Shown here one piece after another: positions 1 through 64,000 of a stretch of 64,000 bases of DNA. The notes beneath the pieces are model-generated. The model searched no databases. It was not told where the DNA came from and saw nothing but the letters and a program-made list of their open reading frames with translations. Positions within the stretch are counted from its first letter, which is position 1. Every line of letters begins with the position of its first letter. The stretch spans positions 386,732 through 450,731 of the forward strand of contig JACKFO010000002.1 of NCBI GenBank assembly GCA_020632415.1, written 5' to 3'. Both the position numbers and the translations under genes were made by a program. The stretch is from Candidatus Nomurabacteria bacterium (GTDB taxonomy: Bacteria; Patescibacteriota; Patescibacteriia; UBA1558; GWA2-36-10).

Positions 1-601
1 AATAAGCTTGCAGTGGCAAATCGACTTTGACTCCTCGAGGAATATACAAAAAAGTTCCCCCAGACCAAACTGCACCATGCAACGCTGCAAATTTATGTAA
101 ATTTGCTGGCACTGCTTTCATAAAATGTTCTTTGACTAGTTCTGGATACTCCTGTAAAGCCAAGTCCATATCTTCAAAAATCACACCTTGATCTTTGAAC
201 TGTTGTTTTAAATTATGATAAATTGTCGTTGACTCATACTGCGCACCGGCTCCTGCTAAAAACTTTTGTTCAGCTTGCGGAATACCTAATTTATCAAAAG
301 TGTTTTTGATATCTTTAGGGACATTTTCCCAAGTATCCGTAGAGTTTTCAGCAGCTTTGGCATAATAAGTAATTTTTTCTAAATCCAAAAGAGATAAATC
401 TGGTCCCCAAGCAGGCATTGACATTTGATTGTATAAGCTCAAAGAATGCAAACGATGCTCCAACATCCAGACGGGTTCATTTTTACTTTCTGAAATTTGA
501 CGCACCAAAGCTTCGTCTAAACCCTGACGAGAAGACGACATGTAACTAGAATCATTAGCTGACTCCCAAGATTGCTTGATTGTACTCTGCTTATCTGACA
601 T
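1..601 (-). CDS. sufB: Fe-S cluster assembly protein SufB (N-terminal part, truncated by window start)
   Basis: Minus-strand translation from the ATG at 599-601 gives MSDKQSTIKQSW...GIPQAEQKFLAGAGAQYESTTIYHNLK...KFAALHGAVWSGGTFLYIPRGVKVDLPLQAY, typical of SufB. The start overlaps the sufC stop by 11 nt, consistent with an operon. Confidence 0.85.
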   Translation of the reverse strand, partial: MSDKQSTIKQSWESANDSSYMSSSRQGLDEALVRQISESKNEPVWMLEHRLHSLSLYNQMSMPAWGPDLSLLDLEKITYYAKAAENSTDTWENVPKDIKNTFDKLGIPQAEQKFLAGAGAQYESTTIYHNLKQQFKDQGVIFEDMDLALQEYPELVKEHFMKAVPANLHKFAALHGAVWSGGTFLYIPRGVKVDLPLQAY

Positions 602-1346
602 AGCCTAGGAAACCTTTTTGATTAATCTCTTTTGCTAATTCTTGACCGCCAGATTTAACAATTTTTCCAGCAACCAAAACATGAACAAAATCTGGTTTAA
701 TAAATTCTAAAATTTGTGGATAATGAGTAATTAATAAAATCGTGCCTTTTTTTTGCTGATAATCTTTAATACTGCTTGCTACAATTTTTAAAGCATCAAT
801 ATCAAGACCAGAATCAGTTTCGTCTAAAATCGCCAATTTTGGTTGAAACAAAGCCAACTGTAGCATCTCGATCTTTTTCTTTTCTCCACCAGAAAAACCA
901 AAGTTTAAACTACGCTTTAATAATTCTTCTTTAATTTTTAATTTTTTGACTTGTTCTTTCAAAATTTCTTCAAATTCAAATACCGTTGGCACTTGCCAAT
1001 CTTTGTTTCTACCTTTAAAAATATTTTGATAAGCTTGATACAAAAATTGATCCAAAGACACTCCTTCTATTTCTGGTGGATTTTGCCAAGATAAAAATAA
1101 GCCAAGCACAGCTCTTTCTTCTGGCTTTAAATCATTAATTTTTTCGCCAGCAAAAACAATTTCACCGTCATTAATTAACAAACTAGGATGTCCTAACAAA
1201 ACATTAGCCAAAGTTGATTTACCAGCACCGTTTGGTCCCATGACCACATGAGTTTCGCCAGCCTTGATCTCTAAATCTAAATCTTGCAAAATATTTTTTT
1301 CTAAAACGGAAATCGATAAATTTTTTATCTTAAGTAAATTTGCCAT
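591..1346 (-). CDS. sufC: Fe-S cluster assembly ATPase SufC
   Basis: Walker A motif GPNGAGKST, ABC signature LSGGE-like FSGGEKK, Walker B ILDETDSGLD. 251 aa. Lies directly upstream of sufB. Confidence 0.9.
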   Translation of the reverse strand: MANLLKIKNLSISVLEKNILQDLDLEIKAGETHVVMGPNGAGKSTLANVLLGHPSLLINDGEIVFAGEKINDLKPEERAVLGLFLSWQNPPEIEGVSLDQFLYQAYQNIFKGRNKDWQVPTVFEFEEILKEQVKKLKIKEELLKRSLNFGFSGGEKKKIEMLQLALFQPKLAILDETDSGLDIDALKIVASSIKDYQQKKGTILLITHYPQILEFIKPDFVHVLVAGKIVKSGGQELAKEINQKGFLGYVR

Positions 1347-1350
1347 ATTA

Positions 1351-1758
1351 TTATTTTAAATCTCTCAATAAATCTGCCAAAGTTTTTTTAGCAAGCATGA
1401 TTTTTATTTCCGACATAATACTTGGCCACAAAGTTTTGGCTTCACAATTATGAAAGGCTGAACAAAAACTAGAACAATCATGACGATTTAGTTTTATTTC
1501 ACCTTCTAGAGCTTCTACAACCTCTAAAACACTAATCTGCTCTGGATTTTTGTTCAAAGCATAGCCGCCAGTTTTACCTTCTTTACTAAGCAACAAACCA
1601 GCCTCTTTCAAAGGCTTGGTAATTTGGGTCAAATAAGCTGGTGACAATCTTCTGGCCTCAGTAATCTCATTCATGGAAACCAAGCCTTTTTGATAGTTTT
1701 TAGCCAATTCCAGCATAATTACTAGACCATAGTCAGCACGAGCAGAAATATCAAACAT
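1351..1758 (-). CDS. Rrf2-family transcriptional regulator (IscR/SufR-like, Fe-S binding)
   Basis: N-terminal wHTH (ADYGLVIMLELAK...), Cys cluster CSSFCSAFHNC near the C-terminus as in IscR. First gene of the suf operon. Confidence 0.75.
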   Translation of the reverse strand: MFDISARADYGLVIMLELAKNYQKGLVSMNEITEARRLSPAYLTQITKPLKEAGLLLSKEGKTGGYALNKNPEQISVLEVVEALEGEIKLNRHDCSSFCSAFHNCEAKTLWPSIMSEIKIMLAKKTLADLLRDLK

Positions 1759-1845
1759 TGTTTTAATTATTTAACTATAAGTAAACAGATTATATTTAAA
1801 ATCAGCAAAATTGTCAATAACAAAAAACAGCTGAATTAAGCTGTC

Positions 1846-1920
1846 TGGTGACCCTACAGGGAATCGAACCCTGATTGCCAGGATGAGAACCTGGTGTCCT
1901 AACCGTTAGACGATAGGGCC
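1846..1920 (-). tRNA. tRNA-Glu (anticodon CUC)
   Basis: The reverse complement folds as a cloverleaf: acceptor GGCCCTA/TAGGGTC (one G-U pair), D-arm GTCT-AACGGTTA-GGAC, anticodon stem CCAGG/CCTGG with loop TTCTCAT (U33, anticodon CTC, A37), T-arm CAGGG-TTCGATT-CCCTG, discriminator A, encoded CCA. Confidence 0.75.
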
Positions 1921-1960
1921 TTGAGTAGATATTTTTAACAAAAAATAAACTAAAAGTCAA

Positions 1961-3223
1961 TTATTTAACTGGTCCAACTAACAACTCCTCTGCTTCCCAA
2001 GGCTTGGCCATTACTTCATAAACCACCTGCTCCATTTTCATTCCTCGTGAACCTTTGATTAAAATCAGATCATCTTCTTTGATTCGATCTTGCAAAAAAT
2101 AACCAGCTTCAATTGTAAAAGGAAAATGAAAAATATGGTCTTCGTCCATCCCAGCGAGCAAAGCCCCTCTTTTGATATCCCTTGATCTTTCTCCGATCAA
2201 AAATAAATAATCAATTCCAGCAGCAAAAACTTGCTGACCAAGATCTTGGTGAGCTTTTTCCGTCTCTTTGCCAAGTTCTAGCATGTCTCCTAAGACTGCA
2301 ATTTTGCGCCCAGAACTTTCCATACTAGCTAAAATTTCAATAGCTACCTTTGAAGATTGTGGTGAAGAATTATAAGTATCATCAATGACCCAAGAATTTT
2401 TAATACCTTTGATCAAATTTGTGCGCCCTTTGGCCGGAATATATTTAGCCAATCCTTTTTTAATTTCAGCCAAACTAAAACCAAAATCCAAAGCAATCGC
2501 GATCGCCACTGCTGCCGCACTAGCATGTTGAGTTCCCAAAACTTTTGATAAAACAAATTCTTCTGTCTGACCTTGATAAGTCACTTGAAAAGTTGTTGCA
2601 AAATTAAAACCATTTTTAACGATCTTAACTTGACTCAACTTAATATCGCTTTGTTCTGCTTGGCCAAAAGAAAAAACTTTTGCTTTTGTTTTATTTCTGA
2701 AAGTTCTAATAAACTGATCGTCCTCATTTAAAATTGCCAAATCTTTTTCAGTAAGTCTGGCTAAAATTTGAGATTTTTCTTCAGCAATTTTTTCCAAACT
2801 ACCAAAAAATTCAATATGACTAGCGCCAATTTTAGTCAAAACTGCTACATCTGGTTTGGCGATGCTCGTTAAATAAGAAATATCTCCCGGATGATCAGCT
2901 CCCATTTCCAAAATTAAAATTTCTGGATATTTTTTATTTTTAAAAACGAGCAAAGAAAAAAAGCTGGAAAAAAATATTTTTAACCACTTCCAATAATTAC
3001 TCTGAGCTGAATTTTTGCCCAAAATAGTCAAGGGCAAGCCAATTTCATTATTATAATTTTTAATATTTCTTCTGACTTTATACTTTTCTTGCAACACAGC
3101 AAAAATTGCTTCTTTAGCCGAAGTTTTGCCAACGCTACCAGTAATAGCAATTACTTTTGGCCGATATTTGGCCAAAACTGCTTTACTTAAGAAACCCAAG
3201 ATAAAATATAAGACTTTTTTCAT
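1961..3223 (-). CDS. murF: UDP-N-acetylmuramoyl-tripeptide--D-alanyl-D-alanine ligase
   Basis: Mur ligase P-loop ITGSVGKTS; 420 aa; sits at the end of the dcw block immediately after ftsI. Confidence 0.8.
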   Translation of the reverse strand: MKKVLYFILGFLSKAVLAKYRPKVIAITGSVGKTSAKEAIFAVLQEKYKVRRNIKNYNNEIGLPLTILGKNSAQSNYWKWLKIFFSSFFSLLVFKNKKYPEILILEMGADHPGDISYLTSIAKPDVAVLTKIGASHIEFFGSLEKIAEEKSQILARLTEKDLAILNEDDQFIRTFRNKTKAKVFSFGQAEQSDIKLSQVKIVKNGFNFATTFQVTYQGQTEEFVLSKVLGTQHASAAAVAIAIALDFGFSLAEIKKGLAKYIPAKGRTNLIKGIKNSWVIDDTYNSSPQSSKVAIEILASMESSGRKIAVLGDMLELGKETEKAHQDLGQQVFAAGIDYLFLIGERSRDIKRGALLAGMDEDHIFHFPFTIEAGYFLQDRIKEDDLILIKGSRGMKMEQVVYEVMAKPWEAEELLVGPVK

Positions 3224-3228
3224 AAAAA

Positions 3229-5037
3229 CTAACGATTAGGTGGAATCTGGTAATATTCTAGCAGAAATTTGGCAATTTCGCCAAATAAAGGCGCTGTAGT
3301 ATCTGCCGCAAAAGCAGCGGCTTTGGGAAAATCTAATTTAGTAATCATTGTAAATTTTGGATTTTCTACTGGCGCAAAACCAACAAAATTATGAATCACT
3401 CGACTAGAATCATAATAACGACCAGTTTCTGGATTAGCCACCTGCGCTGTTCCCGTTTTACCAGCTATATAATACCCTGGAACCTGCGCCTTGGTTGCAT
3501 GACCATTGTCCACAACATTGGCCAACATTGCCGAAACAGTTGCTGCTGTGCCTTCAGAGATTACTCGCTTCAAAATTTGTGGCTCAAATTCTTGTTTTTG
3601 ACCATTATCATAATCTATCTCACTAACTATATAAGGCTGAACTAAATTACCTTTGTTTGCTAAAACATTTATCGCATTAAGCATTTGCATCGCTGTAACA
3701 GTAATTCCCTGCCCATAAGAAGCTGTTGCTTTATAAATATCACCTTTTTTATCCAAAGAAGAAATGTCGCCTTTGTTCTCTTGGCTAATTTTTAATTTAA
3801 CTTCCTGACCAAAACCAAACTTTGACATGTAGTCTTCGTAAATTTTATTTTTAATATCTTTAGTCGCAAAAATTACACCAGTATTTAAAGAAGATGCCAA
3901 AACTTCCGTCATATCAACTAGGCCGTGTGCTTCTAAATCTGAATTTTTAACTACAAAACCACCGGCAAATTTTACCTCACCTGTATCTTCATAGACGGTA
4001 TCTGCTTTCACTTTTCCAGTATCTATGGCAATTGCCATAGAAATTGCTTTCATTACTGAACCTGGCTCATAGACATCATAAACTGCCAAATTATTGTAGA
4101 CGTCAATATTTTCAACTTGATTGTATTGATTTGGATCGAAGCTTGGATAATTACACATTGCCTTGATTGCGCCAGTTTGCGTCTCCATCACGATCACAGT
4201 CCCACTTTCTGCTTCATAACGCGCCACAGCCCTTTCTAGAGCCTTACAAGTCTGATATTGAACCGTGCGATCAATGGTTAAAACTAAATCTGAACCATCT
4301 TCAATCAAAGATTCAATTTCTGAAAAAGGCAACAAACGTCCACTGATATCTTTTTCTGCAACTACTCTTTTTCCAGTACCCGCCAAATCATCTTGCCAAT
4401 AGGCCTCTAGTCCATATTTACCAACTCGGGAAACTCCGTCTTCAGCAAAACCCAAAAAGCCCAAAAGATGAGCGCCAACTTCTTTATCTGGATAAAAACG
4501 TAAAATTTGTTTATCCCAAAAAACACCAGTTGTCAGCTGTTTTTCAGAATCAATTTTGTCTTTGTTAATATCCGCCAATAAATTGTCTAAAGCTGCAATC
4601 AAAATTTCTAATTTATCTTGACTAATATTTTTTTTAATCGCTTCATACTGATCATTAGTCTTTTCTAGCTTAGCCAATGTTTCTTCTGGCTCAACTTCCA
4701 AAACTTCTACTAAAATATCTCGTAAATTCTGTGGTCTAGTTACTAATTCTGGATTCACATAAACTTCGTAATAGATTTCATTGATTGCCAAAGGATAAAG
4801 CTGGCTATTTTCTTTTTTATCAGTAAAAGCAAAAATTTCACCACGCTCTGGCTCAAAAACTTTGATTGTTTGATGTTGTTTGTTGGCAATTTCACGATAT
4901 TTTTCATTTTGCAAAATCTGCAAATAAAACAAACGAATCACAATAGCAATAATCAACAAAAAAATAACCCATTGTAGGGTATTAATCCGAAAATTACTCA
5001 CCAAAAGATTATTGTGATTGTGACGATTATTATACAT
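3229..5037 (-). CDS. ftsI: Penicillin-binding protein 2 / FtsI-type transpeptidase
   Basis: N-terminal TM helix, SxxK (SVMK) and KTG(T) motifs; 602 aa; dcw context between ftsL and murF. Confidence 0.85.
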   Translation of the reverse strand: MYNNRHNHNNLLVSNFRINTLQWVIFLLIIAIVIRLFYLQILQNEKYREIANKQHQTIKVFEPERGEIFAFTDKKENSQLYPLAINEIYYEVYVNPELVTRPQNLRDILVEVLEVEPEETLAKLEKTNDQYEAIKKNISQDKLEILIAALDNLLADINKDKIDSEKQLTTGVFWDKQILRFYPDKEVGAHLLGFLGFAEDGVSRVGKYGLEAYWQDDLAGTGKRVVAEKDISGRLLPFSEIESLIEDGSDLVLTIDRTVQYQTCKALERAVARYEAESGTVIVMETQTGAIKAMCNYPSFDPNQYNQVENIDVYNNLAVYDVYEPGSVMKAISMAIAIDTGKVKADTVYEDTGEVKFAGGFVVKNSDLEAHGLVDMTEVLASSLNTGVIFATKDIKNKIYEDYMSKFGFGQEVKLKISQENKGDISSLDKKGDIYKATASYGQGITVTAMQMLNAINVLANKGNLVQPYIVSEIDYDNGQKQEFEPQILKRVISEGTAATVSAMLANVVDNGHATKAQVPGYYIAGKTGTAQVANPETGRYYDSSRVIHNFVGFAPVENPKFTMITKLDFPKAAAFAADTTAPLFGEIAKFLLEYYQIPPNR

Positions 5038-5050
5038 TGTAAAATAGGCT

Positions 5051-5368
5051 CTAACGCAAAGCGACCGCTTGCTCGTGAGATGCTAGATAATAAATATTAT
5101 CTGTCTTCACCAAGTCTAAATTTTTACTAGCATTTTCAATTCTTTCGATTGATTGCAAACCAGTTGCTTTGACATTTAACAATAAAATTTGTTGATTCAG
5201 ATCTTTGATTCCTTGATTCAGATCATCCAACTCAAAACTTTGTGTGGCAGCATGATTAATGGAAACTAAATATCCTAACCACAAAAATACCAAACTAAAC
5301 AAACAAATCTTCTTAAAACTGTGCAATAAATTAAAAGGCATTTGTAATTTAGCTTTAATGTTTTTCAT
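5051..5368 (-). CDS. ftsL: Cell division protein FtsL-like (small bitopic membrane protein)
   Basis: 105 aa, single TM followed by a coiled-coil. Placed between rsmH and ftsI, the conserved position. Confidence 0.6.
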   Translation of the reverse strand: MKNIKAKLQMPFNLLHSFKKICLFSLVFLWLGYLVSINHAATQSFELDDLNQGIKDLNQQILLLNVKATGLQSIERIENASKNLDLVKTDNIYYLASHEQAVALR

Positions 5369-5403
5369 ATTTTTTATTTTTGTTTTTTGTTCTAAAAAAT
5401 AAT

Positions 5404-6375
5404 TTAAATTTTTTCAGCAATTCGTAAAATTGCACTACGACTTCGAGGATTATTTTTTACTTCTTCACTACTTGGCTTAATCGCCTTTTTAGTAATAATT
5501 TTTAATTTTGCTTCCGTATCACAGTTACAAATCGGAGCCTGTGGTGGGCAAACACAAGTTTGACTAGATTCTTTAAAAAAATATTTAACAATTTTGTCCT
5601 CCAAAGAATGAAAACTAATAACCGCTATTTTTCCGCCCGAAGGCAAAATATCTACCGCTTGTGGTAAAACTGTTTTAACATTATTCAACTCATCGTTCAC
5701 GGCAATTCTTAAGGCCTGAAAAACCTTAGTTGCTGGATGAATTCGAAAACGTCCTAAACTTGTTTCTTTAATATTCAAAATCCGGAGTATGGTCAAGACA
5801 AACATGGAAGTCGTAAATTTTTGTTTTTGTTTTATCCACGAACTTCTATTTTTTATTAGGCCTTGGGCCAAAATATGGGCTTTTGGTTCTTCACCATACT
5901 CCCGAAAGATTTTGCATAATTCACTTTCAGACCAAGTCAAAATGATATCTTCGGCGGTCAAAGTCTGATGTTTAGGATCAAAACGCATATCTAAAGGTCC
6001 TTGATCCTTGAAGGAAAAACCACGCCCAGAACTATCTAGCTGGTCAGATGATAAACCTAAATCCAAAACAATACCGGCAATCTCTCCAATTTCTTTCTGC
6101 TTTTTCTGCCATTCTTCGGCTAAATGGATATAACTCTGATTAACAATGAACAATCTTTTTTGATATTTATTTAATCTTTTTTGACTAGCCTTAATCGCTC
6201 TTTGATCAAGCTCAAAAGCCAAAACTTTACCGCGTGGACCATTCTTTTCTAAAATCTTTTCTGTGTGTCCTCCGCCACCTAAAGTACCGTCAATAAAGTT
6301 TTGATTGGCCTTAATTTCTAGACCCTTAACTACTTCTTCTAGTAAAACAGTTTGATGCTGAAAATTATCTTTCAT
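5404..6375 (-). CDS. rsmH: 16S rRNA (cytosine1402-N4)-methyltransferase RsmH (MraW)
   Basis: N-terminal HQTVLLEEVV...DGTLGGGGHT SAM-binding signature; 323 aa; follows mraZ. Confidence 0.9.
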   Translation of the reverse strand: MKDNFQHQTVLLEEVVKGLEIKANQNFIDGTLGGGGHTEKILEKNGPRGKVLAFELDQRAIKASQKRLNKYQKRLFIVNQSYIHLAEEWQKKQKEIGEIAGIVLDLGLSSDQLDSSGRGFSFKDQGPLDMRFDPKHQTLTAEDIILTWSESELCKIFREYGEEPKAHILAQGLIKNRSSWIKQKQKFTTSMFVLTILRILNIKETSLGRFRIHPATKVFQALRIAVNDELNNVKTVLPQAVDILPSGGKIAVISFHSLEDKIVKYFFKESSQTCVCPPQAPICNCDTEAKLKIITKKAIKPSSEEVKNNPRSRSAILRIAEKI

Positions 6376-6376
6376 A

Positions 6377-6808
6377 TTAAATACCCAAATCTACCAAGCC
6401 TTCAGTCATTTCATTGGTGTCTTTTTCAGAAACCATCTGATATTTAGACCATTTCTTTTCATCCCAAATTTCAATTCGATTATACAAACCAGCTAAAATT
6501 ACTTTTTTATTTAAAGTAGCAAAGTTTTTTAAATAATCTGGCATCACAATTCTACCCTGTTTATCAAGAGAAACATCCATTGCGCCAGCGAGCATCAAAC
6601 GAGAAAAAGCACGAGATTTAGCTTGGCTAATTGGTAAAGCTGATAATTTTTCTACTAGTTTATTCCATTCTTTGGTAGTGTAAACAAATAAACAATTATC
6701 CAAGCCCTTAGTAATTATTGCTCCATCTTTAAAGAAACTCCGAAACTTTGTTGGAATTGCCAAGCGATTTTTTTCATCCAAATTGTAAGCGTATTCACCA
6801 ATAAACAT
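6377..6808 (-). CDS. mraZ: Division/cell wall cluster transcriptional regulator MraZ
   Basis: MFIGEYAYNLDEKNRLAIPTKFR... duplicated MraZ fold, 143 aa; first gene of the dcw operon. Confidence 0.9.
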   Translation of the reverse strand: MFIGEYAYNLDEKNRLAIPTKFRSFFKDGAIITKGLDNCLFVYTTKEWNKLVEKLSALPISQAKSRAFSRLMLAGAMDVSLDKQGRIVMPDYLKNFATLNKKVILAGLYNRIEIWDEKKWSKYQMVSEKDTNEMTEGLVDLGI

Positions 6809-6836
6809 ATTTATCCACAGGCTAAGTGCTTAATTC

Positions 6837-6900
6837 CCCACTTTTTACCACTTTTTTATTCATTAACTCCATTATACTCCACCACAAAACACTATGTCAA
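6837..6900 (-). promoter_or_regulatory. mraZ/dcw promoter (TTGACA-18-TATAAT) with downstream GTGG[T/G] direct repeats resembling MraZ boxes
   Basis: Minus strand reads TTGACA (revcomp of 6895-6900), 18 nt, TATAAT (revcomp of 6871-6876), then GTGGT (6848-6852) and GTGGGG (6837-6842) spaced 10 nt start-to-start in the 5' leader. Confidence 0.55.
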
Positions 6901-6920
6901 ACAAAGGTCTGTGGAAAACT

Positions 6921-6965
6921 TATAAAAAAACAACCTCCTGGGTCAATCAGACCCAGGAGGTTGTT
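6921..6965 (-). terminator. Intrinsic terminator (16-bp perfect GC-containing hairpin plus U-tract) after the 6977..7402 gene
   Basis: AACAACCTCCTGGGTC-AATCA-GACCCAGGAGGTTGTT, followed on the minus strand by UUUUUUUAU. Confidence 0.8.
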
Positions 6966-6976
6966 CATAATTTTCT

Positions 6977-7402
6977 TTAATCCTCTATTTTAAATTTATT
7001 TTTCTTTTTACTAATCGTAATCTCTGCTTGTTTGGCATATTCTGGTTTAATCGCGACAAACTTTTCTTTTTGTGCCAAATCATTTTTAGCTTTAGCTAAA
7101 ATTTCTTGCTCTTTTTCTAGATAATCAAAATAAGCAACAACCGGAATGCTCCATTGCCAGCCCAAACTATTTAAAATAGTAGTTGCGACTTTGACTTGAG
7201 TCAAACTGCTTTCTTTGATTGCCAAAGCTAAACCAGAAAGATCAGAAAAATCTATTGCTTCTTTAGTTACTAGCTGAGCCAACTCTGGCAAAATATTTTC
7301 TTCACCAACAAGCATGTCAAAATTATGTTCTTTGACTTGGTCATCATTCAACAAATGCCACTTGGCGTTATTATTGTCTAAAATGTTTAAAATTAAAATC
7401 AT
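6977..7402 (-). CDS. Hypothetical protein, weak TsaB/YeaZ-like (inactive Kae1-family) N-terminal similarity
   Basis: MILILNIL...IDFSDLSGLALAI resembles the start and first glycine-rich segment of TsaB, but the protein is short (141 aa) and divergent. Confidence 0.3.
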   Translation of the reverse strand: MILILNILDNNNAKWHLLNDDQVKEHNFDMLVGEENILPELAQLVTKEAIDFSDLSGLALAIKESSLTQVKVATTILNSLGWQWSIPVVAYFDYLEKEQEILAKAKNDLAQKEKFVAIKPEYAKQAEITISKKKNKFKIED

Positions 7403-7991
7403 CTAGTTGTTTATTTTTTATTTCTTTGGCCATTTTATCGATCACAACGATATTTTCATGCGACAAAATATCATAAATAAATTTATCTGTCACTTCAAGT
7501 CGATAAAAATAATCTTGTTTAGTCAAAAAAGTATAGCGTAAATTTCCCACCACACCTTCAGCAATTTTTTCTAAATATTTTAAGACATTAGTTTTATTTA
7601 CCTTACCGACAATCAAGACATCCGTCTGCGTCGGAACACCAGTCAAAACACCAGTCAAAATCAAAAGTTGTAAACCAGGAACCTTAGACATTTTGTTGGC
7701 CACCTGCATTTCTTCTAAAGTGGTAGCCTTAAAAATTAAATTTTTTAATTCATTTAGCAGTGGCCAAGATTTATTAACTTGATAAAATTTTTTAGCTTCT
7801 TTATTTTCTGATTCCAAAAATCCTATTTTAGTCAAATTATCCAACTCTCTTCTGACGGAATTAAGCTGAACACCTAAAACCCTAGTTAATTCGCGAACAA
7901 AAATCTGCTCATCTAAATGAAGACAAAAAAATCTAATAATCTTAGTTCTGGTCAATGATGAAAAAATTTGTTCTAACATTGGAAAGCTCAA
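7371..7991 (-). CDS. Winged-helix DNA-binding protein (putative transcriptional regulator)
   Basis: N-terminal IIRFFCLHLDEQIFVRELTRVLGVQLNSVRRELDNLTKIGFL is HTH-like; 206 aa; divergent from the 8062 gene. Confidence 0.4.
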   Translation of the reverse strand: MSFPMLEQIFSSLTRTKIIRFFCLHLDEQIFVRELTRVLGVQLNSVRRELDNLTKIGFLESENKEAKKFYQVNKSWPLLNELKNLIFKATTLEEMQVANKMSKVPGLQLLILTGVLTGVPTQTDVLIVGKVNKTNVLKYLEKIAEGVVGNLRYTFLTKQDYFYRLEVTDKFIYDILSHENIVVIDKMAKEIKNKQLDDFNFKHFRQ

Positions 7992-8011
7992 ATCGCTGTC
8001 ACGCGAATTTA

Positions 8012-8040
8012 TTTACTAAAATAAGCAAATATAGTATAAT
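8012..8040 (+). promoter_or_regulatory. Sigma70-type promoter for the 8062 gene (TTTACT-17-TATAAT)
   Basis: TTTACT 8012-8017, 17-nt spacer, TATAAT 8035-8040; ATG at 8062. Confidence 0.45.
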
Positions 8041-8061
8041 ATTATTTGCAAGAAATGTAAA

Positions 8062-10173
8062 ATGACAGAACTAAAAAAACAACGACTATTTATCCACGAT
8101 CACTTAAATTCTCGAGAATTATCCGAAATTTATTTGAGCGAAATTAGAACTGCTGGTCAGTTGTTTATTTTAACTGAGCTCCCAAAAGAAAAAAATGAAT
8201 ACCAAGCAATCATTGACCAAATCACTTCTGAAATAGGAAATTACTTTGAATCTAACTGTGAAAAAGATTCTGAAACTTTACTAGAAGAAATATTACAAGA
8301 ACTAAATAATTTATTACCAGAACTTGCCCCTCAAAAAAATAAGAATTGGTTTCAAAAAATTGACCTGGTTGTTGGTATTATTGCTGATAGCTCTATTTAT
8401 CTCGCTGGCATCGGTCAAATCGAAGCTTTGTTGATTAGTCATAATCAATTCACCAAAATTTTAGAAAACAGTGCGGAAATTAATCCTGCCAAAATATTTA
8501 CTGACATTATCGCCGGCCAACTAGACTCTGGCGATATTTTGATTATCTCTACTAATGCTTTATTTGATTATATTTCTCGAGAAAAAATTCGCTTAATTAC
8601 CCAAAAATATACCCCTCAGACTGCTGTTGATCAAATTCAAAAATTACTTGAAACTGTTCCTGATTTTGTTACTTTTAATTCTTTATTTATCAAAAATCCA
8701 GGCAACCACGACATTGAACTTGTTCAAACAAAAACCGAAGATGATTCAAATGATTATTCTATTTTAGAAAAAACTCCCCAAGAAAGACCACGAATTCAAC
8801 AGCAAAGAACTGAAAATATCAAAAAAAAGCAGAAAGAAAAAGTAAAAACTAAATTGGTTTTTGATAAAAATGGCTTACAAAATATTAAATCAATTCAAAA
8901 ATTAATTTTGGCTTTAAACTTAGCAAAAATTTATTTCTCAATTATTCACCAAATTTTTGCTAAAATATTTTCTTACTTAAAATCAGGATATTTGTTTATT
9001 TTTTCTAGTCGTTATCGTCGTCAAAGCGAAGATAGTTTATTAGAAAAAACTAAAGAGACTGTCCATAAAAAAGTAAATTGGTTCAGCTATTTGACTTGGA
9101 AGAAAAAAATACTAATCATTGCCCTATTGGTTGTTATTCTAATCTTTTTACAGGGCTTGGTATTTTTAACTCAAAAAAAAGCCGCCAATAAACAAGAGCT
9201 AAGCTATCAACAAAATATTCAAAGCATTAATAACACCCTAAATGAAGTAGAGGCTAGTCTAATTTATAATGATGAAAAAAGAGCTGAAGAATTATTGCTC
9301 AACATTCAAAAAATGCTAGATACTTTAAATGCCCAATCTCAAGAACAAGAAACAGAAATCGCTGAAGTTAAAGAACAAACTGCTCGTTTGATCAACAAAA
9401 TTCGTCATATCAACTACGTCTCAGATCCTTTAGAGCTATTTGATTTAAACGCTTTAAATAATTCTCAACAAATTGTCCAAAAAGAAGGAAGTTTTTATCT
9501 TCTAGATCAAGATGCTCTTTATTTACTCAAAGATAACGCTGTAGAAAAAATCAGCGATTTCCCAAATGGACAAACGCTTGCTGATTGGCCGAAACAAAAC
9601 AAGCTAATCTTAAGTGATGACCAAAAATATTATATTTTTAATTTAGACAATCAGAAAATCGAATCTTTTGAGTTTACAAAAAATAGCGGAAACACCAAAG
9701 TTCAAGATATGGCTATTTATAGCAACAATCTTTATGTCTTAGATGACGCTAATAGTCAAATTTTTAAATATCCAGAAAGAGGCTCATCTTTCAGCAACGG
9801 CTCCAGTTGGCTTAAAGAAGAAATAGATTTAAAACAAGCCTATAGCCTAGCTATTGACGGTGACTTGTATTTGACATTGGACAATGGCGAAATCAAAAAA
9901 TTACGCAAAGGAAAATTAGAAACTTTTAGCTATCAACAGCCACATCCGGTAATTGGGCAAAAAGCAATTATCAAAACCTTTGCTGAATCAGAATTGCTTT
10001 ATTTGATTGACCCCGATAACCAAAGAGTAATTATTTTTGACAAAGAAGGAAAAATAAAAGATCAATATACTTCGCCAAAATTTGATAGCTTAGTTGATCT
10101 GGCAATCGACAGCGAAGAAAAAGCAATCTATTTACTAAGTGGCAATCACCTATATTTATTAGCTATTAATTAA
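8062..10173 (+). CDS. Large membrane-anchored hypothetical protein (N-terminal PP2C/SpoIIE-like degenerate domain, TM helix, coiled-coil, C-terminal repeat/beta-rich domain)
   Basis: 703 aa; internal TM helix ILIIALLVVILIFLQGLVFL; N-terminal segment with DLVVGIIADSS...LDSGDILIISTNALFD reminiscent of PPM phosphatase motifs; K/Q/E-rich coiled-coil in the middle. Confidence 0.4.
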   Translation: MTELKKQRLFIHDHLNSRELSEIYLSEIRTAGQLFILTELPKEKNEYQAIIDQITSEIGNYFESNCEKDSETLLEEILQELNNLLPELAPQKNKNWFQKIDLVVGIIADSSIYLAGIGQIEALLISHNQFTKILENSAEINPAKIFTDIIAGQLDSGDILIISTNALFDYISREKIRLITQKYTPQTAVDQIQKLLETVPDFVTFNSLFIKNPGNHDIELVQTKTEDDSNDYSILEKTPQERPRIQQQRTENIKKKQKEKVKTKLVFDKNGLQNIKSIQKLILALNLAKIYFSIIHQIFAKIFSYLKSGYLFIFSSRYRRQSEDSLLEKTKETVHKKVNWFSYLTWKKKILIIALLVVILIFLQGLVFLTQKKAANKQELSYQQNIQSINNTLNEVEASLIYNDEKRAEELLLNIQKMLDTLNAQSQEQETEIAEVKEQTARLINKIRHINYVSDPLELFDLNALNNSQQIVQKEGSFYLLDQDALYLLKDNAVEKISDFPNGQTLADWPKQNKLILSDDQKYYIFNLDNQKIESFEFTKNSGNTKVQDMAIYSNNLYVLDDANSQIFKYPERGSSFSNGSSWLKEEIDLKQAYSLAIDGDLYLTLDNGEIKKLRKGKLETFSYQQPHPVIGQKAIIKTFAESELLYLIDPDNQRVIIFDKEGKIKDQYTSPKFDSLVDLAIDSEEKAIYLLSGNHLYLLAIN

Positions 10174-10184
10174 TAAAAAATCAA

Positions 10185-10222
10185 ACAAAAAATACTCTCA
10201 ATAATTTGAGAGTATTTTTTAC
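10185..10222. terminator. Bidirectional intrinsic terminator between the convergent 8062 gene and rplL
   Basis: AATACTCTCAA-TAAT-TTGAGAGTATT (11-bp stem) flanked by an A-run on one side and a T-run on the other. Confidence 0.75.
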
Positions 10223-10232
10223 TGATAAAAAT

Positions 10233-10634
10233 TTATTTTAAAGTGATTGTGGCACCAGCTTCAGTAAGCTTAGTTTTGATGTTTTCAGCATCTTCTTTAC
10301 TAGCACCTTCTTTAACCATGATTGGAGCACCATCGGCTAAATCTTTAGCTTCTTTTAAGCCTAATTGAGTAACTTCTCTGATAGCTTTAATAACACCAAT
10401 TTTGTTATCACCAGTTGAAGTTAATTCAACGTTAAAGCTTGTTTTTTCTTCGGCAGCTTCAGCGCCAGCTGCAGGAGCAGCAGCCATAGCTACTGGAGCA
10501 GCAGCAGAAACTCCGAACTTATCTTCTAAAATACCGACCAACTCTGATAAATCCAAAACTGACATTTTTTCGATTTCTTCGACAATGCTTTTGAATTTAG
10601 CTGGTACTTCTACATTTTTTTTCTCTTCTGACAT
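10233..10634 (-). CDS. rplL: 50S ribosomal protein L7/L12
   Basis: Ala-rich hinge ([21 protein letters not shown]) and conserved C-terminal domain [22 protein letters not shown]. Confidence 0.95.
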
Positions 10635-10673
10635 AATTTTATTGATTATTAATTTATTTATATAATTATTTAA

Positions 10674-11192
10674 TTATTTCTTTTCTTTGACAGCATTTAA
10701 AACGCCAACCAAATTACGTAAATTACCTTGTAAAACACCAACGATTCCAGAAATTGGAGCTTGCATTGTACCAACCAATTTGGCCAATAATTGCTCTTTG
10801 GAAGGAAGATTAGCAAGTTTTTTAACCATTTCTGGCATAATAATTTTACTTTCTAATACTCCGCTACCCATTTCTAAGTTTTCGTTTGCTTTGACGTATT
10901 TATTTAAAACGCTTACTGCAGAAATTTCATCTTCAAAAGAAAAAGTTGCTGCAATGTTACCTTCTAAATTATCAATACTTTCTACGCCCTCTAAATCCGC
11001 TAAGGCTTTTTTTAACAAGGTTTTTTTGATAACCAAGTATTCTCCGCCGGTACTTTTTAATTCATTTCTCAAAGCTTCAATTGTTTTTACTGGCAAACCT
11101 TTGTCAGCTGAAAAAATAACCGATTTACTTTGATCAATTTTATCCTTGATACCTTGCAAGGCTTCCTGTTTTTGTTCTTTAGTTTTTGGCAT
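10674..11192 (-). CDS. rplJ: 50S ribosomal protein L10
   Basis: 172 aa, immediately upstream of rplL; typical L10 N-terminus. Confidence 0.9.
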   Translation of the reverse strand: MPKTKEQKQEALQGIKDKIDQSKSVIFSADKGLPVKTIEALRNELKSTGGEYLVIKKTLLKKALADLEGVESIDNLEGNIAATFSFEDEISAVSVLNKYVKANENLEMGSGVLESKIIMPEMVKKLANLPSKEQLLAKLVGTMQAPISGIVGVLQGNLRNLVGVLNAVKEKK

Positions 11193-11362
11193 ATTATTAT
11201 ATTAAAAAATCTGCGTTATTTACCGCAGACAATGAAAATTCAAAAGATTTCTCACCTCGGCAGGATTTATATTTTAGCTAATTTTAGCTAAAAAACCTAC
11301 TATCTTTGGTAAATTAAACTATATTGTGTAAACATTATATACAAAAAATATCTTTTTGTCAA
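11193..11362 (-). promoter_or_regulatory. rplJL promoter (TTGACA-17-TATAAT) and L10-type leader with terminator-like attenuator hairpin
   Basis: Minus strand: TTGACA (revcomp 11357-11362), 17 nt, TATAAT (revcomp 11334-11339). About 130-nt leader ending in hairpin TCTGCG/CGCAGA (11210-11229) plus U6, about 10 nt before the rplJ ATG. Confidence 0.55.
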
Positions 11363-11373
11363 GAAAACAAAGC

Positions 11374-12369
11374 TTAATCTAAATATTTAGCTTTGTTTCT
11401 TAAATGTTCTTCGTAAGTTTTGCTATAAATAACTTCGCCTTCTTTGGTGGTCAAAAAGTAATAGTAGTCATTTTCAATTGGATAAATCACCGCTTCAATA
11501 CTACTAATACTGGGATTAGAAATCGGACCCGGTGGCAAACCACGATATTTATAAGTGTTATAAGGAGAATCAACTTGCAAGTCAACCAAAGTCGGCTGAG
11601 CCAAGCCTTTGCCGGTTACGAAATTGACCGTTGCGTCTGACTGCAAGCCAATGCCTGCTTCCAATCTTTTCAAAAAAACATCCGCAATCTTTTTCTTATC
11701 CTCTCCTTGAGGAACCTCTCTTTCAATGATTGAAGCTAAAGTGACAACTTCAAAAATTGTTTTATTTTGACGAGCTATTTCTGTTGTTAAGTCTTTAGTC
11801 AATTTGCGATCAAAATTATTCAAAACTTTCTTTATCAAATCCTCTACTGTAGTATTGGTATCAACAAAGTAAGTATCCGGGTACAAATAGCCCTCTAGAC
11901 TGGCACTTGCTGGGGCGTCTTTTAAAAAAGTAAATTCTTCCTGCCAATCACTTTTATTTTTCGTTAAATCCAAAAATCCTTGGTAAGAAAAATTATTTTT
12001 CTCCAAAACATTTTTAAGTTGTGTTAAATTTCTACTCCAGCCCTCAATAATCGTCAAACTATTTTGTTGATTAGTTGGGACTAATAAAATTAAATTACTT
12101 ATCTCTCTAATTGAAATATCTGCTGGAACAGTGTAGATACCAGCTTTGACTTCACTTTCGGATTTTTTTAACCAAAGCCAAGTTTCAAAAACAAATTTAT
12201 TTTTGATCAAATTATTATCAGCCAAATTAACGCTGATTTCATTTACTCCTTGTCCTTGTTTGATAATAAAAGCTTTATCGGTATCCAAGCCATTACCAGA
12301 ATTTAAAACCAAAAAAAACCAAGCAATGACAATTATCGAAAATAAGAATAATAATTTTATTAATTTCAT
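11374..12369 (-). CDS. mltG: Endolytic murein transglycosylase MltG (YceG family)
   Basis: N-terminal TM helix, YceG-like domain, characteristic C-terminal ...YYYFLTTKEGEVIYSKTYEEH. Confidence 0.75.
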   Translation of the reverse strand: MKLIKLLFLFSIIVIAWFFLVLNSGNGLDTDKAFIIKQGQGVNEISVNLADNNLIKNKFVFETWLWLKKSESEVKAGIYTVPADISIREISNLILLVPTNQQNSLTIIEGWSRNLTQLKNVLEKNNFSYQGFLDLTKNKSDWQEEFTFLKDAPASASLEGYLYPDTYFVDTNTTVEDLIKKVLNNFDRKLTKDLTTEIARQNKTIFEVVTLASIIEREVPQGEDKKKIADVFLKRLEAGIGLQSDATVNFVTGKGLAQPTLVDLQVDSPYNTYKYRGLPPGPISNPSISSIEAVIYPIENDYYYFLTTKEGEVIYSKTYEEHLRNKAKYLD

Positions 12370-13460
12370 AAATATTCTTCTAAGCCTTTTTCTTTAAAAA
12401 TTTCCAGTAGCTTTTTAACTTCTTGCGCCCGATCAGCGTGACATAAAAAAATAACTTTATCTGTTTCTACTAAAATCAAGTTTTCTACTCCCAAAGTTGC
12501 TACCACCTTTCCACTAGAAGAATACAATAAGTTATTGCGACTTTCAAGGCCAACATGAGAAACATTGCTAACGTTAGCTTGATTTTCTTTGTGTGAACTA
12601 ATATCTCTGACCGCTCGCCAATGCCCAACGTCAGCCCAGGTCAACTCAACTGGCAAAACAAACATTTGCTCTAAATGCTCCAACAGATCATAATCAATCG
12701 AACGTGCTTCTGCTGTCTGATAAAATTCTATTAAAATTTCTTGGTATTTTTCTAAATCTTGTTGATTTAAAGCTTCTAATAATTTTTCCAAATAAACAAA
12801 AACATTTGGTAAAAATTTTTGATACCAATTTAATAACTGTCTTGCTGAAAAAATAAACATTGCTGGATTCCATAAATATTCTTGGTTAGCTAAATATTTT
12901 TCAGCAGTTGCTAGGTCTGGTTTTTCTTTAAATTGTTGAACTTGAAATAAATCATGCTCAGCAATTTTAGTCAGAGCCGGACCTTGAAAGTGAATATAGC
13001 CATAGCCTGTTTCCGGATACAGAGGCTTAACGCCAAATAACAAAAATTTGTCTACATTTTTGGAAATCCACTCTGCAGATTGCTCTACTAATTCTAAATA
13101 TTTATCCTCTTCAGCGATAAAGGCATCGCTCGAAGAAATTAAGGCCACGCCTTGTGGATCACGATGCAAAATATGAACCGCGGCCAAACCAATTGCAATT
13201 GAAGTATTTTTGCCAAATGGCTCAAGAATTAAATTTTCAGAAGAAAAATCTACTTGATTAGCAACAAAATCTTTTAAATTTTCTGTTGTCACAACAAAAA
13301 TATTTTCTTTGGAAAATTTTTTATTTAAACGCTGATAAGTTGCTTGTAGTAATGTTTTTTGGTTAGCGCCAAAAGCCTGCACTTGTTTTGGTGCACTTTT
13401 AGTAGAAACAGGCCATAATCTAGTGCCATTGCCGCCGGCTAAAATAACAGGATAAATCAT
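12366..13460 (-). CDS. Mannose-1-phosphate guanylyltransferase (sugar-nucleotidyltransferase)
   Basis: N-terminal ILAGGNGTRLWPVS nucleotidyltransferase motif; 364 aa. Confidence 0.7.
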   Translation of the reverse strand: MIYPVILAGGNGTRLWPVSTKSAPKQVQAFGANQKTLLQATYQRLNKKFSKENIFVVTTENLKDFVANQVDFSSENLILEPFGKNTSIAIGLAAVHILHRDPQGVALISSSDAFIAEEDKYLELVEQSAEWISKNVDKFLLFGVKPLYPETGYGYIHFQGPALTKIAEHDLFQVQQFKEKPDLATAEKYLANQEYLWNPAMFIFSARQLLNWYQKFLPNVFVYLEKLLEALNQQDLEKYQEILIEFYQTAEARSIDYDLLEHLEQMFVLPVELTWADVGHWRAVRDISSHKENQANVSNVSHVGLESRNNLLYSSSGKVVATLGVENLILVETDKVIFLCHADRAQEVKKLLEIFKEKGLEEYL

Positions 13461-14215
13461 TTAGAAAAAATAAAAACAAATAAAGCCAAAAGTCCAGTAT
13501 AAATAAAAAACCAATGAAAATAATTATGATTAATAATCTTTTTTAATAAAATCAAACTAAAATAACCAGCAATGATTGTCAAGATAAAACCATACAAATA
13601 AACCCATTGCCAAACAAAATTATCTAGCGCCAAGAAAAACGAACCAGCAATAGCAGGGATTGCCAACAAAAAAGCATAATCAAAAGCATCTTTTTTCTTA
13701 ATCCCTAAAACCAAGGCCAAAGCAATCAATGCTCCGCTTCTGGAAACGCCAGGTAAGACCGCAAGACCTTGAATCAAGCCCAAAACAATGGCAATCGCCC
13801 AGCTCATTTTTGCTCTTTCCTTAGAAAAAGCGGTTGCCAATAACAACAAACTGGTTACCACTAACCAACCGGCGACTGAAATCGGATTGCGAAACAAATC
13901 TATTTGCTGATAAAAAATCCAACCCAAAAAACCAGTGATCACCGTGCTTAAAATTAAATACCAGGGCCAATTTTTTCTTTGGTTTAGAGAAAATTTCTTT
14001 GGCCTAAATAATAACTTTAAAATTTCCAGCCACTCTTTACGGAAAAAAACTAAAACCACAATCAGACTGGCCAAATGTAAAAAAATATCAAATTCCACAT
14101 TGACTACTAGACCTAACCAATGTTCGAATAAAACTAAATGCCCCGAAGAAGAAATCGGTAGCCATTCAGCAATTCCCTGTACCAAACCTAAAATAATGCT
14201 TTGAAAAATGGTCAT
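13457..14215 (-). CDS. uppP: Undecaprenyl-diphosphate phosphatase UppP (BacA)
   Basis: GxxQGxxEWLPISSSGHL signature, multiple TM helices, 252 aa. Confidence 0.85.
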   Translation of the reverse strand: MTIFQSIILGLVQGIAEWLPISSSGHLVLFEHWLGLVVNVEFDIFLHLASLIVVLVFFRKEWLEILKLLFRPKKFSLNQRKNWPWYLILSTVITGFLGWIFYQQIDLFRNPISVAGWLVVTSLLLLATAFSKERAKMSWAIAIVLGLIQGLAVLPGVSRSGALIALALVLGIKKKDAFDYAFLLAIPAIAGSFFLALDNFVWQWVYLYGFILTIIAGYFSLILLKKIINHNYFHWFFIYTGLLALFVFIFSK

Positions 14216-14234
14216 TTTTAATTTTCTTAATTTT

Positions 14235-14243
14235 TGTTATAAT
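14235..14243 (+). promoter_or_regulatory. Extended -10 promoter TGTTATAAT for the 14270 gene
   Basis: TGTTATAAT at 14235-14243, 26 nt upstream of the ATG. Confidence 0.4.
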
Positions 14244-14269
14244 AGTGATAGATTATTAACCAACAAACT

Positions 14270-14704
14270 ATGTCTTATCAATTATGGCTCATTCCCCTGA
14301 TTTCAATGTTCGTCGCGCAAGCCTTGAAAGTCGTTTTTTTCAAATCAACAACTTGGGACTGGAATCGTCTCAAAAGGATTAATCAATACGGCGGAATGCC
14401 CTCTTCTCATTCAGCCATGGTCACCTCACTAGTCACTGTTCTGGCCTATCACCAAGGATTTGATTCGGCTGCCTTTGCCATTGCTCTAGTCTTTGCTCTA
14501 ATCACCGTCCGAGATGCTTCTGGTTTTAGATTAGCCATTGGTAAACAAGGTGAGATTATCAATAAGTTAATCAAAGAACTCCCAGATGATCAAGAGTATA
14601 AATTCCCAGTTTTAGGTGAAAAATTTGGTCATAAAACCACAGAAGTGATTGTCGGTATTATTTTTGGTTTTTTCTTTACACTTTTCTTAATCAATTTTTT
14701 ATAA
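14270..14704 (+). CDS. Divergent PAP2-family membrane protein (DUF212/YuiD-like)
   Basis: GGMPSSHSA motif typical of the DUF212 acid-phosphatase-related family; 144 aa; TM helices. Confidence 0.6.
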   Translation: MSYQLWLIPLISMFVAQALKVVFFKSTTWDWNRLKRINQYGGMPSSHSAMVTSLVTVLAYHQGFDSAAFAIALVFALITVRDASGFRLAIGKQGEIINKLIKELPDDQEYKFPVLGEKFGHKTTEVIVGIIFGFFFTLFLINFL

Positions 14705-14706
14705 AT

Positions 14707-16281
14707 TTAAATTAAAGGACTGCCGGTCATGGTCGGCGGTTTTTTTAATCCCATAATTTTCAAAACTGTTGGCGCAACATCAGCTAAAACTCCCATTGAA
14801 GTAATTTGACTCAAGTCTGTGTTAGCCATTCCTGGTAAAACACTTTTGCCGGCAAACTCTTGCCCAATCACAAAAAATGGCACAGGATTATTGGAATGTT
14901 CCTTAGTAATAATGCCATTTTGTAAATTGTACAGCTCTTCACAGTTTCCATGATCAGCGGTAATCAAAACTACACCATTGTAAGACAAAACAGTATCTAC
15001 TATCTCGCCAATTAATTTATCTAAAATTTCAATCGCTTCAATTGTTGCTGCTAAATTTCCAGTATGCGCTACCATGTCTGGATTAGCAAAGTTAGCTACA
15101 ATAAAATCATAAGTATTTTCCTTAACACTTTGAATCATTTTATTGCTTAGCTCTCTGGCTGACATTGCCGGCTTTTGATCATAAGAAGAAACATGCGGCG
15201 AAGGAATCAAAGCTCGGTCTTCACCTAAATAAACTTTTTCGTTACCACCGTTAAAAAAATAAGTAACATGGGCATATTTTTCAGTTTCTGCAATATGCAA
15301 CTGTTTCAGACCAGCTTCTGAAATTACTCGCGCCAAAGGCATGTCAATTACTACTTTTGGAAAAGCAACGCTAACCGGTAAATCGGTCTCATACTCTGTC
15401 ATGGTTACCATTCTCAAATTTTTTAAATAAGGTCTTTCAAATTTTTCAAAACCAGGCAAAACCAAAGCCTTGGTCAATTGCCTAGCGCGATCTGCTCGAA
15501 AATTAAAAAAAATCACTCCGTCACCATCTTTGATTTGCCCTTTAGCTTGTCCTAAATCATCAACAATCACGGTTGGCAAAAACTCTTCATCATAAACCCC
15601 CTGTTGATAAGAAATATTAATCGCCTCTATTGGATCTTCGTATTTTTTTTCTGACAAACCATCAACAATTGCTCGATAAGCCTTTTCTGTTCTATCCCAG
15701 TTATTATCTCGATCCATAGCATAAAATCTACCCGACAAAGTAGCAATTGCTCCTAGACCAATAATTTTTAATTTTTCTTGTAGTTTTGTAATATAACTTA
15801 AAGCCCCGTTAAAAGGCGTGTCACGTCCATCTAAAAAAGCATGCACATAAAGTCTTTCAACTTTTTGTTGTTTGGCTAGTTCAACTAAGGCATAAAGATG
15901 CTCATTGAAACTATGTACTCCACCAGAGGAAACAAGTCCCATGATATGTAAGCTTGATTTTTTTGTTTTAACCTGCTGACAAACCTCTATAAATGCTGGG
16001 TTCTGATAAAAATCACCTTCGGCAATTGATTTTGTGATACGGGGTAAATTTTGATAATAAATTGTTCCTGAACCCAAAGACAAGTGACCTACTTCTGAAT
16101 TGCCCATCTCGCCCCAAGAAAGCCCTACAGCTTCACCAGAGGCAGCTAGCGGCATCACAGGATAGTTTGCCATGTATTTATCAAAGTTTGGCGTTTTAGC
16201 CAAAGCAATAGCATTAGCACGCGTTGGTGGCGCAATACCAAATCCGTCTAAAATTATTAAAACAACTGGTTTGGGTCGCAT
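14707..16281 (-). CDS. gpmI: 2,3-bisphosphoglycerate-independent phosphoglycerate mutase (iPGM), copy 1
   Basis: VLIILDGFGI...GNSEVGH (catalytic Ser) ...ADHGN; 524 aa. Confidence 0.85.
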   Translation of the reverse strand: MRPKPVVLIILDGFGIAPPTRANAIALAKTPNFDKYMANYPVMPLAASGEAVGLSWGEMGNSEVGHLSLGSGTIYYQNLPRITKSIAEGDFYQNPAFIEVCQQVKTKKSSLHIMGLVSSGGVHSFNEHLYALVELAKQQKVERLYVHAFLDGRDTPFNGALSYITKLQEKLKIIGLGAIATLSGRFYAMDRDNNWDRTEKAYRAIVDGLSEKKYEDPIEAINISYQQGVYDEEFLPTVIVDDLGQAKGQIKDGDGVIFFNFRADRARQLTKALVLPGFEKFERPYLKNLRMVTMTEYETDLPVSVAFPKVVIDMPLARVISEAGLKQLHIAETEKYAHVTYFFNGGNEKVYLGEDRALIPSPHVSSYDQKPAMSARELSNKMIQSVKENTYDFIVANFANPDMVAHTGNLAATIEAIEILDKLIGEIVDTVLSYNGVVLITADHGNCEELYNLQNGIITKEHSNNPVPFFVIGQEFAGKSVLPGMANTDLSQITSMGVLADVAPTVLKIMGLKKPPTMTGSPLI

Positions 16282-16284
16282 AAA

Positions 16285-17847
16285 TTAAGATTTGATTAAA
16301 GATTTTTCTTTCATTAATTTTGGCTTTGTTAAACCTAAAATATCTAGAATAGTTGGAGCAATATTTGCTAAAACCCCAGTTTTTTTTAATTGGTATTTCT
16401 GATTGCTAATGACAATAAAAGGCACTAGATTAACCGAATGTTCCGTATCTACTTCTTTTGTCTTGAGATTGATCATCTCTTCAACATTACCATGATCGGC
16501 GGTGACAATCACCGTTCCTTTTACTTTTTTTACTGCTTCAATAATTTTACCTAATTCTTGATCAACTACTTCCACAGCTTTAATTCCTGCTTTTAAATCG
16601 CCAGTATGACCAACCATATCTGGACTAGCAAAATTAACGCAAATAAAATCAAATTTATTTTGAATCACACTTTTGACCACGTAGGTGGATAACTCTTTGG
16701 AAGACATTTCCGGCACCTTAGCATAAGAATCGACATCTTTAGAGGCTATCTCTACTCTCTCCTCACCAGCAACTACATGATCATAGCCGCCGTTAAAAAA
16801 ATAAGTAACATGAGCATATTTTTCAGTTTCTGCTAAATATAATTGCCTTAAATCACGCAAAGCAATTGGCAGAGTTTCTGGAATATCAATTCCCGGAAAA
16901 GCGGTCAAAATACTGTCTAAATCTGGTCCAAAATCAGTCAAAGCCACAAAAAGTAAATCTTTAAAAACTTTTCCTCTTTTGAAGCTGCCGGGATTTTTCT
17001 TTTCAAAATCTTTTTGGACAAAAACCTTGCTTAATTGTCTGGCACGGTCTGATCTTAAATTAAAGAAAATGATTGCATCCTGATCTTTGATTGTGGCTAC
17101 TGGTTTTTTGTTTTCAAAAACCACAGTTGGTTGGATAAATTCATCACTTTCCCCTCTATTATATGCCTGACTAACGCCTTCAGCGGCAGACTCCACCTTT
17201 ATTCCCTCACCTTTAACTAGAGCATTAAAAGCCAGCTCTGTTCTGTCCCATGATTTTTTACGATCCATTGGATAAAAACGCCCCATGATCGTTGCTATTT
17301 TTATTCTCTGACGTTCAAAAATATTTTTATATTTTTCTAAAATTTTTAAAGCAGCAAATTGCGGACTATCACGACCATCGGTAAACAAATGCAAATAAAT
17401 ATTAGCCTTGGTTTTATTAACAAAAAGACTTAGCAATGACAACAAATGATCATTGTCAGCATGAGGACTAGAGCCATCAGAAAGCAAACCCATCAAATGA
17501 ATATCTGAATTATATTTGGAAACATGCTTTACAGCTTGCAAAAAAGCTGGATTTTTGAAAAAAGTACCATTGTTAATACTTTTGGAAATCGTAATTGCAT
17601 CTTGTTCAATGATTCTGCCGGCGCCGATATTCATGTGGCCAGCCTCTGAATTTCCAGGCTGCTCAGTAGGCAAACCAACGTATTTCCCAGAAGCATTAAT
17701 CAAAATATTTGGATATTTTTTATAGAGAGAATTCATCACCGGCGTTTTTGCCAAAGCAATAGCATTTCCCTCTGTTTCCTTCCAAACGCCCCAGCCATCC
17801 AAAATCACCAAAACTAATGGCAGGTTTTTATTTTTAGACATATGCAT
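16285..17847 (-). CDS. gpmI: iPGM-family paralog, copy 2 (tandem)
   Basis: VLVILDGWGV...GNSEAGH...TADHGN; 520 aa; diverged from copy 1 but retains the catalytic motifs. Confidence 0.8.
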   Translation of the reverse strand: MHMSKNKNLPLVLVILDGWGVWKETEGNAIALAKTPVMNSLYKKYPNILINASGKYVGLPTEQPGNSEAGHMNIGAGRIIEQDAITISKSINNGTFFKNPAFLQAVKHVSKYNSDIHLMGLLSDGSSPHADNDHLLSLLSLFVNKTKANIYLHLFTDGRDSPQFAALKILEKYKNIFERQRIKIATIMGRFYPMDRKKSWDRTELAFNALVKGEGIKVESAAEGVSQAYNRGESDEFIQPTVVFENKKPVATIKDQDAIIFFNLRSDRARQLSKVFVQKDFEKKNPGSFKRGKVFKDLLFVALTDFGPDLDSILTAFPGIDIPETLPIALRDLRQLYLAETEKYAHVTYFFNGGYDHVVAGEERVEIASKDVDSYAKVPEMSSKELSTYVVKSVIQNKFDFICVNFASPDMVGHTGDLKAGIKAVEVVDQELGKIIEAVKKVKGTVIVTADHGNVEEMINLKTKEVDTEHSVNLVPFIVISNQKYQLKKTGVLANIAPTILDILGLTKPKLMKEKSLIKS

Positions 17848-17851
17848 AAAA

Positions 17852-19123
17852 TTATTTTAAATCCTCTTCAATACTTAATAAACGATTATACTTTGCGATT
17901 CTCTCTCCTCTGGCTGTAGACCCTGTTTTAATAAACTGAGCATTGACAGCTACAGCTAAGTCCGCAATAGTCGTGTCCGTGGTTTCTCCACTGCGATGAG
18001 AAACAATCACTTGATAATTATTTTTTTGAGCCAAACTAATTGTCTCTAAAGTTTCTGAAAGTGTGCCAATTTGATTTGGTTTAATCAAAATACTATTTGC
18101 TACTTTCATAGCAATGCCTTTTTGCAAACGCTCTTTATTGGTCACAAATAAATCATCACCAATTAATTTAATATTATTTTGTTTAACCAAAGGATTTTTA
18201 GTAAAAATCTGCCAATTTTCCCAATCTTCTTCAGCCAAAGGATCTTCCAAAAATTCCAAAGGATAGTCATCAACCAGATCGGAATAATAATCAATAAAAT
18301 CTCGACTAGAAAAAACTTTCTGATCTAATTTTAGATTATAAGTACTAGTCTGACTATCATAAAAAACAGAAGATCCAGCGTCAATTCCTAAAACAATATC
18401 TTCTCTAGGCTCATAGCCGGCTGATTCAATCGCTTGAATCAGCAAATCAAAAACTTCACGATGAGATTTAACGTTTGGCGCATAGCCACCTTCGTTTCCT
18501 AAATCTGTATCATAGCCAATCGAATGTAATAGCTCGCCTAGAGCATGAAAAATACCACTAGCTTGTTGTAATTTTTCTTTAAACTCAGGAGCTTTGTGGG
18601 GTACAATCCAAAATTCTTGCAAATTAATATTTGAGCTCGCATGCTTACCGCCATTAATCACATTGACCACCGGCGTTGGTAACAAAAAATTTTTCAATTT
18701 AGGATTGTATAAGCTACGTAAATATCGATACAAGGGCTGACCAGTAGATTTTGCTGCTGTCTGAGCCAAAGCCAAAGAAACGCCTAAGATAGCATTAGCG
18801 CCCAATTTACTTTTATTTTTTGTGCCATCAAGATCAATCATTAACTGGTCAATTTTTTTCTGCTCAGTCACTCGCAAACCAACTAATTCTCTAGCAATCA
18901 GATCATTGACGTTGGCTACTGCTTTTAAAACACCTTTGCCACCATAACGAAAAGGATCGTTGTCTCTTAATTCATGAGCTTCAAAAATTCCAGTAGAGGC
19001 TCCACTTGGCACCGCGGCTTGTCCGATCAGGCCATTTGCTAATTCAATTTCTACTTGCAAAGTGGGCTCACCACGTGAATCTAAAATTTCTAAAGCTTTA
19101 ATTTTTTTTATTTTATCTGGCAT
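17852..19123 (-). CDS. eno: Enolase
   Basis: ILDSRGEPTLQVE...SGASTG; 423 aa. Confidence 0.95.
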   Translation of the reverse strand: MPDKIKKIKALEILDSRGEPTLQVEIELANGLIGQAAVPSGASTGIFEAHELRDNDPFRYGGKGVLKAVANVNDLIARELVGLRVTEQKKIDQLMIDLDGTKNKSKLGANAILGVSLALAQTAAKSTGQPLYRYLRSLYNPKLKNFLLPTPVVNVINGGKHASSNINLQEFWIVPHKAPEFKEKLQQASGIFHALGELLHSIGYDTDLGNEGGYAPNVKSHREVFDLLIQAIESAGYEPREDIVLGIDAGSSVFYDSQTSTYNLKLDQKVFSSRDFIDYYSDLVDDYPLEFLEDPLAEEDWENWQIFTKNPLVKQNNIKLIGDDLFVTNKERLQKGIAMKVANSILIKPNQIGTLSETLETISLAQKNNYQVIVSHRSGETTDTTIADLAVAVNAQFIKTGSTARGERIAKYNRLLSIEEDLK

Positions 19124-19132
19124 GCTAATATT

Positions 19133-20296
19133 TTATTTCTTTAATAAAGCTTCTAAAGCTGGCATTTTTTTGCCTTCCAAGAAAGTGATCATCGCTCCTC
19201 CGCCAGTAGAAACAAATGTAAATTTTTTCAATAAACCAAGCTCGTTAAGCATTGCTACCGTTTCTCCACCGCCAACTATGACCTTAGCTTTAAGTCTAGC
19301 TAGTCCTTTGGCAAAATCCTGTGAATTAACTGTTATTTTTTGATTTTCAAAATAACCAAGGGGACCATTCCAAATGATAATTTTTTCTTTTTTTAAAGCC
19401 GTTAAATAACTTTTTACGGTATCTGGACCAATATCTAAGGCTAAATGATCTTTTATTTTTTCAGATACTTTGGCTGTTTTGTAAACTTTAGCATTTAATT
19501 TTTTGGCAAAAATTAAATCAAGGGGTAAGATTATTTTCTTCTGATCTATTTTTTTAGCGATAACAAATTCAGATTTAGCTATTTGCGGAAGCATAAAATC
19601 ATGGCCACGAGAAACTAAAAAAATATTAGCTAAAATGCCACCCAAAAAAATCGCATCAGCTGACTTAATAAAATTTTCAATTAAAGCAATCTTTGTATGC
19701 ACTTTTGCGCCACCTAAAATCACTGCCAAATTCTTCTTGGTTTTCAAAACTTCACTTAAATTTTTTATTTCTTCTTCGACTAAAAAGCCAGCATAACTTG
19801 GTAAAAATTTAGTGATCGTCAGCATTGAAGTATCTTGACGATGCATATTTCCAAAAGCGTCATTGACATAAATATCAGCAAATTTTGCCATTTTTTTTGC
19901 TAAACGCTGACAATTTTTTTGTTCTCTTGGATGAAAGCGAATATTTTCCAAAATCACCAAATCTCCATCGGCTAAACTTTGACTTTTGTCTAAATTATCC
20001 TCTACACTACCCGCCCAAAAAGTTACTTTGTGTTTTAATATTTTTTCTAAATATTTAGCAACTGGCAATAAAGATAAATCTTTAACCACCTTGCCTTCTG
20101 GTCGACCAAGATGAGCCACGATAATCACGCGAGCTTTATTCTTTAATAAAAAATTAATGGTTGGCAAAACTTTTTCTAAACGCCAAGTGTCTTTGGGATT
20201 AATTTTTCTCTGCTGAATCGGCACATTAAGGTCCAGACGCAACAAAACTCTTTTTCCTTGCCAATTTTTTAATTGCTTAATTGTTTTTAATTTCAT
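19133..20296 (-). CDS. pgk: Phosphoglycerate kinase
   Basis: The likely start is the internal MKLKTIKQLKNWQGKRVLLRLDLNVP (ATG at 20294-20296, 2 nt after the upstream gene's stop). The longer track ORF to 20383 would overlap the upstream gene. Confidence 0.85.
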   Translation of the reverse strand: MKLKTIKQLKNWQGKRVLLRLDLNVPIQQRKINPKDTWRLEKVLPTINFLLKNKARVIIVAHLGRPEGKVVKDLSLLPVAKYLEKILKHKVTFWAGSVEDNLDKSQSLADGDLVILENIRFHPREQKNCQRLAKKMAKFADIYVNDAFGNMHRQDTSMLTITKFLPSYAGFLVEEEIKNLSEVLKTKKNLAVILGGAKVHTKIALIENFIKSADAIFLGGILANIFLVSRGHDFMLPQIAKSEFVIAKKIDQKKIILPLDLIFAKKLNAKVYKTAKVSEKIKDHLALDIGPDTVKSYLTALKKEKIIIWNGPLGYFENQKITVNSQDFAKGLARLKAKVIVGGGETVAMLNELGLLKKFTFVSTGGGAMITFLEGKKMPALEALLKK

Positions 20297-20298
20297 AA

Positions 20299-20673
20299 TT
20301 ATTTTTGACCAGAAGTAAAAATTGATTTTACAGCACTCAGATCGGTTAATTGACAAATACTGTTCACTGGAATAGTTGCCCAAATGTAATCAAAAACCAC
20401 AGAATTATAATCCAAAGAAATTTCTAGATTTTTCAACTCTTGCTCAAGCTCCTCACTTAAAGGCAAACTCTGAAAACTAATAAAAGCTCTCAGGGTTTGA
20501 GTTTCTTGTGGTAAAGCTAAAATTGTTTGATCTAATTTCTCAGAATCATAACAAGCAAGTGTTTGTTCTAGATTTTTTGGCGTTTTGCTGGCAGATTTGT
20601 TTAAAAATAAAAAAATGCCCAAAACCATCAAAAAAATTAAAATAAATAACCAAATTGTGTTAGTAATTTTCAT
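20299..20673 (-). CDS. Small secreted/membrane hypothetical protein
   Basis: N-terminal signal/TM helix IWLFILIFLMVLGIFLFL; 124 aa; first gene of the pgk-eno-gpmI-gpmI transcription unit. Confidence 0.4.
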   Translation of the reverse strand: MKITNTIWLFILIFLMVLGIFLFLNKSASKTPKNLEQTLACYDSEKLDQTILALPQETQTLRAFISFQSLPLSEELEQELKNLEISLDYNSVVFDYIWATIPVNSICQLTDLSAVKSIFTSGQK

Positions 20674-20697
20674 AAATAAAAATCGGATTGTGGACTT

Positions 20698-20706
20698 ATT
20701 ATATCA
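20698..20706 (-). promoter_or_regulatory. Extended -10 promoter (TGATATAAT) for the 20673 gene and glycolytic operon
   Basis: Revcomp of ATTATATCA at 20698-20706 gives TGATATAAT, about 25 nt upstream of the start codon. Confidence 0.45.
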
Positions 20707-20740
20707 TATTTGCTAGATAAAATAAAACCACAAAATAAAC

Positions 20741-20772
20741 AAAAAACTCTCAAGATTTTGAGAGTTTTTTGT
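20741..20772 (-). terminator. Intrinsic terminator after the Ham1-like gene
   Basis: AACTCTCAA-GATT-TTGAGAGTT hairpin with flanking A/T runs. Confidence 0.7.
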
Positions 20773-21360
20773 TTATTTTCTATACTTTTCTGCAAAATTT
20801 GCAAAATCTTGTTTAAGTTTATCCCAAGAATCCTCTGTTTCTCTTTTTTCCTGAGGATTTAGCTCAAAATAATTTCTGCTACTAAATTTAGGAAATTCAC
20901 AAACAGAGCAGAGCCAAATTCCTGAACGATAAAACTTTGGGTTATAAACTTTAGCAATTTTCGCATCCATTGCTCTTTGTAAACTAGAAAATAATAATTC
21001 ACCATTATCAGCCACAGCTAAAGCTTCGTGCCACTCTAATCTTCTATCTGTTTTATTTTTCATCAACTCCAATAATTTATCAATTCTTTCTTGATCTGTC
21101 TCAGCAAATCTCTTAGTAGTTAAAGGATTCCAGTCATCCAGAGCTGGTATTACTGCTCCGCCGTCAGTAGAAATCGCCAATCCTTTTACCTGCCTTGAAT
21201 AAAAAATCGCCTTGTTTTCTGCAATTTCTAAAAAATTTTCACCAGATTCTTCAAATTCAAGATTATTTTCTAAATCAATAGGATCAAAATAATCTTTAAC
21301 TATTTCAATCAAAAAATTCCTTTTATATGGATTACCCGTGCCAATTAAAATATTTTTCAT
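20773..21360 (-). CDS. Ham1/RdgB-like non-canonical purine NTP pyrophosphatase (divergent)
   Basis: LIGTGNPYKR (compare ATGNxGK), EESGENFLEIAENKA (compare EETGxTFxENAxxKA), STDGGAVIPAL (compare ADDSGLxVDAL). One of the paired Asp residues is replaced. Confidence 0.5.
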   Translation of the reverse strand: MKNILIGTGNPYKRNFLIEIVKDYFDPIDLENNLEFEESGENFLEIAENKAIFYSRQVKGLAISTDGGAVIPALDDWNPLTTKRFAETDQERIDKLLELMKNKTDRRLEWHEALAVADNGELLFSSLQRAMDAKIAKVYNPKFYRSGIWLCSVCEFPKFSSRNYFELNPQEKRETEDSWDKLKQDFANFAEKYRK

Positions 21361-22406
21361 TTATTATTTTCTACCCCTAAGGCCAATTCTATTAGCTCAC
21401 TAATCAAGGCTTTAAAACTTACACCGCTCGCTTCCCATAATCTTGGGTACATACTAAATTTTGTAAACCCAGGAATAGTATTAATTTCGTTAACAATCCA
21501 CTTATTCTCTTTACTCAAAAAGAAATCTACTCGAGCTAAACCAACGCAATTCAAAATTTTAAACACTTTTATTGCCAAATCTTGCGCTTCTACAACTAAT
21601 TCTTGCGACAAACTAGCCGGCACAATCAAGCTAACGCCATTTTCATCAAAATATTTGGCCTGATAAGAATAAAAGTCATGCTTCTTTTGGCTTGCGACAA
21701 TCTCTCCTAAAATTGAGGCTTTAGGATTTGAATTACCAAAAATTGCACATTCAATCTCACGACCAAAAATATTTTTTTCAATAATAATTTTAGAATCAAA
21801 TGAAAAAGCCTCTTTTATCGCCTCTAAAAATTCTGACTCAACTTGCACCTTACTAATGCCAACGGAAGACCCTAAATTTGCCGGTTTGACAAAAAACGGC
21901 AAGCCTAGTTTTCTAACAATTTCATCAAAATTAATTTTTTCTTGCTCATTATTACAAAAAATTAAAAAATCACCAATTGGTAGACCAGCCTCTTTTAACA
22001 ATCTTTTCATCACGTCTTTATCCATGCCAACGGCAGATCCTAAAACTCCAGCGCCAACAAATGGAACGCCAGCTAATTTAAGCAAACCCTGCACAGAGCC
22101 ATCTTCCCCATAAGGACCGTGTAAAATTGGAAAGGCTAAATCAAATTTCTTTTCTTTTTGACCATTTTCTTTTACTACCTGTCCTGCCCCACCAAGAATC
22201 AAAATACATTCTCCCAAAATATTACCTTCTGGATTAACAACGCTTTTAACAAAGTACCAATTCCCAGATTTGTTGATATAAATTAAAACTGGTTGATATT
22301 TTTCTTGATCAAGATGCTCAAAAATTGCTTGAGCGGAATTAATAGAAACTTCATGTTCAGCTGATTTGCCACCAAAAATTAAAGCTATTCTTTTTTTTAT
22401 TTTCAT
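21357..22406 (-). CDS. ddl: D-alanine--D-alanine ligase (canonical)
   Basis: IALIFGGKSAEHEVSINS N-domain, central FPILHGPYGEDGSVQGLL, C-terminal RVDFFL...NEINTIPGFT; 349 aa. Confidence 0.9.
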   Translation of the reverse strand: MKIKKRIALIFGGKSAEHEVSINSAQAIFEHLDQEKYQPVLIYINKSGNWYFVKSVVNPEGNILGECILILGGAGQVVKENGQKEKKFDLAFPILHGPYGEDGSVQGLLKLAGVPFVGAGVLGSAVGMDKDVMKRLLKEAGLPIGDFLIFCNNEQEKINFDEIVRKLGLPFFVKPANLGSSVGISKVQVESEFLEAIKEAFSFDSKIIIEKNIFGREIECAIFGNSNPKASILGEIVASQKKHDFYSYQAKYFDENGVSLIVPASLSQELVVEAQDLAIKVFKILNCVGLARVDFFLSKENKWIVNEINTIPGFTKFSMYPRLWEASGVSFKALISELIELALGVENNK

Positions 22407-22412
22407 AAATAA

Positions 22413-22418
22413 ATTATA
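22413..22418 (-). promoter_or_regulatory. -10 element TATAAT placed 6 nt upstream of the ddl ATG (probable leaderless transcript)
   Basis: Revcomp of ATTATA at 22413-22418; only TTATTT separates it from the ATG at 22406. Confidence 0.4.
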
Positions 22419-22440
22419 TATTTATTTCTTTAAAAATACC

Positions 22441-22467
22441 AATTAAAAAGGGTAGCAAAAGCTACCC
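22441..22467 (-). terminator. Intrinsic terminator after the VanX-like gene
   Basis: GGGTAGC-AAAA-GCTACCC perfect 7-bp hairpin followed on the minus strand by a U-rich tract. Confidence 0.7.
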
Positions 22468-22475
22468 TCGCCAAA

Positions 22476-23258
22476 TTAAGGCTCGGTATATGAGTAGAAA
22501 GCATCACAATGTTTAACTAATCCATCCATTTGATTACCATAATTAAAATGCCATATTTCCGGACCATAACAACTAAAGCCAGCCTTGACCATCGCCAAAA
22601 TCAAACAAGAGCGATTCTTAATAACCATGGCATCATTATCAGAGAATGCCTTCCTTCTAGCCTTCAGATGATAAAAAGTGCCCGCATCCTCTTTCATCCA
22701 ATCAAAGGGCACTCCCAAATCAACAGCAACGCCATCTCTAAATGGCCAGACATCAATTGATCCACCTGTAGCATGTGGACTTGGGACCATTGAATCTTTA
22801 GAAGGCCAACTCACATAAGCGCGATTTACATCAAACATTGCCGACTGTACATTTTTTGGCAATGTAAAAAAATAATTCCTAACATCATCACAGTCAACTA
22901 AACCCGAAAACCCAGCTGATAAATTAAATTTATCAGCAGTAAATTCTCTCATGTAATACCAGAAAAGTTTCTCCTGTAGCTCATAAGACCGCCAACCATC
23001 ATAAACGATTAAGTCAAACCCTTGATCCAACAGAATGCTCCTGGCCTTCAAGAATCTATCCAAAACTGAACTTCTAATAAAAATTCTATGATCCGTAGTC
23101 AAATGCATGGAATGACAATAATACGAATAACGCATTTCGCTAGGGATTTCCACTAGCAGATCATTATTTTCAATGATTCTCACTTTTCTCCAATCGCCAA
23201 ATTTGTAAGAAAAAAGTGTTTGAAAACGCACCAGCTGCAATTTGAGTTGATTAAACAT
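22476..23258 (-). CDS. VanX/DdpX-family D-alanyl-D-alanine dipeptidase (peptidase M15D)
   Basis: SPHATGGSIDV matches the VanX Zn-binding motif SxHxxGxAxD, EIWHF matches ExxH, DGWRSYELQ matches the DGYRP region. The likely start is MFNQLK (ATG 23256-23258) preceded by a GGAG SD. The TTG-initiated extension to 23324 in the ORF track runs through the leader hairpin and is unlikely to be translated. Confidence 0.7.
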   Translation of the reverse strand: MFNQLKLQLVRFQTLFSYKFGDWRKVRIIENNDLLVEIPSEMRYSYYCHSMHLTTDHRIFIRSSVLDRFLKARSILLDQGFDLIVYDGWRSYELQEKLFWYYMREFTADKFNLSAGFSGLVDCDDVRNYFFTLPKNVQSAMFDVNRAYVSWPSKDSMVPSPHATGGSIDVWPFRDGVAVDLGVPFDWMKEDAGTFYHLKARRKAFSDNDAMVIKNRSCLILAMVKAGFSCYGPEIWHFNYGNQMDGLVKHCDAFYSYTEP

Positions 23259-23305
23259 TTTCGCTTCTCCTCTGTTTTGAATGTGCTTTTCTTCATGATA
23301 TTTCC

Positions 23306-23392
23306 AACAAAAAACCACGCCCAAAATGGACCTGGCCTGTTAAAAATATTTAATTATTAAATCTATTTTACACCTAAAAAATTATTTGTCAA
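23306..23392 (-). repeat. Copy A of an ~87-nt duplicated promoter-plus-hairpin leader (TTGACA-16-TAAAAT, then GC hairpin plus U-tract)
   Basis: Near-identical to 25951-26037. Minus strand has TTGACA (23387-23392) and TAAAAT (23365-23370), then hairpin CCAGGTCC/GGGCGTGG (23315-23335) followed by UUUUUUGUU, upstream of the VanX-like start. Confidence 0.6.
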
Positions 23393-24362
23393 GACAAAAA
23401 GATGAAAGCCTATCAGAAATATACTTAACGCGTTTATTCAGTTTTTTTCTATTAATTTTTATAAAATTTTTAAAAATTTCTGAATTAGCTAATAACCCAA
23501 AAATTAAATCTTCGTAATTAAAACCTAACTGGTAAAAACCAAGGGCCACAAAATCATCGGCAGAGAGGGCTGGTTCACCGTTCATTTCTATTACTGTTGC
23601 TACTTGCTTATTTAATTTTAAATCTAGTCTACTGTAAAATTGAGTATGTAAATATTTATTAGATAAATTTGTAATATTTTTAATATTTTTTACTGATTTT
23701 TTTGATAAAACTGGATCGGTTAAAACTTGACTATCTAATTCCAAATTCTTTGCATTATAATCGTAAAATAATCCATTGTATTTAATTTCTATCGGATTCA
23801 TTATGATGGTCAAACCGCAAATCTGCAAGAAAACGCAAGTGAATTCCCTTCCAACAACATATTCTTCAAATAAAGGAATTTTATTATGTTTTAAAATTTT
23901 ATCCGAAGCTATCTCTTTTTCATTATTATTAAAAACTAAATAAACATCTTCACTAGAAGACCCATAATTATCTTTAATAATTATCGGGTACTTTAAATCA
24001 CGTTGCATTACATTAGACAGGGTAGAAAAAGTTGTTAAAATATTGTTATTGTTTAAAATTTGATTTGTATAATGTTTGTCTCTAAGAATTCTCAAAACCT
24101 CTTCTCTCTGTCCTATAAAATCTATGGAGTTATCATATATATACTTAAATAGCCTTATTTTTCTATATACATTATTTGTATTTGAGTCTATTACAAAAAA
24201 TAAATTACATTTTTTAATATTTCTAAAATTAATTTTTTTGTTTAAAGAAATTATTAAATAATCTATTTTGTGTTTTTGTAATATACTACAAATTTGCTCC
24301 AATGAATCCCTATTATACTTTCTCTCAATTCCCAAGCCGCCATATATTATTCCGATTCTCAT
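23382..24362 (-). CDS. Divergent Ddl-family ATP-grasp ligase (paralog 2)
   Basis: N-terminal RIGIIYGGLGIERKY (Ddl N-domain pattern), central YPIIIKDNYGSSSEDV (compare FVKPANLGSSVG), GREFTCVFL (compare GREIECAVL), C-terminal EMNGEPAL; 326 aa; very AT-rich. Confidence 0.55.
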   Translation of the reverse strand: MRIGIIYGGLGIERKYNRDSLEQICSILQKHKIDYLIISLNKKINFRNIKKCNLFFVIDSNTNNVYRKIRLFKYIYDNSIDFIGQREEVLRILRDKHYTNQILNNNNILTTFSTLSNVMQRDLKYPIIIKDNYGSSSEDVYLVFNNNEKEIASDKILKHNKIPLFEEYVVGREFTCVFLQICGLTIIMNPIEIKYNGLFYDYNAKNLELDSQVLTDPVLSKKSVKNIKNITNLSNKYLHTQFYSRLDLKLNKQVATVIEMNGEPALSADDFVALGFYQLGFNYEDLIFGLLANSEIFKNFIKINRKKLNKRVKYISDRLSSFCLDK

Positions 24363-24374
24363 AATCGCCTTTGA

Positions 24375-25034
24375 TCAAAAAATGATTACATTACCTTTTT
24401 CGGAAAAAGAATTAGAAAAATCCTCTCCAGAAATTTTCCAATTAGAATGCTCGTAACTCCCCTCTGACGAAGGATGGTGTAATATAAAATCATCTATTCG
24501 TCCATTTGAAACATCGGTCCCAAAAATCAAAACCAAATGACCACCTCTAGGCATGACATCAGTGGAGCCATCAAGTTCTTCATATTTTTTACCCGCCTCA
24601 AACCCAACTGTAACAGATGCAATAACCATTCTTTGATTTTGAATATGTGTTGCAATTCTTTTAACATTAGCCCCAACAGACTCCCTAAATCCATCTAACC
24701 CCAAGGAATTACCTAAATCGACTAATCCTTGATGTTTCCAGCCATGCTCCTCATCATAAGCCCCTAGAGCTAAGCCACGATCTAATAACTCTTTTAATTT
24801 AAAATCTTGATCTGGATAATTTTTTAACAACACCATCTTTAAACAAGCTAGACCACAAATTCTTTCTGACCAATACTCTGCTTCATCCCAATTATTAAAA
24901 CCTTCTTTTTGATAATTTTCTTTAGTTAACCTTTGTGAGTAAAAAGGAACATCGCTAATTTCAAAATGCCCATCGATGATTTCCGATCTATTTTCAAATA
25001 AATTTTTAAATTTCATAAATATTGTGCCTTGCAT
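24375..25034 (-). CDS. Standalone C39-type (papain-like) cysteine peptidase domain protein
   Basis: ERICGLACLKMVL matches the C39 catalytic-Cys signature CGxACLxM; the downstream GGHLVLIFG supplies the His. 219 aa, no transporter domain. Overlaps the upstream ligase gene by about 11-29 nt. Confidence 0.5.
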   Translation of the reverse strand: MQGTIFMKFKNLFENRSEIIDGHFEISDVPFYSQRLTKENYQKEGFNNWDEAEYWSERICGLACLKMVLLKNYPDQDFKLKELLDRGLALGAYDEEHGWKHQGLVDLGNSLGLDGFRESVGANVKRIATHIQNQRMVIASVTVGFEAGKKYEELDGSTDVMPRGGHLVLIFGTDVSNGRIDDFILHHPSSEGSYEHSNWKISGEDFSNSFSEKGNVIIF

Positions 25035-25941
25035 TATTTAATAACCAAATTAAAACTTGATAAAAATTTAACCTCGAACCCAATGCCGAATAAATAAAAT
25101 TACTATCACTATATAAACCAGGAACGCTATTTACCTCTAAAAAATATACCTCCCCATTTTTAGACTCAATCAAATCAAACCTTGCTCCACCCTTAATCTT
25201 TAAAAAACTAGAAATAACTCTAATTTTTTCAAATATTTTTTTCTTATTCTTGCCATAATAATATTTATACTCACAAAAACCATCTTCGTATTTAGCTTTT
25301 TTGTCATAAAATTGAGAATTTTTCATAATAATTTCTACTATCGATAATGGATTATAATTTCCACAAGACTCCAACACACCCACCGTTAAAATTTTACCAG
25401 CAACAAATACTTCTGTAAAATTTTGATCATAATTATCAAATATTTTCCCATTAATATTCAAATCTATACTCCCACCACCTCTTATTTTTTTATGAACAAA
25501 CAAATTTTTCTTAACCTTACTAAATCTTAAATCAAAATTATCCAGTGGAGTATTTACATTCAATTTATTAACAATCCCTTTAAAAAATAACTTATCAAAA
25601 GAAACCACGGAAGTATATACATCAGAAAAAGTATAATCTACATCTAAATAATCTAAAATAGATGCCAAATGTCCACTCTCGCCAAAGGTGCCATGCAAAC
25701 AATTAAAAACTATAGAATTTTTGGACAATCTATTAACCCAATCTTTGTCAACAGACGGATCAATCATCTCTATCTGCCAATTATTATTTAGTAATAATTC
25801 ACGCTTCACGGCTTCCCCTGAATACAAAGAAGCCTCTCTTTCTTCTCCGAATCCACCAAAAAATATATAAATTTTTTTACTCTTTAGATTATTTTCAATT
25901 TTAGAAAAATTATCTAAAAAAAATTTAACATTATCATTCAT
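25006..25941 (-). CDS. Divergent Ddl-family ATP-grasp ligase (paralog 3)
   Basis: KIYIFFGGFGEEREASLYSGEAV (Ddl N-domain), FNCLHGTFGESGHLASILDYLDVDYTFSDVYTSVVSFDK (compare FPVLHGxxGEDGxxQGLLElxxiPYvGxxvlaSAlaMDK), ARFDLIESKNGEVYFLEVNSVPGL (compare RVDFFLxxxGxxYLNEINTxPG); 311 aa. Confidence 0.6.
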   Translation of the reverse strand: MNDNVKFFLDNFSKIENNLKSKKIYIFFGGFGEEREASLYSGEAVKRELLLNNNWQIEMIDPSVDKDWVNRLSKNSIVFNCLHGTFGESGHLASILDYLDVDYTFSDVYTSVVSFDKLFFKGIVNKLNVNTPLDNFDLRFSKVKKNLFVHKKIRGGGSIDLNINGKIFDNYDQNFTEVFVAGKILTVGVLESCGNYNPLSIVEIIMKNSQFYDKKAKYEDGFCEYKYYYGKNKKKIFEKIRVISSFLKIKGGARFDLIESKNGEVYFLEVNSVPGLYSDSNFIYSALGSRLNFYQVLIWLLNNARHNIYEI

Positions 25942-25950
25942 AAGTTTACT

Positions 25951-26037
25951 AACAAAAAACCACGCCCAAAATGGGCCTGGCCTGTTGCAAATATTTAATT
26001 TGTATTATTATTCTACACCTAAAAAATTATTTGTCAA
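25951..26037 (-). repeat. Copy B of the duplicated promoter-plus-hairpin leader (TTGACA-16-TAGAAT, then GC hairpin plus U-tract)
   Basis: Minus strand has TTGACA (26032-26037) and TAGAAT (26010-26015), then hairpin CCAGGCCC-AUUUU-GGGCGUGG (25960-25980) followed by UUUUUUGUU, 12 nt before the paralog-3 ATG. Confidence 0.6.
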
Positions 26038-26045
26038 ATGTTAAA

Positions 26046-28850
26046 TTATTTTTTCTTATTTCCTTCCTTTTCTACCTCTGCAATCTGCTCCTTAGTAGCT
26101 AATGGTACTTGAAATTTAAAAGTACTTCCTTTGTCCTTACCTTCACTCTCTACCCAAATTTGACCATTGTGCTCTTTGATAATCTTTTGAGCGATAAATA
26201 ATCCTAAGCCAGATCCGCCGGTATTAATCTGTGCTGCACCATCACCACGTACAAATTTTCTAAATAAAGCCCGGGCATCTGCCGGCTCAATGCCAACACC
26301 AGTATCTGTACTGCTAAACTCCAAGACGCCATCCTTAACCTCTGTCCTGACTTTTATACTACCCTGCGGTGTATATTTGATAGCATTATCAACTAAGTTC
26401 AAAACAACTTCTCTTAATTTATCCCCATCAGCATAAATTAAAGGCAAATCATTTTTTTCATCTACGTAGCTCAAATCAATTCCTTTGTTTTGAGCAGAAC
26501 TAGCTAACTCAGTAAGCACACTGGCAATTAAAGTACTGATTTGCATCGGTTTTTTTTCTAACTTTAAACGGCCAGCTTCAATTCGAGAAACATTTAAGAA
26601 AACATTAATCGTTCGAGCAAGTCGAGAAGCACTCTCAAATAAATTTTCAATCAACTTGCTAATTTTTTCTGGCAAAGGCCCAAAGTCTCCTTCCATCATC
26701 ATGGATAAATATCCTTTCAAAGCCGACACAGGGGTACGTAATTGGTGAGAGGCAATCGACAAAAATTCAGACTTTGCTTTATCTAGAGCTTTCAAATGCA
26801 AATTAGCCTCATTTAAATCATAATTTACTTTTTGTAAATTTTCGTATAAAGCCAAGTTTCGAGAAACTATTCCAACTTGACTGGTCAAAGAAGTCATCAT
26901 CTCAATATCCAAGGGGGTAATTTTTTCACGCTCTATAGCCAACAAAAAGTGAACCACGCCAATGATTCGATCTTCAGAAAATATCGGCACACCAACTACA
27001 GTTTTAACACCTAATTTTTCTTGAATAATATTAATCACATTTTTCTCAACTGGGGGCGAGAAAAAATCACTCATTTGATGTGAAAAATTTATTTTTGCGG
27101 TCAAAACTGTATCCACACCATAATTATAACCCTCTGTTAACTCTGCTTCATAATGAAAAATGTCTTCTGGTAATAACTCAATATTTTCCTTAGCTTGTTT
27201 ATTTTTAGTAACCGCTTTAACGCGTAATTTATGATCACCGTTGACAAAACTCAAAACTCCGCCAATGTATCCTAACTCCGCAGCAATGCTATCAGCGATC
27301 ATTTGCGTCACCTTTTTTAGATCCAAAGTACGACTAACCATGTTGATGATCACCTGCATTGTGGTCAAATAACGGTTTCTTTCTTCTAAATTTAAATTTG
27401 CTTGCTTCAAACTTTCGGTTTTTTCATCAACTTTTTTCTGCAAATCACGGTTTAATTCTTGCACTTCTTCGTATAGCTTTGATTTCTCAATCGCCGTCGC
27501 AATTTGTGGAGCTAAAACTTTGAAAAAATCAATATCATCTGTTCCAAAAATATCTCCGGATAATTTATTTGACAAAACAAACAAGGCGTTAGTTCGGCCA
27601 TTTTCCACGATCGGGATAGCCATTTCTGCGCCAATATTTTCAAACTCTTGAATGATCTTTTCTGTACTTTGTTTTATTTTTTCATCTTTTTTTTCATCCA
27701 AGCTTCTGACCAATTCCTCAGTGATCACTAAGTCTTGATTGTGATCAAAGTATTCAACTACTTTTTCAGTTAATTTTAAAGTATTATTTTTTTCTTGCGA
27801 ACTGGTCGTCAACATAAAATAACCATTCTGCGGCATGAAAACTTTAATTTTTTTGATCTTCAATTGCTTGGTTAAAGAAATAACTAAACTGTGCAAAAGA
27901 TCTTCTAGATCGATTTCACGAGCAACAATTAAGCTGGCTTCTCGCAAAACCGCAGAATAATTAATTTTGTCTTTATAAAAAATTTGATCGGTAACCTTAG
28001 CCCAGACTCTTTTGATTGGGTCTAAAAAAACAACAATTAAAATAGAGCTCAAAACTGTACTAATAATTCGACCATTACGCGTGTCGCCGCCAATTCTTGG
28101 TGCTAACCAAAAAATAGAAAAGGCAAAAAAACTAGCTACTGTACCAACCAAAACAGTATAGAGAATACTTCGAGTGATTATTAATTTAATATTCATCAAA
28201 CGATACCTCACTATTGCATATGTAATAGATATAATATACAAACCAACCAAATAATTCCCAACTGGATACACTTGAGAAAATTGTGGTAAAAAATTAAATA
28301 CTCCACCACCAAAACCAAAAAAAGCGGAATACAAAACGTATCTTATTTGCTGTTTCTTCATTCCGTACTCCTGATTCCCTATTTTTATTAATATAAAAAT
28401 TGAAAGACAAGCTAAAAATAAAAAAAATAATGGAAACAAAAAATAAATTGGACCGGGCTTTATCCAAAATTTAAAATTAAAAACGGACTCTAGCCCACTT
28501 TTAAAAAGTGTAGAGAAACTCAAAGCCGACAAAAAAAATGCAAAATAATACCCAAATCGAAGAAATTTCTTTAATTGATTTTGCTTATTAGTTAAATTAA
28601 TTACAAAATGAAAAAATAGTATTGGTATAAATATACCAGAAATATCTAATACTACTTGAGAAAAATAAGCCAGCTTGAAATTATCAAAATAAGTAACGCC
28701 GGCCAACCCAAGACTCCATAAAGCAGTAACAAAACTAACACTAGCCCATATTTGATTCAATTTAAATTTATTTTTTCTAAAAAAAACAAAACTAGCTAGT
28801 CCTAAGCTTAAAATTCCCGTTATTAAACTAGATAAAGAAAAAGCGCTCAT
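26046..28850 (-). CDS. Sensor histidine kinase with N-terminal multi-TM (HisKA_7TM-like) domain, GAF domains, HisKA and HATPase_c
   Basis: About 7 N-terminal TM helices; H-box SHQLRTPVSALKGY; N-box VLNLVDNAIKYTP; G1 DTGVGI; G2 GGSGLGLFIAQK; 934 aa. No response regulator in the window. Confidence 0.85.
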   Translation of the reverse strand: MSAFSLSSLITGILSLGLASFVFFRKNKFKLNQIWASVSFVTALWSLGLAGVTYFDNFKLAYFSQVVLDISGIFIPILFFHFVINLTNKQNQLKKFLRFGYYFAFFLSALSFSTLFKSGLESVFNFKFWIKPGPIYFLFPLFFLFLACLSIFILIKIGNQEYGMKKQQIRYVLYSAFFGFGGGVFNFLPQFSQVYPVGNYLVGLYIISITYAIVRYRLMNIKLIITRSILYTVLVGTVASFFAFSIFWLAPRIGGDTRNGRIISTVLSSILIVVFLDPIKRVWAKVTDQIFYKDKINYSAVLREASLIVAREIDLEDLLHSLVISLTKQLKIKKIKVFMPQNGYFMLTTSSQEKNNTLKLTEKVVEYFDHNQDLVITEELVRSLDEKKDEKIKQSTEKIIQEFENIGAEMAIPIVENGRTNALFVLSNKLSGDIFGTDDIDFFKVLAPQIATAIEKSKLYEEVQELNRDLQKKVDEKTESLKQANLNLEERNRYLTTMQVIINMVSRTLDLKKVTQMIADSIAAELGYIGGVLSFVNGDHKLRVKAVTKNKQAKENIELLPEDIFHYEAELTEGYNYGVDTVLTAKINFSHQMSDFFSPPVEKNVINIIQEKLGVKTVVGVPIFSEDRIIGVVHFLLAIEREKITPLDIEMMTSLTSQVGIVSRNLALYENLQKVNYDLNEANLHLKALDKAKSEFLSIASHQLRTPVSALKGYLSMMMEGDFGPLPEKISKLIENLFESASRLARTINVFLNVSRIEAGRLKLEKKPMQISTLIASVLTELASSAQNKGIDLSYVDEKNDLPLIYADGDKLREVVLNLVDNAIKYTPQGSIKVRTEVKDGVLEFSSTDTGVGIEPADARALFRKFVRGDGAAQINTGGSGLGLFIAQKIIKEHNGQIWVESEGKDKGSTFKFQVPLATKEQIAEVEKEGNKKK

Positions 28851-28854
28851 TGTT

Positions 28855-29553
28855 TTATGTAAAATTTAATATCCTCCATTTACGATTAATTGATACAGAT
28901 AACATCTTTTTTTTAGGATTCACAACTATGGGAATATCAGCCCAATTTAAAAGCTCAAAATCCGAATAATGATCAGAATAAACATGCACTAAAGGCCTAT
29001 GCTTAAATCGAAAATTATTATGCAAAAATTTACCAGCCGCCAACATTTTATCTCCACCATTCAAAACAACGCTTTTTAATTCCCCTGAATAAACATTGTT
29101 TTTAATATCTAAAACAGTCGAAATATAAAAATCAATATGTAAAAATCTACAAAATTGCTCAGCTATAGGATGTATTACATTTGATATAAGAACAATAATA
29201 TCGCCCTGTTGCTTGTACTTATTTATTAATAAAATAGCATCTTGAAATAAGTCATTTTTTATCTCAGCAAAAAAAAATTTATTCATCAAACTATACACCT
29301 CGCAATCATTCCACCCAGCAAAAATGCTGGCTAAATACTTTAAGCCAAACTCAATATTCTTTATTACTCCTATTTTATATAAAAAAAACCAAAAGAAAAC
29401 CAATGGCAAAGACATAAAGTGAATATAACCATTTTTATAAAGATATATGATTAATTTTTTTTGTGTATACCCATTAACAATAGTATTATCTATGTCAAAA
29501 AAAATAACTTTTTTCTTACCATTAATAATCATAAGTCTGTCCACATAAACCAC
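28855..29553 (-). CDS. HAD-superfamily (subfamily IB-like) phosphatase
   Basis: FFDIDNTIV DxD motif at the N-terminus; 232 aa; overlaps plsC by 32 nt. Confidence 0.55.
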   Translation of the reverse strand: MVYVDRLMIINGKKKVIFFDIDNTIVNGYTQKKLIIYLYKNGYIHFMSLPLVFFWFFLYKIGVIKNIEFGLKYLASIFAGWNDCEVYSLMNKFFFAEIKNDLFQDAILLINKYKQQGDIIVLISNVIHPIAEQFCRFLHIDFYISTVLDIKNNVYSGELKSVVLNGGDKMLAAGKFLHNNFRFKHRPLVHVYSDHYSDFELLNWADIPIVVNPKKKMLSVSINRKWRILNFT

Positions 29554-30115
29554 TGATTGTCTTCATAATCTTTATGGTTTCTTTATTAAAATCTTGACTC
29601 CTTACAAAAAAAACTTTCCCTATATTAATCTTACATTTTTTAAATTTTGGAAATCTATTTTCCGGTGGCCAAGCCAAAAAAGTTCCCTCAATGCCTATTG
29701 GTAGAACAGGAATGTTGTATTCATGTGCGAATTTTGCCACCCCACTATAAGCCTTACCAATACAACCATTCCTAGATCGAGTTCCTTCTGGAAAAATTCC
29801 TAGGACCCCCCCACTTCTCAATACATCGCCAACCTTTACATAAACATCGTTTTTATTATGAGAATTTCTATCAACTTTAATCTGCCCAGTCATTTCCATA
29901 ATTGGCTTCCATATTTTACTCGAAAAAAATTTTTCCGCGGCTAAAAATGATATTCTTCTAGGAAATAAAATAAATAAAATAATAAAATCTAAATAACTGT
30001 TATGGTTAGCGGCTAAAATAAAATTACCATCCGGAATATTGTTTTGGTTATTTATTTTTACTCGCCATAATAGCTTAATTGGTAAGTAAAATAAAAATCT
30101 TAATAAAAAATACAT
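29522..30115 (-). CDS. plsC: 1-acyl-sn-glycerol-3-phosphate acyltransferase (LPLAT/PlsC family)
   Basis: NHNSYLD (HxxxxD) and FPEGTRS motifs; 197 aa. Confidence 0.75.
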   Translation of the reverse strand: MYFLLRFLFYLPIKLLWRVKINNQNNIPDGNFILAANHNSYLDFIILFILFPRRISFLAAEKFFSSKIWKPIMEMTGQIKVDRNSHNKNDVYVKVGDVLRSGGVLGIFPEGTRSRNGCIGKAYSGVAKFAHEYNIPVLPIGIEGTFLAWPPENRFPKFKKCKINIGKVFFVRSQDFNKETIKIMKTISGLCGQTYDY

Positions 30116-31830
30116 TATGTTATAAATTTCTCTTTAATCCTCGCTCTTCTTAACTTTAAAGTCGGTGTTAATAAGCCATTTTCTTGTGAGAATTCTTGTT
30201 CTAATAACTTAAAATTATTCACCCTCTCTAAATGCGACCAATCTTTTAATTTTTCAGACAAAACATCAGAGTAAAGTTCTAAAACCTTTGTGTTATGTAA
30301 AATATCTGGAAATGAATAATTAAGATCATGCTCATTACACCAAATTTCTAATTCTTGAAAATCCGGTACAATTAACGCCGCGATATTTTTTTGCTTATCT
30401 CCATAAACAAAGCTTTGGGAAATAAGCTTACTCTCATTTAGCGTATTTTCAATTGGTTCTGGAAAAATATTTTTACCAGTAGAAAGAACAATCATATCTT
30501 TCGCTCTACCGATAATCGTTAAAAAACCATCTGCGTCTAAAAAACCAAGATCTCCAGTATGAAACCAAGCATCATTGTCGATCGCTCGCGCACTTTGTTC
30601 CTTATTATTATAGTATCCTTTCATCAAATTGTCACCTTTGACTAAAATCTCTTTATCTTCACCAATTTTTAATTGATTACAACTCAAAACTTTTCCTACA
30701 GTTCCAAATTTGTAATTCTTTAGTTGATTCACTGCGATAATTGGAGATGTTTCGGTTAAGCCATAGCCTTCGATTATTTGAATTCCAATATTAGCAAAAA
30801 ATTTAGCAATTGCGGGATTCAAAGAAGCACCACCAGAAATAGCCATTCGTAGATTACCGCCTAAAATTTTTCTTAATTTTTTAATAACCAATTTATCCAA
30901 GAAGAATAAACTAATTTTCTCTTTAAATTTTAATTTTCGCTGTTTTTTATACTTTGATAAATTAAGAGCTTGAAAAAATAAATGTTTCTTAAAATCCCCT
31001 CCAGCTCTAACTTGATCAAAAATTTTATCATAAATTTTTTCAAAAATACGCGGCACAGCATTAAGTACTGTCGGCTGAGCTAACTGAATATCTTCCACAA
31101 TTGTTTTGCTGTTACGAGCAAAATAAATACTGGCACCAGAAAATATTGGCGCGTAATACCCGGCACATCTTTCAAAAGCGTGAGAAAGCGGCATAAAAGA
31201 AAAAAACCTATCACGATTAGTAATATCAATCACGGCTTTGGCCGACATAACATTGGTGATTAAATTTTTATGGCTAAGCATCACTCCTTTTGGATCACCG
31301 GTGGTCCCAGAAGTGTAAATAATCGTATGCAAATCATTGTCATCAACAACTATTTTTTCCAAAACATCATAACTATTTTTGACAGGCATTTTCGGCCACA
31401 ACTTAATTACTTGATTTAACTCTTTGCAATCTCCAACAACTACGATATTTTTAAAAGAAAATTTTAACCAAATATCTTTAAATTTATTAAAATATTCTTC
31501 CTGAATAACTAAATAATCAACGTTAGCATGACTAAGTATTTGCTCAAGTTGCAAGCTATTATAAGTCAAATGTAACGGCACCAAGATCAAACCCAAACTA
31601 GCCAAAGCTAGGTCACTGACAATCCATTCCGGACCATTGCTCAACATTACAGCAACTTTTTCTTGTTTCTGCCAATTCCAAGCATGTAAATTGCTCACCA
31701 AGATTTTTCTTTGTTGATTAAGTTTTTGATAAGTAATTTTGTGATACTTTCCGCCAGAAAAATAAGCCAAAGCAATATTTTTAGGATACATTTTAGCTAT
31801 AGACTCAAATTTTGTAGCAATCGTGAACAT
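30115..31830 (-). CDS. Long-chain-fatty-acid--CoA ligase (AMP-dependent synthetase)
   Basis: AMP-binding motif IIYTSGTTGDPKGVMLSHKNL; 571 aa. Confidence 0.8.
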   Translation of the reverse strand: MFTIATKFESIAKMYPKNIALAYFSGGKYHKITYQKLNQQRKILVSNLHAWNWQKQEKVAVMLSNGPEWIVSDLALASLGLILVPLHLTYNSLQLEQILSHANVDYLVIQEEYFNKFKDIWLKFSFKNIVVVGDCKELNQVIKLWPKMPVKNSYDVLEKIVVDDNDLHTIIYTSGTTGDPKGVMLSHKNLITNVMSAKAVIDITNRDRFFSFMPLSHAFERCAGYYAPIFSGASIYFARNSKTIVEDIQLAQPTVLNAVPRIFEKIYDKIFDQVRAGGDFKKHLFFQALNLSKYKKQRKLKFKEKISLFFLDKLVIKKLRKILGGNLRMAISGGASLNPAIAKFFANIGIQIIEGYGLTETSPIIAVNQLKNYKFGTVGKVLSCNQLKIGEDKEILVKGDNLMKGYYNNKEQSARAIDNDAWFHTGDLGFLDADGFLTIIGRAKDMIVLSTGKNIFPEPIENTLNESKLISQSFVYGDKQKNIAALIVPDFQELEIWCNEHDLNYSFPDILHNTKVLELYSDVLSEKLKDWSHLERVNNFKLLEQEFSQENGLLTPTLKLRRARIKEKFIT

Positions 31831-31834
31831 AAAA

Positions 31835-32632
31835 TCAATGTTTCTTAATAAATTCTAATGTTTTTGAAAAAATAAAATCTCTCCTGGTATTATCTACTAC
31901 GTTATGTTCGTCTTTATTTAAAATAAACAAATGTTTGTCTTTGGTATTTGACAACTCTCTAAATAAAAATTCAGAACTATAGGGATCGGAAACTAAATCG
32001 TCACGAGAGTGAATCACTAATACTGGAACAGAGACTTGGTTAATTTCTTTCTTAGTCTTCTGGTCAATGAAATCATAAAAATTAATAATGCTGTTAATTG
32101 GAATATGATTATGTCTTCCTTGATCACGAATATTTTCCTCCTCCTCTTCACTGAGCCAATATTTTTTGTAAGTCTTTTTAAAAATCTTGGCCAAAGGCAA
32201 TAAAAGTCTAATTCTTTTTTCATTGCGCATAAAAATCGGTAAGCCTAAAGAAATAACGCCAGTCACATCATCTTGATACTTTACCGATAAACTAAAAGCT
32301 AAATTTGAACCAAAAGAATAGCCAATAAAAAATATCTTTCGATACTTACCAATATTTCTAAGTAAACAATCCTCTACTGTTTTAAACCAATCTTCAGCAT
32401 TACTAGCTGCTAACCTTGCTGTACTTGAACCATGCCCTGCTAACAAAGGCACTTCAACATCCATCTTATTGATTGCCAAAAAATCTGCCAAAATCCAGAG
32501 ATCATAAGGTGTGCCAGTGAAACCGTGAACTAAAATCACCAAAGTATCATTGTTCTTTTTGATACTAAATGGCCAAGCTTTTTTTGTTACCCCCTCCAAT
32601 TCAACAAACTTTTTTTCTTGTTGTTCAATCAT
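31835..32632 (-). CDS. Alpha/beta-hydrolase (esterase/lipase-like)
   Basis: LVHGFTGTPYD and GxSxG (GYSFGSN) motifs; 265 aa. Confidence 0.6.
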   Translation of the reverse strand: MIEQQEKKFVELEGVTKKAWPFSIKKNNDTLVILVHGFTGTPYDLWILADFLAINKMDVEVPLLAGHGSSTARLAASNAEDWFKTVEDCLLRNIGKYRKIFFIGYSFGSNLAFSLSVKYQDDVTGVISLGLPIFMRNEKRIRLLLPLAKIFKKTYKKYWLSEEEEENIRDQGRHNHIPINSIINFYDFIDQKTKKEINQVSVPVLVIHSRDDLVSDPYSSEFLFRELSNTKDKHLFILNKDEHNVVDNTRRDFIFSKTLEFIKKH

Positions 32633-32641
32633 GATCTTATC

Positions 32642-33229
32642 TTAAGCTTTATATTTTTTTTGAAGAAAAATATGATAATCCTTATCTTTTTGAAGCTGCT
32701 GATCAATCAAAGACCTTAGCCAATCAGCCTTTGGCATACCTTCTGTTTGTGCACGCCAAGCTAAATAATCAGACATTTTTGGCGAAACACGTAAAGTGTA
32801 TTTAACGTTAATGATGTCTCTGCCGCTATCTTGATCTAATTTTTGCAAAAAATTTAACAAAATTTGATTAATATTTTTAATAGCGCAGGCTTTGATTTCT
32901 ACTTTATTTTTAAAATTTTTGTTATCACCCAAACTCTTCAAAGCTTTATTTTTTATTCCTTGTTGGTCAGTCAAAAATAAAACCGGCTTATTTTCTGAAA
33001 TTGCCAAAGCAACGAAATAGCTACTTTCCTCTGCTAAATTCTTCCCATAAATCACCAGGGCATCTGCCTGAGCCAAAGAGGCATCGCCGGGTTTGTTGGC
33101 ATTGAGATTACTAAAAGTTTCTACTTGCGCTTTACGCAAATATTGCAAAATAGCTCGACTGACTTCATTTTTTGCTTGACTATAAAAATAAACTACCATA
33201 TTATTTTTTAAAATTAACAAACTCATCAA
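32642..33229 (-). CDS. Hypothetical two-domain protein (flavodoxin-like N-domain; RHH-like C-terminal segment)
   Basis: No catalytic motif recognised; the C-terminal KMSDYLAWRAQTEGMPKADWLRSLIDQQL resembles a ribbon-helix-helix. Confidence 0.3.
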   Translation of the reverse strand: MMSLLILKNNMVVYFYSQAKNEVSRAILQYLRKAQVETFSNLNANKPGDASLAQADALVIYGKNLAEESSYFVALAISENKPVLFLTDQQGIKNKALKSLGDNKNFKNKVEIKACAIKNINQILLNFLQKLDQDSGRDIINVKYTLRVSPKMSDYLAWRAQTEGMPKADWLRSLIDQQLQKDKDYHIFLQKKYKA

Positions 33230-34190
33230 TTAAATTCGCTTTTAACATTTTTGGCCAATCACTCTCTGCGACATTTGCCATCAACCACAAAACTTTGGCA
33301 ATCACTGTTTCTTTGGTACAAGAACTGATGGTGCTAAAATCTTTTTCTTGTTGTAAATACTGAGGATGATAAAGAATCACTGTCTTTTCTAAAGATTTAA
33401 AATACTTAATCTGTTCAAGTGACAACTCTTCATCGTGTAAAAACACTAAAACAGCCTGATAATTTACAAAAGCTTCTTTGGGCCATAAATTTTTTTCCTG
33501 CAAATAATCATCAATAATACACAAACCTCGGGACAAATTCTGATATTTCTTGGTCAAATTTTTAGAATAAGCTAAATTATTTTTGTAACTAATCCCAAAA
33601 TCTATTTTAGCCAAATAATCGTCATCAACACTGCTCAATACATATTTTCCTTGTTGATACTCTAATTTTGCTTTGATGCCAGCAACCAAGCGACTGCCAA
33701 ACATCACCGCTACTTGTGCCAATTCTTCTCCTGCTACTTGCACAGCATTAATCAAATTGGATCTCAAACCCAAACCCCCTTGATTAGCAATCAGATCTTG
33801 CATGATTTCCTTTTTTTCTTTGGTATAAGCTCCGCTCATTTGTGAAGCGGTAACTACGATAGTTTTTTTAAAATTTTGCAATAAAAAATTCAAAACCGTA
33901 GCAGTCAAAATAGCTCTTTCTGCTTTGGTCACCACAACAAATCCGTCATAATCTGCTTCTTTTTTGATAATCAAGGTTGCTAATTTTTCCCATAAAGAAA
34001 AACTAAGCTGCGCTTCTTCATTGACCACAAACTCTGTTTCTACTGCTGACAAAATTCCTAATTCTGGCATAGTATTGAGCCATAAATCAACATCACCAGT
34101 GTTATTGACTGCCAACATATTTTTTGCCTTATCAACTGTCCAAGTACCACCGGCTAAGAGTAAACAAATTTTCTTCTTAGTTTTGGTCAT
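33201..34190 (-). CDS. L-asparaginase/GatD-family protein with degenerate second catalytic motif
   Basis: LLAGGTWT (compare TGGTIAG); YDGFVVVTKAERAILTATVLNFLLQNFKKTIVVTASQ aligns with AnsA [24 protein letters not shown]...VIVTGSQ, with HGTDT replaced by TKAER. Confidence 0.5.
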   Translation of the reverse strand: MTKTKKKICLLLAGGTWTVDKAKNMLAVNNTGDVDLWLNTMPELGILSAVETEFVVNEEAQLSFSLWEKLATLIIKKEADYDGFVVVTKAERAILTATVLNFLLQNFKKTIVVTASQMSGAYTKEKKEIMQDLIANQGGLGLRSNLINAVQVAGEELAQVAVMFGSRLVAGIKAKLEYQQGKYVLSSVDDDYLAKIDFGISYKNNLAYSKNLTKKYQNLSRGLCIIDDYLQEKNLWPKEAFVNYQAVLVFLHDEELSLEQIKYFKSLEKTVILYHPQYLQQEKDFSTISSCTKETVIAKVLWLMANVAESDWPKMLKANLIDEFVNFKK

Positions 34191-34891
34191 TACTGTTTAC
34201 GATTAAAGGCTACTAAATAAAATACAACTAAATTCATGGGTATAGTAAAGATTGGGCCAACCCAAATATATGAATGAATATCAAAATAATCTAAAAATAA
34301 ATCAAAGTACGCACCAACAACAAGGCCTATTAATATAGTAATAAATAAAAGCTTTGTCCCTAATTTAAAGTGAGATTCGATATTGACGTACTTAGACCAC
34401 AAAATATACAATGAATAACAAACCATGGCTATAAATAATAAACTATACAAAATATAAAAAGGCTTAAAATAAGTTACATAAACTTCGTGAGCATTATTAA
34501 TTCTACCAAAATCCAATATGTGAGTTTTCGTGTAAACAACAAAAGAAATAGCAATCGAAACTCCAATGATAATATTTCTATGAATTTTCTTTATTACTCT
34601 AGTTGGAAATGGAAAATAAAAAATGAAATAAAATAAAAATACAGATATAAACCAAGCAGAAAGATAAGAAGTTTGAAAGAAAAACTTAGAAACGGTCAGG
34701 TCAAAAAACGCTAAACTAACAAACAAACTAGTGCCCCAGCCAAAACAAGAAAGAGCCAACAAAGAGAAATAAAGATTAATTTTATTTTTTACACCTCTGC
34801 TCAAGATAAAAATGGCCATGCCCAAATTAATCAAAGCAGATATTAACAATAACCAATTTTTCCAACCCAAAGGTGATGTTAAAAAATCCAT
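34190..34891 (-). CDS. HisKA_7TM-like multi-pass membrane protein (no kinase domain), paralog a
   Basis: 233 aa, about 7 TM helices. The N-terminus (LISALINLGMAIFILSRGVKNKINLYFSL) is paralogous to the N-terminus of the 26046 histidine kinase and to the two neighbouring genes. Confidence 0.5.
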   Translation of the reverse strand: MDFLTSPLGWKNWLLLISALINLGMAIFILSRGVKNKINLYFSLLALSCFGWGTSLFVSLAFFDLTVSKFFFQTSYLSAWFISVFLFYFIFYFPFPTRVIKKIHRNIIIGVSIAISFVVYTKTHILDFGRINNAHEVYVTYFKPFYILYSLLFIAMVCYSLYILWSKYVNIESHFKLGTKLLFITILIGLVVGAYFDLFLDYFDIHSYIWVGPIFTIPMNLVVFYLVAFNRKQ

Positions 34892-34895
34892 ATGT

Positions 34896-35585
34896 TTAAT
34901 ATTCTAATTTCTTATCTTTTTTTAAAAATATTAAATAAAATGCTACAAAATTAATAGCCAAAGTAAATAGTGGACCTAAATAATAAAATCTAAATTCATC
35001 AAAATACATGGCGTACAAATTAAAATAGCTACCAGCAGCAACTCCGACTATCACCCCTAATAACACCAAGAATATTGATCTTTTAAAAATCTTATCTGCC
35101 TTCAGGTATTTTAACCATAAATGCACAATTGCTAGCAACATTAAAATACTTAAAACAATTGTAAAGATTAAGTAAGCGATCGGCTCATAAACAACCGTAT
35201 TTAAATAATTAATTTTAACGGATAAAGAAAATTTTTGGTAAAAAAATAAAAAATACAACGAAGCTACATAAAAAATAAAACTAAGAATCTTTTTAAAATA
35301 ATCATTTAAATTTACATTTTTAAAAGGAAAATGAATCGTAAAATAAAAAAGATTTAATACTACTAATAAAGATGCAAAATAAATAAAGCTAGCAGAAAAT
35401 CTGACAACTTCATAATTATTACTCAACCTAAACAATAATAAACCACCAGCCCACAAAATATTAAAAAAGGTCATCAAGGAAAAGTACTTATTTATTGGAT
35501 TTTTCCAACCGCGCCTAATAATTATAAGGCTCATTATCAAATTTAATATCGCTGCTAAAAATAAAAGTAAAGCTTTATAATCCAT
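34896..35585 (-). CDS. HisKA_7TM-like multi-pass membrane protein, paralog b
   Basis: 229 aa; LAAILNLIMSLIIIRRGWKNPINKYFSL shares the RG-KN-INxYFSL motif. Confidence 0.5.
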   Translation of the reverse strand: MDYKALLLFLAAILNLIMSLIIIRRGWKNPINKYFSLMTFFNILWAGGLLLFRLSNNYEVVRFSASFIYFASLLVVLNLFYFTIHFPFKNVNLNDYFKKILSFIFYVASLYFLFFYQKFSLSVKINYLNTVVYEPIAYLIFTIVLSILMLLAIVHLWLKYLKADKIFKRSIFLVLLGVIVGVAAGSYFNLYAMYFDEFRFYYLGPLFTLAINFVAFYLIFLKKDKKLEY

Positions 35586-35594
35586 ATAATTAAA

Positions 35595-36959
35595 TTATTT
35601 ATTTGCTAATAACAAACTACCAACAGCAATGTCTAAATATTTTTGAATATTTTCCATAAATTGCAACTGCTGACGAGATAGTAATTTTTGTCCATGGTCA
35701 ATAATCAAAACTCCTAATAATTGTTGATTATAAAAAATTGGCAAGGCTAAATCAATTTGCTGTTTTTGTAAAGCCACTGCCAAATACTTATCTTCCTGCC
35801 AATAATCAAGCTCCGCCTGATGAATCAACTTGCTCTGGCTTGCCAAAAACTGCAATAGTTGACTATCGTTTAAATTTAATAAACGCTCACCAACTGGAAA
35901 AACTTGATGAAAAACCTCATGATTATTATGCTTAGCCAAATAAACAAAAATTTCTCGGTAGCTAATCACCTGACTTATTTCTTTGGCTAGTTGCGAAAAA
36001 AGAGTATTCAAGTCTCTAGTTGAACGTAAAATTTCAGCAATGCTTAACTCTGCTTGTTTTATTTTTTGATTAGGATTAAAAAATAAAAGATTTACTAAAC
36101 GAAATAAAAATTTATACAACCATGGAGAGGTGAGCCCGATAAACAAAACAAATAAAATTTGGTCTAAGACATTTTTAAAATCTAAATCAATAAAGTTTAA
36201 TAATAACCAGAAAATCAAATAATAAATCACCAAGACAATAAATAAAGTCAGTAAATCAATTGCGCTTTTAGAAAATGATAATTTTAAATCCAAAAAACGA
36301 TCATGCGAAAGAGCATAAACCAAAACAATCGTAAAAAATACCGAAGAGTCAACGCCAATATAAAATAATGACTTAATATTGATCAGAGGTAAAATAACGC
36401 TAAACAACAAACCTAGAATAGCTGTAATTGCTGTACCAAAAAAAATATAATCAATTTGTTTTTTGATAACCAAATTTGCTTGCCGACGATTTTTCAACAA
36501 AAAAGATAGAGCAAAAATTAACAAAGCAGCAAAATATATACTAAAAAACCAATACAAATAACCTTGTTCAAAAACAAACCCGCTTTCAGTCAAAGTGACC
36601 GACTTGACATTATAAGCAGTAAACAAAAAAGGAATCGCCACAATCGCTGGTAAAAATAAAGCATTTTTTTTCCAAGCTACTAAATTTTTCCACAAACCAA
36701 ACAAAGAAAAAACCAGCCATACAAAGGCTGGAGCCAAAAAAAGATTAGGCAACAAACCAAAACGAGCGCCTAATAATAAATGATCTGTTCCTCGAAGCCA
36801 AAAAACATTAGTCAACTCAATTACCTCCCAAAGAGTAATCAAAAAAATTAAGACAAAAAGCGGCACTCTTTGCTGCTGTTTTTTATTTAAGCCAACATAA
36901 ATCAATAAAGTGATATTGATCGCCAAGGCCAGCCATAAAATAAGATTAGCTAAAGTCAT
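35595..36959 (-). CDS. 7TM sensor-domain protein with C-terminal GAF-like domain and no kinase output
   Basis: 454 aa; N-terminal 7TM region paralogous to the above; C-terminal roughly 150 aa with a GAF-like pattern (…LAVALQKQQIDLALPIFYNQQLLGVLIIDHGQ…). Confidence 0.5.
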   Translation of the reverse strand: MTLANLILWLALAINITLLIYVGLNKKQQQRVPLFVLIFLITLWEVIELTNVFWLRGTDHLLLGARFGLLPNLFLAPAFVWLVFSLFGLWKNLVAWKKNALFLPAIVAIPFLFTAYNVKSVTLTESGFVFEQGYLYWFFSIYFAALLIFALSFLLKNRRQANLVIKKQIDYIFFGTAITAILGLLFSVILPLINIKSLFYIGVDSSVFFTIVLVYALSHDRFLDLKLSFSKSAIDLLTLFIVLVIYYLIFWLLLNFIDLDFKNVLDQILFVLFIGLTSPWLYKFLFRLVNLLFFNPNQKIKQAELSIAEILRSTRDLNTLFSQLAKEISQVISYREIFVYLAKHNNHEVFHQVFPVGERLLNLNDSQLLQFLASQSKLIHQAELDYWQEDKYLAVALQKQQIDLALPIFYNQQLLGVLIIDHGQKLLSRQQLQFMENIQKYLDIAVGSLLLANK

Positions 36960-37110
36960 TATTTTCTGTTTAAACTAGCCGTCAAAACGGCCAGCCGTCA
37001 TTAAAATCATAGTAAAATAACGCTCTTTTGTCAAATCATTTGAGTTGACAAAATTGGTAAAAAATGTTTAACTAATTAATCACATCGCACCTTAACAACA
37101 GGAGTACAGC

Positions 37111-37881
37111 ATGTCTACTTTTCCTGCACTGCACCTTGCTCCTGTTACCAGAAGCAAAAACGTCGCGCTACTGTTTCTAGCTGGCCTATGGTCAGTCGCT
37201 GAAGTCTGGTCTGAATGGCAACAATTAGCCGCAAAAAGAGGCTACGGAAGCTGGGCGCTAACCCTAAAACCCAAAACAAGAGCAACGTCACTCAAAGATT
37301 ACGCGTTATACGTCTTGGACTTTCTCAAGGAGCCTGAAGGACGCGGCACCAACCCTGTGATCATCGGGCACTCCATGGCTGGATTAGTGACGCAAATGGT
37401 CGCTGAACATTACAATCTCCCTGGCGTGGTTCTGCTCAATAGCGCCGCTCCAGCCGGAATTAGTAATTTTAGCCTGCCTTTAGCCTTACGCATTTTTCCA
37501 TATCTCAAAAGCATCTTGGGCAATGAGTTATTCATGCCGAGCTTAAGAGACTCCAAGGCTCTCTTATTCAACAATCTGGGCAATGTCACAGCTGAAGTGA
37601 TGTCAGCCTATCACCAAGAACTAGTACCTGATTCTGGAAAAGCAGCCAGAGAAATCATCCTGGGAACAGTAGCAGTCAAGCACACTTACTGCCCAACACT
37701 GATACTTGGTGGTAGCCAAGATCGAATTCTGCCTACCAGAATTCAAAGAAAACTAGCCACCAAATACTCCTCCGCCATCTATCTGGAAGTAGACCACGGG
37801 CATGTGACAATGTTAGAGCCTAGCTCTGACCTCGTTCTGCACGCGATCTTAGATTGGACCGAAAAACTCCCGCCTCTTTGA
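37111..37881 (+). CDS. Alpha/beta-hydrolase, GC-rich (probably horizontally acquired)
   Basis: GHSMAG nucleophile elbow; about 48% GC in the first 60 nt against about one-third elsewhere; own promoter-like TTGACA upstream and AGGAG SD; TGA stop; opposite strand to all neighbours. Confidence 0.65.
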   Translation: MSTFPALHLAPVTRSKNVALLFLAGLWSVAEVWSEWQQLAAKRGYGSWALTLKPKTRATSLKDYALYVLDFLKEPEGRGTNPVIIGHSMAGLVTQMVAEHYNLPGVVLLNSAAPAGISNFSLPLALRIFPYLKSILGNELFMPSLRDSKALLFNNLGNVTAEVMSAYHQELVPDSGKAAREIILGTVAVKHTYCPTLILGGSQDRILPTRIQRKLATKYSSAIYLEVDHGHVTMLEPSSDLVLHAILDWTEKLPPL

Positions 37882-37900
37882 GGATCGGGAGTTTTCTTTT
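37866..37900 (+). terminator. Intrinsic terminator of the GC-rich hydrolase gene
   Basis: ACTCCCG...CGGGAGT hairpin enclosing the TGA stop, followed by TTTTCTTTTTT. Confidence 0.7.
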
Positions 37901-37941
37901 TTAAATTAATATTTTTAAACAAAAAATATTACAATTATCTC

Positions 37942-38655
37942 TTAATTTATCCCCATAAGCTTAGACATTTCAATAATCCATTGACTTAAATCTTGATTAT
38001 TTTTCCATATCTTTTTACCGTTCATAATTAATTTTCGATGATTTGGGTAACCTATATTTTTTATTTTACCATGTAATTTAATAAAATCTTCAGTATCCTG
38101 TAAAACTGCATTAAAAATTTCAGATAAATCCCAAAATTTTCCTTCTTCTGTATTTAAATGTTTAAATTTTTTAGAAAAAGTTATTTGAACAAAATCATAA
38201 AAAATAAAATGAAGCATTTCATGAAAAATAGTAAAGAGCTGAATTTTTTTATTATCATAAAGAAAAATCTGAAAACTACCATCATCTAAAAAACGTGGAC
38301 AAAAATCAAAAATAGAAAAAAATCCAGTAAACTTCTTTTTGGGCCATGGATAATGATTAAAAATTTTATCAACTACTTTAAAAAAATAATTCTGAGATTC
38401 ATCAAGATAAATAGAAGTTTTTTTGCTCAATTTTTCTAATTCATCAAAATGAAAATTATAAAATTGAAAAATATATTTATTCAAAAAAACTTTAGCATTC
38501 TTAGAAGACTCAATTTCTAAAAGTTTTGGATGATGATTCAATGCTCTTTCTTGCCAAAAATTACAACCACCAATTTCTTGATTATTAAAAAACTCCCAAG
38601 CTAAATCTTGGTCTAATTTTTGATTAAACTTTAATTTTATTATTGGATTAGGCAT
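37942..38655 (-). CDS. Hypothetical HExxH-motif protein (putative Zn-metallopeptidase-like)
   Basis: FHEMLHFIFYDF contains HExxH; 237 aa, extremely AT-rich, no TM helix. Confidence 0.35.
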   Translation of the reverse strand: MPNPIIKLKFNQKLDQDLAWEFFNNQEIGGCNFWQERALNHHPKLLEIESSKNAKVFLNKYIFQFYNFHFDELEKLSKKTSIYLDESQNYFFKVVDKIFNHYPWPKKKFTGFFSIFDFCPRFLDDGSFQIFLYDNKKIQLFTIFHEMLHFIFYDFVQITFSKKFKHLNTEEGKFWDLSEIFNAVLQDTEDFIKLHGKIKNIGYPNHRKLIMNGKKIWKNNQDLSQWIIEMSKLMGIN

Positions 38656-38706
38656 AATATTATTATTTATAAAAAACTCACTAACATTATATCATTTTTT
38701 AAAAAT

Positions 38707-39525
38707 TTATCCCCTAACATTAATCAAATTACCACTGCTATATCTTTTTAAGCCTCGGTAATAAACCAATAAAGAAAAAAGAAAAAATATAATTGTAAAT
38801 AAAATTAAATATAAAAATTTACTCAAAACAAATTCTTTTAACAAATCAGCTGGCCAAAAAGTAGCAAAGCCAGCTGGAATAACAAAAAAGATAATAAATT
38901 TAACCACTCCTTGGAAAACTGACGATGGATTAGTAGAAAAGGCTAAAAAAGCATGAAATAAACTACTTTGCAAAACTTCATTGCGACCAAGCCAAAAACT
39001 CAATGAGCCGATTAAAATATAAAAGGCTAACAAAATCATTGCCCCGCTCAAAATTCCAAAAAATAACAAAAAGATTGATAAAAGATTAGCTGGAAAAAAT
39101 AAGAAAAAAGCGATTGGCGCAAACAACATATCGCCCCAGGCTGACAAATCAGTTCTACTCACCAAAGCATGCAGTAAATGATTTTTTGGAAAAGAAAAAT
39201 AAAAATCTAATTCTCCATTGCTAATGATTGTCCCTAAATTTGCGGCATTGCCAAAAACAGCATTAACCAAACCAAATCCTCCAGCACCAAAAATCCACAA
39301 AGCAATCATCTCTCGAAAACCAAAACCGTTTAAATCACCAAAATATTGAAAGAAAAAATACCAAATCAACAAAAATAAACCGTCGTTTAAAATCATAAAT
39401 ATAGCCTGGCTCAAAAAATTAAAACGAAACTCCATTGCTGAAGCTAAATTATATTTCAGATAAGCCCAGATAAAATCCAAATTTTTAACCACCATTGATA
39501 TTAACTTTTTTAACACCTTGTCCAT
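38707..39525 (-). CDS. ABC-2 type transporter permease
   Basis: 272 aa, 6 predicted TM helices; downstream of the ATPase and first permease. Confidence 0.6.
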   Translation of the reverse strand: MDKVLKKLISMVVKNLDFIWAYLKYNLASAMEFRFNFLSQAIFMILNDGLFLLIWYFFFQYFGDLNGFGFREMIALWIFGAGGFGLVNAVFGNAANLGTIISNGELDFYFSFPKNHLLHALVSRTDLSAWGDMLFAPIAFFLFFPANLLSIFLLFFGILSGAMILLAFYILIGSLSFWLGRNEVLQSSLFHAFLAFSTNPSSVFQGVVKFIIFFVIPAGFATFWPADLLKEFVLSKFLYLILFTIIFFLFSLLVYYRGLKRYSSGNLINVRG

Positions 39526-40330
39526 AAATTATTTTAATTAAAAAACAAAAAATAATAATCCAAACTACTTGCCTCGTGACTAAAATTTGCCAATAAACCA
39601 AATCAAAATTTACCATTGTCTTTGCTGGTCCGTACAAAATACCTTCAAAGGGCAAATAATGAATAATTTTTTGCAAAAACTCTGGATAAACATCAATCGG
39701 AAAAAGCAAGCCACCAAAAATAAAAACAATTTTCTGATAAATAAAGCGCAGCGATCTAATATCCTCCAACCAAAAAGCAAATAAACTAACCGAACCAGCA
39801 ATGACAAAATTTAAAACTACCGCCAAAAAAACAGAGCTTGCTCCCGCTAAAAATGACCACAAACTAATTCCTAATAAAGGAGAAAATAAACTAAGCAGTA
39901 AAACTCCGACCATCGCTTTGATCAGCATACTAACTACAACTCGCCCTAAAAAATAGCTAAAATAATAAGACATAAAGCTATAGGGCTTACTCAAAACATA
40001 AGCAACATTGCCATTTTTTATTTCTTCGCCAATGGTCAAAATCACATTTGGTTGCGAAGTCAAAATCAACTCAGTGATAAAAACGTACCAAATCATTGCC
40101 GATAAACTGAAACCAACAATTAATTTTTCTGGATGTTCAGCGTAAACTACCAGCCAAACCTGACTCATCACAAAGGTAATTAATAAAATAAAAATATTAG
40201 AATAAAAAAGCTCCAAAGGATAAGCCAAGCGATCTCTAACGCTCACCCTAAAAATAGCCAAATATTTATTTATTTTTAAGAGAATTTTGTGCATAAATGT
40301 TACTAATAATCTCCTCCATCGGCGTCTCAA
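39485..40330 (-). CDS. ABC-2 type transporter permease
   Basis: 281 aa multi-TM; the true start is probably an internal Met given the overlap with the ATPase gene. Confidence 0.6.
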   Translation of the reverse strand: MRRRWRRLLVTFMHKILLKINKYLAIFRVSVRDRLAYPLELFYSNIFILLITFVMSQVWLVVYAEHPEKLIVGFSLSAMIWYVFITELILTSQPNVILTIGEEIKNGNVAYVLSKPYSFMSYYFSYFLGRVVVSMLIKAMVGVLLLSLFSPLLGISLWSFLAGASSVFLAVVLNFVIAGSVSLFAFWLEDIRSLRFIYQKIVFIFGGLLFPIDVYPEFLQKIIHYLPFEGILYGPAKTMVNFDLVYWQILVTRQVVWIIIFCFLIKIIYGQGVKKVNINGG

Positions 40331-41267
40331 AAATACCGATATCTTCTACTTGATAAATATTTAATAATTGATCCAGTACAGCCTTCACCGAAGTTTTTTT
40401 GACATCCAATTCAAATTGCCAATTATAATTTTCAGCTTTTAAAATTCTTACTCCTGGTATTTTTATTTTCGACTTCACATTTCCTCCATTAATAATTTTT
40501 AAATCAATAATTTTGTAAGCTGCATATTTTTCTTTCAAAGCCTTGACTGTGCCGTCAAAAATTATTTTTCCCAGATCGATTACTATCACTCTGTCAGCAA
40601 TTTTTTCCAAATCACCAGCATCATGAGAGGTTATAAAAATTGTTGTCCCCTCTTCTTTGTTCATGGTATTTAAAACTTCTCGCAACTGTTGTTTTGCTAC
40701 TACGTCCAAACCAATCGTTGGCTCATCTAAAAACAATATTTTTGGCTGATGAATTAAAGAAGCAATCATTTCACAACGCATTCTTTGACCTAATGATAAT
40801 TTTCTCACTGGTTGATACACGAAATCTTGCACTTGAAATTTATCAATCAAAAAATCTAAACGTTTTTTAAATTTTTTTGCTTCAATTTCATAAATCTTAC
40901 CAAAAAGATAAAAAGTATCCATTGCCGGTAAATGATACCAAAGTTGAGGTTTTTGACCAAAAACTGTGCCAATTTGAAAGGCTAGTTGCTTACGTTCTTT
41001 CCAAGGAGTCAAACCAGTCACCTTAACTTCTCCGCTATCCGGATGCAAAATTCCCGTCAACATTTTAATCGTCGTCGATTTACCGGCTCCGTTTGGTCCA
41101 ATAAAAGCTACTTTCTCACCTTTGGCAACTTGAAAACTAATTTGATCAACTGCAATAAAATCAGCTAATTGCTTTCTGAAAACCGACCGAAAGCTGGCCT
41201 TCAAGCCCAAAGCCTTTGTTTTCTTTTCAAACTTTTTACTCAAATTTTTTACTTCTACTGCTTGCAT
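40266..41267 (-). CDS. ABC transporter ATP-binding protein (ABC-2/DrrA-like)
   Basis: Walker A GPNGAGKSTT, signature LSLGQRMR, Walker B ILFLDEPTIGLD; the likely start is MQAVEVKNLSKKF. Confidence 0.8.
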   Translation of the reverse strand: MQAVEVKNLSKKFEKKTKALGLKASFRSVFRKQLADFIAVDQISFQVAKGEKVAFIGPNGAGKSTTIKMLTGILHPDSGEVKVTGLTPWKERKQLAFQIGTVFGQKPQLWYHLPAMDTFYLFGKIYEIEAKKFKKRLDFLIDKFQVQDFVYQPVRKLSLGQRMRCEMIASLIHQPKILFLDEPTIGLDVVAKQQLREVLNTMNKEEGTTIFITSHDAGDLEKIADRVIVIDLGKIIFDGTVKALKEKYAAYKIIDLKIINGGNVKSKIKIPGVRILKAENYNWQFELDVKKTSVKAVLDQLLNIYQVEDIGIFETPMEEIISNIYAQNSLKNK

Positions 41268-41516
41268 ATTTTTAAATTTATATTCTAAAAAATCGCCCAA
41301 GATATTGGACGACTTTTTGTTAATTTGCTGAAATTTTAAATATTTATTAGAAAATATTAAATAACAAAAAGTCTATCCAAAAAACCATCGACAATAACTG
41401 GATAGGATGCGCGCAAACACATTTTGTTACTTAAATTATTCATATATTTTTACTATAATGAAAAAATAATATTTTGTCAAATTCTATACTTATACCTCTG
41501 TAATTATCTAGGCAAA

Positions 41517-42530
41517 TTAATACCAGATCATCATTTTTTCTTTCACCAATTTCATGGTTTTTTCTGCTTCTTTTTTGGCTTGGGCTGTCCCCTTCTTTAA
41601 AATCTTCCAAACTAAATCTGGATTTTCTTCGTATTTTTTTCTTCTAGCTCGAATTGGAGCCAAAAAATTATTTAATTCCACAATCAATTGATCTTTAAAA
41701 ACTTTGTAGCTAGTAATTCCTTTGAATTCTTTTTCAATTTCTTTTAAAGTTTTTCCCGTGGCAATACTATAATATTGCATCAAATTAGACACATCGGCTT
41801 TTTTTACTTCGTCAAACCTCACCAAATTTACAGTATCTGAATCAGTTTTGGCTTTTTTTACTTTTTTTTCTACTTCTTCTGGGGAATCTGAAAGATAGAT
41901 TGCATTATTAAAAGACTTTGACATCTTTCGACCGTCCAAACCAGATAGTCTAGCAATTTCTCCATAGACACCTTGCGGATAAGGAAAAAGCTCTCCATAA
42001 TAATTATGAAATTTTCGGATAATCTCATTAGTCTGTTCTAGCATTGGCTTTTGATCTTCTCCGACTGGCACCACATTTGCTCTTAAAAAAGTAATGTCGG
42101 CTGCTTGCGAAACAGGATAGCCCAAAAAACCAAAAGTAACATTACCGCCTTTGAAAATATGTCCTTTATCACCAATTTCATTTTTAACCGTTGGATTACG
42201 TTGCAATTCACTAACTGTTACTAAATTAGAATAAAAAACTGTCAATTCTGCAATCTCCGGAATTTGTGATTGAATAAACAGGGTTGTTTTCTTAGGATCA
42301 ATACCAACTGCTAAATTATCTAGAGCTACTTCCAAAACATTTTTTCTAACTTTCTCTGGCTCAGCAAAATTATCAGTCAAAGCCTGAACATCAGCAATCA
42401 TTACAAAACTTTCATACTGGTCTTGCATTGCTACTCTATTTTTTAGCGAACCAACATAATGACCAAGGTGTAATTTCCCAGTTGGACGATCACCAGTCAA
42501 AAGTCTTTTTTTATTTTGCTTGTTTGTCAT
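41517..42530 (-). CDS. trpS: Tryptophan--tRNA ligase
   Basis: HIGH-type motif TGKLHLGHYVG and KMSKS; 337 aa. Confidence 0.9.
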   Translation of the reverse strand: MTNKQNKKRLLTGDRPTGKLHLGHYVGSLKNRVAMQDQYESFVMIADVQALTDNFAEPEKVRKNVLEVALDNLAVGIDPKKTTLFIQSQIPEIAELTVFYSNLVTVSELQRNPTVKNEIGDKGHIFKGGNVTFGFLGYPVSQAADITFLRANVVPVGEDQKPMLEQTNEIIRKFHNYYGELFPYPQGVYGEIARLSGLDGRKMSKSFNNAIYLSDSPEEVEKKVKKAKTDSDTVNLVRFDEVKKADVSNLMQYYSIATGKTLKEIEKEFKGITSYKVFKDQLIVELNNFLAPIRARRKKYEENPDLVWKILKKGTAQAKKEAEKTMKLVKEKMMIWY

Positions 42531-42549
42531 AAAAATAATTTTTATAATT

Positions 42550-43935
42550 TTATAAATTTACTCGCGTCGCCTTTTGTCCATCTTTTGTATCCTCTACTTC
42601 TATACCGATTTCTTTGAGCTGATCACGTAATTGATCAGATAAATTCCAATCTTTATTTACCCTTGCTACTTGACGCTGTTTTAACAAATTTTTTTCTTCA
42701 TTTGAAAAAGTCAAAGATTTTTTGACTAAATTCTTCAAATCCAAGCCCAAAATTTCATCCATCTTATAAATTGTTGCCATTTTCTCTCCATCTTCTATCT
42801 GATCATCAGCTAACAATTCTTGTAAAACAGCTAGGGCTTGCGGCGTATTTAAATCATCACTTAAGCTTTTCTGAAATTTTTCTAAATATTTTTGATTAAC
42901 CTTTTTGCCAAGCTTACGCCCAGTAATATCCCTAACAATGTTCACCAAACCAGTTTGGGCAGCCTCTAAAGCTTCCCAAGAAAAATTTAAACTCTTGCGA
43001 TAATGAGCTTGCAAAACAAAATAACGAAAGGCCAGTGGTGAAATATTTTTTTTCTCTAAATCCGTCAAATCAAAAGTTGTGCCCGCTGACTTAGACATTT
43101 TACCATCTTTAAACTTTAAAAATTCATTGTGCATCCAATAATGAGCTTGCAATTTTCCAGTTGCCGCCTCACTCTGGGCCATTTCATTTGGATGATGAAT
43201 TGGCAAATGATCCACGCCACCAGTATGAATATCAAAAGTGTCACCTAAATACATTTGACTCATCACCGAACATTCAAGGTGCCAGCCAGGAAAACCCTTA
43301 CCCCAAGGAGAGTTCCATTCCATGTCTCGCTGAAAATCAAGTGGCGAAAATTTCCAGACTGCAAAATCAGTAATGTTTTTCTTTTCTTTATTTTTTTCTA
43401 CTCTCGCACCTTCTTGCAAATCAATATTTTGAATATTAGCCAACTTTCCGTAATCAGAAATTTTAGAAGTGTCAAAATACAAACCATCAGAAGTTTGATA
43501 TAAAAATCCTTTTTTTTCTAAAATCTGCACAAATTTAATTTGCTCTTTGATTGTTTTGGTAGCTCGAACAAATTTGCTTGGTGGTAAAATATTTAATTCT
43601 TTTAAATTATCTTTGAAAACCTGAATAAAAAAGTCCGCAATCTCCCAGGCATTTTTACCTTCTTTTTTTGCTGCTTTTTCTAGCTTATCTTCTCCGCTGT
43701 CAGCATCTGAAGTTAAATGTCCAACATCGGTCAAATTCATGATGTGCTTAACTTTTAAACCCTCTGAATCTAAAAATCTTTTCAAGACATCCCAGACAAT
43801 ATAAGCTCGCAAATTACCAAGATGCGGATAACTATAAACCGTTGGCCCACAAGTATACAGGCCTACCTGGCCTTTTTTGATTGGCCGAAATTCCTCTTTT
43901 TTCTTGCTCAAAGTATTGTTTAACAAAATCTTCAT
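42550..43935 (-). CDS. cysS: Cysteine--tRNA ligase
   Basis: CGPTVYSYPHLGN (HIGH region), KMSKS; 461 aa. Confidence 0.9.
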   Translation of the reverse strand: MKILLNNTLSKKKEEFRPIKKGQVGLYTCGPTVYSYPHLGNLRAYIVWDVLKRFLDSEGLKVKHIMNLTDVGHLTSDADSGEDKLEKAAKKEGKNAWEIADFFIQVFKDNLKELNILPPSKFVRATKTIKEQIKFVQILEKKGFLYQTSDGLYFDTSKISDYGKLANIQNIDLQEGARVEKNKEKKNITDFAVWKFSPLDFQRDMEWNSPWGKGFPGWHLECSVMSQMYLGDTFDIHTGGVDHLPIHHPNEMAQSEAATGKLQAHYWMHNEFLKFKDGKMSKSAGTTFDLTDLEKKNISPLAFRYFVLQAHYRKSLNFSWEALEAAQTGLVNIVRDITGRKLGKKVNQKYLEKFQKSLSDDLNTPQALAVLQELLADDQIEDGEKMATIYKMDEILGLDLKNLVKKSLTFSNEEKNLLKQRQVARVNKDWNLSDQLRDQLKEIGIEVEDTKDGQKATRVNL

Positions 43936-43975
43936 ATGCCTATATTTTAGCTAAAAACTAAATAAAAAGCAAAAA

Positions 43976-43998
43976 CGGCCCCGCATAATGCGGGGCCG
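43976..43998 (-). terminator. Intrinsic terminator after gap (9-bp GC hairpin plus U-tract)
   Basis: CGGCCCCGC-ATAAT-GCGGGGCCG; the minus strand continues GUUUUUGCUUUUUAUUU. Confidence 0.8.
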
Positions 43999-44014
43999 CC
44001 TAACTCACAAAATA

Positions 44015-45019
44015 TTAAAAAATATTTTTAATCATTTCTACCAAACGATTAGCGTAACCCCATTCATTGTCATACCAAGCGACAATTTTAACCATATCTC
44101 CATCAACAACCTTAGTCAAAGACAAATCAACAATCGAAGAACGAGAGTCGCCAATAAAATCAGAAGAAACGACTGGCTGATCAGTTACTCCTAAAATTCC
44201 TTGAAAATTCTTCTGTTTGGAAGCTGCGATCAAAGCATTATTAATTTGGCTAACAGTCACTTTCTTTTTCAAAACAAAAGTAAAATCCGAAAGCGAAACC
44301 ACCGGAGTCGGAACGCGAATCGACAAACCGTCAAATAAACCTTCGAGCTCAGGAATTACCTTTGCTGTCGCAATTGCCGCTCCTGTTGTTGTTGGAACAA
44401 TATTCTGTCCTGCTGTCCGGCCACGACGTAAATCTTTGTGCGGACCATCAACTAAACTTTGATCAGCAGTATAAGAGTGAATCGTTGTCATCATTGCTTT
44501 GGCAACGCCAAATTTACTGACCAAAATTTGCGCTACCGGCGCAATGCAATTAGTTGTACAAGAAGCATTAGAAATTACACCTTGATTTTGATAAGTCTTT
44601 TCGTTTACTCCCAACAAAAATGTCTCGACATTTCCACCTTTGGCAGGTGCCGACAAAATCACTCTTTTGGCTCCAGCTTTCAAATGAGCAGCCGCGGCAT
44701 TATCTTTGACAAAACGACCAGTACATTCCAAAACCACCTCAACTTTTAATTTTTTCCAAGGGAGTTTTGCTGGATCTGGTTGCGCGGTAATTTGATATTT
44801 TTTGTTATTCACTGTAATAAAATTTTCTCCGTGAGAAATTTTAGCTGGATGAGTGCCATAAACTGTATCGTATTTTAATAAATACGCTAAACTTTCAGCT
44901 GGCGCCAAATCATTGATTGCTACTACTTCATATTTATTACTTTTAAGCATAATCTTAAAAGCTGCTCGGCCAATCCGACCAAAGCCATTTATCGCTACTT
45001 TTATTTTCTTAGTTGCCAT
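44015..45019 (-). CDS. gap: Glyceraldehyde-3-phosphate dehydrogenase
   Basis: INGFGRIGR Rossmann motif, SCTTNC active site; 334 aa. Confidence 0.95.
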   Translation of the reverse strand: MATKKIKVAINGFGRIGRAAFKIMLKSNKYEVVAINDLAPAESLAYLLKYDTVYGTHPAKISHGENFITVNNKKYQITAQPDPAKLPWKKLKVEVVLECTGRFVKDNAAAAHLKAGAKRVILSAPAKGGNVETFLLGVNEKTYQNQGVISNASCTTNCIAPVAQILVSKFGVAKAMMTTIHSYTADQSLVDGPHKDLRRGRTAGQNIVPTTTGAAIATAKVIPELEGLFDGLSIRVPTPVVSLSDFTFVLKKKVTVSQINNALIAASKQKNFQGILGVTDQPVVSSDFIGDSRSSIVDLSLTKVVDGDMVKIVAWYDNEWGYANRLVEMIKNIF

Positions 45020-45051
45020 ATTTTTATTTTAAATTTAATTTCAACAGATTC

Positions 45052-45060
45052 ATTATAACA
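45052..45060 (-). promoter_or_regulatory. Extended -10 promoter TGTTATAAT for gap
   Basis: Revcomp of ATTATAACA (45052-45060), about 33 nt upstream of the gap ATG. Confidence 0.45.
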
Positions 45061-45085
45061 AAAAAAGAAGCTTTTGACACTTCTT
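45059..45085 (-). terminator. Intrinsic terminator after ricT
   Basis: AAGAAG-CTTTTGACA-CTTCTT hairpin with a U-run on the minus strand that overlaps the gap -10. Confidence 0.5.
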
Positions 45086-45095
45086 TTTAAAAATA

Positions 45096-45944
45096 TTAAT
45101 TACTCAAACAACCATCGCAAGATCCTGGCTCTTTTTGGCAAAGTTTACCTTCCAGATAAGGATATTCAACTATTGATCCATCTATTTTTAAATCCACAGT
45201 TTGCTTCAAAGGATGAACAGCGGTCACTCGACCTAATCCTGCTTTGGTTTTTATTTCATCTCCGACTTCTGGTAATTTGTCCAAACCATATTTATAAGCC
45301 TCTTCCTCATAACGCAAGCAACATTTCAAACGACCACAAATACCAGACAATCTTTCGTTACCACGGTGCATCAAATCTTGATCTTTGATATATTCCGCAT
45401 TGACATTGCCTAAAGATTTGAGCCAATTCTTGCAGCACAAAGGCAAGCCACAAGGACCATAATCTCCGCAAATTTTTGCCTCATCTCTGACGCCAATTTG
45501 CTGCAAACGAATTTTTTTATGAAATTTAGAGATCAAGTCTCTGACTAAATCTCGAAAGTCTACTCTGTTTTCTGAAATAAAATAAAAAGTTAATCGAGTG
45601 CCATCAAGAGATTCGTGAGCGTCTACTAATTTCATCTTTAGATCTTTTTTTTGACAAGCTTCTTCACAGTCTTTTAAATACTGAGCAACTTTTTGTTTTT
45701 GCTCTTTTCTGGTTTTGATTTCCTCTGTTTTTGCTGATCTTAACAAAGGCTTAACTTCTTCAGTTAAAAAATCCTTTGGTTTTTCTGCTCCCTGCCAAGT
45801 AATCAAGGCCAAATCCTGACCCAAAGTAGTTTCGGCCATAACCCAGTCTCCGAGATTAAAAACATTATGATTATCTTCGCTAAATTCAGCTAAAAATAAA
45901 TACTCTCTCTCCGCTGGATGAAATTGGACTTTAACAAAAGGCAT
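45096..45944 (-). CDS. ricT: PSP1 C-terminal domain protein (RicT/YaaT-like)
   Basis: Cys-rich PSP1 segment CGDYGPCGLPLCCKNWL...GICGRLKCCLRYEEEAY; 282 aa. Confidence 0.7.
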   Translation of the reverse strand: MPFVKVQFHPAEREYLFLAEFSEDNHNVFNLGDWVMAETTLGQDLALITWQGAEKPKDFLTEEVKPLLRSAKTEEIKTRKEQKQKVAQYLKDCEEACQKKDLKMKLVDAHESLDGTRLTFYFISENRVDFRDLVRDLISKFHKKIRLQQIGVRDEAKICGDYGPCGLPLCCKNWLKSLGNVNAEYIKDQDLMHRGNERLSGICGRLKCCLRYEEEAYKYGLDKLPEVGDEIKTKAGLGRVTAVHPLKQTVDLKIDGSIVEYPYLEGKLCQKEPGSCDGCLSN

Positions 45945-46002
45945 ATCTTATCTTATTTAAAATTAATTGCATTATGGCAAAGAAATGATCTTTTTTCAAG
46001 CT

Positions 46003-46039
46003 CAAGAAAAAACTGTCCCGCGGGTCAGCCGCGGGACAG
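46003..46039 (-). terminator. Intrinsic terminator after tsf
   Basis: CTGTCCCGCGG-GTCAG-CCGCGGGACAG (11-bp stem) followed on the minus strand by UUUUUUCUUG. Confidence 0.8.
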
Positions 46040-46053
46040 TCGAAAAATATAAA

Positions 46054-46830
46054 TTATAAACTACGGTAAACAAAACTTTCTAGCTCAGCATTATTCTCTG
46101 TTAACAACTGTTCGATATTCTTTTTATCATCCTTAATAAACATTTGTTTCAACAAACAGACTTCTGTGTAAAATTTCTGTAACTTACCTTGCAAGATTTG
46201 CTCCAACATTGCCTCTGGCTTACCTTCAGCTTTTAACTGCTCAGCATAAATTTCTTTTTCTTTAGCCAAGACATCTTCTGGAACATCTTCTGGTTTCAAA
46301 TACTTTGGCGCCATTGCAGCAATATGCATTGCAATATCTTTTGCCAAATCAACGCTACCACCTTTTAAAACCACGACGCCGGCAACTTTATTATTGGAAT
46401 GCAAATAATCACCAATAATTTCTCCAGACAAAATTTCAAAATCTGGGGCTAATCTTAAATTTTCACCAATTTTGACAATCAAATTGTTTTTAATTTCATC
46501 CTCTGCCCAAGCGGCAAAATTTTCTTTTCCTAATTCTAACAATTTTTCAGCAAAAACATTGACTGAGGAAATAAAATCTTCATTACGAGCAACAAAATCA
46601 GTTTCACAATTCAAACCAACAACAGCAACCTTGTTATCTTTTTTGACAATCGCCAAAACTCCTTCACTAGCTTCTCGATCAGCTTTTTTGGCAGCAATTT
46701 TTGAACCAGCTTTGCGTAAAATTTCAATTGCCTTTTCTTCATTGCCGTCAGCCTCATCCAAAGCTTTTTTGACATCAACCATGCCGGCACCAGTAATTTG
46801 TCTAATTTTTTTAATTAACTCTAAAGACAT
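46054..46830 (-). CDS. tsf: Elongation factor Ts
   Basis: UBA-like N-terminus IRQITGAGMVDVKKAL; 258 aa; downstream of rpsB. Confidence 0.9.
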   Translation of the reverse strand: MSLELIKKIRQITGAGMVDVKKALDEADGNEEKAIEILRKAGSKIAAKKADREASEGVLAIVKKDNKVAVVGLNCETDFVARNEDFISSVNVFAEKLLELGKENFAAWAEDEIKNNLIVKIGENLRLAPDFEILSGEIIGDYLHSNNKVAGVVVLKGGSVDLAKDIAMHIAAMAPKYLKPEDVPEDVLAKEKEIYAEQLKAEGKPEAMLEQILQGKLQKFYTEVCLLKQMFIKDDKKNIEQLLTENNAELESFVYRSL

Positions 46831-46849
46831 AATTTTTTTAATTTAAATT

Positions 46850-47539
46850 TTATTTTTTAGAATTATTAATTGCCTCAGCAATTAAATTAGTAATCACTTC
46901 AATTGATTTTATTGCGTCATCGTTAGCAGGAATTGGATATTGAACCATTTCTGGATTAACATTGGTATCAGTCATAGCGATTACTGGAACTTTCATTTTG
47001 TTTGCTTCCAAAACAGCGGTTTTTTCTTTTTTGATATCAACTACAAAAACTGCAGCCGGTAATTGTTTCATGGTTCTAATACCACCAACAGTGTCTTCTA
47101 ACTTAGCAATTTGCTTAGTAAAAGTAACTTGCTCTTTTTTGGTATACTTTTCCCAATTACCTTCTTCTTTGTCTTTTTCAAGCTTTTCTAATTTTTGAGT
47201 CAAACGGACAATGTTATTAAAATTAGTAAAAGTACCACCCAACCAACGACCGATAATATAAGGCATGGCGCTTGAATCAGCGGCTTTTTTAACAATTTCT
47301 TTGGCCTGTTTCTTAGAACCAATAAACAAAATTTTACCATCTTTTTCGGCAATCTTGGTGGTAAAATCTAAAGCCTTTTTTAAATAAACCACAGTTTTTT
47401 CCAAATCAATCACTGAAATGCCATTGCGCTTGGTAAAAATAAAAGGAGACATTTTTGGATGTCTTTTGTTGGTCTTATGACCAAAGTGAACGCCTTTCTT
47501 CAAAAGCTCTTCTAAACTTGGTAACTTAAATTCTTTCAT
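46850..47539 (-). CDS. rpsB: 30S ribosomal protein S2
   Basis: Likely start MKEFKLPSLEELLKKGVHFGHKT...; the track ORF extends 15 codons further upstream. Confidence 0.9.
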   Translation of the reverse strand: MKEFKLPSLEELLKKGVHFGHKTNKRHPKMSPFIFTKRNGISVIDLEKTVVYLKKALDFTTKIAEKDGKILFIGSKKQAKEIVKKAADSSAMPYIIGRWLGGTFTNFNNIVRLTQKLEKLEKDKEEGNWEKYTKKEQVTFTKQIAKLEDTVGGIRTMKQLPAAVFVVDIKKEKTAVLEANKMKVPVIAMTDTNVNPEMVQYPIPANDDAIKSIEVITNLIAEAINNSKK

Positions 47540-47788
47540 AATTTTCCTTTCTTTTTCAAGATAAAATCTTGAATTAACCCACATTTTACAAAATTTAGCT
47601 CAACCACACGCTTGTGCGGCAAGGGGGCTAAAAAACTAATAAAATGCTTGATTTTTAAAATTAATTAATAAAGTGCCCATACTTTAACACAAAAATTCAA
47701 AAAAAGCAAGAGTGCTCGACCAAGGCTTTGGTATTGACTTGAGATAAAAAATATGATATTCTAGCCAAGCATTAAATTATACTTTGTT

Positions 47789-48103
47789 ATGAAAAAAGAT
47801 ACACATCCAACTTATCATGAAGACGCCAAGATTATCTGTGTTTGTGGAGCAATCCATGAAATTGGCTCAACTCAAAAAGAAATACACGTAGAAATCTGTT
47901 CTGCTTGTCATCCTTTTTATACTGGTAAAGAAAAATTGGTAGACACTGCCGGCCGTGTTGATCGTTTCAAAAAACAACAAGAATTACAAGAAAAAACTAG
48001 CGCTGTCCGTAAAGGCAAGGCTGATAAGAAAAAACGCGCTGCTGTCAGAAAAGCTGAGAAAGAAAAGGAAAAAATTAAAGCCGAAATCGAATCAAATAAA
48101 TAA
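47789..48103 (+). CDS. rpmE: 50S ribosomal protein L31 (Zn-ribbon type with K-rich C-terminal extension)
   Basis: MKKDTHPTY...CVCG...[11 protein letters not shown]; 104 aa. Confidence 0.85.
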
Positions 48104-48163
48104 CACTTCTAAAAGACAAAAGGCTCTTAAATTTTTAAGGGTTTTTTGTTTTCCTGAAAATAT

Positions 48164-48172
48164 TGCTATAAT
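48164..48172 (+). promoter_or_regulatory. Extended -10 promoter TGCTATAAT 8 nt upstream of the prfA ATG (leaderless transcript likely)
   Basis: TGCTATAAT at 48164-48172; TTAAAAAT then the ATG at 48181. Confidence 0.45.
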
Positions 48173-48180
48173 TTAAAAAT

Positions 48181-49233
48181 ATGAATGAAAAGATAAATAA
48201 AATTAAAGAAGAGCTAAAAACCATTGAAGCTGAGTTACAAGACCCAAGCATAGTTTCTGATAGCAAAAAAATGGCTGTTTTAGGAAAAAAATACAATCAG
48301 CTCAAAGAAATCATTAGGCTTGCTGACCAACAAGATAAACTAGAAAAAGACTTAAGTGAAGCAAAAAGTATTTTGGCCAACGAAAGCAATGAAGAGATGC
48401 TAGCCTTGACCGAAGAAGAAATTCTTGACTTAGAACAACGCTTGGAAAAAAACAAGCTTGACTTAGAAGACCTACTAAGCCCGGCTGATCCTAATGATCA
48501 TAAAAATATTATTTTGGAAATTCGGGCTGGTACCGGAGGTGATGAATCATCTTTGTTTGCTGCTGACTTATTTCGAATGTATTCAAGATTTGCTGAAACT
48601 ATGAATTTTAAAATCAACATCCTTTCTCAAAGTAGAAATGAAATTGGTGGCTTCAAAGAAATCATTGCCGAAATTAGCGGTGAAAACGTCTACAAATATT
48701 TTAAATTTGAAAGTGGTGTCCATCGAGTTCAAAGAGTTCCTGAAACTGAAAAAGCTGGTCGCGTACACACTTCAGCAGCAACCGTTGCTGTGATGCCTGA
48801 AGCCGAAGAAATTGACCTAGTGATCGAAGCAAAAGATTTGAGACTAGACACTTTTTGTGCTTCTGGAAATGGCGGTCAATCAGTAAACACTACTTATTCT
48901 GCTGTGCGGATCACTCATTTACCAACTAATACTGTTGTCAGTTGCCAAGATGAAAAATCCCAAACTCAAAATCGCTTAAAAGCAATGCAAATTTTACGCT
49001 CTCGTATTTTGGCCAACTTAGAAGCTCAAAAACAAGCCGAGCTCTCCGCTACTCGTAAAAGCCAAGTAGGCTCTGGAGACCGTAGCGAAAAAATCAGAAC
49101 TTATAATTTTCCTCAAGACAGACTTACTGATCATCGAATTAAGCTAACTGTCCATAATTTATCTAATATTCTAGAAGGTAATCTTTTGCCAATCATTCAA
49201 GAATTACAAAAAGCTAATCGTCAAAATGCTTAA
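48181..49233 (+). CDS. prfA: Peptide chain release factor 1
   Basis: GGQ motif (GNGGQSVNTT) and the RF1-type tripeptide region RVQRVPETE; 350 aa. Confidence 0.9.
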   Translation: MNEKINKIKEELKTIEAELQDPSIVSDSKKMAVLGKKYNQLKEIIRLADQQDKLEKDLSEAKSILANESNEEMLALTEEEILDLEQRLEKNKLDLEDLLSPADPNDHKNIILEIRAGTGGDESSLFAADLFRMYSRFAETMNFKINILSQSRNEIGGFKEIIAEISGENVYKYFKFESGVHRVQRVPETEKAGRVHTSAATVAVMPEAEEIDLVIEAKDLRLDTFCASGNGGQSVNTTYSAVRITHLPTNTVVSCQDEKSQTQNRLKAMQILRSRILANLEAQKQAELSATRKSQVGSGDRSEKIRTYNFPQDRLTDHRIKLTVHNLSNILEGNLLPIIQELQKANRQNA

Positions 49234-50055
49234 ATGACCATTAAGCAAATACTACAAAAATATTATTCTCAAAAACTAGCTTTAGAACAAACAGAAATTG
49301 ATCTTTTGCTAGCTTTAGCTTTGCATAAAAAAATTGAGTATCTTTACAAAAATCCCGAAAAAGAACTAGCAATTTCTACCAAAAAAGCTTTTCAGAAATT
49401 AATAAGGCTCAGATTAGCAAATTGGCCAATAGCCTATCTACAAAAGAAAAAAGATTTTTTTAATCTCAAATTTTTGGTTAATCAAAATACTTTAATCCCC
49501 CGTCCAGAAAGTGAAATGCTAATTGAAGAAGCTTTAAAATTTTTAAAAAATAAAAATAATTTAAATATTTTAGATCTTGGAACTGGCTCTGGAGCCTTGA
49601 TTATAACTCTTGCCAAAAATAATCAGCAACAAAATTATTTTGCAACAGATATTTCTAAAAAAGCATTAAAAGTAGCAAAAACCAATGCTCGCAAACATAA
49701 AGTTAAAATTAATTTTACACATTCAAATTTACTAAACAAAGTTCCTCAAATTAAATTTGATTTCATCATCGCTAACTTACCATATTTGACAACAGCTCAA
49801 ATGAAAGAGCCAAGTATCAAAAAAGAGCCACGCTTGGCTTTGCTTTCTGGTCAAAATGGTTTAGATCACTATCGAGCTTTACTAAAAAATTTAAAAAAAC
49901 ACCTCTCAAAACATTATCTAATTTTACTAGAAATTGACCCTGAACAAAGTGCTGAAATCAAAAAAATAATTTCTCAATATTTAAGTAAAGCAAAAATAGA
50001 GATTCAAAAAGATTTAAACTCACTAGATCGCTTAGTAAAAATCTCTCCAAAATAA
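49234..50055 (+). CDS. prmC: Release factor glutamine methyltransferase PrmC (HemK)
   Basis: DLGTGSGA SAM motif and NLPY (NPPY-type) motif; start overlaps the prfA stop. Confidence 0.85.
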   Translation: MTIKQILQKYYSQKLALEQTEIDLLLALALHKKIEYLYKNPEKELAISTKKAFQKLIRLRLANWPIAYLQKKKDFFNLKFLVNQNTLIPRPESEMLIEEALKFLKNKNNLNILDLGTGSGALIITLAKNNQQQNYFATDISKKALKVAKTNARKHKVKINFTHSNLLNKVPQIKFDFIIANLPYLTTAQMKEPSIKKEPRLALLSGQNGLDHYRALLKNLKKHLSKHYLILLEIDPEQSAEIKKIISQYLSKAKIEIQKDLNSLDRLVKISPK

Positions 50056-50080
50056 AACCCGTCTTCCTCCAAAAGACGGG
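50050..50080 (-). terminator. Minus-strand intrinsic terminator at the edge of the GC-rich island
   Basis: CCCGTCTT-CCTCCAA-AAGACGGG; on the minus strand the hairpin is followed by UUUUAUUUU. Confidence 0.6.
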
Positions 50081-50083
50081 CGC

Positions 50084-50400
50084 TTAAACCCAAAATTCCT
50101 GTAGTTGTCGAGATCCTTTAGAGTTCAGATTCCAGGAATGCACGACATTGCTCCTCACTACTCAAGAGAAAATAGAAAGCTACGTTACTGACTCGCTCTT
50201 CCACAGAAAGCGAAAGTCCCGTGATCACAAGACTAACAGCTTCTGTTGCTGTCACGACATTCTCCTGGAAATGCCGGCGAGCCGAAACAAAGATCTCAGT
50301 TCCTCTTTCCCCCATCCCCCGTAATAGCGCCTTCAAAGTGCCGCTAAGTGAAGACAGGTCTGGGGGTGGCGAATGAGCTTGCTGACACATGGTCATCTCC
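50084..50400 (-). other. GC-rich (about 50%) 320-nt island flanked by terminators; candidate structured ncRNA or foreign small gene (contains the 92-aa ORF 50118..50396)
   Basis: Local GC far above the genome background; multiple overlapping ORFs in several frames, as expected when stop codons are scarce; transcript boundaries are defined by terminators at 50050-50080 and 50424-50460. No match to RNase P, tmRNA or SRP consensus could be confirmed by eye. Confidence 0.3.
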
Positions 50401-50423
50401 TTTCGAATTTGGGTTGTGGAAAG

Positions 50424-50460
50424 ATCAAAAAAGCCTCTAATTCTATTAGAAGCTTTTTTT
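50424..50460. terminator. Bidirectional terminator between the GC island and the DUF3048 gene
   Basis: AGCCTCTAA-TTCTA-TTAGAAGCT (8 of 9 bp paired) flanked by A6 and T7. Confidence 0.6.
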
Positions 50461-50480
50461 GCAAAAATGTCAAATTTTAT

Positions 50481-51515
50481 TTACTCAATAATTTTATCTA
50501 AACTATCGACAATCTCTACCCAAGTTTGTCCTGGAACCAAAGGAATCTCTTGGCCTTCGTTAGTAAAAAATTGCGTACGGTTATTATCTTTCTTCCAAAC
50601 TCCGCTAGTCTTGCCAAAGCGATTATAAACAATCGCTGTCCCACCAGAGGCAGTATCCATTCCTCGACGCTCCTGATCAATCAAATGACTCTCAATTACT
50701 TGAACAATGACATTATCAGCTTGCAATTGTTCACCGGTATCAGAGACTTGTTTTTCTTGATTGCGCCAACGTTGATAAATATTCAGAGCTTGACTATATT
50801 TCCAAGTGACCTGATAGTTCTCACTAGAAAAATTAACGATAAAATTTGGAATATAATCGGCAAGCAAATCTGTTTCCACAAAATTCCAAGTTGCAAAATC
50901 TAAACTAGTTGTCGCGACGTTTTTCCATTCTTTGAGTCTAGAAATATTACTAGCTGAAGTAAAAACATTATGCGGAGCATCTAGATTGTTATCTCGCCAA
51001 AAATAAATCTCGCCGGCACCAATCTGATCAATGTTTTCAAAATCATAATCATTGATCACACTCAAAGCTTGAGGGCTGCCGCCAACGTGCATATATACCC
51101 CACCATATTCTTCAGCCCAGTCCATAAAATAATTACGAGCTGATCTAACTGGTCCGATTTTATCCACGGCTATTTGACTATCAAAAACAGCTAACAAGCG
51201 AGTGATGTTTGCTTCTGCTAAAGCTTCGTAAACAATATCTGCCTGATCTACTCCAGCGCTATAAGGTAAATCATAAGAATTATCAATCATCACGCTAATT
51301 GGAAAAAAATCAAATTGCTCTTGATCTAGTACTCTCCCATTCAAAGGATGTCGTAAAACAAGTTCTTGATTTGATTCTTGATTTTGATCTGCGTCTAAAT
51401 TTAATTGCCTTCCATCTCTAAATAAACCACTTAAACCAAAAACAATCAAAATAACTGCCAAAATAATGGCAGTTATTGAAAATAATTTTTTAAAATTAAA
51501 TCTTAACATCAGCAA
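50481..51515 (-). CDS. DUF3048-family secreted/membrane-anchored protein (YerB-like)
   Basis: N-terminal TM helix; PISVMIDNS...RLLAVF...IGPVRSARNYFMDWAEEYGGVYMHVGGS pattern typical of DUF3048; 344 aa. Confidence 0.55.
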   Translation of the reverse strand: MLMLRFNFKKLFSITAIILAVILIVFGLSGLFRDGRQLNLDADQNQESNQELVLRHPLNGRVLDQEQFDFFPISVMIDNSYDLPYSAGVDQADIVYEALAEANITRLLAVFDSQIAVDKIGPVRSARNYFMDWAEEYGGVYMHVGGSPQALSVINDYDFENIDQIGAGEIYFWRDNNLDAPHNVFTSASNISRLKEWKNVATTSLDFATWNFVETDLLADYIPNFIVNFSSENYQVTWKYSQALNIYQRWRNQEKQVSDTGEQLQADNVIVQVIESHLIDQERRGMDTASGGTAIVYNRFGKTSGVWKKDNNRTQFFTNEGQEIPLVPGQTWVEIVDSLDKIIE

Positions 51516-51522
51516 GAAAAAA

Positions 51523-52179
51523 TTATTTAGTTTCTTCAGCTTTTGTTTCTTCTTTCTTATCAGCCTCTTCTCCCTCTTTTACCGGCTCAACAGCTTCGGC
51601 GACGGTTTCTTCAATCAGCTTACCTTTCTTTGGTAAATTGACAGAAACTACCGGATCAGTACCATTGGTCAAGATTTTTACTTTATCAGAAACTTCGATG
51701 TCTTCTACCAAAATTGACTTGCCAACGCCGGACAAAATATTTAAATCAATTTTTAAAGTTGCTGGTAAATCAGCTGGCAAACATTTAACTAAAACCTGAT
51801 CACTCTTGATATTAACTTTACCACCTTGTTCTTTAACTGCTCTAGATGTACCAACAAATTCTAAAGGCACAACTGTAGTTAAAGGTCTTTTATCATTGAT
51901 CAACAAAAAGTCAGCATGAATCACACGATCACTTACTGGATCTTGGTCGTAATTTTTGACGATTACTTTTTTATCCTGACCTTCAAGTTTAAGATCAATA
52001 ATATTACTAGTACCGGCTTCTTTCAAAATTTTAATCAATTCACTATAGCCAACAGTGATTGCTAGTGAGTCTTGTTCAAAACCATAAATAACACCAGGCA
52101 CCTTGCTGTTGTCTCTGATTTCGGTCAATTGACTACCCTTTCCGGGGGTACGAGTTGTAGCTTCTAATACAAAAGACAT
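51523..52179 (-). CDS. rplY: 50S ribosomal protein L25 / general stress protein Ctc
   Basis: Two-domain L25/Ctc with an acidic C-terminal tail; 218 aa. Confidence 0.85.
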   Translation of the reverse strand: MSFVLEATTRTPGKGSQLTEIRDNSKVPGVIYGFEQDSLAITVGYSELIKILKEAGTSNIIDLKLEGQDKKVIVKNYDQDPVSDRVIHADFLLINDKRPLTTVVPLEFVGTSRAVKEQGGKVNIKSDQVLVKCLPADLPATLKIDLNILSGVGKSILVEDIEVSDKVKILTNGTDPVVSVNLPKKGKLIEETVAEAVEPVKEGEEADKKEETKAEETK

Positions 52180-52316
52180 AAAATTGTTATAATTTATAAC
52201 TTCTTAAATAAACTTTAAAGTGGCTATATTTAAGCATAATCCAAAAAAGAAGTCAATCCCAACAAAAAATTAAAAAAAGACAATCTCTAGTAAAGCCAAG
52301 GATTAAGCAGATAAAA

Positions 52317-53411
52317 CTAGCTATTACGCATTTTTATGCTCTCAGCGATTCCCAGAGCAATCATCACGGCCCACATTGAACTGCCACCAGCCGAAAGCAA
52401 AGGCAAAGGAATTCCAGTCACCGGAGAAATCCCCATATTCATTCCAATGTTAATAAATAATTGAACCAATAGCATGCCAATGACTCCTAGGATAAAATAG
52501 GCCGCAAAATTATCCTGACTCTTACGCATAATCAAAGAAAGGCGATAAAAAATAAAAGTAAAAACCGCTAAAACCAAAGTCACACCTAAAAAGCCCAAAT
52601 CTTCAGCAATCACAGCAAAAATAAAATCCGTTCCTGGTTCTGGCAAAAAATGCAAATTACTTTGTGAGCCCAAAGCTAATCCGCGACCAGTGAATTTTCC
52701 AGAACCGACGGCGACCATTGATTGAATTACATTATAACCATCGCCCATTGGATCTAAACTTGGATTTAAGAAAGTTAAAATTCTAGCTTTCTGATAATCT
52801 TCAAATAACCAAAACCAAGCAACTGTCACAACTCCTACAAAAGAAGCTCCTAGGGCAAGAAGATGTTTTCTTTGAATCCCCGTAAACAATAACATCACCA
52901 CCCAAGTGCCCAACAAAACTAAAGCTGAGCCCAAATCAGGCTGCAACATGACCAAGGCCACAAAAACAAAAGTAGCAAGTCCTGAAAAAAAGATATGACG
53001 AAATAGCTTAAACTCTTGACCATGCTCTGAAAAATAACGAGCTAAAAATATCACTAAGGCAATTTTGGCAAATTCTACTGGCTGCAAACTAAAACCGGCA
53101 ATTCTCAGCCAACCAGTAGTTCCATTAACTTCTGTACCAAAAAGTAAGAGTAAGAGTAAGACTAAAATAAAAAAATAAAAAATAACTTTTGCATAAGTAA
53201 GCCAAAGGCTATAATTCAATTTAGCAAACAAAAAAAATAGTGCTAGACCTGACAGGGCAAAAAAGATTTGCTTTTTGAAAGTCAGAAAATCACTATTTTC
53301 AATATTTAAATTCAAACTATACAAAATGCTGCAACTTAAAATCAGTAACACTCCCAAAGCCAAAAATAAAAACCAATCTAGTTTTTGCCAATTTGCTAAA
53401 ACATTTTTCAT
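52317..53411 (-). CDS. ftsW: SEDS-family peptidoglycan glycosyltransferase FtsW/RodA
   Basis: 10-TM SEDS architecture with the conserved periplasmic loop GSALVLLGTW...PDLG and C-terminal GGSS; 364 aa. Confidence 0.8.
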   Translation of the reverse strand: MKNVLANWQKLDWFLFLALGVLLILSCSILYSLNLNIENSDFLTFKKQIFFALSGLALFFLFAKLNYSLWLTYAKVIFYFFILVLLLLLLFGTEVNGTTGWLRIAGFSLQPVEFAKIALVIFLARYFSEHGQEFKLFRHIFFSGLATFVFVALVMLQPDLGSALVLLGTWVVMLLFTGIQRKHLLALGASFVGVVTVAWFWLFEDYQKARILTFLNPSLDPMGDGYNVIQSMVAVGSGKFTGRGLALGSQSNLHFLPEPGTDFIFAVIAEDLGFLGVTLVLAVFTFIFYRLSLIMRKSQDNFAAYFILGVIGMLLVQLFINIGMNMGISPVTGIPLPLLSAGGSSMWAVMIALGIAESIKMRNS

Positions 53412-54301
53412 AAACTAAAACGATCTGAATTCTCTGGCAAAATACTATCTGATTTAAAATTAGTCTGATCTAGCCAATTAACATCTACTTTTATTTCCGC
53501 TTTAGTTATTCTGGATAAATCATTGAGCCAAACTGCTTCCAAATCTTTATTCTCCAAAGCCTGCCAATCCTCTACTCGTAAAGTATTAATAGCCACCAAA
53601 CGGTCAATGTTATACAGGGCAATTTGAAAATCACTTTGCCATAAATTATATAAAGACAAATTTTTAGCCTGCCAAGTCACTTTAGCTGGAATATCTATTC
53701 TTTCTTCATTGATAGTTTGGACACTTGGCCCTTGATAACGAATATTTTCTATCTGCCAATCCAACTGTGGACTGTCGTTTTCAAAACGACGCCAAGCCAG
53801 ATCCAAAACTTCCACCTCAACGGTTTTGATCACTCCTACAAAAGAAAAGCCTAATTTTAATAAAAATTTATCTTGTGCTGGGTTTAAAAAACTATATTGC
53901 CTTTCTTGTGGTTCGCCATTAACAATAAAACGATATTCTAAATTGGTCACTGCCCAATCAGTATTTGGATTTTTTATTGTTGCTACCAGATTATAAAGCC
54001 TTCCGCTCACTGGCAAAACTTGAGCTGAGCTAATCGCAATCGTTTGCGGCTGACGTTGTTGATGATAAGTCTGCCAATCAAAATTTTTACTCAAAGCCTG
54101 AGACCATTGGTCCAAGCGTGGACCACCTAAATAGCTACTTAAATTAGCCAAGAAAAAAACATAAATAAAAACCAATAACAAAATCCCTAAAGTCCAAATT
54201 GCTTTACTAATTAATTCTTTATGCGTTAGCCACCAATATCCTCTTTCTAAATCTTGATCGCTTACTGGTTGATAGTCTTCCATAAATATATTATACCCCA
54301 A
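53408..54301 (-). CDS. Membrane-anchored hypothetical protein translationally coupled to ftsW
   Basis: 297 aa, one N-terminal TM helix and a large extracytoplasmic domain; its stop overlaps the ftsW start (ATGA). Confidence 0.4.
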   Translation of the reverse strand: MGYNIFMEDYQPVSDQDLERGYWWLTHKELISKAIWTLGILLLVFIYVFFLANLSSYLGGPRLDQWSQALSKNFDWQTYHQQRQPQTIAISSAQVLPVSGRLYNLVATIKNPNTDWAVTNLEYRFIVNGEPQERQYSFLNPAQDKFLLKLGFSFVGVIKTVEVEVLDLAWRRFENDSPQLDWQIENIRYQGPSVQTINEERIDIPAKVTWQAKNLSLYNLWQSDFQIALYNIDRLVAINTLRVEDWQALENKDLEAVWLNDLSRITKAEIKVDVNWLDQTNFKSDSILPENSDRFSL

Positions 54302-54386
54302 TCAGTTAATTTGACCAAGAGTTCTTATTTTGCTTGACAAGTTTTTAAGGATTTGTTAGGGTATTTTTTGTCTTAGTTCATCAATC

Positions 54387-54459
54387 GGATGAGTAGCTCA
54401 GTTGGGAGAGCACCAGACCCACAATCTGGAGGTCAGAGGTTCGAGTCCTTTCTCATCCA
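54387..54459 (+). tRNA. tRNA-Val (anticodon CAC), with C at position 33
   Basis: Acceptor GGATGAG/CTCATCC, D-arm GCTC-AGTTGGGA-GAGC, anticodon stem CCAGA/TCTGG with loop CCCACAA, T-arm AGAGG-TTCGAGT-CCTTT, discriminator A. Confidence 0.65.
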
Positions 54460-54461
54460 CT

Positions 54462-54537
54462 TGCACCCTAGCTCAGCTGGTAGAGCGTTGGACTGAAAAT
54501 CCAAAGGTCCAGGGTTCAATTCCCTGGGGTGCATCCA
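54462..54537 (+). tRNA. tRNA-Phe (anticodon GAA)
   Basis: Acceptor TGCACCC/GGGTGCA, anticodon stem TTGGA/TCCAA with loop CTGAAAA (U33, GAA, A37), T-arm CAGGG-TTCAATT-CCCTG, encoded CCA. Confidence 0.75.
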
Positions 54538-54540
54538 ATC

Positions 54541-54613
54541 GCGAGTGTAGCTCAGCTGGTAGAGCGCTAGACCCCGGATCTGGAGGTCGCCGGTTCGAGT
54601 CCGGCCACTCGCT
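54541..54613 (+). tRNA. tRNA-Arg (anticodon CCG), with C at position 33
   Basis: Acceptor GCGAGTG/CACTCGC, anticodon stem CTAGA/TCTGG with loop CCCCGGA (CCG, G37), T-arm GCCGG-TTCGAGT-CCGGC. Confidence 0.65.
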
Positions 54614-54614
54614 T

Positions 54615-54647
54615 CAGCGCTGTTCTTGAGAATGGCGCTGTTTTTTT
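54615..54647 (+). terminator. Intrinsic terminator after the tRNA cluster
   Basis: CAGCGC-tgttcttgagaatg-GCGCTG followed by T7. Confidence 0.6.
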
Positions 54648-54648
54648 A

Positions 54649-54677
54649 TTGACAAAAATCAAAAAATCGGTTTAAAT
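54649..54677 (+). promoter_or_regulatory. Sigma70-type promoter (TTGACA-17-TTAAAT) driving a short transcript with strong SD and a TGA-interrupted small ORF
   Basis: TTGACA 54649-54654, 17-nt spacer, TTAAAT 54672-54677; AAGGAG SD at 54712-54717; ATG at 54720. Confidence 0.45.
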
Positions 54678-54719
54678 ATAAATAATTCGAACTTTCCAAC
54701 CATTTTAAACTAAGGAGAA

Positions 54720-54899
54720 ATGCTCATGCATCATCAAAAACCAACATGAAGAGCAGAAGTCAATCGTTTAGAACAACGCAACCGCGAGCTACAAGAGGAG
54801 CTCAAAAATTGCCATGATCCAAATGATCGATGGGTTTTACTAAGTTGCCTTCAAAACAACTTACGACTAATTAGTTCCTACTATCTAGGTCATAACTAA
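54720..54899 (+). pseudogene. Small ORF (59 codons) interrupted by an in-frame TGA at codon 10; possible nonsense pseudogene, recoding site, or 9-aa leader peptide
   Basis: ATG CTC ATG CAT CAT CAA AAA CCA ACA TGA followed by 49 open codons encoding a coiled-coil-like RAEVNRLEQRNRELQEELKN...; near-consensus SD; a terminator-like GCGCC...GGCGC plus T-run lies downstream at about 54911-54950. Confidence 0.3.
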
Positions 54900-54979
54900 A
54901 CCCTATCTCGGCGCCAATATAAGTACTACTTTGCGGCGCTTTTCTTTTTGTCAAAAATCTTCCCCAAAAAAACTCCTTG

Positions 54980-54988
54980 TGTTATAAT
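54980..54988 (+). promoter_or_regulatory. Extended -10 promoter TGTTATAAT for the 55018 gene
   Basis: TGTTATAAT at 54980-54988, 29 nt upstream of the ATG. Confidence 0.45.
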
Positions 54989-55017
54989 ACAGGTGGTTAA
55001 TAAAAATAAAAAAAATT

Positions 55018-55323
55018 ATGTTTGAAACTTCCAAAGATATTTTAAATTTGTTATTAGGCGTCTCTGTTTTTATGCTCGCTCTATGGCTTTCTTGGATTTT
55101 TTACCAAATCGGTAAAACTTTGCAAAGCGTCAACAAAATGATGTCCGGTTTCAACAAGGCCGCTGATGCTTTTACTGAGCTGATCAATAAAATCAAAGAA
55201 AAAACCAATTCCGCTGGAGCCTACCTTAGCGTTTTACTAAAAGGCGGTCAACAAATCATGGAAATGATCAAAAACAAAAAAGCTACAAAAAACAGTCGTA
55301 AAAAAACTGATTCTAAAAAATAA
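55018..55323 (+). CDS. Small membrane protein with basic C-terminal tail (hypothetical)
   Basis: 101 aa; one TM helix (LLLGVSVFMLALWLSWIFY); K/S-rich C-terminus. Confidence 0.45.
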   Translation: MFETSKDILNLLLGVSVFMLALWLSWIFYQIGKTLQSVNKMMSGFNKAADAFTELINKIKEKTNSAGAYLSVLLKGGQQIMEMIKNKKATKNSRKKTDSKK

Positions 55324-55385
55324 AAATAAAAACCCCTCTAAATAAACGCCTTACACAAAATTGGGGTTTTTGATTTGCAAAAAAA

Positions 55386-58300
55386 ATGTTTGTCCACTTA
55401 CACACTCACTCTCATTATAGTTTACTTGACGGGTTAGCAACGATTGACCACTTGGTTAATGCCGCTAAAGACAAGGGCATGAGTGCCTTGGCCTTGACTG
55501 ACCACGGCGTGATGTCTGGTGCTATTGAATTTTACCAAAAAGCAAAAAAGGCTGGGATCAAACCAATTATTGGTGTTGAGGCATATCTCGCTCCCGATGA
55601 GTTAGCGAACAAAAATCCTAAAGAAAAACCTTATCATTTGATTTTACTTGCTGAAAACAACGAAGGTTATAAAAATTTATTAAAACTTACTTCCATTGCT
55701 CATTTGGAAGGATTTTATTATAAACCAAGAATTGACTGGGAAACTTTAAAAAAATACAGTCAAGGAATTATTGCTTCGACTGCTTGTCTTAATGGTCCTC
55801 TGGCTCGTCACCTTAAAGCTGGTCAACATTTACAGGCTGAAAAAAACTTAGAAAAACTTTTGGAGATATTTGGAAAAGACAATCTGTTTTTGGAGATGCA
55901 GTATCTTAATAATCCCGATCAACAATTAGTTAACATTGAGCTAAAAAAATTAGCAGCCAAACACGACTTGAAACTCATCGCCACCAATGACATTCATTAT
56001 ATTAATTCTGACGATGATCAAGCTCAAGATATCTTGCTTTGCATTCAGACCAAACACAAACAATCCGACACTGATCGAATGAGCTATCTTGGTGAAAATT
56101 TTTCCATGCTGAGTGAAAACGAAATGCAGGAATTATTTCCCGAAGATAAAAAAGCTTTAGAGAATACCCAAATCATCGCTGATCGTTGTAATGTCGAAAT
56201 TGAGCTAGGCGTAATCCAACTGCCTCATTATGAATTACCAGAGAACATCAGCGCTGATCAACAACTAAAAAATATTTGCCTGGAAGGCGTCAAAAAAAGA
56301 TTTGGTTTTGCCGCTGACGAAATTCCTCCGGAAATCAAAGAGCGTTTGGATTATGAACTAGAAGTCATAGAAAAAACTGGTTATGCTGCTTATTTTTTGA
56401 TTGTTCAAGATTTTGTTAATTGGTCTAAAAATCAAAAGATTATCGTTGGCCCAGGACGTGGCTCTGCTGCCGGCTCTCTAGTTGCCTATCTGACTAATAT
56501 TACAAATATTGATCCACTAAAATATGAACTGTTGTTTGAGCGTTTCTTGAATCCTGAAAGAGTTTCCATGCCCGATATTGATCTTGATTTTGCTGATGCT
56601 CGACGTGATGAAGTTTTGCGTTATGTTGAAAGTAGATATGGTCATGATCACGTTTCGCAAATTATTACTTTTGGAACCATGGCTGCTCGCGCCGCGGTCC
56701 GTGATGTTGGACGCGTCTTAAATTTTAGCTACGGTTATTGTGATCAAATAGCTAAAATGATCCCGATGTTTACGACCCTAGGCGAAGCTTTGGAAACTGT
56801 AGCAGAATTAAAAAAACTATACGAAGACGATCCTGAGGCTCAACGTTTGTTAGAAATGTCCAAAAAAGTTGAAGGCTTGGCTCGTCATAGCTCAGTTCAT
56901 GCTTGCGGAGTTTTGATCACCAAAAATCCTTTAACTGACCACGTGCCTTTGCAATACGCTGCTGGCGATGACAAAACTATCATCTCTCAATACTCTCTTC
57001 ATCCAGTAGAAGATTTGGGTTTGTTAAAAATGGACTTTTTGGGATTAAAAAACTTGACTGTTCTAGAACAAACTTTGAAAATTATCGAAAAAACAAAAAA
57101 TATCAAACTTGATCTAGAAAATTTCCCCCTAGATGACGAAAAAACTTTTAAACTTCTACAAAAAGGCGAAACAACTGGCGTCTTCCAGCTAGAATCTGGC
57201 GGCATGAAACGCTACTTAAAAAACCTCAAGCCAACTGACTTGGAAGATATTATCGCCATGGTCGCTTTGTATCGTCCTGGTCCGATGGAATTTATTCCTG
57301 ATTTTATTGCTTCTAAACATGGTGAAAAAAAAGTAGAATACCTCCACCCTAGCTTAGAGCCAATTCTTAAAAATACTTATGGCATTGCTATCTACCAAGA
57401 GCAAATTATGAATATTGCCCGCGAACTTGCTGGCTTTAGCTATGGCCAAGCTGATGTTTTAAGAAAAGCGGTTGGTAAAAAAATCAAAGAACTTTTAGAT
57501 CAGCAAGAAGAAGCAATTATCAAAGGAATGATTGCTAATGGCATTGAAAAAAATACTGCCAAAAAAATCTGGGAATTTATTATTCCTTTTGCGCGTTATG
57601 GGTTTAACCGTGCTCACGCGGCTTGCTATGCAGCCATTGCTTATCAAACCGCTTATTTAAAAGCAAATTTTCCCGCTGCTTTTATGGCTGCCCTTTTGAC
57701 TGCTGATCAAAATAATATCGATCGAGTAACAATCGAAATCAACGAATGTCGTAAAATGGGCATCGCCGTTTTACAACCAGATATTAATCAAAGTTTTTCA
57801 ACTTTTGCGGTCATCAATGACGGCCAAGATAATAAAATTACTTTTGGACTTAACGCTATTAAAAATGTTGGTCATCATATTTCTGAAATTATTGTTGAAG
57901 AAAGAAAAGCTAACGGGGAATTTAAATCTTTGGAAGATTTCTTAAATCGAATCAAAGACAAAGATTTGAATCGTAAATCTTTAGAAAGTTTAATCAAGTG
58001 CGGCGCTTTTGATAAATTCTTAAGCCGCGGACAAGCCTTGGGCAATTTAGAAAAAATGCTTGAGTTTAATAAAAAAATTCAAAATGAAGCCAAAAGTGGT
58101 CAAAGCAATCTATTTGCTGATCTGCCACTGGCTAGCACTGTTTTTTCTCTAAAACTTGATCATTATCCAGAAATTTCCAGCAAACAAACTTTGTCTTGGG
58201 AAAAAGAACTTTTGGGCCTTTACTTAAGCGACCATCCTTTTAAAGAATATCTTTACTTACTAAAAAATAGCATTACCAAACTAAAAGACATCAAAAGACA

Positions 58301-58817
58301 TGCCGAGCAAACTGTCAAAGTTTCTGGCATTATCACCAATATTCAAAAAATTATCACCCAAAAAGGCAAGGCCATGCTTTTTGTGACTATTGAAGACTCA
58401 ACAAACAGCGTTGAAGTTTTGGTTTTTCCAAAAACACTAGAAAGCACTCTTCATGTTTGGCAAGATGAAAATTTGGTGACAATCACTGGAAAGATATCAG
58501 ACAAAGATGGGCAAGCAAAAATTTTGGTAGAAAATGCCAATATTTTAAGTGAAGAAACAATCAAAGAACTAAATAAAAAACATTTGTCTCAACACCAACT
58601 TTGGCTTGACTTGCCAGCTGGATTTGATAAAGATAAAATGCAAGAGTTTAAAAAAATATTCGATAACTTTCCAGGAGAGACTCCAGTTTACTTAAAAATC
58701 AACAATGGAAAAATTCGTAAAATAAAAACCGACATCAAAGTACTTCCCGATGAAAAACTCAAAACAGAAGTTACTGAATTTTTAGAAAATCCCAATGCTT
58801 GGACACTATTAGAGTAA
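55386..58817 (+). CDS. dnaE: DNA polymerase III subunit alpha
   Basis: N-terminal PHP domain HLHTHSHYSLLDG, polymerase core, C-terminal OB fold; 1143 aa. Confidence 0.95.
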   Translation: MFVHLHTHSHYSLLDGLATIDHLVNAAKDKGMSALALTDHGVMSGAIEFYQKAKKAGIKPIIGVEAYLAPDELANKNPKEKPYHLILLAENNEGYKNLLKLTSIAHLEGFYYKPRIDWETLKKYSQGIIASTACLNGPLARHLKAGQHLQAEKNLEKLLEIFGKDNLFLEMQYLNNPDQQLVNIELKKLAAKHDLKLIATNDIHYINSDDDQAQDILLCIQTKHKQSDTDRMSYLGENFSMLSENEMQELFPEDKKALENTQIIADRCNVEIELGVIQLPHYELPENISADQQLKNICLEGVKKRFGFAADEIPPEIKERLDYELEVIEKTGYAAYFLIVQDFVNWSKNQKIIVGPGRGSAAGSLVAYLTNITNIDPLKYELLFERFLNPERVSMPDIDLDFADARRDEVLRYVESRYGHDHVSQIITFGTMAARAAVRDVGRVLNFSYGYCDQIAKMIPMFTTLGEALETVAELKKLYEDDPEAQRLLEMSKKVEGLARHSSVHACGVLITKNPLTDHVPLQYAAGDDKTIISQYSLHPVEDLGLLKMDFLGLKNLTVLEQTLKIIEKTKNIKLDLENFPLDDEKTFKLLQKGETTGVFQLESGGMKRYLKNLKPTDLEDIIAMVALYRPGPMEFIPDFIASKHGEKKVEYLHPSLEPILKNTYGIAIYQEQIMNIARELAGFSYGQADVLRKAVGKKIKELLDQQEEAIIKGMIANGIEKNTAKKIWEFIIPFARYGFNRAHAACYAAIAYQTAYLKANFPAAFMAALLTADQNNIDRVTIEINECRKMGIAVLQPDINQSFSTFAVINDGQDNKITFGLNAIKNVGHHISEIIVEERKANGEFKSLEDFLNRIKDKDLNRKSLESLIKCGAFDKFLSRGQALGNLEKMLEFNKKIQNEAKSGQSNLFADLPLASTVFSLKLDHYPEISSKQTLSWEKELLGLYLSDHPFKEYLYLLKNSITKLKDIKRHAEQTVKVSGIITNIQKIITQKGKAMLFVTIEDSTNSVEVLVFPKTLESTLHVWQDENLVTITGKISDKDGQAKILVENANILSEETIKELNKKHLSQHQLWLDLPAGFDKDKMQEFKKIFDNFPGETPVYLKINNGKIRKIKTDIKVLPDEKLKTEVTEFLENPNAWTLLE

Positions 58818-58856
58818 TTAGCTATAATATATAATAATATTAGATAAAAAGATAAA

Positions 58857-59978
58857 ATGACCTCAAAATACAAAACCAAACAAAATGTTTATGGAAAAAT
58901 CGTTGCTTTTTTTCTAATCTTAGTAATTGCTGCTATTTTTATTATTTTCCACTTTGCGCTAGCTAAAGTAACGATCAAAATTTACAGCCAAGTCAAAAAC
59001 CTAGAATACAGCTCCTTGGTTGAACTGTGGCCAGAAAATAGCCTAGAAGTTTCGGCTGACAAAATCTTGGGCAAAGTAATTCACCAAGAATTTGAACTCA
59101 GCGTTTCTGTTCCTAGTCAAGCTACCGCACAAACCAGCGAAAAAGCCGGTGGTTATGTCACGATCATTAATAATTATTCCAAAGACCAAGCTTTAGTTGC
59201 TACCACTCGCCTTCTCACTCCGGACAATAAACTTTATCGTTTACAAAAAAAGGTTATTGTCCCAGCTGGACAAAGTATTGAAGCTTGGGCTGAGGCTGAC
59301 AAGGCTGGCGCAGAATACGAAATTTCTGAAAGCAAAATGATTATTCCTGGTTTATGGGAAGGTCTACAAGATAAAATCTATGCCGAAACCAAAGGCATGT
59401 CTCTCAGTGGTCAACCTGTTTATCAAGTCAGCGAAGAAAGTTTAGCGCAAGCTGAAGAAAAAATAAAAGCAGATTCTAGCAAACAAGCTCTAGACCTGAT
59501 CAATTTACAATTACCACAAAAATTACAAATCAAAGAAAATCGTTTATTCTTAGAGTATCAAACTATTGAGTCTTCAAAACTTGGAGAGCAAACTAATGAA
59601 ACTACGCTAACTCAAAAAATAAAAGTATCTGCTTTAGTTTTTGACGAAGAAACATTGCTAGAAATTGCCAAAAATAAATTCATCGAAAATTTATCGAGCA
59701 CCAGCAAACTAGTTGAATTCTTACCTGAAACTTTTAGCTATCAAATTATAGAAATTTATCCAGAAAAAGAACAAGCTGTCATCGAAACTAAGCTCTCTGC
59801 CAAAGTCAGCTCCAAACAACATTTATTAGAAATCAACAAAGAAGAATTGATCGGTAAAACAGCCGATGAAATCAATCAATATTTAAACCAATTCACCATT
59901 GATCAAGCTGAAATTGAATTTTTCCCATTTTGGGTCAACAAAGTACCGAAATTCCAAGATCACATTATTATTGAATAA
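58857..59978 (+). CDS. Membrane-anchored hypothetical protein
   Basis: 373 aa; N-terminal TM helix (IVAFFLILVIAAIFIIF); large extracytoplasmic domain with no recognisable motif. Confidence 0.4.
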   Translation: MTSKYKTKQNVYGKIVAFFLILVIAAIFIIFHFALAKVTIKIYSQVKNLEYSSLVELWPENSLEVSADKILGKVIHQEFELSVSVPSQATAQTSEKAGGYVTIINNYSKDQALVATTRLLTPDNKLYRLQKKVIVPAGQSIEAWAEADKAGAEYEISESKMIIPGLWEGLQDKIYAETKGMSLSGQPVYQVSEESLAQAEEKIKADSSKQALDLINLQLPQKLQIKENRLFLEYQTIESSKLGEQTNETTLTQKIKVSALVFDEETLLEIAKNKFIENLSSTSKLVEFLPETFSYQIIEIYPEKEQAVIETKLSAKVSSKQHLLEINKEELIGKTADEINQYLNQFTIDQAEIEFFPFWVNKVPKFQDHIIIE

Positions 59979-60047
59979 GTATTGACAAATTAGTAAATAT
60001 ATTGTATTTTAAGATATTCACAGCACCTCTCAGGAAAGGGACCAATA

Positions 60048-60296
60048 ATGAATGAGCAAAAAACCTCCTCTCCCGCGCCCAAGCCGGAAACTCCGAAGAC
60101 CCCTGGAACTAAGGTCGACTTGGAACCCATCCGTCGTCTCTTGGACGAAACCCAAAGGTCCGTCGACAACAACAAGGGTCTCCAGGACGTCCGCCGCCGA
60201 CTTGGATGACCGCACATCGCCCATTCCACCGCAGGACCCAGTAAACCAACGACATTCCACGTCGTTATGCTTTACCGGGTTCTTTTATTTTTGACT
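60048..60296 (+). other. GC-rich (about 55%) 250-nt island upstream of the thrS leader; possible small protein (53-aa MNEQKTSSPAPKPETPKTPGTK...) or ncRNA
   Basis: Sharp local GC rise; three overlapping ORFs (60052..60294 +, 59990..60229 -, 60030..60260 -); an SD-like AGGAAAGGGA precedes the ATG at 60048; candidate -35/-10 at 59983-60020. Confidence 0.25.
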
Positions 60297-60487
60297 AATT
60301 TTTCGCTTGGCGCTATACTGATTAGGCTAGATAAATGATTGGAATAGCTACCAACTATTCTACCTGCTTAAGTCAGGCATCTAATCAGACTAAATTTATC
60401 AGTCAATTCAATAAATTAAGTAAAACATTTGGGTGGAACCGTCTACAAATTGTGGACCCCAAGGCTAATTAGTCTTGGTTTTTTTAA
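60291..60487 (+). promoter_or_regulatory. thrS promoter (TTGACT-17-TATACT) and T-box riboswitch leader (antiterminator/terminator)
   Basis: TTGACT 60291-60296 and TATACT 60314-60319. Stem I candidate GATTAG...CTAATC (60320-60387) containing ACC-A and ACU-A Thr codons. T-box sequence TTGGGTGGAACCG (60429-60441) forming an antiterminator: helix A1 TTGGG/CCCAA, 7-nt bulge UGGAACC, helix A2 GTCTA/TGGAC. Overlapping terminator CCAAGGC...GTCTTGG (60459-60478) plus T9. Confidence 0.65.
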
Positions 60488-60501
60488 ACCTCAAAAAATA
60501 T

Positions 60502-62253
60502 ATGGAAGAAGAAAAAATATTTAAAGTCCGCCACTCGCTAGCTCACATTTTAGCAATGGCGATCTTAAGAAAATTTCCTGACGCCAAACTTGGTGTCGGA
60601 CCAGTGATAGAAAATGGATTCTATTATGATTTTTTATTGCCAGAAAAAATTTCTGACGCTGACTTAGCTGGTTTAGAAAAAGAAATGAAAAAAATCGTTA
60701 AAGAAAAAATAGAATTTAAAAAATCAATTGCCTCTCGCACCGATGCCTTAGAAGAAGTCAAAAAAACAGAACAAAATTTTAAAACTGAATTAATCAACGA
60801 TTTACCGGAAAATGAAGAATTAAGTTTTTATCAATCCGGAGAATTCAAAGATTTGTGTCGCGGACCACATGTAAGTGATAGCTCTGAAATAAATAGCGAA
60901 GCTTTTTGCTTAACTCATCTAGCTGGCGCTTATTGGCGTGGAGATGAAAAAAGAGAAACCTTAACTCGTGTTTATGGTTTGGCTTTTGAAAGTAAAGAAG
61001 AATTAGAAGCTCACTTAAAAATGCTTGAAGAAGCAAAGAAAAGAGATCACCGGGTTTTGGGCAAACAACTTGATTTGTTTACTTTCTCTGAGCTTGTTGG
61101 TCCAGGACTTCCACTCTGGACTCCCAAAGGAACTTTGATCCGTCAAGAATTAGATGCTTTTATTTGGCAATTACGCTCACAGTATGACTATCAAAAAGTA
61201 ACCATCCCCCACATTACCAAAAAAGATCTTTATGAAGTCAGTGGACATTGGCAAAAATTTTCTGAAGAATTATTCAAAATCAACACTCGTGAAGGACATG
61301 AATTTGCGATGAAGCCAATGAACTGTCCACATCATACGCAAATTTATAATCACTTACCACGTAGCTACCGTGACTTACCACAACGCTATGCAGAGACCAC
61401 GATGGTTTATCGCGATGAACAAAGCGGCGAGTTATCCGGCCTCTCTCGTGTACGTTGTATTACTCAAGATGACGCCCATGTTTTTTGTCGAGAAATACAA
61501 GTCAAAGAAGAGGTATTAAAAATCGTCAAAATCATCCAAACTTTTTACCAAGCATTTGGTTTTGAATTAAAAATACGTTTATCTCTTCATGATCCGGCTC
61601 AAATGGAAAAATATTTGGGCGATGAAGAAACTTGGAAAAAAACTGAAAACGATTTAAGAGAATTATTAAACTCCGCTAAATTAGAATTTTCGGAAGGTTT
61701 GGGTGAAGCCGCGATGTATGGACCAAAAATAGATTTTATGGCTCAAGATTCTATCGGCCGCGGCTGGCAAGTCGCTACAATTCAGCTGGATCGTAATTTA
61801 CCGGAAAGATTCGACTTATTCTGCAATAACGAACAAGGAGAACAAGAAAGAATTGTCATGATCCACGCAGCGATTGCTGGCTCTTTGGAAAGATTCACTT
61901 CTGTGCTAATCGAACATTTGGCTGGCGATTTTCCACTCTGGCTTAGCCCCGTCCAAATCAAAATCCTAACAGTTAGTGAAAATCATGTTGAATTTTCTCA
62001 AAATTTAGCTCAAGAATTTAAACTTGCCGGTTTAAGAGTAGAAATTGATGATTCAAATGAAACTTTGGGCAATAAAATTCGCAAAAATTCTGCCGAAAAA
62101 ATTCCTTACACCTTAGTTATTGGCGATCGAGAAATAAACTCTCAAGAATTAGCCGTCAGAGTTCGCGGTCAAAAAGATCTGCTAAACATCGACAAAGAAA
62201 AATTCATTCAAAGCAGCTTGGAAAAAATAAAAAATAGAGATTTAAATTTATAA
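60502..62253 (+). CDS. thrS: Threonine--tRNA ligase (short form lacking the N-terminal TGS domain)
   Basis: Begins in the editing domain (RHSLAHILAMAI, HxxxH); class II motifs; likely ATG at 60502 (MEEEKIFK...). The track's TTG start at 60475 lies inside the terminator hairpin. Confidence 0.9.
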   Translation: MEEEKIFKVRHSLAHILAMAILRKFPDAKLGVGPVIENGFYYDFLLPEKISDADLAGLEKEMKKIVKEKIEFKKSIASRTDALEEVKKTEQNFKTELINDLPENEELSFYQSGEFKDLCRGPHVSDSSEINSEAFCLTHLAGAYWRGDEKRETLTRVYGLAFESKEELEAHLKMLEEAKKRDHRVLGKQLDLFTFSELVGPGLPLWTPKGTLIRQELDAFIWQLRSQYDYQKVTIPHITKKDLYEVSGHWQKFSEELFKINTREGHEFAMKPMNCPHHTQIYNHLPRSYRDLPQRYAETTMVYRDEQSGELSGLSRVRCITQDDAHVFCREIQVKEEVLKIVKIIQTFYQAFGFELKIRLSLHDPAQMEKYLGDEETWKKTENDLRELLNSAKLEFSEGLGEAAMYGPKIDFMAQDSIGRGWQVATIQLDRNLPERFDLFCNNEQGEQERIVMIHAAIAGSLERFTSVLIEHLAGDFPLWLSPVQIKILTVSENHVEFSQNLAQEFKLAGLRVEIDDSNETLGNKIRKNSAEKIPYTLVIGDREINSQELAVRVRGQKDLLNIDKEKFIQSSLEKIKNRDLNL

Positions 62254-62265
62254 ATTTTAAAAAAT

Positions 62266-63684
62266 ATGGAAATCAAAACAGCTTTAACTTATGATGACGT
62301 TCTTTTGGTGCCTCAAAAATCCGAACTTAAATCTCGTAAAGAAACTGATGTTTCCACACAACTAAGCAAAAATATCAGACTCAATACTCCTCTGTTACCC
62401 GCAAACATGGACACCGTGACTGAAAGCCAAATGGCCATTGTCATGGCTTACTTAGGCAGCATCGGCATTATTCATCGTTTTTGTGATATTGACTATCAAG
62501 TACGGGAAGTAAAAAAAGTCAAACGCAAACAAAATGTGGTAATTGACGAACCATTCACCATCTCTCCTCAAAGCACTCTCAAAGAACTAAGGGAAAAAAT
62601 CATTGAACACAATTGCCAAAGTTTTTTAGTATCTAGTGATGGCCAAAATTTAGAAGGCATTATTACTAGTCGGGATATTGATTTTGTCAAAGATGAAAAT
62701 ACCAAAGTTTCTGAAATGATGACTACCAAAGAAAAATTAATCACCGCGCCAGTAGGAATAGACATTGAAAAAGCAAAAAAGATTTTAAGTGATAATAAAG
62801 TCGAAAAATTACCAATTGTTGACGGAGCTTTTCGAATCAAGGGCTTAATTACTGCCACCGATATTATCCGCAACTATAACAATGGTCATGCCAGTAAAGA
62901 CGCTAAAGGAAGATTACTTGTTGGCGCAGCAGTTGGCGCTGGCGATGACTATATGGAACGCGTCAAAGCTTTGGTTGAAGCCGAAGTTGATGTCTTGGTG
63001 GTTGACATTGCTCACGGACACTCGGTCAATGCTATTCAAGCAATTAAAAAAATCAAAGAGGCCTATCCTTCTGTCGATGTTATTGGCGGAAACGTTGCCA
63101 CTGCCCAAGGCGCAGAAGACTTGATTAAAGCCGGTGCCGACGCGATCAAAGTCGGCATTGGACCAGGATCAATTTGTACCACACGAATCACCACTGGCTT
63201 TGGCGTACCGCAATTGACCGCTATTTTAAACATTGCTCCAGTTTGTCATAAATACAAAATTCCTTTGATCGCTGACGGTGGAATCAAACAACCAGGAGAC
63301 ATGGTCAAGGCTTTGGCTGCTGGTGCTGATTCAGTAATGATGGGCGGCCAATTTTCTGGCACCGAAGAAACTCCGGGTCCAGTTTTATCTTACAAAGGAC
63401 AACAATACAAAATTTCTCGTGGCATGGCCTCGCTAACTGCTGCTCTTTCTCGTCCTAATGCCAAAGAAAAAATGGATCAAGTTACTCCAGAGGGAGTCGA
63501 AGCTCGAGTGCCTTTTCGAGGACCAGCCAAAAATGTGATCAATCTTTACATTGGTGGCCTGCGCTCAGGCATGAGCTATGCTAACGCTCGCAATATCCAG
63601 GAATTACAAAAAAACGCTACTTTTGTTCGGATCACCAACGCCGGACTCACTGAATCACACTCTCACGACAATCAAGTGTTATAA
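62266..63684 (+). CDS. guaB: Inosine-5'-monophosphate dehydrogenase
   Basis: TIM-barrel with inserted CBS pair; catalytic loop [11 protein letters not shown]; 472 aa. Confidence 0.95.
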
Positions 63685-63696
63685 ACAAAAAACTTG

Positions 63697-63730
63697 TGTT
63701 ATAATAAAACTAAGTAAAAAATACTTAGTT
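63697..63730 (+). promoter_or_regulatory. Extended -10 promoter TGTTATAAT followed immediately by a 9-bp hairpin plus U-rich tract, upstream of the 63754 gene
   Basis: TGTTATAAT 63697-63705; AACTAAGTA-AAAAA-TACTTAGTT 63708-63730, then TTTATT; the same promoter-then-hairpin layout as the duplicated leaders at 23306 and 25951. Confidence 0.4.
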
Positions 63731-63753
63731 TTATTAATTTATTCAAAAAATAT

Positions 63754-64000
63754 ATGAAGCAACTAAAAATTTTTAGCCTAATCTTGATCTTCTCTATTTT
63801 TGCTTTTGCTTTATCAGTAAATATTTCTAGAGCACAAGACAAAGAAGAAGATCCAATGACTTTAGAAAATTATCCTAGCCCAGAATTACAAAGTGACTCG
63901 GTCACAGCTGAAGATCTTGGGCTAACAACAGCAGAAGTTCAAACTCCAGATCAAGCGGCCTATTGGTGGTCAAAATTTAAAAATAATGTCCAAAGTATTT
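63754..64000 (+). CDS. Secreted hypothetical protein (N-terminal part, truncated by window end)
   Basis: MKQLKIFSLILIFSIFAFALSVNISRAQD signal peptide; the ORF runs off the window. Confidence 0.45.
   Translation, partial: MKQLKIFSLILIFSIFAFALSVNISRAQDKEEDPMTLENYPSPELQSDSVTAEDLGLTTAEVQTPDQAAYWWSKFKNNVQSI

Follow-up and report, generated by a model that had tools for sequence, protein, structure and literature searches.

LigA-C39-LigB, a conserved and uncharacterised three-gene cassette in a small-genome (CPR) bacterium, with a probable role in editing or salvaging the D-alanine terminus of wall precursors

In the vanHAX (with or without vanY) and vanC-XY-T clusters, an M15 D-Ala-D-Ala dipeptidase is expressed with non-housekeeping Ddl-family ligase(s) and a further peptidase, VanY being a Zn M15 enzyme that could trim precursors. 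The M15D dipeptidases, with the PF01427 domain, include both VanX and E. coli DdpX, the latter encoded in the ddp operon with a dipeptide ABC transporter. The D-Ala end of the stem peptide is also acted on by the cytoplasmic peptidases LdcA, with Mpl, and E. faecium DdcY, feeding Ldtfm, which change the precursor reaching the wall; these belong to the Ser (S66) or the Zn peptidases, and neither a papain fold nor flanking extra Ddl-like ligases occur among them. In GspSA and trypanothione synthetase, an ATP-grasp amide ligase of GSP_synth fold and a papain-like (CHAP) Cys amidase act on the same small amide, and in butirosin biosynthesis BtrJ (ATP-grasp) is paired with BtrH, a C39-related acyltransferase that transfers an aminoacyl group instead of simply hydrolysing it. 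C39 peptidases occur in bacteriocin ABC exporters (ComA, PCAT1) and C39_2 domains in single-domain proteins (3ERV), and in phage lysins Peptidase_C39_2 is established as a lytic domain that cleaves the cell wall (PMC8223927).

The window analysed here is a whole stretch of 64,000 nt of Candidatus Nomurabacteria bacterium GCA_020632415.1 (JACKFO010000002.1, 386,732-450,731, forward strand), and coordinates below are relative to it. The initial annotation had described five ORFs as a D-Ala-D-Ala module next to an orphan kinase. All six genes are present, on the minus strand, where it placed them, and their assignment to ddl, a VanX-type enzyme, two Ddl-family ligases and a Cys peptidase holds by profile and residue comparison:

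26046-28850, minus strand: histidine kinase (HisKA_7TM, two GAF, HisKA, HATPase_c)
25006-25941, minus strand: LigA, a 311-aa Ddl-family ATP-grasp ligase
24375-25034, minus strand: C39_2-type papain-fold cysteine enzyme, probable start 25016, without signal peptide
23382-24362, minus strand: LigB, a 326-aa highly divergent Ddl-fold ligase with a C-terminal helical extension
22476-23258, minus strand: M15 (VanX/DdpX-like) Zn dipeptidase, 260 aa from ATG 23258 (the mechanical ORF reaches 23324)
21357-22406, minus strand: canonical ddl, with its own promoter-like site (22413-22442) and a stop overlapping a Ham1-like gene

The locus resembles van clusters in combining an M15 dipeptidase, non-housekeeping Ddl-family ligases and a further peptidase, but differs from them in lacking VanH/VanT and a VanRS pair, in the deep divergence of its ligases, in the papain-fold Cys nature of the extra peptidase, and in that the core cassette is usually without any dipeptidase.

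LigA, C39 and LigB formed a tightly coupled operon in at least nine distinct lineages, from CPR and one gammaproteobacterial MAG, in unrelated contexts (the window, L004/5/12, L006/7/69, L008/9, L010/65-67, L014, L062, L068 and L071), with adjacent genes either overlapping by 4-26 nt or at most 12 nt apart. LigA-C39 was found without LigB in L064 and L145. The cassette is a conserved, translationally coupled operon, and its conservation across many unrelated contigs argues that the arrangement is not a chance cluster. M15 and ddl were close to the triad in only two of about nine lineages, the second being L008/9 (about 50% protein identity), and at most triad loci the neighbourhood lacked M15, ddl and other wall genes. 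The core functional unit is LigA-C39-LigB, and not the larger set first proposed, of ddl, VanX-type enzyme, ligases and C39 next to a kinase.

Both ligases belong to the Ddl family and not to RimK/LysX. LigA was above the Pfam thresholds for both Ddl domains, matched Ddl structures in the PDB (E 3e-18) and fell in a coherent clade (47% mean identity) that is sister to canonical Ddl in the tree. Identity to canonical Ddl was 24% for LigA and 18% for LigB. Against the NCBIfam Ddl models (cut-offs of at least 243 bits) they scored 148 and 94 bits, and against the Van ligase models (cut-offs 495-775) at most 55 and 42 bits, respectively. The trees of the two clades were congruent. On these profile, tree and residue comparisons, LigA and LigB are two new, deeply divergent Ddl clades.

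Mapped onto E. coli DdlB, LigA retained the D-Ala1-type first-substrate site (E15, H63, Y216) and the catalytic residues, with altered second-substrate determinants (S150G, L282N). LigB retained the ATP/Mg residues, lacked the HGxxGEDG loop of the N-domain that lies over site 1, and carried Y216N, G276A/V, S281D and L282F; of these, S281D, L282F and Y216N replace residues that hold the second-substrate carboxylate. Since all Ddl residues for ATP, Mg and phosphoryl transfer are kept in both ligases, both would be expected to form amide bonds through an acyl phosphate. In Ddl, E15 binds the free alpha-amino group, and its retention in both ligases suggests that a free amino acid is activated and not a stem peptide. 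S281D argues against the LigB product being a MurF substrate.

The protein encoded at 24375 matched a Cys-peptidase profile and fold, as the initial annotation had expected, and belongs to the C39_2 single-domain group. The papain fold and the Cys/His pair are intact, with Q34, C60 and H166 as predicted catalytic residues and a conserved HHPS motif; the protein carries no export signal and is cytoplasmic, unlike the bacteriocin-exporter C39 peptidases, 3ERV and the phage lysin domains. A role as a double-glycine leader protease was rejected: besides its C39_2 membership, it did not match PF03412, is not fused to a transporter and has no double-glycine substrate gene.

C39-like domains were fused to a canonical Ddl (P0120; 480 bits against NF002525, over the cut-off, with 49% identity to the window Ddl), to MurF-like ligases (P0078 and P0134, the latter with its MurF part 32% identical over full length to the window MurF) and to GNAT (P0065, of an abundant fusion type). 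The contigs that encode the fusion proteins are short and metagenomic, and only P0134 was replicated, on two independent contigs. The C39 orthologue was partnered by an ordinary Ddl in L011 (8-nt overlap) and, as C39-DdlA, in Rhizobium L054. The orders C39-M15-Ddl-like (L044) and RimK-like-C39-Ddl-like (L021/22/74-77) were also found, and in Burkholderia L034 a Ddl-like gene was close to C39. Together, the fusions to canonical Ddl and MurF-like ligases and the distant relatives beside Ddl-like and M15 genes in Proteobacteria link the C39-like family with the D-Ala-D-Ala terminus of peptidoglycan precursors. In Endozoicomonadaceae, close C39 orthologues (40-46% identity) were solitary: trpS and a GST/Grx2-like gene adjoined them, and no ligase was close by.

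Three further elements bear on regulation of the cassette in the window:

25937-26037, minus strand: promoter/leader copy 1 (TTGACA-16-TAGAAT and a leader of about 60 nt with hairpin and U-run), directly upstream of LigA
23292-23392, minus strand: promoter/leader copy 2 (TTGACA-16-TAAAAT, hairpin and U-run), which runs over the LigB stop codon and precedes the M15 gene
22448-22469, minus strand: terminator-like hairpin (9 bp with 5 GC, followed by a T-run), immediately past the M15 stop

The two copies form repeat D1, the largest direct repeat of the window (101 nt, 85% identity). Copy 1 scored 11/12 in the promoter scan, the motif occurred twice in 64 kb against 0 expected, and the copy 1 hairpin folded at -21.9 kcal/mol (z -3.75). 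The element had no family match in Rfam, and in two other species it preceded LigA (L010) and trpS (L011). Its duplication before LigA and M15 suggests that the LigA operon and the M15 gene are co-regulated, and the hairpin suggests control by attenuation and not by a response regulator.

The M15 protein matched PF01427 (41 bits, cut-off 27) and reached only 38 bits with the DdpX model and 24 bits with the VanX model, whose cut-offs are 176 and 320, respectively. Aligned to VanX (1R44), it retained all Zn and catalytic residues (D68, R71, S114, H116, D123, D142, E181, H184), of which R71, H116, D123, E181 and H184 were invariant in the M15 comparison. It differs from DdpX and VanX in being about 60 aa longer, with inserts, and from the ddp operon in having no dipeptide ABC transporter beside it. 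The gene, called at 22476-23324, is real, but translation most likely begins at ATG 23258, since the upstream TTG extension overlaps the promoter/leader element. The L008 orthologue is 51% identical and is likewise followed by ddl.

The terminator-like hairpin is the end of the co-regulated unit. With this hairpin ahead of it and its own promoter-like site, ddl (Dala_Dala_lig_N 115 bits, Dala_Dala_lig_C 239 bits; NF002528 437 bits, cut-off 262) is a separate transcription unit, a neighbour of the cassette and its probable pathway partner. The kinase is the final gene of an upstream AMP-binding/acyltransferase/HAD operon. In the orthologous locus L010 no kinase separates LigA from the AMP-binding gene, and most other cassette loci lack it too; it is treated as a neighbour and not as a demonstrated part of the system. 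As first reported, no receiver domain or response regulator was found within the window (4 probes).

The reading preferred, tentatively and at somewhat under an even chance, is a cytoplasmic module at the D-alanyl-D-alanine end of peptidoglycan precursors that edits the stem-peptide terminus, with van-like logic and different parts. When the shared leader permits transcription, M15 would hydrolyse D-Ala-D-Ala, LigA would join D-Ala or a close analogue to a different partner, and LigB would couple an amino acid or the LigA product to an acceptor that would not be a simple alpha-carboxylate and might be an amine. The Cys enzyme, in a VanY-like or transpeptidase-like role, would form a thioester with the residue(s) at the end of a dipeptide or stem peptide that finishes in D-Ala, and would trim or transfer them. 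Counted for terminus editing were conservation, the links to D-Ala-D-Ala enzymes, co-regulation, M15-ddl in L008/9, residues, folds, the C39_2 literature and peptidoglycan synthesis. Counted against it were the triad loci without wall genes, the polyamine setting described below, the solitary Endozoicomonadaceae orthologues, LigB S281D, E15 in both ligases and the short-contig origin of the fusions; fusing Ddl or MurF to an enzyme that trims also brings no obvious benefit unless tetrapeptide precursors or salvage are intended.

The main rival, although itself unlikely, is a free small-molecule pathway in which LigA and LigB make a short (D-)amino-acid peptide or peptide-polyamine conjugate, with the Cys enzyme as its amidase or transferase and M15 merely supplying D-Ala or turning over dipeptide, comparable in logic to glutathionylspermidine synthetase/amidase, phytochelatin synthase or BtrJ/BtrH. 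The alternative offered in the initial annotation, in which ligases and peptidase make and process a small D-amino-acid peptide, competes with terminus editing in this form. In Berkelbacteria the triad is flanked, with overlapping junctions, by an AdoMet-decarboxylase gene on one side and by agmatinase and a deoxyhypusine-synthase-like gene on the other, but this polyamine context is confined to one lineage. An Asp for the carboxylate-binding S281 of LigB would fit a cationic amine acceptor, and the abundant GNAT fusions and the scarcity of wall genes at triad loci also fit; against this, the C39-like domain is fused to canonical Ddl and MurF-like ligases, its orthologue is partnered by ordinary Ddl in L011 and L054, and here the cassette shares its promoter/leader with the VanX-like dipeptidase, with ddl adjoining. 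Compared with GspSA and trypanothione synthetase, the window proteins are separate, the ligases are of Ddl fold, the peptidase is of C39_2 instead of CHAP type, and thiol-peptide genes are missing. Rather improbable is wall-fragment salvage, with the Cys enzyme as an LdcA-like cytoplasmic L,D- or D,D-carboxypeptidase on imported host or own stem peptides; it and M15 would free D-Ala, from which the ligases would rebuild MurF dipeptides where the organism makes D-Ala poorly. The Ddl and MurF fusions suit an enzyme feeding these steps, the carriers (CPR, Endozoicomonadaceae, Endonucleobacter) depend on hosts, and SHMT, an alternative alanine racemase in Chlamydia, follows M15-ddl in L008; yet salvage gives no reason for two ligases with altered second-substrate sites on top of ddl, and the operon has no peptide transporter.

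A true van-type, kinase-controlled inducible glycopeptide-resistance cluster, the strict form of the leading idea in the initial annotation, is very unlikely. Co-regulation of a dipeptidase with alternative Ddl-family ligases, the kinase directly upstream, and a kinase and two response regulators ahead of M15-ddl in L008 would agree with it, but VanH/VanT and a response regulator are absent from the window, the kinase belongs to another operon and is missing at L010, both ligases are far under every NCBIfam Ddl and Van cut-off, the second-substrate pocket of LigB is not Van-like, and the leader hairpin points to attenuation. Modification of a ribosomal peptide (graspetide-like) or of a protein C-terminus by the ATP-grasp enzymes, with C39 removing a leader or tag, is barely credible given that no conserved small ORF was found in or beside the triad at any locus examined, that there is no ABC transporter, and that both ligases keep E15. 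Of the action on peptidoglycan termini that was originally suggested, the kinase-controlled van form was not borne out, while the C39-like fusions to Ddl and MurF-like ligases and the promoter/leader shared by M15 and the ligases favour the action itself.

Terminus editing would take place in an organism that makes peptidoglycan, with MurF, FtsI, MraW, MltG and UppP all encoded in the window. MurF is the enzyme that consumes D-Ala-D-X dipeptides, and the window MurF is the likely downstream partner of the cassette:

1961-3223, minus strand: MurF, in the dcw cluster 20 kb away (TIGR01143 328 bits, cut-off 289)

The probable target of the cassette, for editing or for salvage, is the D-alanine terminus of wall precursors, and under terminus editing a non-standard terminus would reach MurF and the wall.

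The genes that the initial annotation had listed at this locus were all present, and their family assignments were borne out. The window, from a Candidatus Nomurabacteria (CPR/Patescibacteria) genome, had a GC content of ~33%, the genes of the region were nearly all on the minus strand, and peptidoglycan machinery in the window comprised MurF, an FtsI-type PBP, MraW, MltG/YceG and UppP. The principal features were:

1961-3223, MurF (TIGR01143, 328 bits, above cut-off)
21357-22406, minus strand, canonical ddl
22448-22469, terminator-like hairpin 3' of M15, followed by a separate promoter-like site for ddl
22476-23258, minus strand, M15, a VanX/DdpX-like dipeptidase gene
23292-23392, leader copy 2, overlapping the LigB stop and 5' of M15
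23382-24362, minus strand, LigB, a divergent Ddl-family ligase
24375-25034, minus strand, C39-like Cys enzyme
25006-25941, minus strand, LigA, a divergent Ddl-family ligase
25937-26037, leader copy 1, directly 5' of LigA
26046-28850, minus strand, histidine kinase

Homologous loci on other contigs (L-numbers) were found by a homologue search with the C39-like protein and subsequent reading of their contigs. The order LigA-C39-LigB, with reading frames overlapping or nearly abutting, occurred in at least nine distinct lineages: the window, Parcubacteria GW2011_GWA2_36_10 (L010/65-67), Berkelbacteria (L004/5/12), L006/7/69, L008/9, a high-GC gammaproteobacterial MAG (L014), L062, L068 and L071. 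LigA and C39 were present without LigB at L064 and L145. Flanking genes differed at each locus (ProRS; CYTH, with an HD domain fused to LigA; polyamine genes in the S10 operon; an AMP-binding enzyme). The larger module proposed initially held in part: its genes were all there, but the conserved core was LigA-C39-LigB, M15 and ddl stood beside it only in the window and at L008/9, and the kinase adjoined it only in the window. Methyltransferase neighbours (L008, L010, L145) were only ~28% related or unrelated, and were rejected as a conserved part. At L006 (6395-7999) the LigA orthologue carried an N-terminal HD-domain extension of ~230 aa, with a CYTH (triphosphate tunnel) gene 5'. In Berkelbacteria (L004 3203-8056; also L005 and L012), the triad lay between an AdoMet-decarboxylase (SpeD-like) gene and an agmatinase plus a deoxyhypusine-synthase-like gene, all of it embedded in the S10 ribosomal-protein operon, with S10 on one side and L3 on the other.

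Both divergent ligases belonged to the Ddl family, as had been claimed, LigA by its Pfam Ddl domains (PF01820 41.6, cut-off 34.6; PF07478 52.1, cut-off 24) and LigB by its fold and ATP-grasp catalytic residues; the fold ruled out a RimK/LysX type for LigB. Word-indexed homologue searches with LigA and LigB gave few matches, and orthologues were drawn from the loci found through the C39 gene. Each ligase formed a coherent clade, with a mean identity of 47% for LigA and 36% for LigB, and an identity to canonical Ddl enzymes of 24% and 18%, respectively; their trees had similar branching orders, as expected for a co-inherited cassette.

Active sites were mapped on E. coli DdlB (numbering used here), the sequence of which was verified against 2DLN. 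Both ligases retained E15 and K97, K144, K215, R255, D257, E270 and N272. In DdlB, the latter seven handle ATP, Mg and phosphoryl transfer, E15 binds the first D-Ala through its amino group, and S281 and the 282 backbone hold the second by its carboxylate. Among LigA orthologues, E15, H63, GE(S/D)G, K97, K144, K215, Y216, R255, D257, E270 and N272 were kept in all 11; LigA retained S281 too, and part of its central domain was missing. Every LigA orthologue had S150G and L282N, and the best NCBIfam score of LigA was 148.5 bits (cut-off 243); by score and by these clade-wide replacements, LigA was not equivalent to a D-Ala-D-Ala, D-Ala-D-Lac or D-Ala-D-Ser ligase. LigB scored lower (PF01820 E 0.07; best NCBIfam 94 bits, cut-off 243), and every orthologue had a C-terminal helical extension and was devoid of the HGxxGEDG loop of the Ddl N-domain. 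Y216N, G276A/V, S281D and L282F were present in nine of nine LigB orthologues, so that the D-Ala2 site of Ddl was not preserved. Mutagenesis by Healy et al. in 2000 reportedly identified positions 282 and 216 as the pair that decides between D-Ala and D-Ser in DdlB and VanC2. Because LigB has Asp at 281, where S281 holds the second D-Ala carboxylate in DdlB, we infer that the acceptor of LigB may lack the carboxylate of a second substrate, and could be an amine.

A PDB sequence search with the C39-like protein returned no match, and structure prediction was therefore used. The predicted structure was papain-like in fold, and the protein had the Cys nucleophile, the His base and the oxyanion Gln of the C39 clan. 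A bacteriocin-processing C39 (PF03412, the ABC-exporter domain that cuts a double-glycine leader) was rejected: the protein was stand-alone (213-219 aa), did not match PF03412, and no transporter or precursor gene was found in any cassette locus examined. Peptidase_C39_2 has been described as a lytic domain of phage lysins for Gram-positive hosts (PMC8223927), and the family is otherwise uncharacterised in a recent classification (PMC10318531).

Searched with a profile, 1.84 billion cluster representatives contained 1260 relatives at E <= 1e-3, of which 75 reached E <= 1e-30; fusions were sought among the best 150 of the 1260. In P0120 (P-numbers are homologous proteins from this search), a C-terminal C39-like domain was attached to a complete canonical Ddl (480 bits with NF002525, above cut-off) that shared 49% identity with the window Ddl. 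P0078 and P0134 were MurF-like ligases (best model murF), each with a C39-like domain at the C-terminus; P0134 was 32% identical to the window MurF over its full length and was present on two independent contigs. P0065 fused a C39-like domain with GNAT. Residues C60 and H166 and the HxPS motif were retained in the fused C39-like domains, and most fusion proteins were single metagenomic observations. The P0065 cluster, very abundant in public data, had 1776 members, with one gene at L146 (7001-8119) between secA and prfB.

Neighbouring genes repeated the association. At L011, Ddl and C39 overlapped by 8 nt; in Rhizobium sp. RAF56 (L054), a DdlA-type gene came after C39; a Pseudomonadales MAG (L044) had the order C39-M15-like-Ddl-like-...-C39; Burkholderia (L034) had a C39_2 gene with a Ddl-like gene close by; and the order at L021/22/74-77 was RimK-like-C39-Ddl-like. 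Distant C39_2 loci, actinobacterial and others (~25-29% identity), had no Ddl-family or M15 neighbour except L123, with a Ddl-like gene ~3 kb from the C39_2 gene on the opposite strand; the Ddl/M15 link therefore holds for the subfamily and not for all PF13529. Fusions of peptidoglycan-pathway enzymes normally join neighbouring steps, and NCBIfam has MurC-Ddl, MurE-MurF and MurF-Alr fusion models. Judged from these arrangements, the C39-like domain most likely acts directly before, between or after Ddl and MurF, on D-Ala, D-Ala-D-X or the D-Ala end of the UDP-MurNAc-peptide.

Orthologues of the C39-like protein in Endozoicomonadaceae/Endonucleobacter (L002, L003, L015-L020, around position 8000; 40-46% identity) stood alone. 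They were divergent from trpS where the upstream gene was readable, several had an overlapping or nearby GST/glutaredoxin-2-like gene 3', and at L020 the trpS-C39 pair was tandemly duplicated. As a single-lineage observation with no ligase nearby, trpS and the GST/Grx2-like gene were rejected as functional partners.

The canonical ddl scored well above cut-off (NF002528 437 bits, cut-off 262; TIGR01205 363, cut-off 246), and its product, with E15, S150, K215, Y216, R255, D257, E270, N272 and S281, was a Ddl. The M15 product matched PF01427 (41 bits, cut-off 27). The VanX-type dipeptidase of the initial annotation was sustained at the level of the active site: aligned with VanX 1R44 (sequence verified; VanX numbering), the Zn ligands H116, D123 and H184, the catalytic E181 and R71 were invariant, and D68, S114 and D142 were kept too. 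It did not extend to orthology, the scores being far under the equivalog cut-offs for DdpX (NF007557 37.6, cut-off 176) and VanX (NF033115 23.6, cut-off 320), which identifies M15 as a distant M15D member by profile.

The largest direct repeat in the 64-kb window was this 101-nt promoter/leader segment, with two copies of 85% identity. In each copy, a near-consensus promoter (TTGACA-16-TA(G/A)AAT) was accompanied by a short leader and a stable hairpin plus U-run (-22 kcal/mol, z ~ -3.5), and the core motifs were absent elsewhere in the window (0 expected by chance). Given leader copy 2 ahead of it, M15 most likely starts at the ATG at 23258. The element was also present at L010 6985-7074, before LigA, and at L011 1640-1745, before the trpS...Ddl-C39 string, with the core CCATTTTGGGCGTGGTTTTT across window, L010 and L011. 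It was kept while proteins of the L010 and L011 species were only ~60% identical to those of the window, which argues that the element is conserved and that it marks a C39-containing operon in three of three species. An Rfam search at permissive E-values gave no credible family, and the leader may be a new attenuator or riboswitch-like element. LigA-C39-LigB and M15 are probably co-regulated, perhaps by attenuation, with ddl outside that unit. The L011 locus (1640-8633), in a close relative, was devoid of LigA and LigB. There the leader preceded trpS, which was followed in turn by an uncharacterised 208-aa gene, a gene of aspartoacylase/AstE type, a 560-aa gene that matched no family significantly, a fragment of trpS and Ddl-C39.

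The kinase had the domain order 7TM-GAF-GAF-HisKA-HATPase, and no receiver domain or response regulator was detected in the 64-kb window. At L010, the closest relative, an AMP-binding gene was directly followed by the LigA leader. By this arrangement, the lack of a receiver domain in the window and the transcription signals, a role for the kinase as cassette regulator was rejected as unsupported. It was one of four paralogous HisKA_7TM proteins within 11 kb (34190-36959 and 26046-28850): two 7TM-only (~230 aa), one 7TM+GAF without kinase core, and one full kinase. The operon 5' of it (28855-32632) encoded two hydrolases, one alpha/beta and one HAD, together with an AMP-binding acyl-activating enzyme and an acyltransferase of PlsC type; the distant RimK-like-C39-Ddl-like cassette in L022 likewise had a PlsC-type acyltransferase gene 5' of it. 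Elsewhere in the window, adjacent paralogous genes for cofactor-independent phosphoglycerate mutase (14707-16281 and 16285-17847) lay beside eno and pgk, and a 703-aa ORF without Pfam match (8062-10173, plus strand) was opposite to almost all its neighbours. A near-perfect palindromic hairpin 3' of a Ham1-like gene (20732-20779; 20 counted pairs, 2 of them G-U; T-runs on both sides) suggests a bidirectional terminator.

Cytoplasmic editing of the stem-peptide terminus is the reading we tentatively favour, at somewhat less than an even chance. With expression permitted by the shared leader, M15 would remove D-Ala-D-Ala, LigA and LigB would make alternative amide products from D-Ala-like substrates, and the Cys enzyme would trim or transfer the terminal residue(s) through a thioester. 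The genes present, their conservation, the co-regulation signal, the residue patterns and the fusions were observed; every substrate, and which way the Cys-enzyme reaction runs, we infer. Counted against terminus editing were the close C39 orthologues standing alone in Endozoicomonadaceae beside trpS and a GST/Grx2-like gene, the absence of wall genes at most cassette loci, and the single metagenomic observation of most fusion proteins. Such editing would follow van-like logic (dipeptidase, alternative ligase, trimming peptidase) with non-van parts. A strict kinase-controlled van cluster (alternative ligase, VanX, VanH or VanT, VanRS), the comparison drawn initially, is very improbable: a dipeptidase was indeed paired with alternative ligases, but the operon had no dehydrogenase or racemase that could serve as VanH or VanT, no receiver domain was found in 64 kb, and the ligases were not Van-type by NCBIfam models.

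A pathway to a soluble peptide or peptide-polyamine conjugate (GspSA-, phytochelatin- or BtrJ/BtrH-like) is unlikely but the most substantial rival to terminus editing; glutathionylspermidine synthetase/amidase likewise combines a ligase and a Cys amidase on one peptide-polyamine amide, and both the polyamine genes around the Berkelbacteria triad (L004/5) and S281D in LigB hint at it. Salvage of D-Ala from imported stem peptides fits the C39 fusions and the host-dependent carriers, and is given a lower probability still. RiPP formation or protein tagging, for which a precursor gene was lacking, is scarcely credible. The cassette is best placed within known D-Ala-D-Ala metabolism and precursor editing, with a minority chance, a small one, of new wall-precursor chemistry. 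In a bolder form of terminus editing, which we regard as improbable, the C39_2-like protein would be the first of a new class of cytoplasmic Cys-dependent precursor editors (carboxypeptidase/transpeptidase at the D-Ala-D-Ala end), installing with the two ligases a non-canonical terminus, possibly amine- or polyamine-capped, under a leader attenuator; if true, this would be a wall chemistry undescribed in any organism and spread among CPR bacteria.

The literature searched described neither the cassette nor the two Ddl-derived clades, nor a C39_2-Ddl/MurF link; the ATP-grasp amidoligase survey of Iyer et al. 2009, which may mention such neighbourhoods, was outside its scope. Published counts of 'van-like' genes in CPR genomes (PMC8651080) came without synteny, and surveys that score such genes as resistance would need to allow for non-van Ddl/M15 systems. 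The results offer an initial functional lead on C39_2, a large and uncharacterised family, and add two new Ddl subfamilies, each with its own residue signature, and a conserved leader that is a candidate regulatory element. CPR/Patescibacteria account for much of bacterial diversity, and to our knowledge their envelopes are almost unstudied. Because the peptidase domain is fused to Ddl or MurF elsewhere, the conserved cassette would indicate a new route for changing the precursor at the site where it is recognised by glycopeptides, beta-lactam targets and L,D-transpeptidases alike.

Follow-up and report, generated by a model that had tools for sequence, protein, structure and literature searches.

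The 64-kb window analysed here (the whole stretch of DNA, from an 842-kb Nomurabacteria genome) carries two copies of a noncoding element, and related genomes keep the same element, which indicates that it is a real, conserved leader under selection rather than a chance repeat. The element appears to be a module of one Nomurabacteria (CPR) clade that combines a near-consensus sigma-70 promoter with a leader. We think it somewhat probable, if far from certain, that the leader holds an intrinsic terminator close to the promoter, which would both close the upstream operon and attenuate the element's own promoter, with a recombination origin from the leader of an M15 gene. The two copies and the adjoining genes lie as follows, in positions of the window:

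26046..28850, minus strand: 7TM-GAF-GAF histidine kinase, ending 8 nt before copy A
25951..26037, minus strand: element copy A, predicted promoter and leader hairpin, before the Ddl-like/C39/Ddl-like cassette
26032..26037, minus strand: copy A predicted -35, TTGACA
26010..26015, minus strand: copy A predicted -10, TAGAAT, after a 16-nt spacer
25954..25982, minus strand: copy A hairpin, GGCCAGGCCC-AUUUU-GGGCGUGGUU and U6 tract, with one G.G mismatch
25006..25941, minus strand: cassette gene 1, divergent D-Ala-D-Ala-ligase-like ATP-grasp protein, 311 aa
24375..25034, minus strand: cassette gene 2, Peptidase_C39_2-like protein, 219 aa
23382..24362, minus strand: cassette gene 3, divergent Ddl-like ATP-grasp protein, 326 aa
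23306..23392, minus strand: element copy B, predicted promoter and leader hairpin, before the M15 (VanX-like) gene
23387..23392, minus strand: copy B predicted -35, TTGACA
23365..23370, minus strand: copy B predicted -10, TAAAAT, after a 16-nt spacer
23309..23337, minus strand: copy B hairpin, GGCCAGGUCC-AUUUU-GGGCGUGGUU and U6 tract, in which a C>U change retains a G.U pair
23259..23305, minus strand: remaining M15 leader, SD GAGGAG at 23272-23267
22476..23258, minus strand: M15 / VanX-like dipeptidase homologue, 260 aa, locus tag H6761_02055

The gene identities (Ddl-like, C39_2, Ddl-like, M15/VanX-like) agree with those of a first-pass annotation, which had also described the two copies as about 90% identical. 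Over the 87 nt they share 77 positions (88.5%), and the homology continues to 101 nt at 85%, taking in the ATGAA of the downstream start; no direct repeat in the window is longer than this pair (family D1). The ATG stands 9 nt past the element in copy A, at 25941, and 47 nt past it in copy B, at 23258, where GAGGAG precedes it. The stop codon of cassette gene 3 (23384-23382) lies inside the promoter spacer of copy B. The promoter motifs that the annotation had placed on the minus strand are present at those positions, TTGACA-16-TAGAAT at 26037-26010 (A) and TTGACA-16-TAAAAT at 23392-23365 (B). Promoter-like matches are frequent in this DNA of 34% GC (77 found versus 68 expected), but matches at 11/12 are rare, and copies A and B provide two of just three in 16 kb. 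None of the ten differences between the copies falls in the -35, at the key -10 positions or in the stem pairing, the one C>U change retaining a G.U pair.

Three further Nomurabacteria-type genome variants, all metagenomic, keep the element, and there too it precedes genes of the two kinds seen in the window. Besides A and B of the window, we distinguish variant C (L004, L005, L007 and L040, each before the cassette), variant D (L029 and L044, in the order AMP-binding gene, D, cassette), variant E (L033, in the order AMP-binding gene, E, M15-type leader) and variant F (L053, preceding an M15 gene of 65% identity). Compared with L029/L033, the window's element shows 83-85% identity, against 65-78% for the flanking coding DNA and 67.6% for the cassette. 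Invariant across the variants are TTGACAAA, TAnnAT and CCA..CCCAUUUU(U)GGGCGUGGUUUUU, and 29 of about 31 hairpin positions stay the same in lineages whose coding DNA diverges by about 30%. Variants A, B, D and E retain an AU-rich 5' segment, AAUU(A/G)AAUAUUU; variant C is missing the 16 nt that separate start site and hairpin. Wherever the element occurs, its -35 follows 0-20 nt after the end of a co-directional gene.

Other cassette loci (L008, L010, L013, L017 and L022) have no homologous leader, so the element appears to be clade-restricted, and none was seen at the M15 loci of more distant CPR (L054-L057) either. No further copies emerged from 468 kb of related loci, scanned by fuzzy matching and with nhmmer. 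Scanning a genome collection with a hairpin pattern returned two matches, both by chance in GC-rich coding DNA; a metagenome collection, scanned with a looser pattern, returned 24, of which four (L029, L033, L040, L044) are homologous and lie at the same two locus types, and a viral collection returned three, none homologous. The annotation's claim that the element is specific to its locus type is thus upheld, with no dispersed copies in the 64 kb, the 468 kb of related DNA or the three collection scans. A perfect hairpin in L037/L047, AAAAACCACGCCC-ATTTTT-GGGCGTGGTTTTT, was set aside as an unrelated terminator: it is intergenic, in an unrelated genome, with no promoter upstream.

TTGACA-16-TA(G/A)(A/G)AT, a predicted sigma-70 promoter, occurs in 5/5 complete variants; TTGACAAA around the -35 is invariant in the same five, and the -10 changes only at hexamer positions 3 and 4, sparing T1, A2 and T6. 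The stem begins 27 nt after the -10 in A and B, 25 nt in D and E and 11 nt in C. As the annotation had written, a GC-rich hairpin with one G.G mismatch and a U tract follow the promoter: the stem-loops are GGCCAGG(C/U)CC-AUUUU-GGGCGUGGUU at 25982-25958 (A) and 23337-23313 (B), then U6-GUU. A GC-rich stem of 8-10 bp with one mismatch, followed by a U tract, has the structure of an intrinsic terminator. On the minus strand, 40-mers of hairpin and U tract fold at -20.2 (A) and -14.1 (B) kcal/mol, with z about -4, compared with just -12.3 and -4.3 kcal/mol for the same 40-mers on the plus strand; the 25-nt stem-loop by itself gives -15.7 (A) and -13.0 (B) kcal/mol. The stem-loop energies of -13 to -16 kcal/mol fall within the -8 to -30 range of 15 other terminator-like hairpins folded from the window. 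A hairpin search allowing three mismatches found two sites in the window, A and B, versus 0 expected from shuffles.

Three variant bases (U8 in B, U6 in D/E and U6 in F) pair only as G.U in the minus-strand RNA; one is a G-C>G.U change, and the other two form U.G pairs at the variable site. Double compensatory substitutions are absent among the six variants, a small set from four lineages. The structure rests on conservation, energy and the three G.U-compatible changes, in four independent lineages only. Two central bases of the 5' arm vary freely; their 3' partners (CG) are fixed. An extended AU-rich helix around the hairpin beats shuffled flanks in B and E only (p about 0.02), not in A, C and D, and was rejected. 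By eye, a sigma-54 match, a downstream promoter, a leader peptide over the hairpin and a T-box-like UGG/CCA logic were also considered, and none is conserved among the variants.

A terminator between a predicted promoter and the downstream gene is the layout of an attenuator, and the sequences of the window and its relatives contain no conserved promoter downstream of the hairpin. Some 20 nt into transcription (some 3 nt in one variant) the polymerase would enter the hairpin and then the U tract. The hairpin would stop transcription arriving from the co-directional upstream gene and would also end part of the transcripts from its own promoter prematurely; as the hairpin would thus attenuate its own promoter, the downstream genes would be expressed by read-through only. 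The near-invariance of the hairpin among genomes whose genes diverge by about 30% makes its recognition by a trans-acting factor probable. Regulated attenuation is plausible but unproven. For attenuation speaks a hairpin that is as stable as bona fide terminators of the genome and lies downstream of the sole conserved promoter; against its being regulated speak a leader without alternative pairing and a variant, C, without the segment from start to hairpin.

Promoter-proximal attenuator leaders are known from B. subtilis pyrG, trp/TRAP, hut/HutP and the sac/bgl RAT-terminator systems, and from the premature-termination leaders found by Term-seq. The element shares with them the order of promoter, short leader, GC-rich hairpin with U tract and gene, the need for read-through downstream, and the use of one leader for functionally related units. 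Unlike them, it has no competing antiterminator helix, leader peptide, RAT, UAG/GAG repeats or ANTAR dual hexaloops, its leader is only about 50 nt long (about 35 nt in C), and no regulator is known. We found no mutually exclusive antiterminator, aptamer or leader peptide in the leader, whose MFE and centroid folds consist of the hairpin plus an AU extension and which offers no second C-rich partner for GGGCGUGG; nor does the sequence contain a conserved small ORF overlapping the hairpin or the leader a known protein-binding motif. ARAGORN found nothing, and Rfam gave nothing at gathering or permissive threshold, the best match near the element being L20_leader at 19.4 bits versus a threshold of 58.7 (E=1.4). 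The leader was previously uncharacterised and lies outside any Rfam family.

The flanks of the two copies bear on their origin. Homology of copy A to E begins 19 nt upstream of the -35 (with relatives it reaches ~19 nt beyond the element, to 26056), and that of copy B to E begins at the -35. The M15 leaders of E and F have their homologue in the right flank of copy B, and the M15 leader in the window is a shortened form of the leader kept in these relatives (ATTCAAAAC...GAGGAG). These relationships indicate that copy B is the native leader of the M15 gene and that copy A carries the ancestral left flank, which would place the cassette between the two halves of a once-single site. Variant D is a mosaic, like E on its left and like C on its right, with the crossover inside TTTTGGGCGTGGTTTTT in the hairpin; it may be an assembly chimera, against which stand its presence in two assemblies and a shared stretch of only 17 nt. 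From flanks and mosaic we infer the mechanism: the bracketing fits an insertion by recombination at the element, by which the cassette may have entered, or may be able to leave, in Campbell-type fashion, leaving each transcription unit with its own copy. The annotation's statement that the two units share one duplicated control element is borne out, promoter and hairpin being intact in both; bracketing as the footprint of a cassette insertion had escaped it.

Other readings of the element have to be weighed against attenuation by a promoter-proximal terminator. In the one that we regard as unlikely but credible, the element reflects constitutive packing: the terminator of the upstream operon with the next promoter nested just upstream of it in a compact genome, where read-through of a somewhat weakened stem would give fixed, unregulated expression without any factor. 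The nearby end of a co-directional gene in all contexts and the lack of an antiterminator fit this, as does the single central stem defect in every variant, with dG of -11 to -16 versus -18.9 kcal/mol for a perfect stem, although a count of exactly one lacks significance (an estimated 0.06 or so), and we dropped a never-perfect stem as evidence. The genome also overlaps a promoter and a terminator at 63.7 kb. Like the element, that site (63684-63760) has a terminator and the next promoter within a few tens of bases, promoter upstream, and the annotation had counted it as a third case. Its -10, however, ends 4 nt before the stem, so that transcription would start inside the stem and new transcripts would escape without a complete hairpin; the element has its whole hairpin and U tract transcribed by prediction, and its conservation between genomes extends beyond the layout to the sequence. 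For a plain terminator, structure matters rather than sequence, yet 29 of about 31 hairpin positions are invariant. The annotation's suggestion of a lineage habit proved mostly wrong, as only A and B among 36 terminator-like hairpins from the window scan follow an 11/12 promoter; a further promoter-then-hairpin candidate at 46041 is an ordinary terminator followed by a promoter. In a bolder and rather doubtful reading, the hairpin, a terminator stem of ~30 nt, would be a new, very small CPR riboregulator, whose nearly invariant sequence CCA-NN-CCC-AUUUU-GGGCGUGG-U5-6 docks a protein or ligand that sets read-through and so couples the accessory ATP-grasp/C39 cassette to the dipeptidase gene; the sequence would double as the recombination handle that moves the cassette between sites.

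The remaining explanations are less probable. That the element is a small RNA gene, whose promoter and terminator give a trans-acting RNA of 35-55 nt with incidental downstream expression, is improbable: a near-consensus promoter followed by a competent terminator and the AU-rich segment conserved in A, B, D and E would suit it, but in variant C, which lost the 5' segment, the RNA would be the hairpin alone, the element always stands directly before a gene without another conserved promoter and is carried by two gene types only, and no target is evident. More improbable still is a site acting at the DNA level, in which the palindrome serves as an operator or as an attC-like recombination site capturing the cassette, with the promoter as passenger. 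Known attC sites measure 57-141 bp, have R''/L''-L'/R' boxes and occur in cassette arrays with an IntI integrase nearby. The element is reminiscent of integron cassettes in that an imperfect hairpin-forming repeat brackets the cassette in two direct copies, a recombinant joint (the crossover of D) lies within the hairpin, and AAC...GTT flanks with a mid-stem defect resemble attC R boxes and extrahelical bases. It differs in matching RYYYAAC/GTTRRRY only partly, in an AAC-to-GTT span of about 38 nt (about 46 with full R boxes), below known attC, in having two copies and no array, and in a promoter conserved as much as the hairpin; about 45 of the 61 ORFs in the window were scanned, with no integrase, transposase or other recombinase among them. 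The three G.U-only changes suit an RNA rather than a duplex palindrome, and 87-100 nt of homology is enough for ordinary, RecA-type homologous recombination. A generic dispersed repeat (MITE, REP or Correia-like) with incidental promoter- and terminator-like motifs is largely refuted and retains a very small chance. It would account for a short repeated element with an internal hairpin, and another hairpin family is also reused in the window, at 10.2 and 20.7 kb; against it, two copies in the window with none added by the related loci, true collection matches (4/24 metagenome, 0/3 viral) confined to the same two locus types, and the absence of terminal inverted repeats and target duplications leave little room.

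To our knowledge, gene regulation in CPR/Patescibacteria is almost unexplored; these bacteria cannot be cultured on their own and carry few regulators that can be recognised. A full-text literature search found no paper on Patescibacteria with intrinsic terminator and promoter. The element is noncoding, better conserved than the surrounding genes and tied only to D-Ala-D-Ala-type ligase and dipeptidase genes. Its conservation, the unambiguous promoter-then-terminator layout and the restriction to these genes make it a concrete, clonable candidate for transcription attenuation in CPR, testable in vitro with about 100 nt of DNA. The cassette between two copies and a natural recombinant joined inside the hairpin suggest that a leader can double as a homology handle, in which case the gain of a cassette would automatically yield co-regulated units. 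Should it be only a packed terminator and promoter, it would be an ordinary trait of a compact genome.

The annotation had seen in the locus an inducible, Van-like system for cell-wall remodelling, which our data do not support. As in VanRS/vanHAX, a VanX-family M15 homologue and extra Ddl-family ligases are clustered and a histidine kinase adjoins. Unlike there, neither VanR or another response regulator (Response_reg) nor a VanH-type dehydrogenase was found among about 45 of the 61 ORFs of the window, and the promoters are near-consensus, not activator-dependent in form. The kinase is of the 7TM-GAF type and is not a conserved neighbour of the element, being absent from that position in the relatives, where the AMP-binding gene adjoins. 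The cassette ligases match Ddl far better than VanA. The M15 gene, whose 260-aa start is backed by about 120 homologues, mostly of 256-268 aa, is widespread in CPR and lies within two genes of canonical Ddl in 3/4 lineages with contigs read. In the window, the two are joined as follows:

22448..22469, minus strand: ordinary perfect-stem terminator past the M15 gene
22442-22413, minus strand: predicted promoter for canonical ddl, after the M15 terminator
22406-21357, minus strand: canonical ddl

Terminator then promoter, as at this junction, is the usual order elsewhere in the window.

Alignment of the two leaders confirms that the window holds two near-identical promoter-plus-hairpin copies, as the first-pass annotation had claimed. 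Copies A (26037-25951) and B (23392-23306), both on the minus strand, agree at 77 of 87 bases; the similarity runs on to 101 nt at 85%, including an ATGAA at equal offset, and no other direct repeat in the window is as long. Each copy carries TTGACA, a 16-nt spacer and a -10 hexamer, TAGAAT in A and TAAAAT in B. Promoters matching at 11 of 12 positions occur three times in 16 kb, and two of these are copies A and B. The hairpin, 27 nt past the -10, reads GGCCAGG(C/U)CC-AUUUU-GGGCGUGGUU, with one G.G mismatch, and is followed by U6-GUU. Together with the U tract it folds well on the minus strand alone, at -20.2 and -14.1 kcal/mol (z about -4); the plus-strand values are -12.3 and -4.3. The ten differences between the copies spare the -35, positions T1, A2 and T6 of the -10, the U tract and the stem pairing, the sole stem difference being a C>U change that retains a G.U pair. 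A hairpin search of the window with up to three mismatches returned copies A and B only (none expected by chance).

The surrounding DNA is Candidatus Nomurabacteria (CPR) core chromosome, with ribosomal proteins, tRNA synthetases, glycolysis genes, mraZ/mraW, ftsW and bacA; a ribosomal protein L10 leader (Rfam RF00557, 44.3 bits against a gathering threshold of 44) lies at 11193-11327 on the minus strand. The genes around the two copies are arranged as follows.

Features at the locus, in order
Minus strand: AMP-binding enzyme, acyltransferase, HAD hydrolase
Minus strand: 7TM-GAF-GAF histidine kinase, its stop 8 nt ahead of copy A
26037-25951, minus strand: leader element copy A
25941-23382, minus strand: cassette of Ddl-like ATP-grasp (311 aa), C39_2 peptidase (219 aa) and Ddl-like ATP-grasp (326 aa)
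23392-23306, minus strand: leader element copy B
23258-22476, minus strand: M15/VanX-like protein (260 aa), ATG at 23258, Shine-Dalgarno GAGGAG
Minus strand, between M15 and ddl: perfect-stem terminator, then promoter
22406-21357, minus strand: canonical ddl

The promoter spacer of copy B contains the stop codon of the 326-aa Ddl-like gene. Copy B also retains the ATGAA with which the Ddl-like gene of copy A starts; at this site it begins a 38-codon ORF (MKKSTFKTEEKRKC..., 23296-23180, minus strand) that overlaps the M15 start out of frame and may be a duplication relic or an upstream ORF.

Relatives were drawn from contigs encoding C39 or M15 homologues and from one pattern scan of JGI metagenomes. 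They yielded four more variants, at the same two kinds of gene.

Homologous elements in relatives
Variant C (L004, L005, L007, L040): ahead of the orthologous cassette
Variant D (L029, L044): AMP-binding gene, then D, then cassette
Variant E (L033): AMP-binding gene, then E, then M15-type leader
Variant F (L053, contig beginning within the hairpin): ahead of an M15 gene 65% identical to that of the window

Across the variants the promoter keeps TTGACAAA and TAnnAT at 16-nt spacing, and the hairpin keeps GGCCA, CCC, the loop AUUUU(U), GGGCGUGG and U5-6. Comparison of the window with L029/L033 gives 83-85% identity for the element, against 65-78% for the flanking genes and 67.6% for the cassette; no other segment of the entire syntenic region is as well conserved. 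Recent transfer is thereby ruled out as an explanation, and the conservation points to purifying selection. Only two bases of the 5' arm vary freely (GG, GG, C-, UA, UU). Because the CG opposite them is invariant, each variant has a single defect in the centre of its stem, a regularity that is not significant because the lineages are too few. The variant hairpins fold at -11 to -16 kcal/mol, compared with -18.9 for a perfect stem, and no compensatory double change occurs among them.

The flanks suggest how two copies arose. The homology between copy A and variant E extends about 19 nt beyond the -35 on its upstream side; that of copy B starts at the -35. The right flank of copy B (ATTCAAAAC...GAGGAG) is a shortened form of the M15 leader common to E and F, which are about 75% identical across about 58 nt past the hairpin. 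Copy A thus holds the ancestral left junction and copy B the ancestral right one, so that the cassette sits between two copies of a once-single site. A circle carrying element and cassette would integrate by a single crossover within the element, with two copies as the expected product, and recombination between the direct repeats would reverse the event. L033 is an "empty" site without the cassette, variant C carries about 45 nt of the AMP-binding gene's 3' end as a passenger, and variant D matches E exactly on the left and C exactly on the right, with the switch inside TTTTGGGCGTGGTTTTT and the junction present in two assemblies; these three cases appear to show such recombination in relatives. 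Checks of about 45 of the 61 ORFs in the window revealed neither an integrase nor a transposase, which makes ordinary homologous recombination the simplest mechanism. The duplication is best read as a trace that cassette insertion left behind. The two units may first have come under shared control as a side effect of it; even so, both copies have stayed intact since.

The stretch of about 58 nt shared by the M15-type leaders at L033 13281-13372 and L053 26-90 (GTYATRTTCAATT...GATTCAA..GTTCATTGAAAAA) has short, mutually exclusive AU pairings; after it, in L033, a 5-codon stub (MFFDN*) and a 121-aa zinc-ribbon gene replace M15. In L004, 87%-identical copies of a divergent TehB-like methyltransferase gene pair (2437-3830 and 7310-8747) flank cassette and Amidohydro_2 gene, a segmental duplication around the cassette. 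Another CPR contig (L057, 7640-7800) has TTGACA-17-TATAAT, about 150 nt of GC-rich, structured-looking sequence without an Rfam match, a T run, and an M15 homologue downstream.

Is the element a generic feature? That it is a dispersed repeat is very improbable: neither the rest of the window nor 468 kb of related loci holds another copy, in line with the locus specificity originally proposed. Of 24 matches in the metagenome scan, four are homologous (L029, L033, L040, L044), as are none of three in the viral collection; two matches in the genome collection lie in GC-rich coding DNA and are due to chance. L037/L047 carry a perfect version of the hairpin, which is intergenic in an unrelated genome, lacks an upstream promoter and was read as an unrelated terminator. 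Neither Rfam nor ARAGORN matched the element, and we found no literature on it. Nor is it a "lineage habit", as had been suggested: a scan of the window gave 36 terminator-like hairpins, and in none but A and B does an 11/12 promoter lie 75 nt or less upstream. The other candidate, at 46041, is an ordinary terminator followed by a promoter. The third site put forward, near 63.7 kb, is a different arrangement. There (63684-63760, plus strand), past the upstream gene's stop, an extended -10 (TGTGTTATAAT) stands 4 nt before an AT-rich hairpin and T run, so the start should fall within the stem, and terminator and promoter truly overlap; another -10 block, nearly identical, lies at 54966-55004. 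A second reused hairpin family consists of long AT-rich terminators 10 kb apart (20732-20779 and 10184-10223, minus strand), with common core ACTCTCAAA-N-TTGAGAGT and tail TTTTTTGTTT; the tail TTTTTTGTT is common to this family and the leader element.

Together, our data identify the leader as real, under selection and confined to one clade, and as belonging to a known general kind, the promoter-proximal terminator/attenuator. All 15 other folded terminator-like hairpins have uninterrupted stems, and since the element's stability is mid-range among them it should terminate. Transcription would start about 7 nt past the -10, and hairpin and U tract would stop part of these transcripts as well as those arriving from the upstream gene, leaving the downstream genes to be expressed by read-through. 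No other conserved promoter precedes M15 or the cassette, and M15 is a widely conserved CPR gene, for which read-through must be substantial or inducible. We lean towards a promoter-proximal attenuator module with insertion origin. Purely constitutive packing is unlikely, if still worth serious thought. The leader is without competing helix, leader peptide or known binding motif, and variant C lacks the segment between start and hairpin, so any control must work through the hairpin itself. A terminator needs structure alone, and it is mainly the near-invariance of the hairpin sequence that hints at a bound factor. A small-RNA gene seems improbable, and a DNA-level site a shade more so: three changes are tolerated solely as G.U in minus-strand RNA, which speaks for an RNA (or single-strand) structure and against a duplex palindrome.

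The Van-like inducible system envisaged in the first-pass annotation does not hold up. VanH and a response regulator are both absent from the ORFs scanned, the kinase is of the 7TM-GAF type and missing from this position in relatives, where the AMP-binding gene abuts the element, and M15 has about 170 close CPR homologues. Several paralogous HisKA_7TM membrane proteins/kinases cluster upstream of the locus (33201-36959, 26046-28850; also L001 1-1752). In the contigs read, M15 lies at most two genes from the housekeeping ddl in three of four lineages. The ATP-grasp/C39_2 peptidase/ATP-grasp triad is conserved in several CPR lineages and Endozoicomonas (besides 23382-25941 here, in L004, L008, L010, L013, L016, L017-L019 and L022). 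In L022, canonical ddl is three genes upstream of the triad, which comes after SHMT and a methyltransferase; in Berkelbacteria the triad stands among polyamine genes, with AdoMet decarboxylase on one side and agmatinase plus a deoxyhypusine-synthase-like gene on the other. The combination of papain-like amidase and ATP-grasp ligases brings to mind glutathionylspermidine synthetase/amidase.

Follow-up and report, generated by a model that had tools for sequence, protein, structure and literature searches.

A C39_2-like cysteine enzyme encoded between two Ddl-derived ligases in a conserved three-gene module, with a possible role in D-aminoacyl peptide chemistry

The gene for a C39_2-like cysteine enzyme lies between the genes of two Ddl-like ATP-grasp ligases (ligA upstream and ligB downstream, Table 1) in the window, by which we mean the whole 64-kb stretch of DNA that was analysed. 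Its translation contains ERICGLACLKMVL, with Cys60, and GGHLVLIFG, with His166; these motifs, the open reading frame and its position between two Ddl-like ligases had been claimed in a preliminary description of this DNA and were all found to be present. Translation probably begins at the second of two ATG codons (25016), because homologues begin there and the NCBI model (P0001) likewise has 213 amino acids. The gene overlaps ligA by 11 nt counted from this ATG, or by 29 nt from the ATG at 25034, and so the overlap with the upstream ligase gene and the translational coupling that had been claimed hold for whichever start is chosen. On the other side, ligB starts 12 nt 3' of the stop codon of the C39-like gene, behind a Shine-Dalgarno-like AAGGCG.

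One element of about 83 nt provides both of the top-ranking promoters in the region: one copy heads ligA-C39-ligB and the other a gene for an M15 peptidase homologue, and this promoter/leader sequence is thus established as common to both. Copy 1 gave the top sigma70-like match of the region (11/12) and its leader carries a hairpin (CCAGGCCC-ATTTT-GGGCGTGG) followed by a T-run; copy 2 overlaps the 3' end of ligB. Exactly two copies are found within the 64-kb window (0 are expected by chance), and the element also lies 5' of ligA at another locus with the same three genes (L013). No Rfam family was matched at the leader element at E ≤ 1. Elsewhere, at 20.7 kb, the weak Rfam matches were all under their gathering scores and unrelated.

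Table 1. Coding sequences and promoter/leader elements of the locus, in window positions
Feature	Position	Strand	Details
Promoter/leader element, copy 1	25955..26037	-	TTGACA-16 nt-TAGAAT and leader; ends 14 nt 5' of the ligA ATG
ligA, Ddl-derived ATP-grasp ligase, 311 aa	25006..25941	-	Pfam Dala_Dala_lig_N and Dala_Dala_lig_C
C39_2-like papain-fold cysteine enzyme	24375..25034	-	219 aa as listed, 213 aa from the likely start at ATG 25016
ligB, strongly diverged Ddl-derived ATP-grasp ligase, 326 aa	23382..24362	-	Pfam Dala_Dala_lig_C, 67.6 bits
Promoter/leader element, copy 2	23310..23392	-	TTGACA-16 nt-TAAAAT, hairpin and T-run as in copy 1; precedes the M15 gene
VanX/DdpX-like M15 D-Ala-D-Ala dipeptidase homologue	22476..23324	-	Pfam Peptidase_M15, 41.1 bits (cutoff 27)
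Bona fide D-alanine--D-alanine ligase	21357..22406	-	NCBIfam NF002528, 437 bits (cutoff 262)

The M15 protein has weak NCBIfam matches to DdpX and VanX, and its translation contains SPHATGGSID (SxHxxGxAxD) and EIWH (ExxH). It is probably translated from ATG 23258, as the TTG listed for it falls within the leader element; an orthologue at a related locus (L007) has 264 amino acids. A terminator-like hairpin (22448..22469) follows the M15 gene, and beyond it lies a D-alanine--D-alanine ligase with its own promoter-like site (22442..22413) and, by alignment, the complete Ddl catalytic residue set, which is the housekeeping enzyme adjoining the module. Directly upstream of the cassette in the window is a histidine kinase gene, with no response regulator adjacent to it. 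PADLOC defence-system models matched neither the C39-like protein, the two flanking ligases nor the M15 protein.

The C39-like protein is a single domain without a hydrophobic segment and its maximum 19-residue Kyte-Doolittle mean is 0.95, therefore it has no transmembrane helix or signal peptide and is, as far as its sequence tells, soluble and cytoplasmic. Neither an ABC nor a TM domain was found in it by Pfam or hydropathy, as had been claimed. Its sole Pfam match is to PF13529, Peptidase_C39_2, at E=1.1e-6 and 29.7 bits (cutoff 24); the match extends over residues 28-188 and takes in profile positions 2-142 of 143, and many homologues also carry a precomputed match to this family; PF03412 (Peptidase C39) did not match the protein at E ≤ 0.01 and gave weak matches in only a few homologues. 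A PDB search with the single sequence found nothing, and a profile search returned only 3erv, a C39-like peptidase (E=0.021). The AF2 model (pLDDT 94.4) also had 3erv as its top Foldseek match (E=2.9e-7, TMq 0.56), followed by ComA PEP, PCAT1 and phytochelatin synthase (Alr0975, TM 0.49), with cathepsins also matched, and so both peptidase domains of known C39 exporters are among its structural relatives. In a profile alignment with 3erv, the catalytic His of that structure is matched by the GGH and its catalytic Asp by His187, giving Gln34 (oxyanion hole), Cys60, His166 and His187 as predicted catalytic residues. Conservation among 187 family members is close to complete for three of these (Q in 162/165, C in 183/184 and H in 186/186); position 187 varies (H94/N46/D42), and in the window protein this third catalytic position is His, not Asp or Asn. 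The protein is thus established as a papain-fold member of Peptidase_C39_2, in a diverged branch, which agrees with its earlier identification as a stand-alone C39-like protein, and its Cys and His are in catalytic register with 3erv.

Two statements of the preliminary description did not survive. Free-standing C39_2-like proteins had been called rare, and this is wrong, as this one subfamily comprises 1257 cluster representatives (50% identity) at E ≤ 1e-3. The suggestion of a new activity class was too strong, and the substrate put forward with it, a D-Ala-containing peptide or a peptidoglycan stem, is a candidate. Papain-clan enzymes that cleave cell-wall peptides are well known; C39_2-type domains have already been annotated in the literature as endolysin catalytic domains, and among the viral structural neighbours of the model are some that bear the name endolysin, lysozyme or lysin A. 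Structural matches to CdiA-CT and papain-like toxins prompted a toxin/immunity reading, which found no support in the gene context. A PLP-independent racemase using Cys60 and Cys64 is also unlikely, since the usual C39 motif is itself CGxAC and the two cysteines share one helix.

Both flanking ligases derive from Ddl and differ from it in distinct ways. LigA has Ddl enzymes as its best PDB sequence matches (E=2.8e-18) and a best NCBIfam Ddl score of 148.5 bits (cutoff 243), and the alignment shows that it retains E15, H63, E68, K144, K215, Y216, R255, D257, E270, N272, G276 and S281. Its orthologues have L282N in 7/7 and S150G in 6/7. Position 282 (Leu282 of DdlB, equivalent to Arg322 of VanC2) reportedly determines the second substrate, a finding ascribed to Healy et al. 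in 1998. LigA would work like Ddl yet is no bona fide Ddl; it probably makes a D-Ala-D-X dipeptide and has a changed site for the second substrate. LigB matches B. anthracis Ddl 3r23 best in the PDB, over its full length (E=9.7e-15), with a best NCBIfam Ddl score of 94 bits (cutoff 243); it retains the ATP-grasp core (K97, K144, S150/S151, E180, K215, R255, D257, E270 and N272) and has no H63-G64-E68 loop. G276V/A, S281D and L282F occur in 7/7 of its orthologues and Y216N in 6/7, the seventh having a gap. Its substrate/nucleophile site is remodelled, and neither score nor residues indicate a D-alanine--D-alanine ligase. NCBI names it a hypothetical protein, and a homologue search found only 10 proteins, none with an informative name.

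The ligA-C39-ligB order with overlapping genes was found in about 10 diverged lineages (the window, L001, L005, L007, L011, L013, L017, L069 and L072, and L071 in part), with overlaps of mostly 4 nt. The C39-like proteins of these loci are 41-60% identical and the genes around the triads are unrelated; because the order recurs in about 10 lineages amid such differing surroundings, the association of the C39-like gene with the ligases is not accidental. In L007 an M15 gene and a Ddl gene lie beside the triad, in the order HK-RR-RR-M15-Ddl-SHMT, and in L011, one lineage only, the triad sits within a SpeD-agmatinase-deoxyhypusine-synthase-like polyamine block. In the literature available to us on C39 or C39_2 with Ddl, ATP-grasp, Patescibacteria or D-Ala-D-Ala, the module is not described.

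Fusions and neighbours in the wider family are of the same kind. One protein (P0098) is a Ddl above the equivalog cutoff (480.7 against 457) fused to a C39-like domain, and in two others (P0058 and P0114) such a domain is joined to a MurF-like ligase that lacks domain 1. A true Ddl gene overlaps a C39-like gene whose product is 60% identical in L014, and in Rhizobium (L057) the C39-like gene is followed by Ddl. L047 has a C39-like gene, an M15 gene and then a Ddl-like ligase with Y216F, and in Burkholderia (L037) a Ddl-like ligase with Y216H, an Asp/Glu racemase and an uncharacterised gene precede the C39-like gene. L025 combines a RimK-like ATP-grasp protein, a C39-like protein and a Ddl-like ligase, and L064, with which it has synteny in common, has a MurF-like-C39 fusion and a Ddl-like ligase; at both, the first ligase has been replaced non-homologously and the peptidase kept. 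The functional link to Ddl-like ligases and to D-Ala-D-Ala-type chemistry that had been put forward is thus upheld by the conserved triads, the Ddl and MurF-like fusions and the M15 and racemase neighbours. The genes of close homologues from Endozoicomonadaceae, at about 45% identity, overlap a glutathione S-transferase-like gene and have no ligase gene beside them, and P0024 and several distant branches also are without ligase neighbours; the neighbourhoods of distant actinobacterial and soil homologues (25-30% identity) were uninformative.

We propose, tentatively and at somewhat less than even odds (a probability of about 0.45), that the C39-like protein works in the cytoplasm as a thiol amidase or carboxypeptidase on a D-aminoacyl peptide, or on a D-Ala-D-X-ended precursor, that comes from its partner ligases. 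It would be an active papain-clan cysteine hydrolase, not engaged in the processing of Gly-Gly leaders, in the middle of a translationally coupled module of ligA, the C39-like gene and ligB. LigA, with Asn at the position that selects the second substrate, would make a D-Ala-D-X dipeptide, and ligB would join this peptide to another partner, possibly an amine without an alpha-carboxylate; a different partner is suggested because the first-site H63 loop is lost and Asp and Phe replace Ser281 and Leu282. The cysteine enzyme would cut an amide bond in the small D-aminoacyl peptide, or trim the terminal D-residue from a D-Ala-D-X-ended precursor, and so be the hydrolytic counterpart to its ligases. 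The pairing of an ATP-grasp ligase with a peptidase that reverses it is a recurrent design, as in GspSA, RimK/RimB and tubulin tyrosine ligase/vasohibin. Both the substrate chemistry and the choice of hydrolysis over transfer are what we infer, and several points count against this proposal: a constitutive, co-translated enzyme undoing the work of its own ligases would waste ATP unless regulated, a plain D-Ala-D-Ala hydrolase would be redundant because the cluster already has the metal-dependent M15 homologue, the Ddl and MurF-like fusions suit consecutive steps (supply or transfer) at least as well as opposing ones, there are the ligase-free homologues of Endozoicomonadaceae, P0024 and the distant branches, and in L011 the triad is part of a polyamine operon.

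The main rival is that the protein is a cytoplasmic transpeptidase or transacylase, whose Cys60 would attack the D-Ala-D-X bond, free the last residue and pass the acyl group to an amine acceptor, perhaps another peptide, a polyamine or the side chain of a precursor. In its logic the reaction would resemble those of phytochelatin synthase with glutathione, of BtrH and CtaG in butirosin and closthioamide synthesis, and of the cell-wall transpeptidases that spend a D-Ala-D-Ala bond. Phytochelatin synthase, which uses a tripeptide made by two ATP-dependent ligases, is a structural neighbour (Alr0975, as above), and the C39-like, papain-fold transacylases BtrH and CtaG team with the ATP-grasp ligases BtrJ and CtaD, respectively (PMC7183216). 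Tight co-translation and ligase fusion make more sense in a biosynthetic line than in a futile cycle, the S281D change of ligB suggests an amine acceptor without a carboxylate, and the polyamine block around the L011 triad and the GST-like partner of the Endozoicomonas homologues would also be accommodated. We nevertheless consider transfer rather doubtful, as BtrH and CtaG require a carrier protein and the annotated neighbouring genes, both in the window and at the triad loci, encode none, no acceptor can be named, the polyamine setting is confined to one lineage, and no sequence feature distinguishes a transferase from a hydrolase within the clan. That setting does point to an acceptor other than cell-wall precursors, and a route independent of NRPS and carriers can be imagined in which the ligases store the energy of ATP in a D-Ala-D-X end and the Cys-His enzyme spends this bond by transpeptidation, giving either an amine (for example polyamine) conjugate, which would be a likeness of glutathionylspermidine in Patescibacteria, or else a van-like, inducible change to the end of the cell-wall precursor, made by a non-metallo enzyme; we regard this more specific scheme as unlikely.

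Salvage is a less probable explanation again, in which muropeptides, either imported or recycled, would be cut by an LdcA-like peptidase to yield D-Ala (or D-Ala-D-Ala) for reuse by Ddl and MurF in a host with little biosynthesis. Consecutive steps would then be joined where the gene is fused or adjacent to one for a bona fide Ddl or a MurF-like ligase, some structural relatives are annotated as phage endolysins, and the host lineage belongs to the Patescibacteria, whose metabolism is described as reduced in the literature; the two extra, specificity-altered Ddl paralogues that flank the gene in most lineages would be left unexplained, and the MurF-like partner lacks the UDP-MurNAc-binding domain 1 and is not in a cell-division cluster. 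A classical C39 leader peptidase maturing a ribosomal peptide, with the ATP-grasp enzymes as graspetide-type modifiers, would fit the CGxAC motif and the C39-clan fold, and combinations of ATP-grasp and C39 proteins are known from the literature on microviridin/graspetide clusters. This idea is largely refuted, as the ligases are Ddl derivatives with a small-substrate catalytic set and not graspetide ligases, the fusion partners are Ddl and MurF-like enzymes, the protein has neither a PF03412 match nor an ABC transporter domain, and the search for small ORFs with Gly-Gly-type leaders that had been suggested found none in the whole 64-kb window, even with a permissive pattern; because its genes overlap or sit 12 nt apart, the cassette itself has no space for a precursor gene. 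Just as improbable is a glutaminase-like donor of ammonia, by analogy with GatD beside the Mur-ligase-like MurT, with which the module would amidate a carboxylate. Cys-His chemistry can hydrolyse glutamine, and domain 1 is missing from the MurF-like fusion partner just as it is from MurT, but we know of no papain-fold glutamine amidotransferase that would serve as a precedent, P0114 scores only 18 bits with the MurT model against 203 with MurF, and ammonia is not used by Ddl-type partners.

Patescibacteria (CPR) make up a large share of bacterial diversity and, to our knowledge, almost nothing is known of their envelope chemistry. Two specificity-altered Ddl paralogues with a thiol peptidase point to an undescribed peptide or cell-wall precursor variant, and the natural Ddl and MurF-like fusions, together with the small size and solubility of the components, offer a direct experimental handle. 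Should D-Ala-D-X termini be what the C39-like enzyme edits or transfers, VanX/VanY would have in it a new, non-metallo counterpart, with relevance for intrinsic glycopeptide insensitivity and for wall building or salvage by reduced-genome symbionts, and the database label "C39 family peptidase", which misleads toward bacteriocin processing, would be corrected.

Among known proteins, the B. anthracis putative C39-like peptidase 3erv has the same motif order (VPFxxQ ... CG ... GH ... xDP/HHP) and is likewise a single domain without a transporter, but identity is only about 15%, and the branch described here differs in a conserved insert of about 25 residues between Gln34 and Cys60 (N40, E44, G45, F46, W55 and R58) and in having His instead of Asp as the third catalytic residue; the window protein also has no signal peptide and is set between Ddl-type ligases. 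The ComA/LagD/PCAT1 peptidases (PF03412) are of the same clan and core fold, with the CGxAC motif and the His in the same order, and unlike them the window protein has no ABC transporter, PF03412 match or Gly-Gly precursor ORF, and its partners are amino-acid ligases. Phytochelatin synthase (C83; Alr0975) is a papain-fold enzyme that cuts the C-terminal residue from a small non-ribosomal peptide made by two ligases; it differs in having no family match at the sequence level and another substrate-binding region, and a glutathione-related (GST-like) neighbour is seen only with the Endozoicomonas homologues. BtrH and CtaG are also C39-related papain-clan enzymes that work with ATP-grasp ligases on non-ribosomal amide bonds (PMC7183216), but are thiotemplated on carrier proteins, families of which (PCP/ACP) are not found among the annotated neighbours here, where the ligases are of Ddl type. 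A resemblance to van-type clusters (a ligase with VanX, VanY and a two-component system) is possible at most: ligA is changed at 282, the VanX-like M15 gene carries the same promoter/leader element as the module and a histidine kinase gene is present, but no response regulator adjoins, and there is no VanH, VanT or VanY homologue. A parallel in organisation may exist with GspSA, VanA with VanX/VanY, and RimK with RimB, in each of which an ATP-dependent small-peptide ligase is physically coupled, through fusion or a common operon, to a thiol or metal amidase for the same type of bond; here the amidase would be C39_2-like and not CHAP or M15, and there are two ligases, both derived from Ddl, in a family that, as in GspSA, even has ligase fusions.

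The C39-like open reading frame (219 amino acids) is real and carries both motifs named in the preliminary description, ERICGLACLKMVL with the Cys and GGHLVLIFG with the His. Homologues begin at its second Met in the alignment and the NCBI model of the protein (P0001, 'C39 family peptidase [Candidatus Nomurabacteria bacterium]') has 213 amino acids, so the start is likely to be ATG 25016, which overlaps the upstream ligase gene, ligA (stop codon 25006..25008), by 11 nt; with ATG 25034 this would be 29 nt, and the overlap reported beforehand thus holds for either start. The downstream ligase gene, ligB, starts 12 nt past the C39-like stop and is preceded by a ribosome-binding-like site, AAGGCG.

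Genes of the ligase-peptidase-ligase cassette and its neighbours in the window
Feature	Position	Strand	Remark
7TM-GAF-GAF histidine kinase	26046..28850	-	
ligA	25006..25941	-	Ddl derivative
C39-like gene	24375..25034	-	the gene under study
ligB	23382..24362	-	Ddl derivative
VanX/DdpX-like M15 dipeptidase homologue	22476..23324	-	motifs SxHxxGxAxD and ExxH readable
Bona fide Ddl	21357..22406	-	437 bits, cutoff 262

Peptidase_C39_2 was the sole Pfam match of the protein (29.7 bits, cutoff 24, E=1.1e-6), and no hydrophobic segment was found in it (highest 19-residue hydropathy 0.95), therefore it should be soluble and cytoplasmic with no ABC or TM part, in agreement with the earlier view of a stand-alone domain. 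Membership of the transporter-linked C39 peptidases was rejected, as PF03412 gave no match, a transporter is absent and a scan of the whole window with a permissive pattern gave no small ORF resembling a Gly-Gly leader peptide. An AlphaFold model built from an alignment of 32 homologues (A1) had a mean pLDDT of 94.4, and its top Foldseek match in the PDB was 3erv, a B. anthracis 'C39-like peptidase' from structural genomics (E=2.9e-7), followed by the ComA peptidase domain, PCAT1, papain-like CDI toxins, Alr0975 (a primitive phytochelatin synthase) and cathepsins. In a profile-to-sequence alignment GGH(166) falls on the catalytic His of 3erv and 'HHPS' pairs with 'RDP', placing His187 in the slot of the catalytic Asp. 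Counted over 187 family members, Gln34 is kept in 162 of 165 ungapped sequences, Cys60 in 183/184 and His166 in 186/186, and position 187 is His (n=94), Asn (n=46) or Asp (n=42), as is expected where a papain-type catalytic centre has its third residue. The Cys and His are thus in register with C39 proteases, and the mismatch that the preliminary description named as a possible refutation did not appear; the protein looks like an active cysteine enzyme of clan CA, from a diverged C39_2 branch. Contrary to what had been supposed, free-standing proteins of this kind are not rare: an exhaustive profile search gave 1257 cluster representatives of the family at E<=1e-3 (75 at E<=1e-30).

Judged by sequence, both flanking ligases are Ddl derivatives; their top PDB sequence matches are Ddl enzymes and their scores are far under NCBI's Ddl cutoffs. 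Residues were read against E. coli DdlB, with the window's Ddl as internal control, and in orthologues. LigA retains E15, H63, E68, K144, K215, Y216, R255, D257, E270, N272, G276 and S281, and its orthologues have L282N (7/7) and S150G (6/7). LigB keeps the ATP-grasp core and has lost the H63-G64-E68 loop, and its orthologues show G276V/A, S281D and L282F (7/7) and Y216N (6/7, with a gap in the seventh). DdlB position 282 reportedly corresponds to Arg322 of VanC2, a second-substrate determinant (Healy et al. 1998). Ser281 of DdlB binds the carboxylate of the incoming D-Ala. From these residues we infer that LigA may make a D-Ala-D-X dipeptide with X polar, and that LigB may take a nucleophile that lacks an alpha-carboxylate, or else an acyl donor of greater length.

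In the 21-26.3 kb region the two best sigma70-like promoter matches (11/12 positions) lie directly upstream of ligA and the M15 gene, within an ~83-nt element present in exactly two copies in the 64-kb window (26037..25955 and 23392..23310, minus strand), where none is expected by chance. It consists of a promoter, TTGACA-16 nt-TA(G/A)AAT, and a leader with a GC-rich hairpin, CCAGG(C/T)CC-ATTTT-GGGCGTGG, then a T-run; no Rfam family matched it. There is a terminator-like hairpin 3' of the M15 gene and Ddl has a promoter-like site of its own. The shared element points to similar expression of the triad and the VanX-like gene in this genome, and it may be an attenuator or operator. It recurs upstream of ligA in L013, the closest relative, and also upstream of a TrpRS gene in locus L014, and is therefore a promoter/leader peculiar to the lineage, not a signal specific to the system. 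A stretch of L014 (1762-3450) that codes for a complete TrpRS looks compositionally unlike the AT-rich DNA around it: both of its strands have long ORFs that overlap, in the manner of GC-rich DNA, and it could be of foreign origin or a chimera of the assembly. Another TrpRS-like ORF in L014 (6179-6886), which is truncated, lies immediately upstream of Ddl-C39. The mechanically assigned start codon of the M15 gene, TTG at 23324, falls within the leader hairpin, and its true start is probably ATG 23258 (~260 aa), in agreement with a 264-aa orthologue in L007. Four HisKA_7TM sensor genes lie within 11 kb (34190..36959 and 26046..28850, minus strand), two of them 7TM-only (233 and 229 aa), one 7TM+GAF with no kinase core (454 aa) and one a full 934-aa kinase immediately upstream of the cassette; no response regulator was seen adjoining the four.

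The ligA-C39-ligB order, usually with 4-nt overlaps, was found in L001, L005, L007, L011, L013, L069 and L072 (L011 and L013 being Patescibacteria contigs, the others metagenome contigs) and in a Gammaproteobacteria MAG (L017), and partially in L071. In the triad loci the C39 protein is 41-60% identical to the query and the surrounding genes are unrelated; this recurrence, together with fusions to Ddl and MurF-like ligases, gives solid evidence for the functional link to the flanking ligases proposed beforehand. Beyond the triad, members of the wider family are tied to the D-Ala-D-Ala step in several independent ways. P0098 is a Ddl above the equivalog cutoff (480.7 vs 457) fused to a C39-like domain, and P0058 and P0114 are MurF-like ligases fused to one, which lack the UDP-MurNAc-binding domain 1 because both begin at the P-loop. 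A true Ddl gene overlaps the C39 gene in L014 (60% identical), C39-like and Ddl genes form a two-gene unit in a Rhizobium isolate (L057), a Pseudomonadales MAG (L047) has C39-like, M15 and a Ddl-like ligase with Phe at 216, and in a Burkholderia isolate (L037) a Ddl-like ligase (His at 216) is followed by genes for an Asp/Glu racemase, a protein of unknown function and a C39-like protein. The order DnaJ, x, PlsC-like, RimK-like ATP-grasp, C39, Ddl-like in L025, L076 and L078 becomes DnaJ, x, PlsC-like, MurF-like-C39 fusion, Ddl-like in the syntenic L064, so that the first ligase is swapped for a non-homologous one whereas the peptidase and Ddl-like ligase are retained. What unites the partners is an enzyme activity that forms the amide bonds of small D-amino-acid peptides. 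Close homologues without flanking ligases occur outside the Endozoicomonadaceae (P0024 in L009, and L016), and P0045 is fused to a GNAT acyltransferase.

In L007 the triad has M15 and Ddl beside it, along with serine hydroxymethyltransferase, a histidine kinase and a pair of response regulators. In a genome of the Berkelbacteria/Saccharibacteria type (L011 3203-8056, equal to L012 and L015) six genes are inserted in the ribosomal protein operon between rpsJ (S10) and rplC (L3), namely AdoMet decarboxylase (SpeD), ligA, C39-like, ligB, agmatinase-like and deoxyhypusine-synthase-like genes, a block that hints at a polyamine connection of the module. Marine-invertebrate symbionts of the Endozoicomonadaceae have ~45% identical homologues without any ligase (L003, L018, L021); the gene (8001-8576) is divergent from a class-Ib tRNA synthetase gene and translationally coupled to the next, full-length glutathione S-transferase-like gene. 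This setting points to another substrate, possibly of the glutathione type, or else to a horizontal exchange between Patescibacteria and Gammaproteobacteria. Lipid-type enzymes, an AMP-binding acyl-activating enzyme and a PlsC-like acyltransferase, turn up near the module in two distinct lineages (window 29522..31830, minus strand; L013 5245-6957; L025 6258-7091; L064 2659-3444), and may reflect shared gene-order ancestry or hint at an acylated product. In two Patescibacteria loci (L028 5562-7952, L041 5650-8001) an NlpC/P60 domain (70-74 bits) is inserted between B3_4 and B5 of phenylalanyl-tRNA synthetase beta, an unusual insertion in a core translation enzyme, and directly after this gene come a distant C39-like gene and then gyrB.

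The main rival explanation is that the C39-like protein is a transferase, which we consider possible if rather unlikely. Phytochelatin synthase, which transfers a dipeptide from a tripeptide built by two ligases, is among its structural neighbours, and the tight co-translation and fusions with ligases, the Asp at ligB position 281, the L011 polyamine-type block and the GST-like partner of the Endozoicomonas homologues all speak for it, as does the precedent of BtrH and CtaG, C39-related transacylases teamed with the ATP-grasp ligases BtrJ and CtaD (PMC7183216). However, there is no carrier protein and no identifiable acceptor, and the polyamine context is seen in one lineage only. A salvage peptidase supplying D-Ala to Ddl and MurF is improbable, and an ammonia donor of the glutaminase kind, on the model of MurT/GatD, is very improbable, as is a classical leader peptidase given the lack of a transporter and of a leader ORF in the window.

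At NCBI the protein goes under the name 'C39 family peptidase' and ligB under 'hypothetical protein'. The literature already lists C39_2 domains as endolysin catalytic domains, and some viral structural neighbours of the model bear the names endolysin, lysozyme and lysin A; contrary to the suggestion made beforehand, a cell-wall-peptide substrate would therefore not amount to an activity class wholly new to the clan. The novelty lies in a conserved cytoplasmic module of ligase, peptidase and ligase, and in a coupling to Ddl/MurF-like enzymes, fusions included, that runs through the family; no description of the module was found in the searchable literature, and an earlier computational mention may exist outside it.

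Taken jointly, an active cytoplasmic papain-fold enzyme, functionally coupled to Ddl-type ligases, not a leader peptidase and with a small D-amino-acid-containing substrate, has a probability of about 0.75, and the system is directly testable. The chemistry of the module is a matter of inference, and we tentatively favour, at somewhat under even odds, a hydrolytic partner of LigA and LigB, a cytoplasmic thiol amidase or carboxypeptidase that would cut the small D-aminoacyl peptide made by the ligases or trim the terminal residue off a D-Ala-D-X-ended precursor. Such a design would resemble known pairings of a ligase with a reversing enzyme, namely glutathionylspermidine synthetase/amidase, RimK/RimB, tubulin tyrosine ligase/vasohibin and VanA with VanX/VanY.
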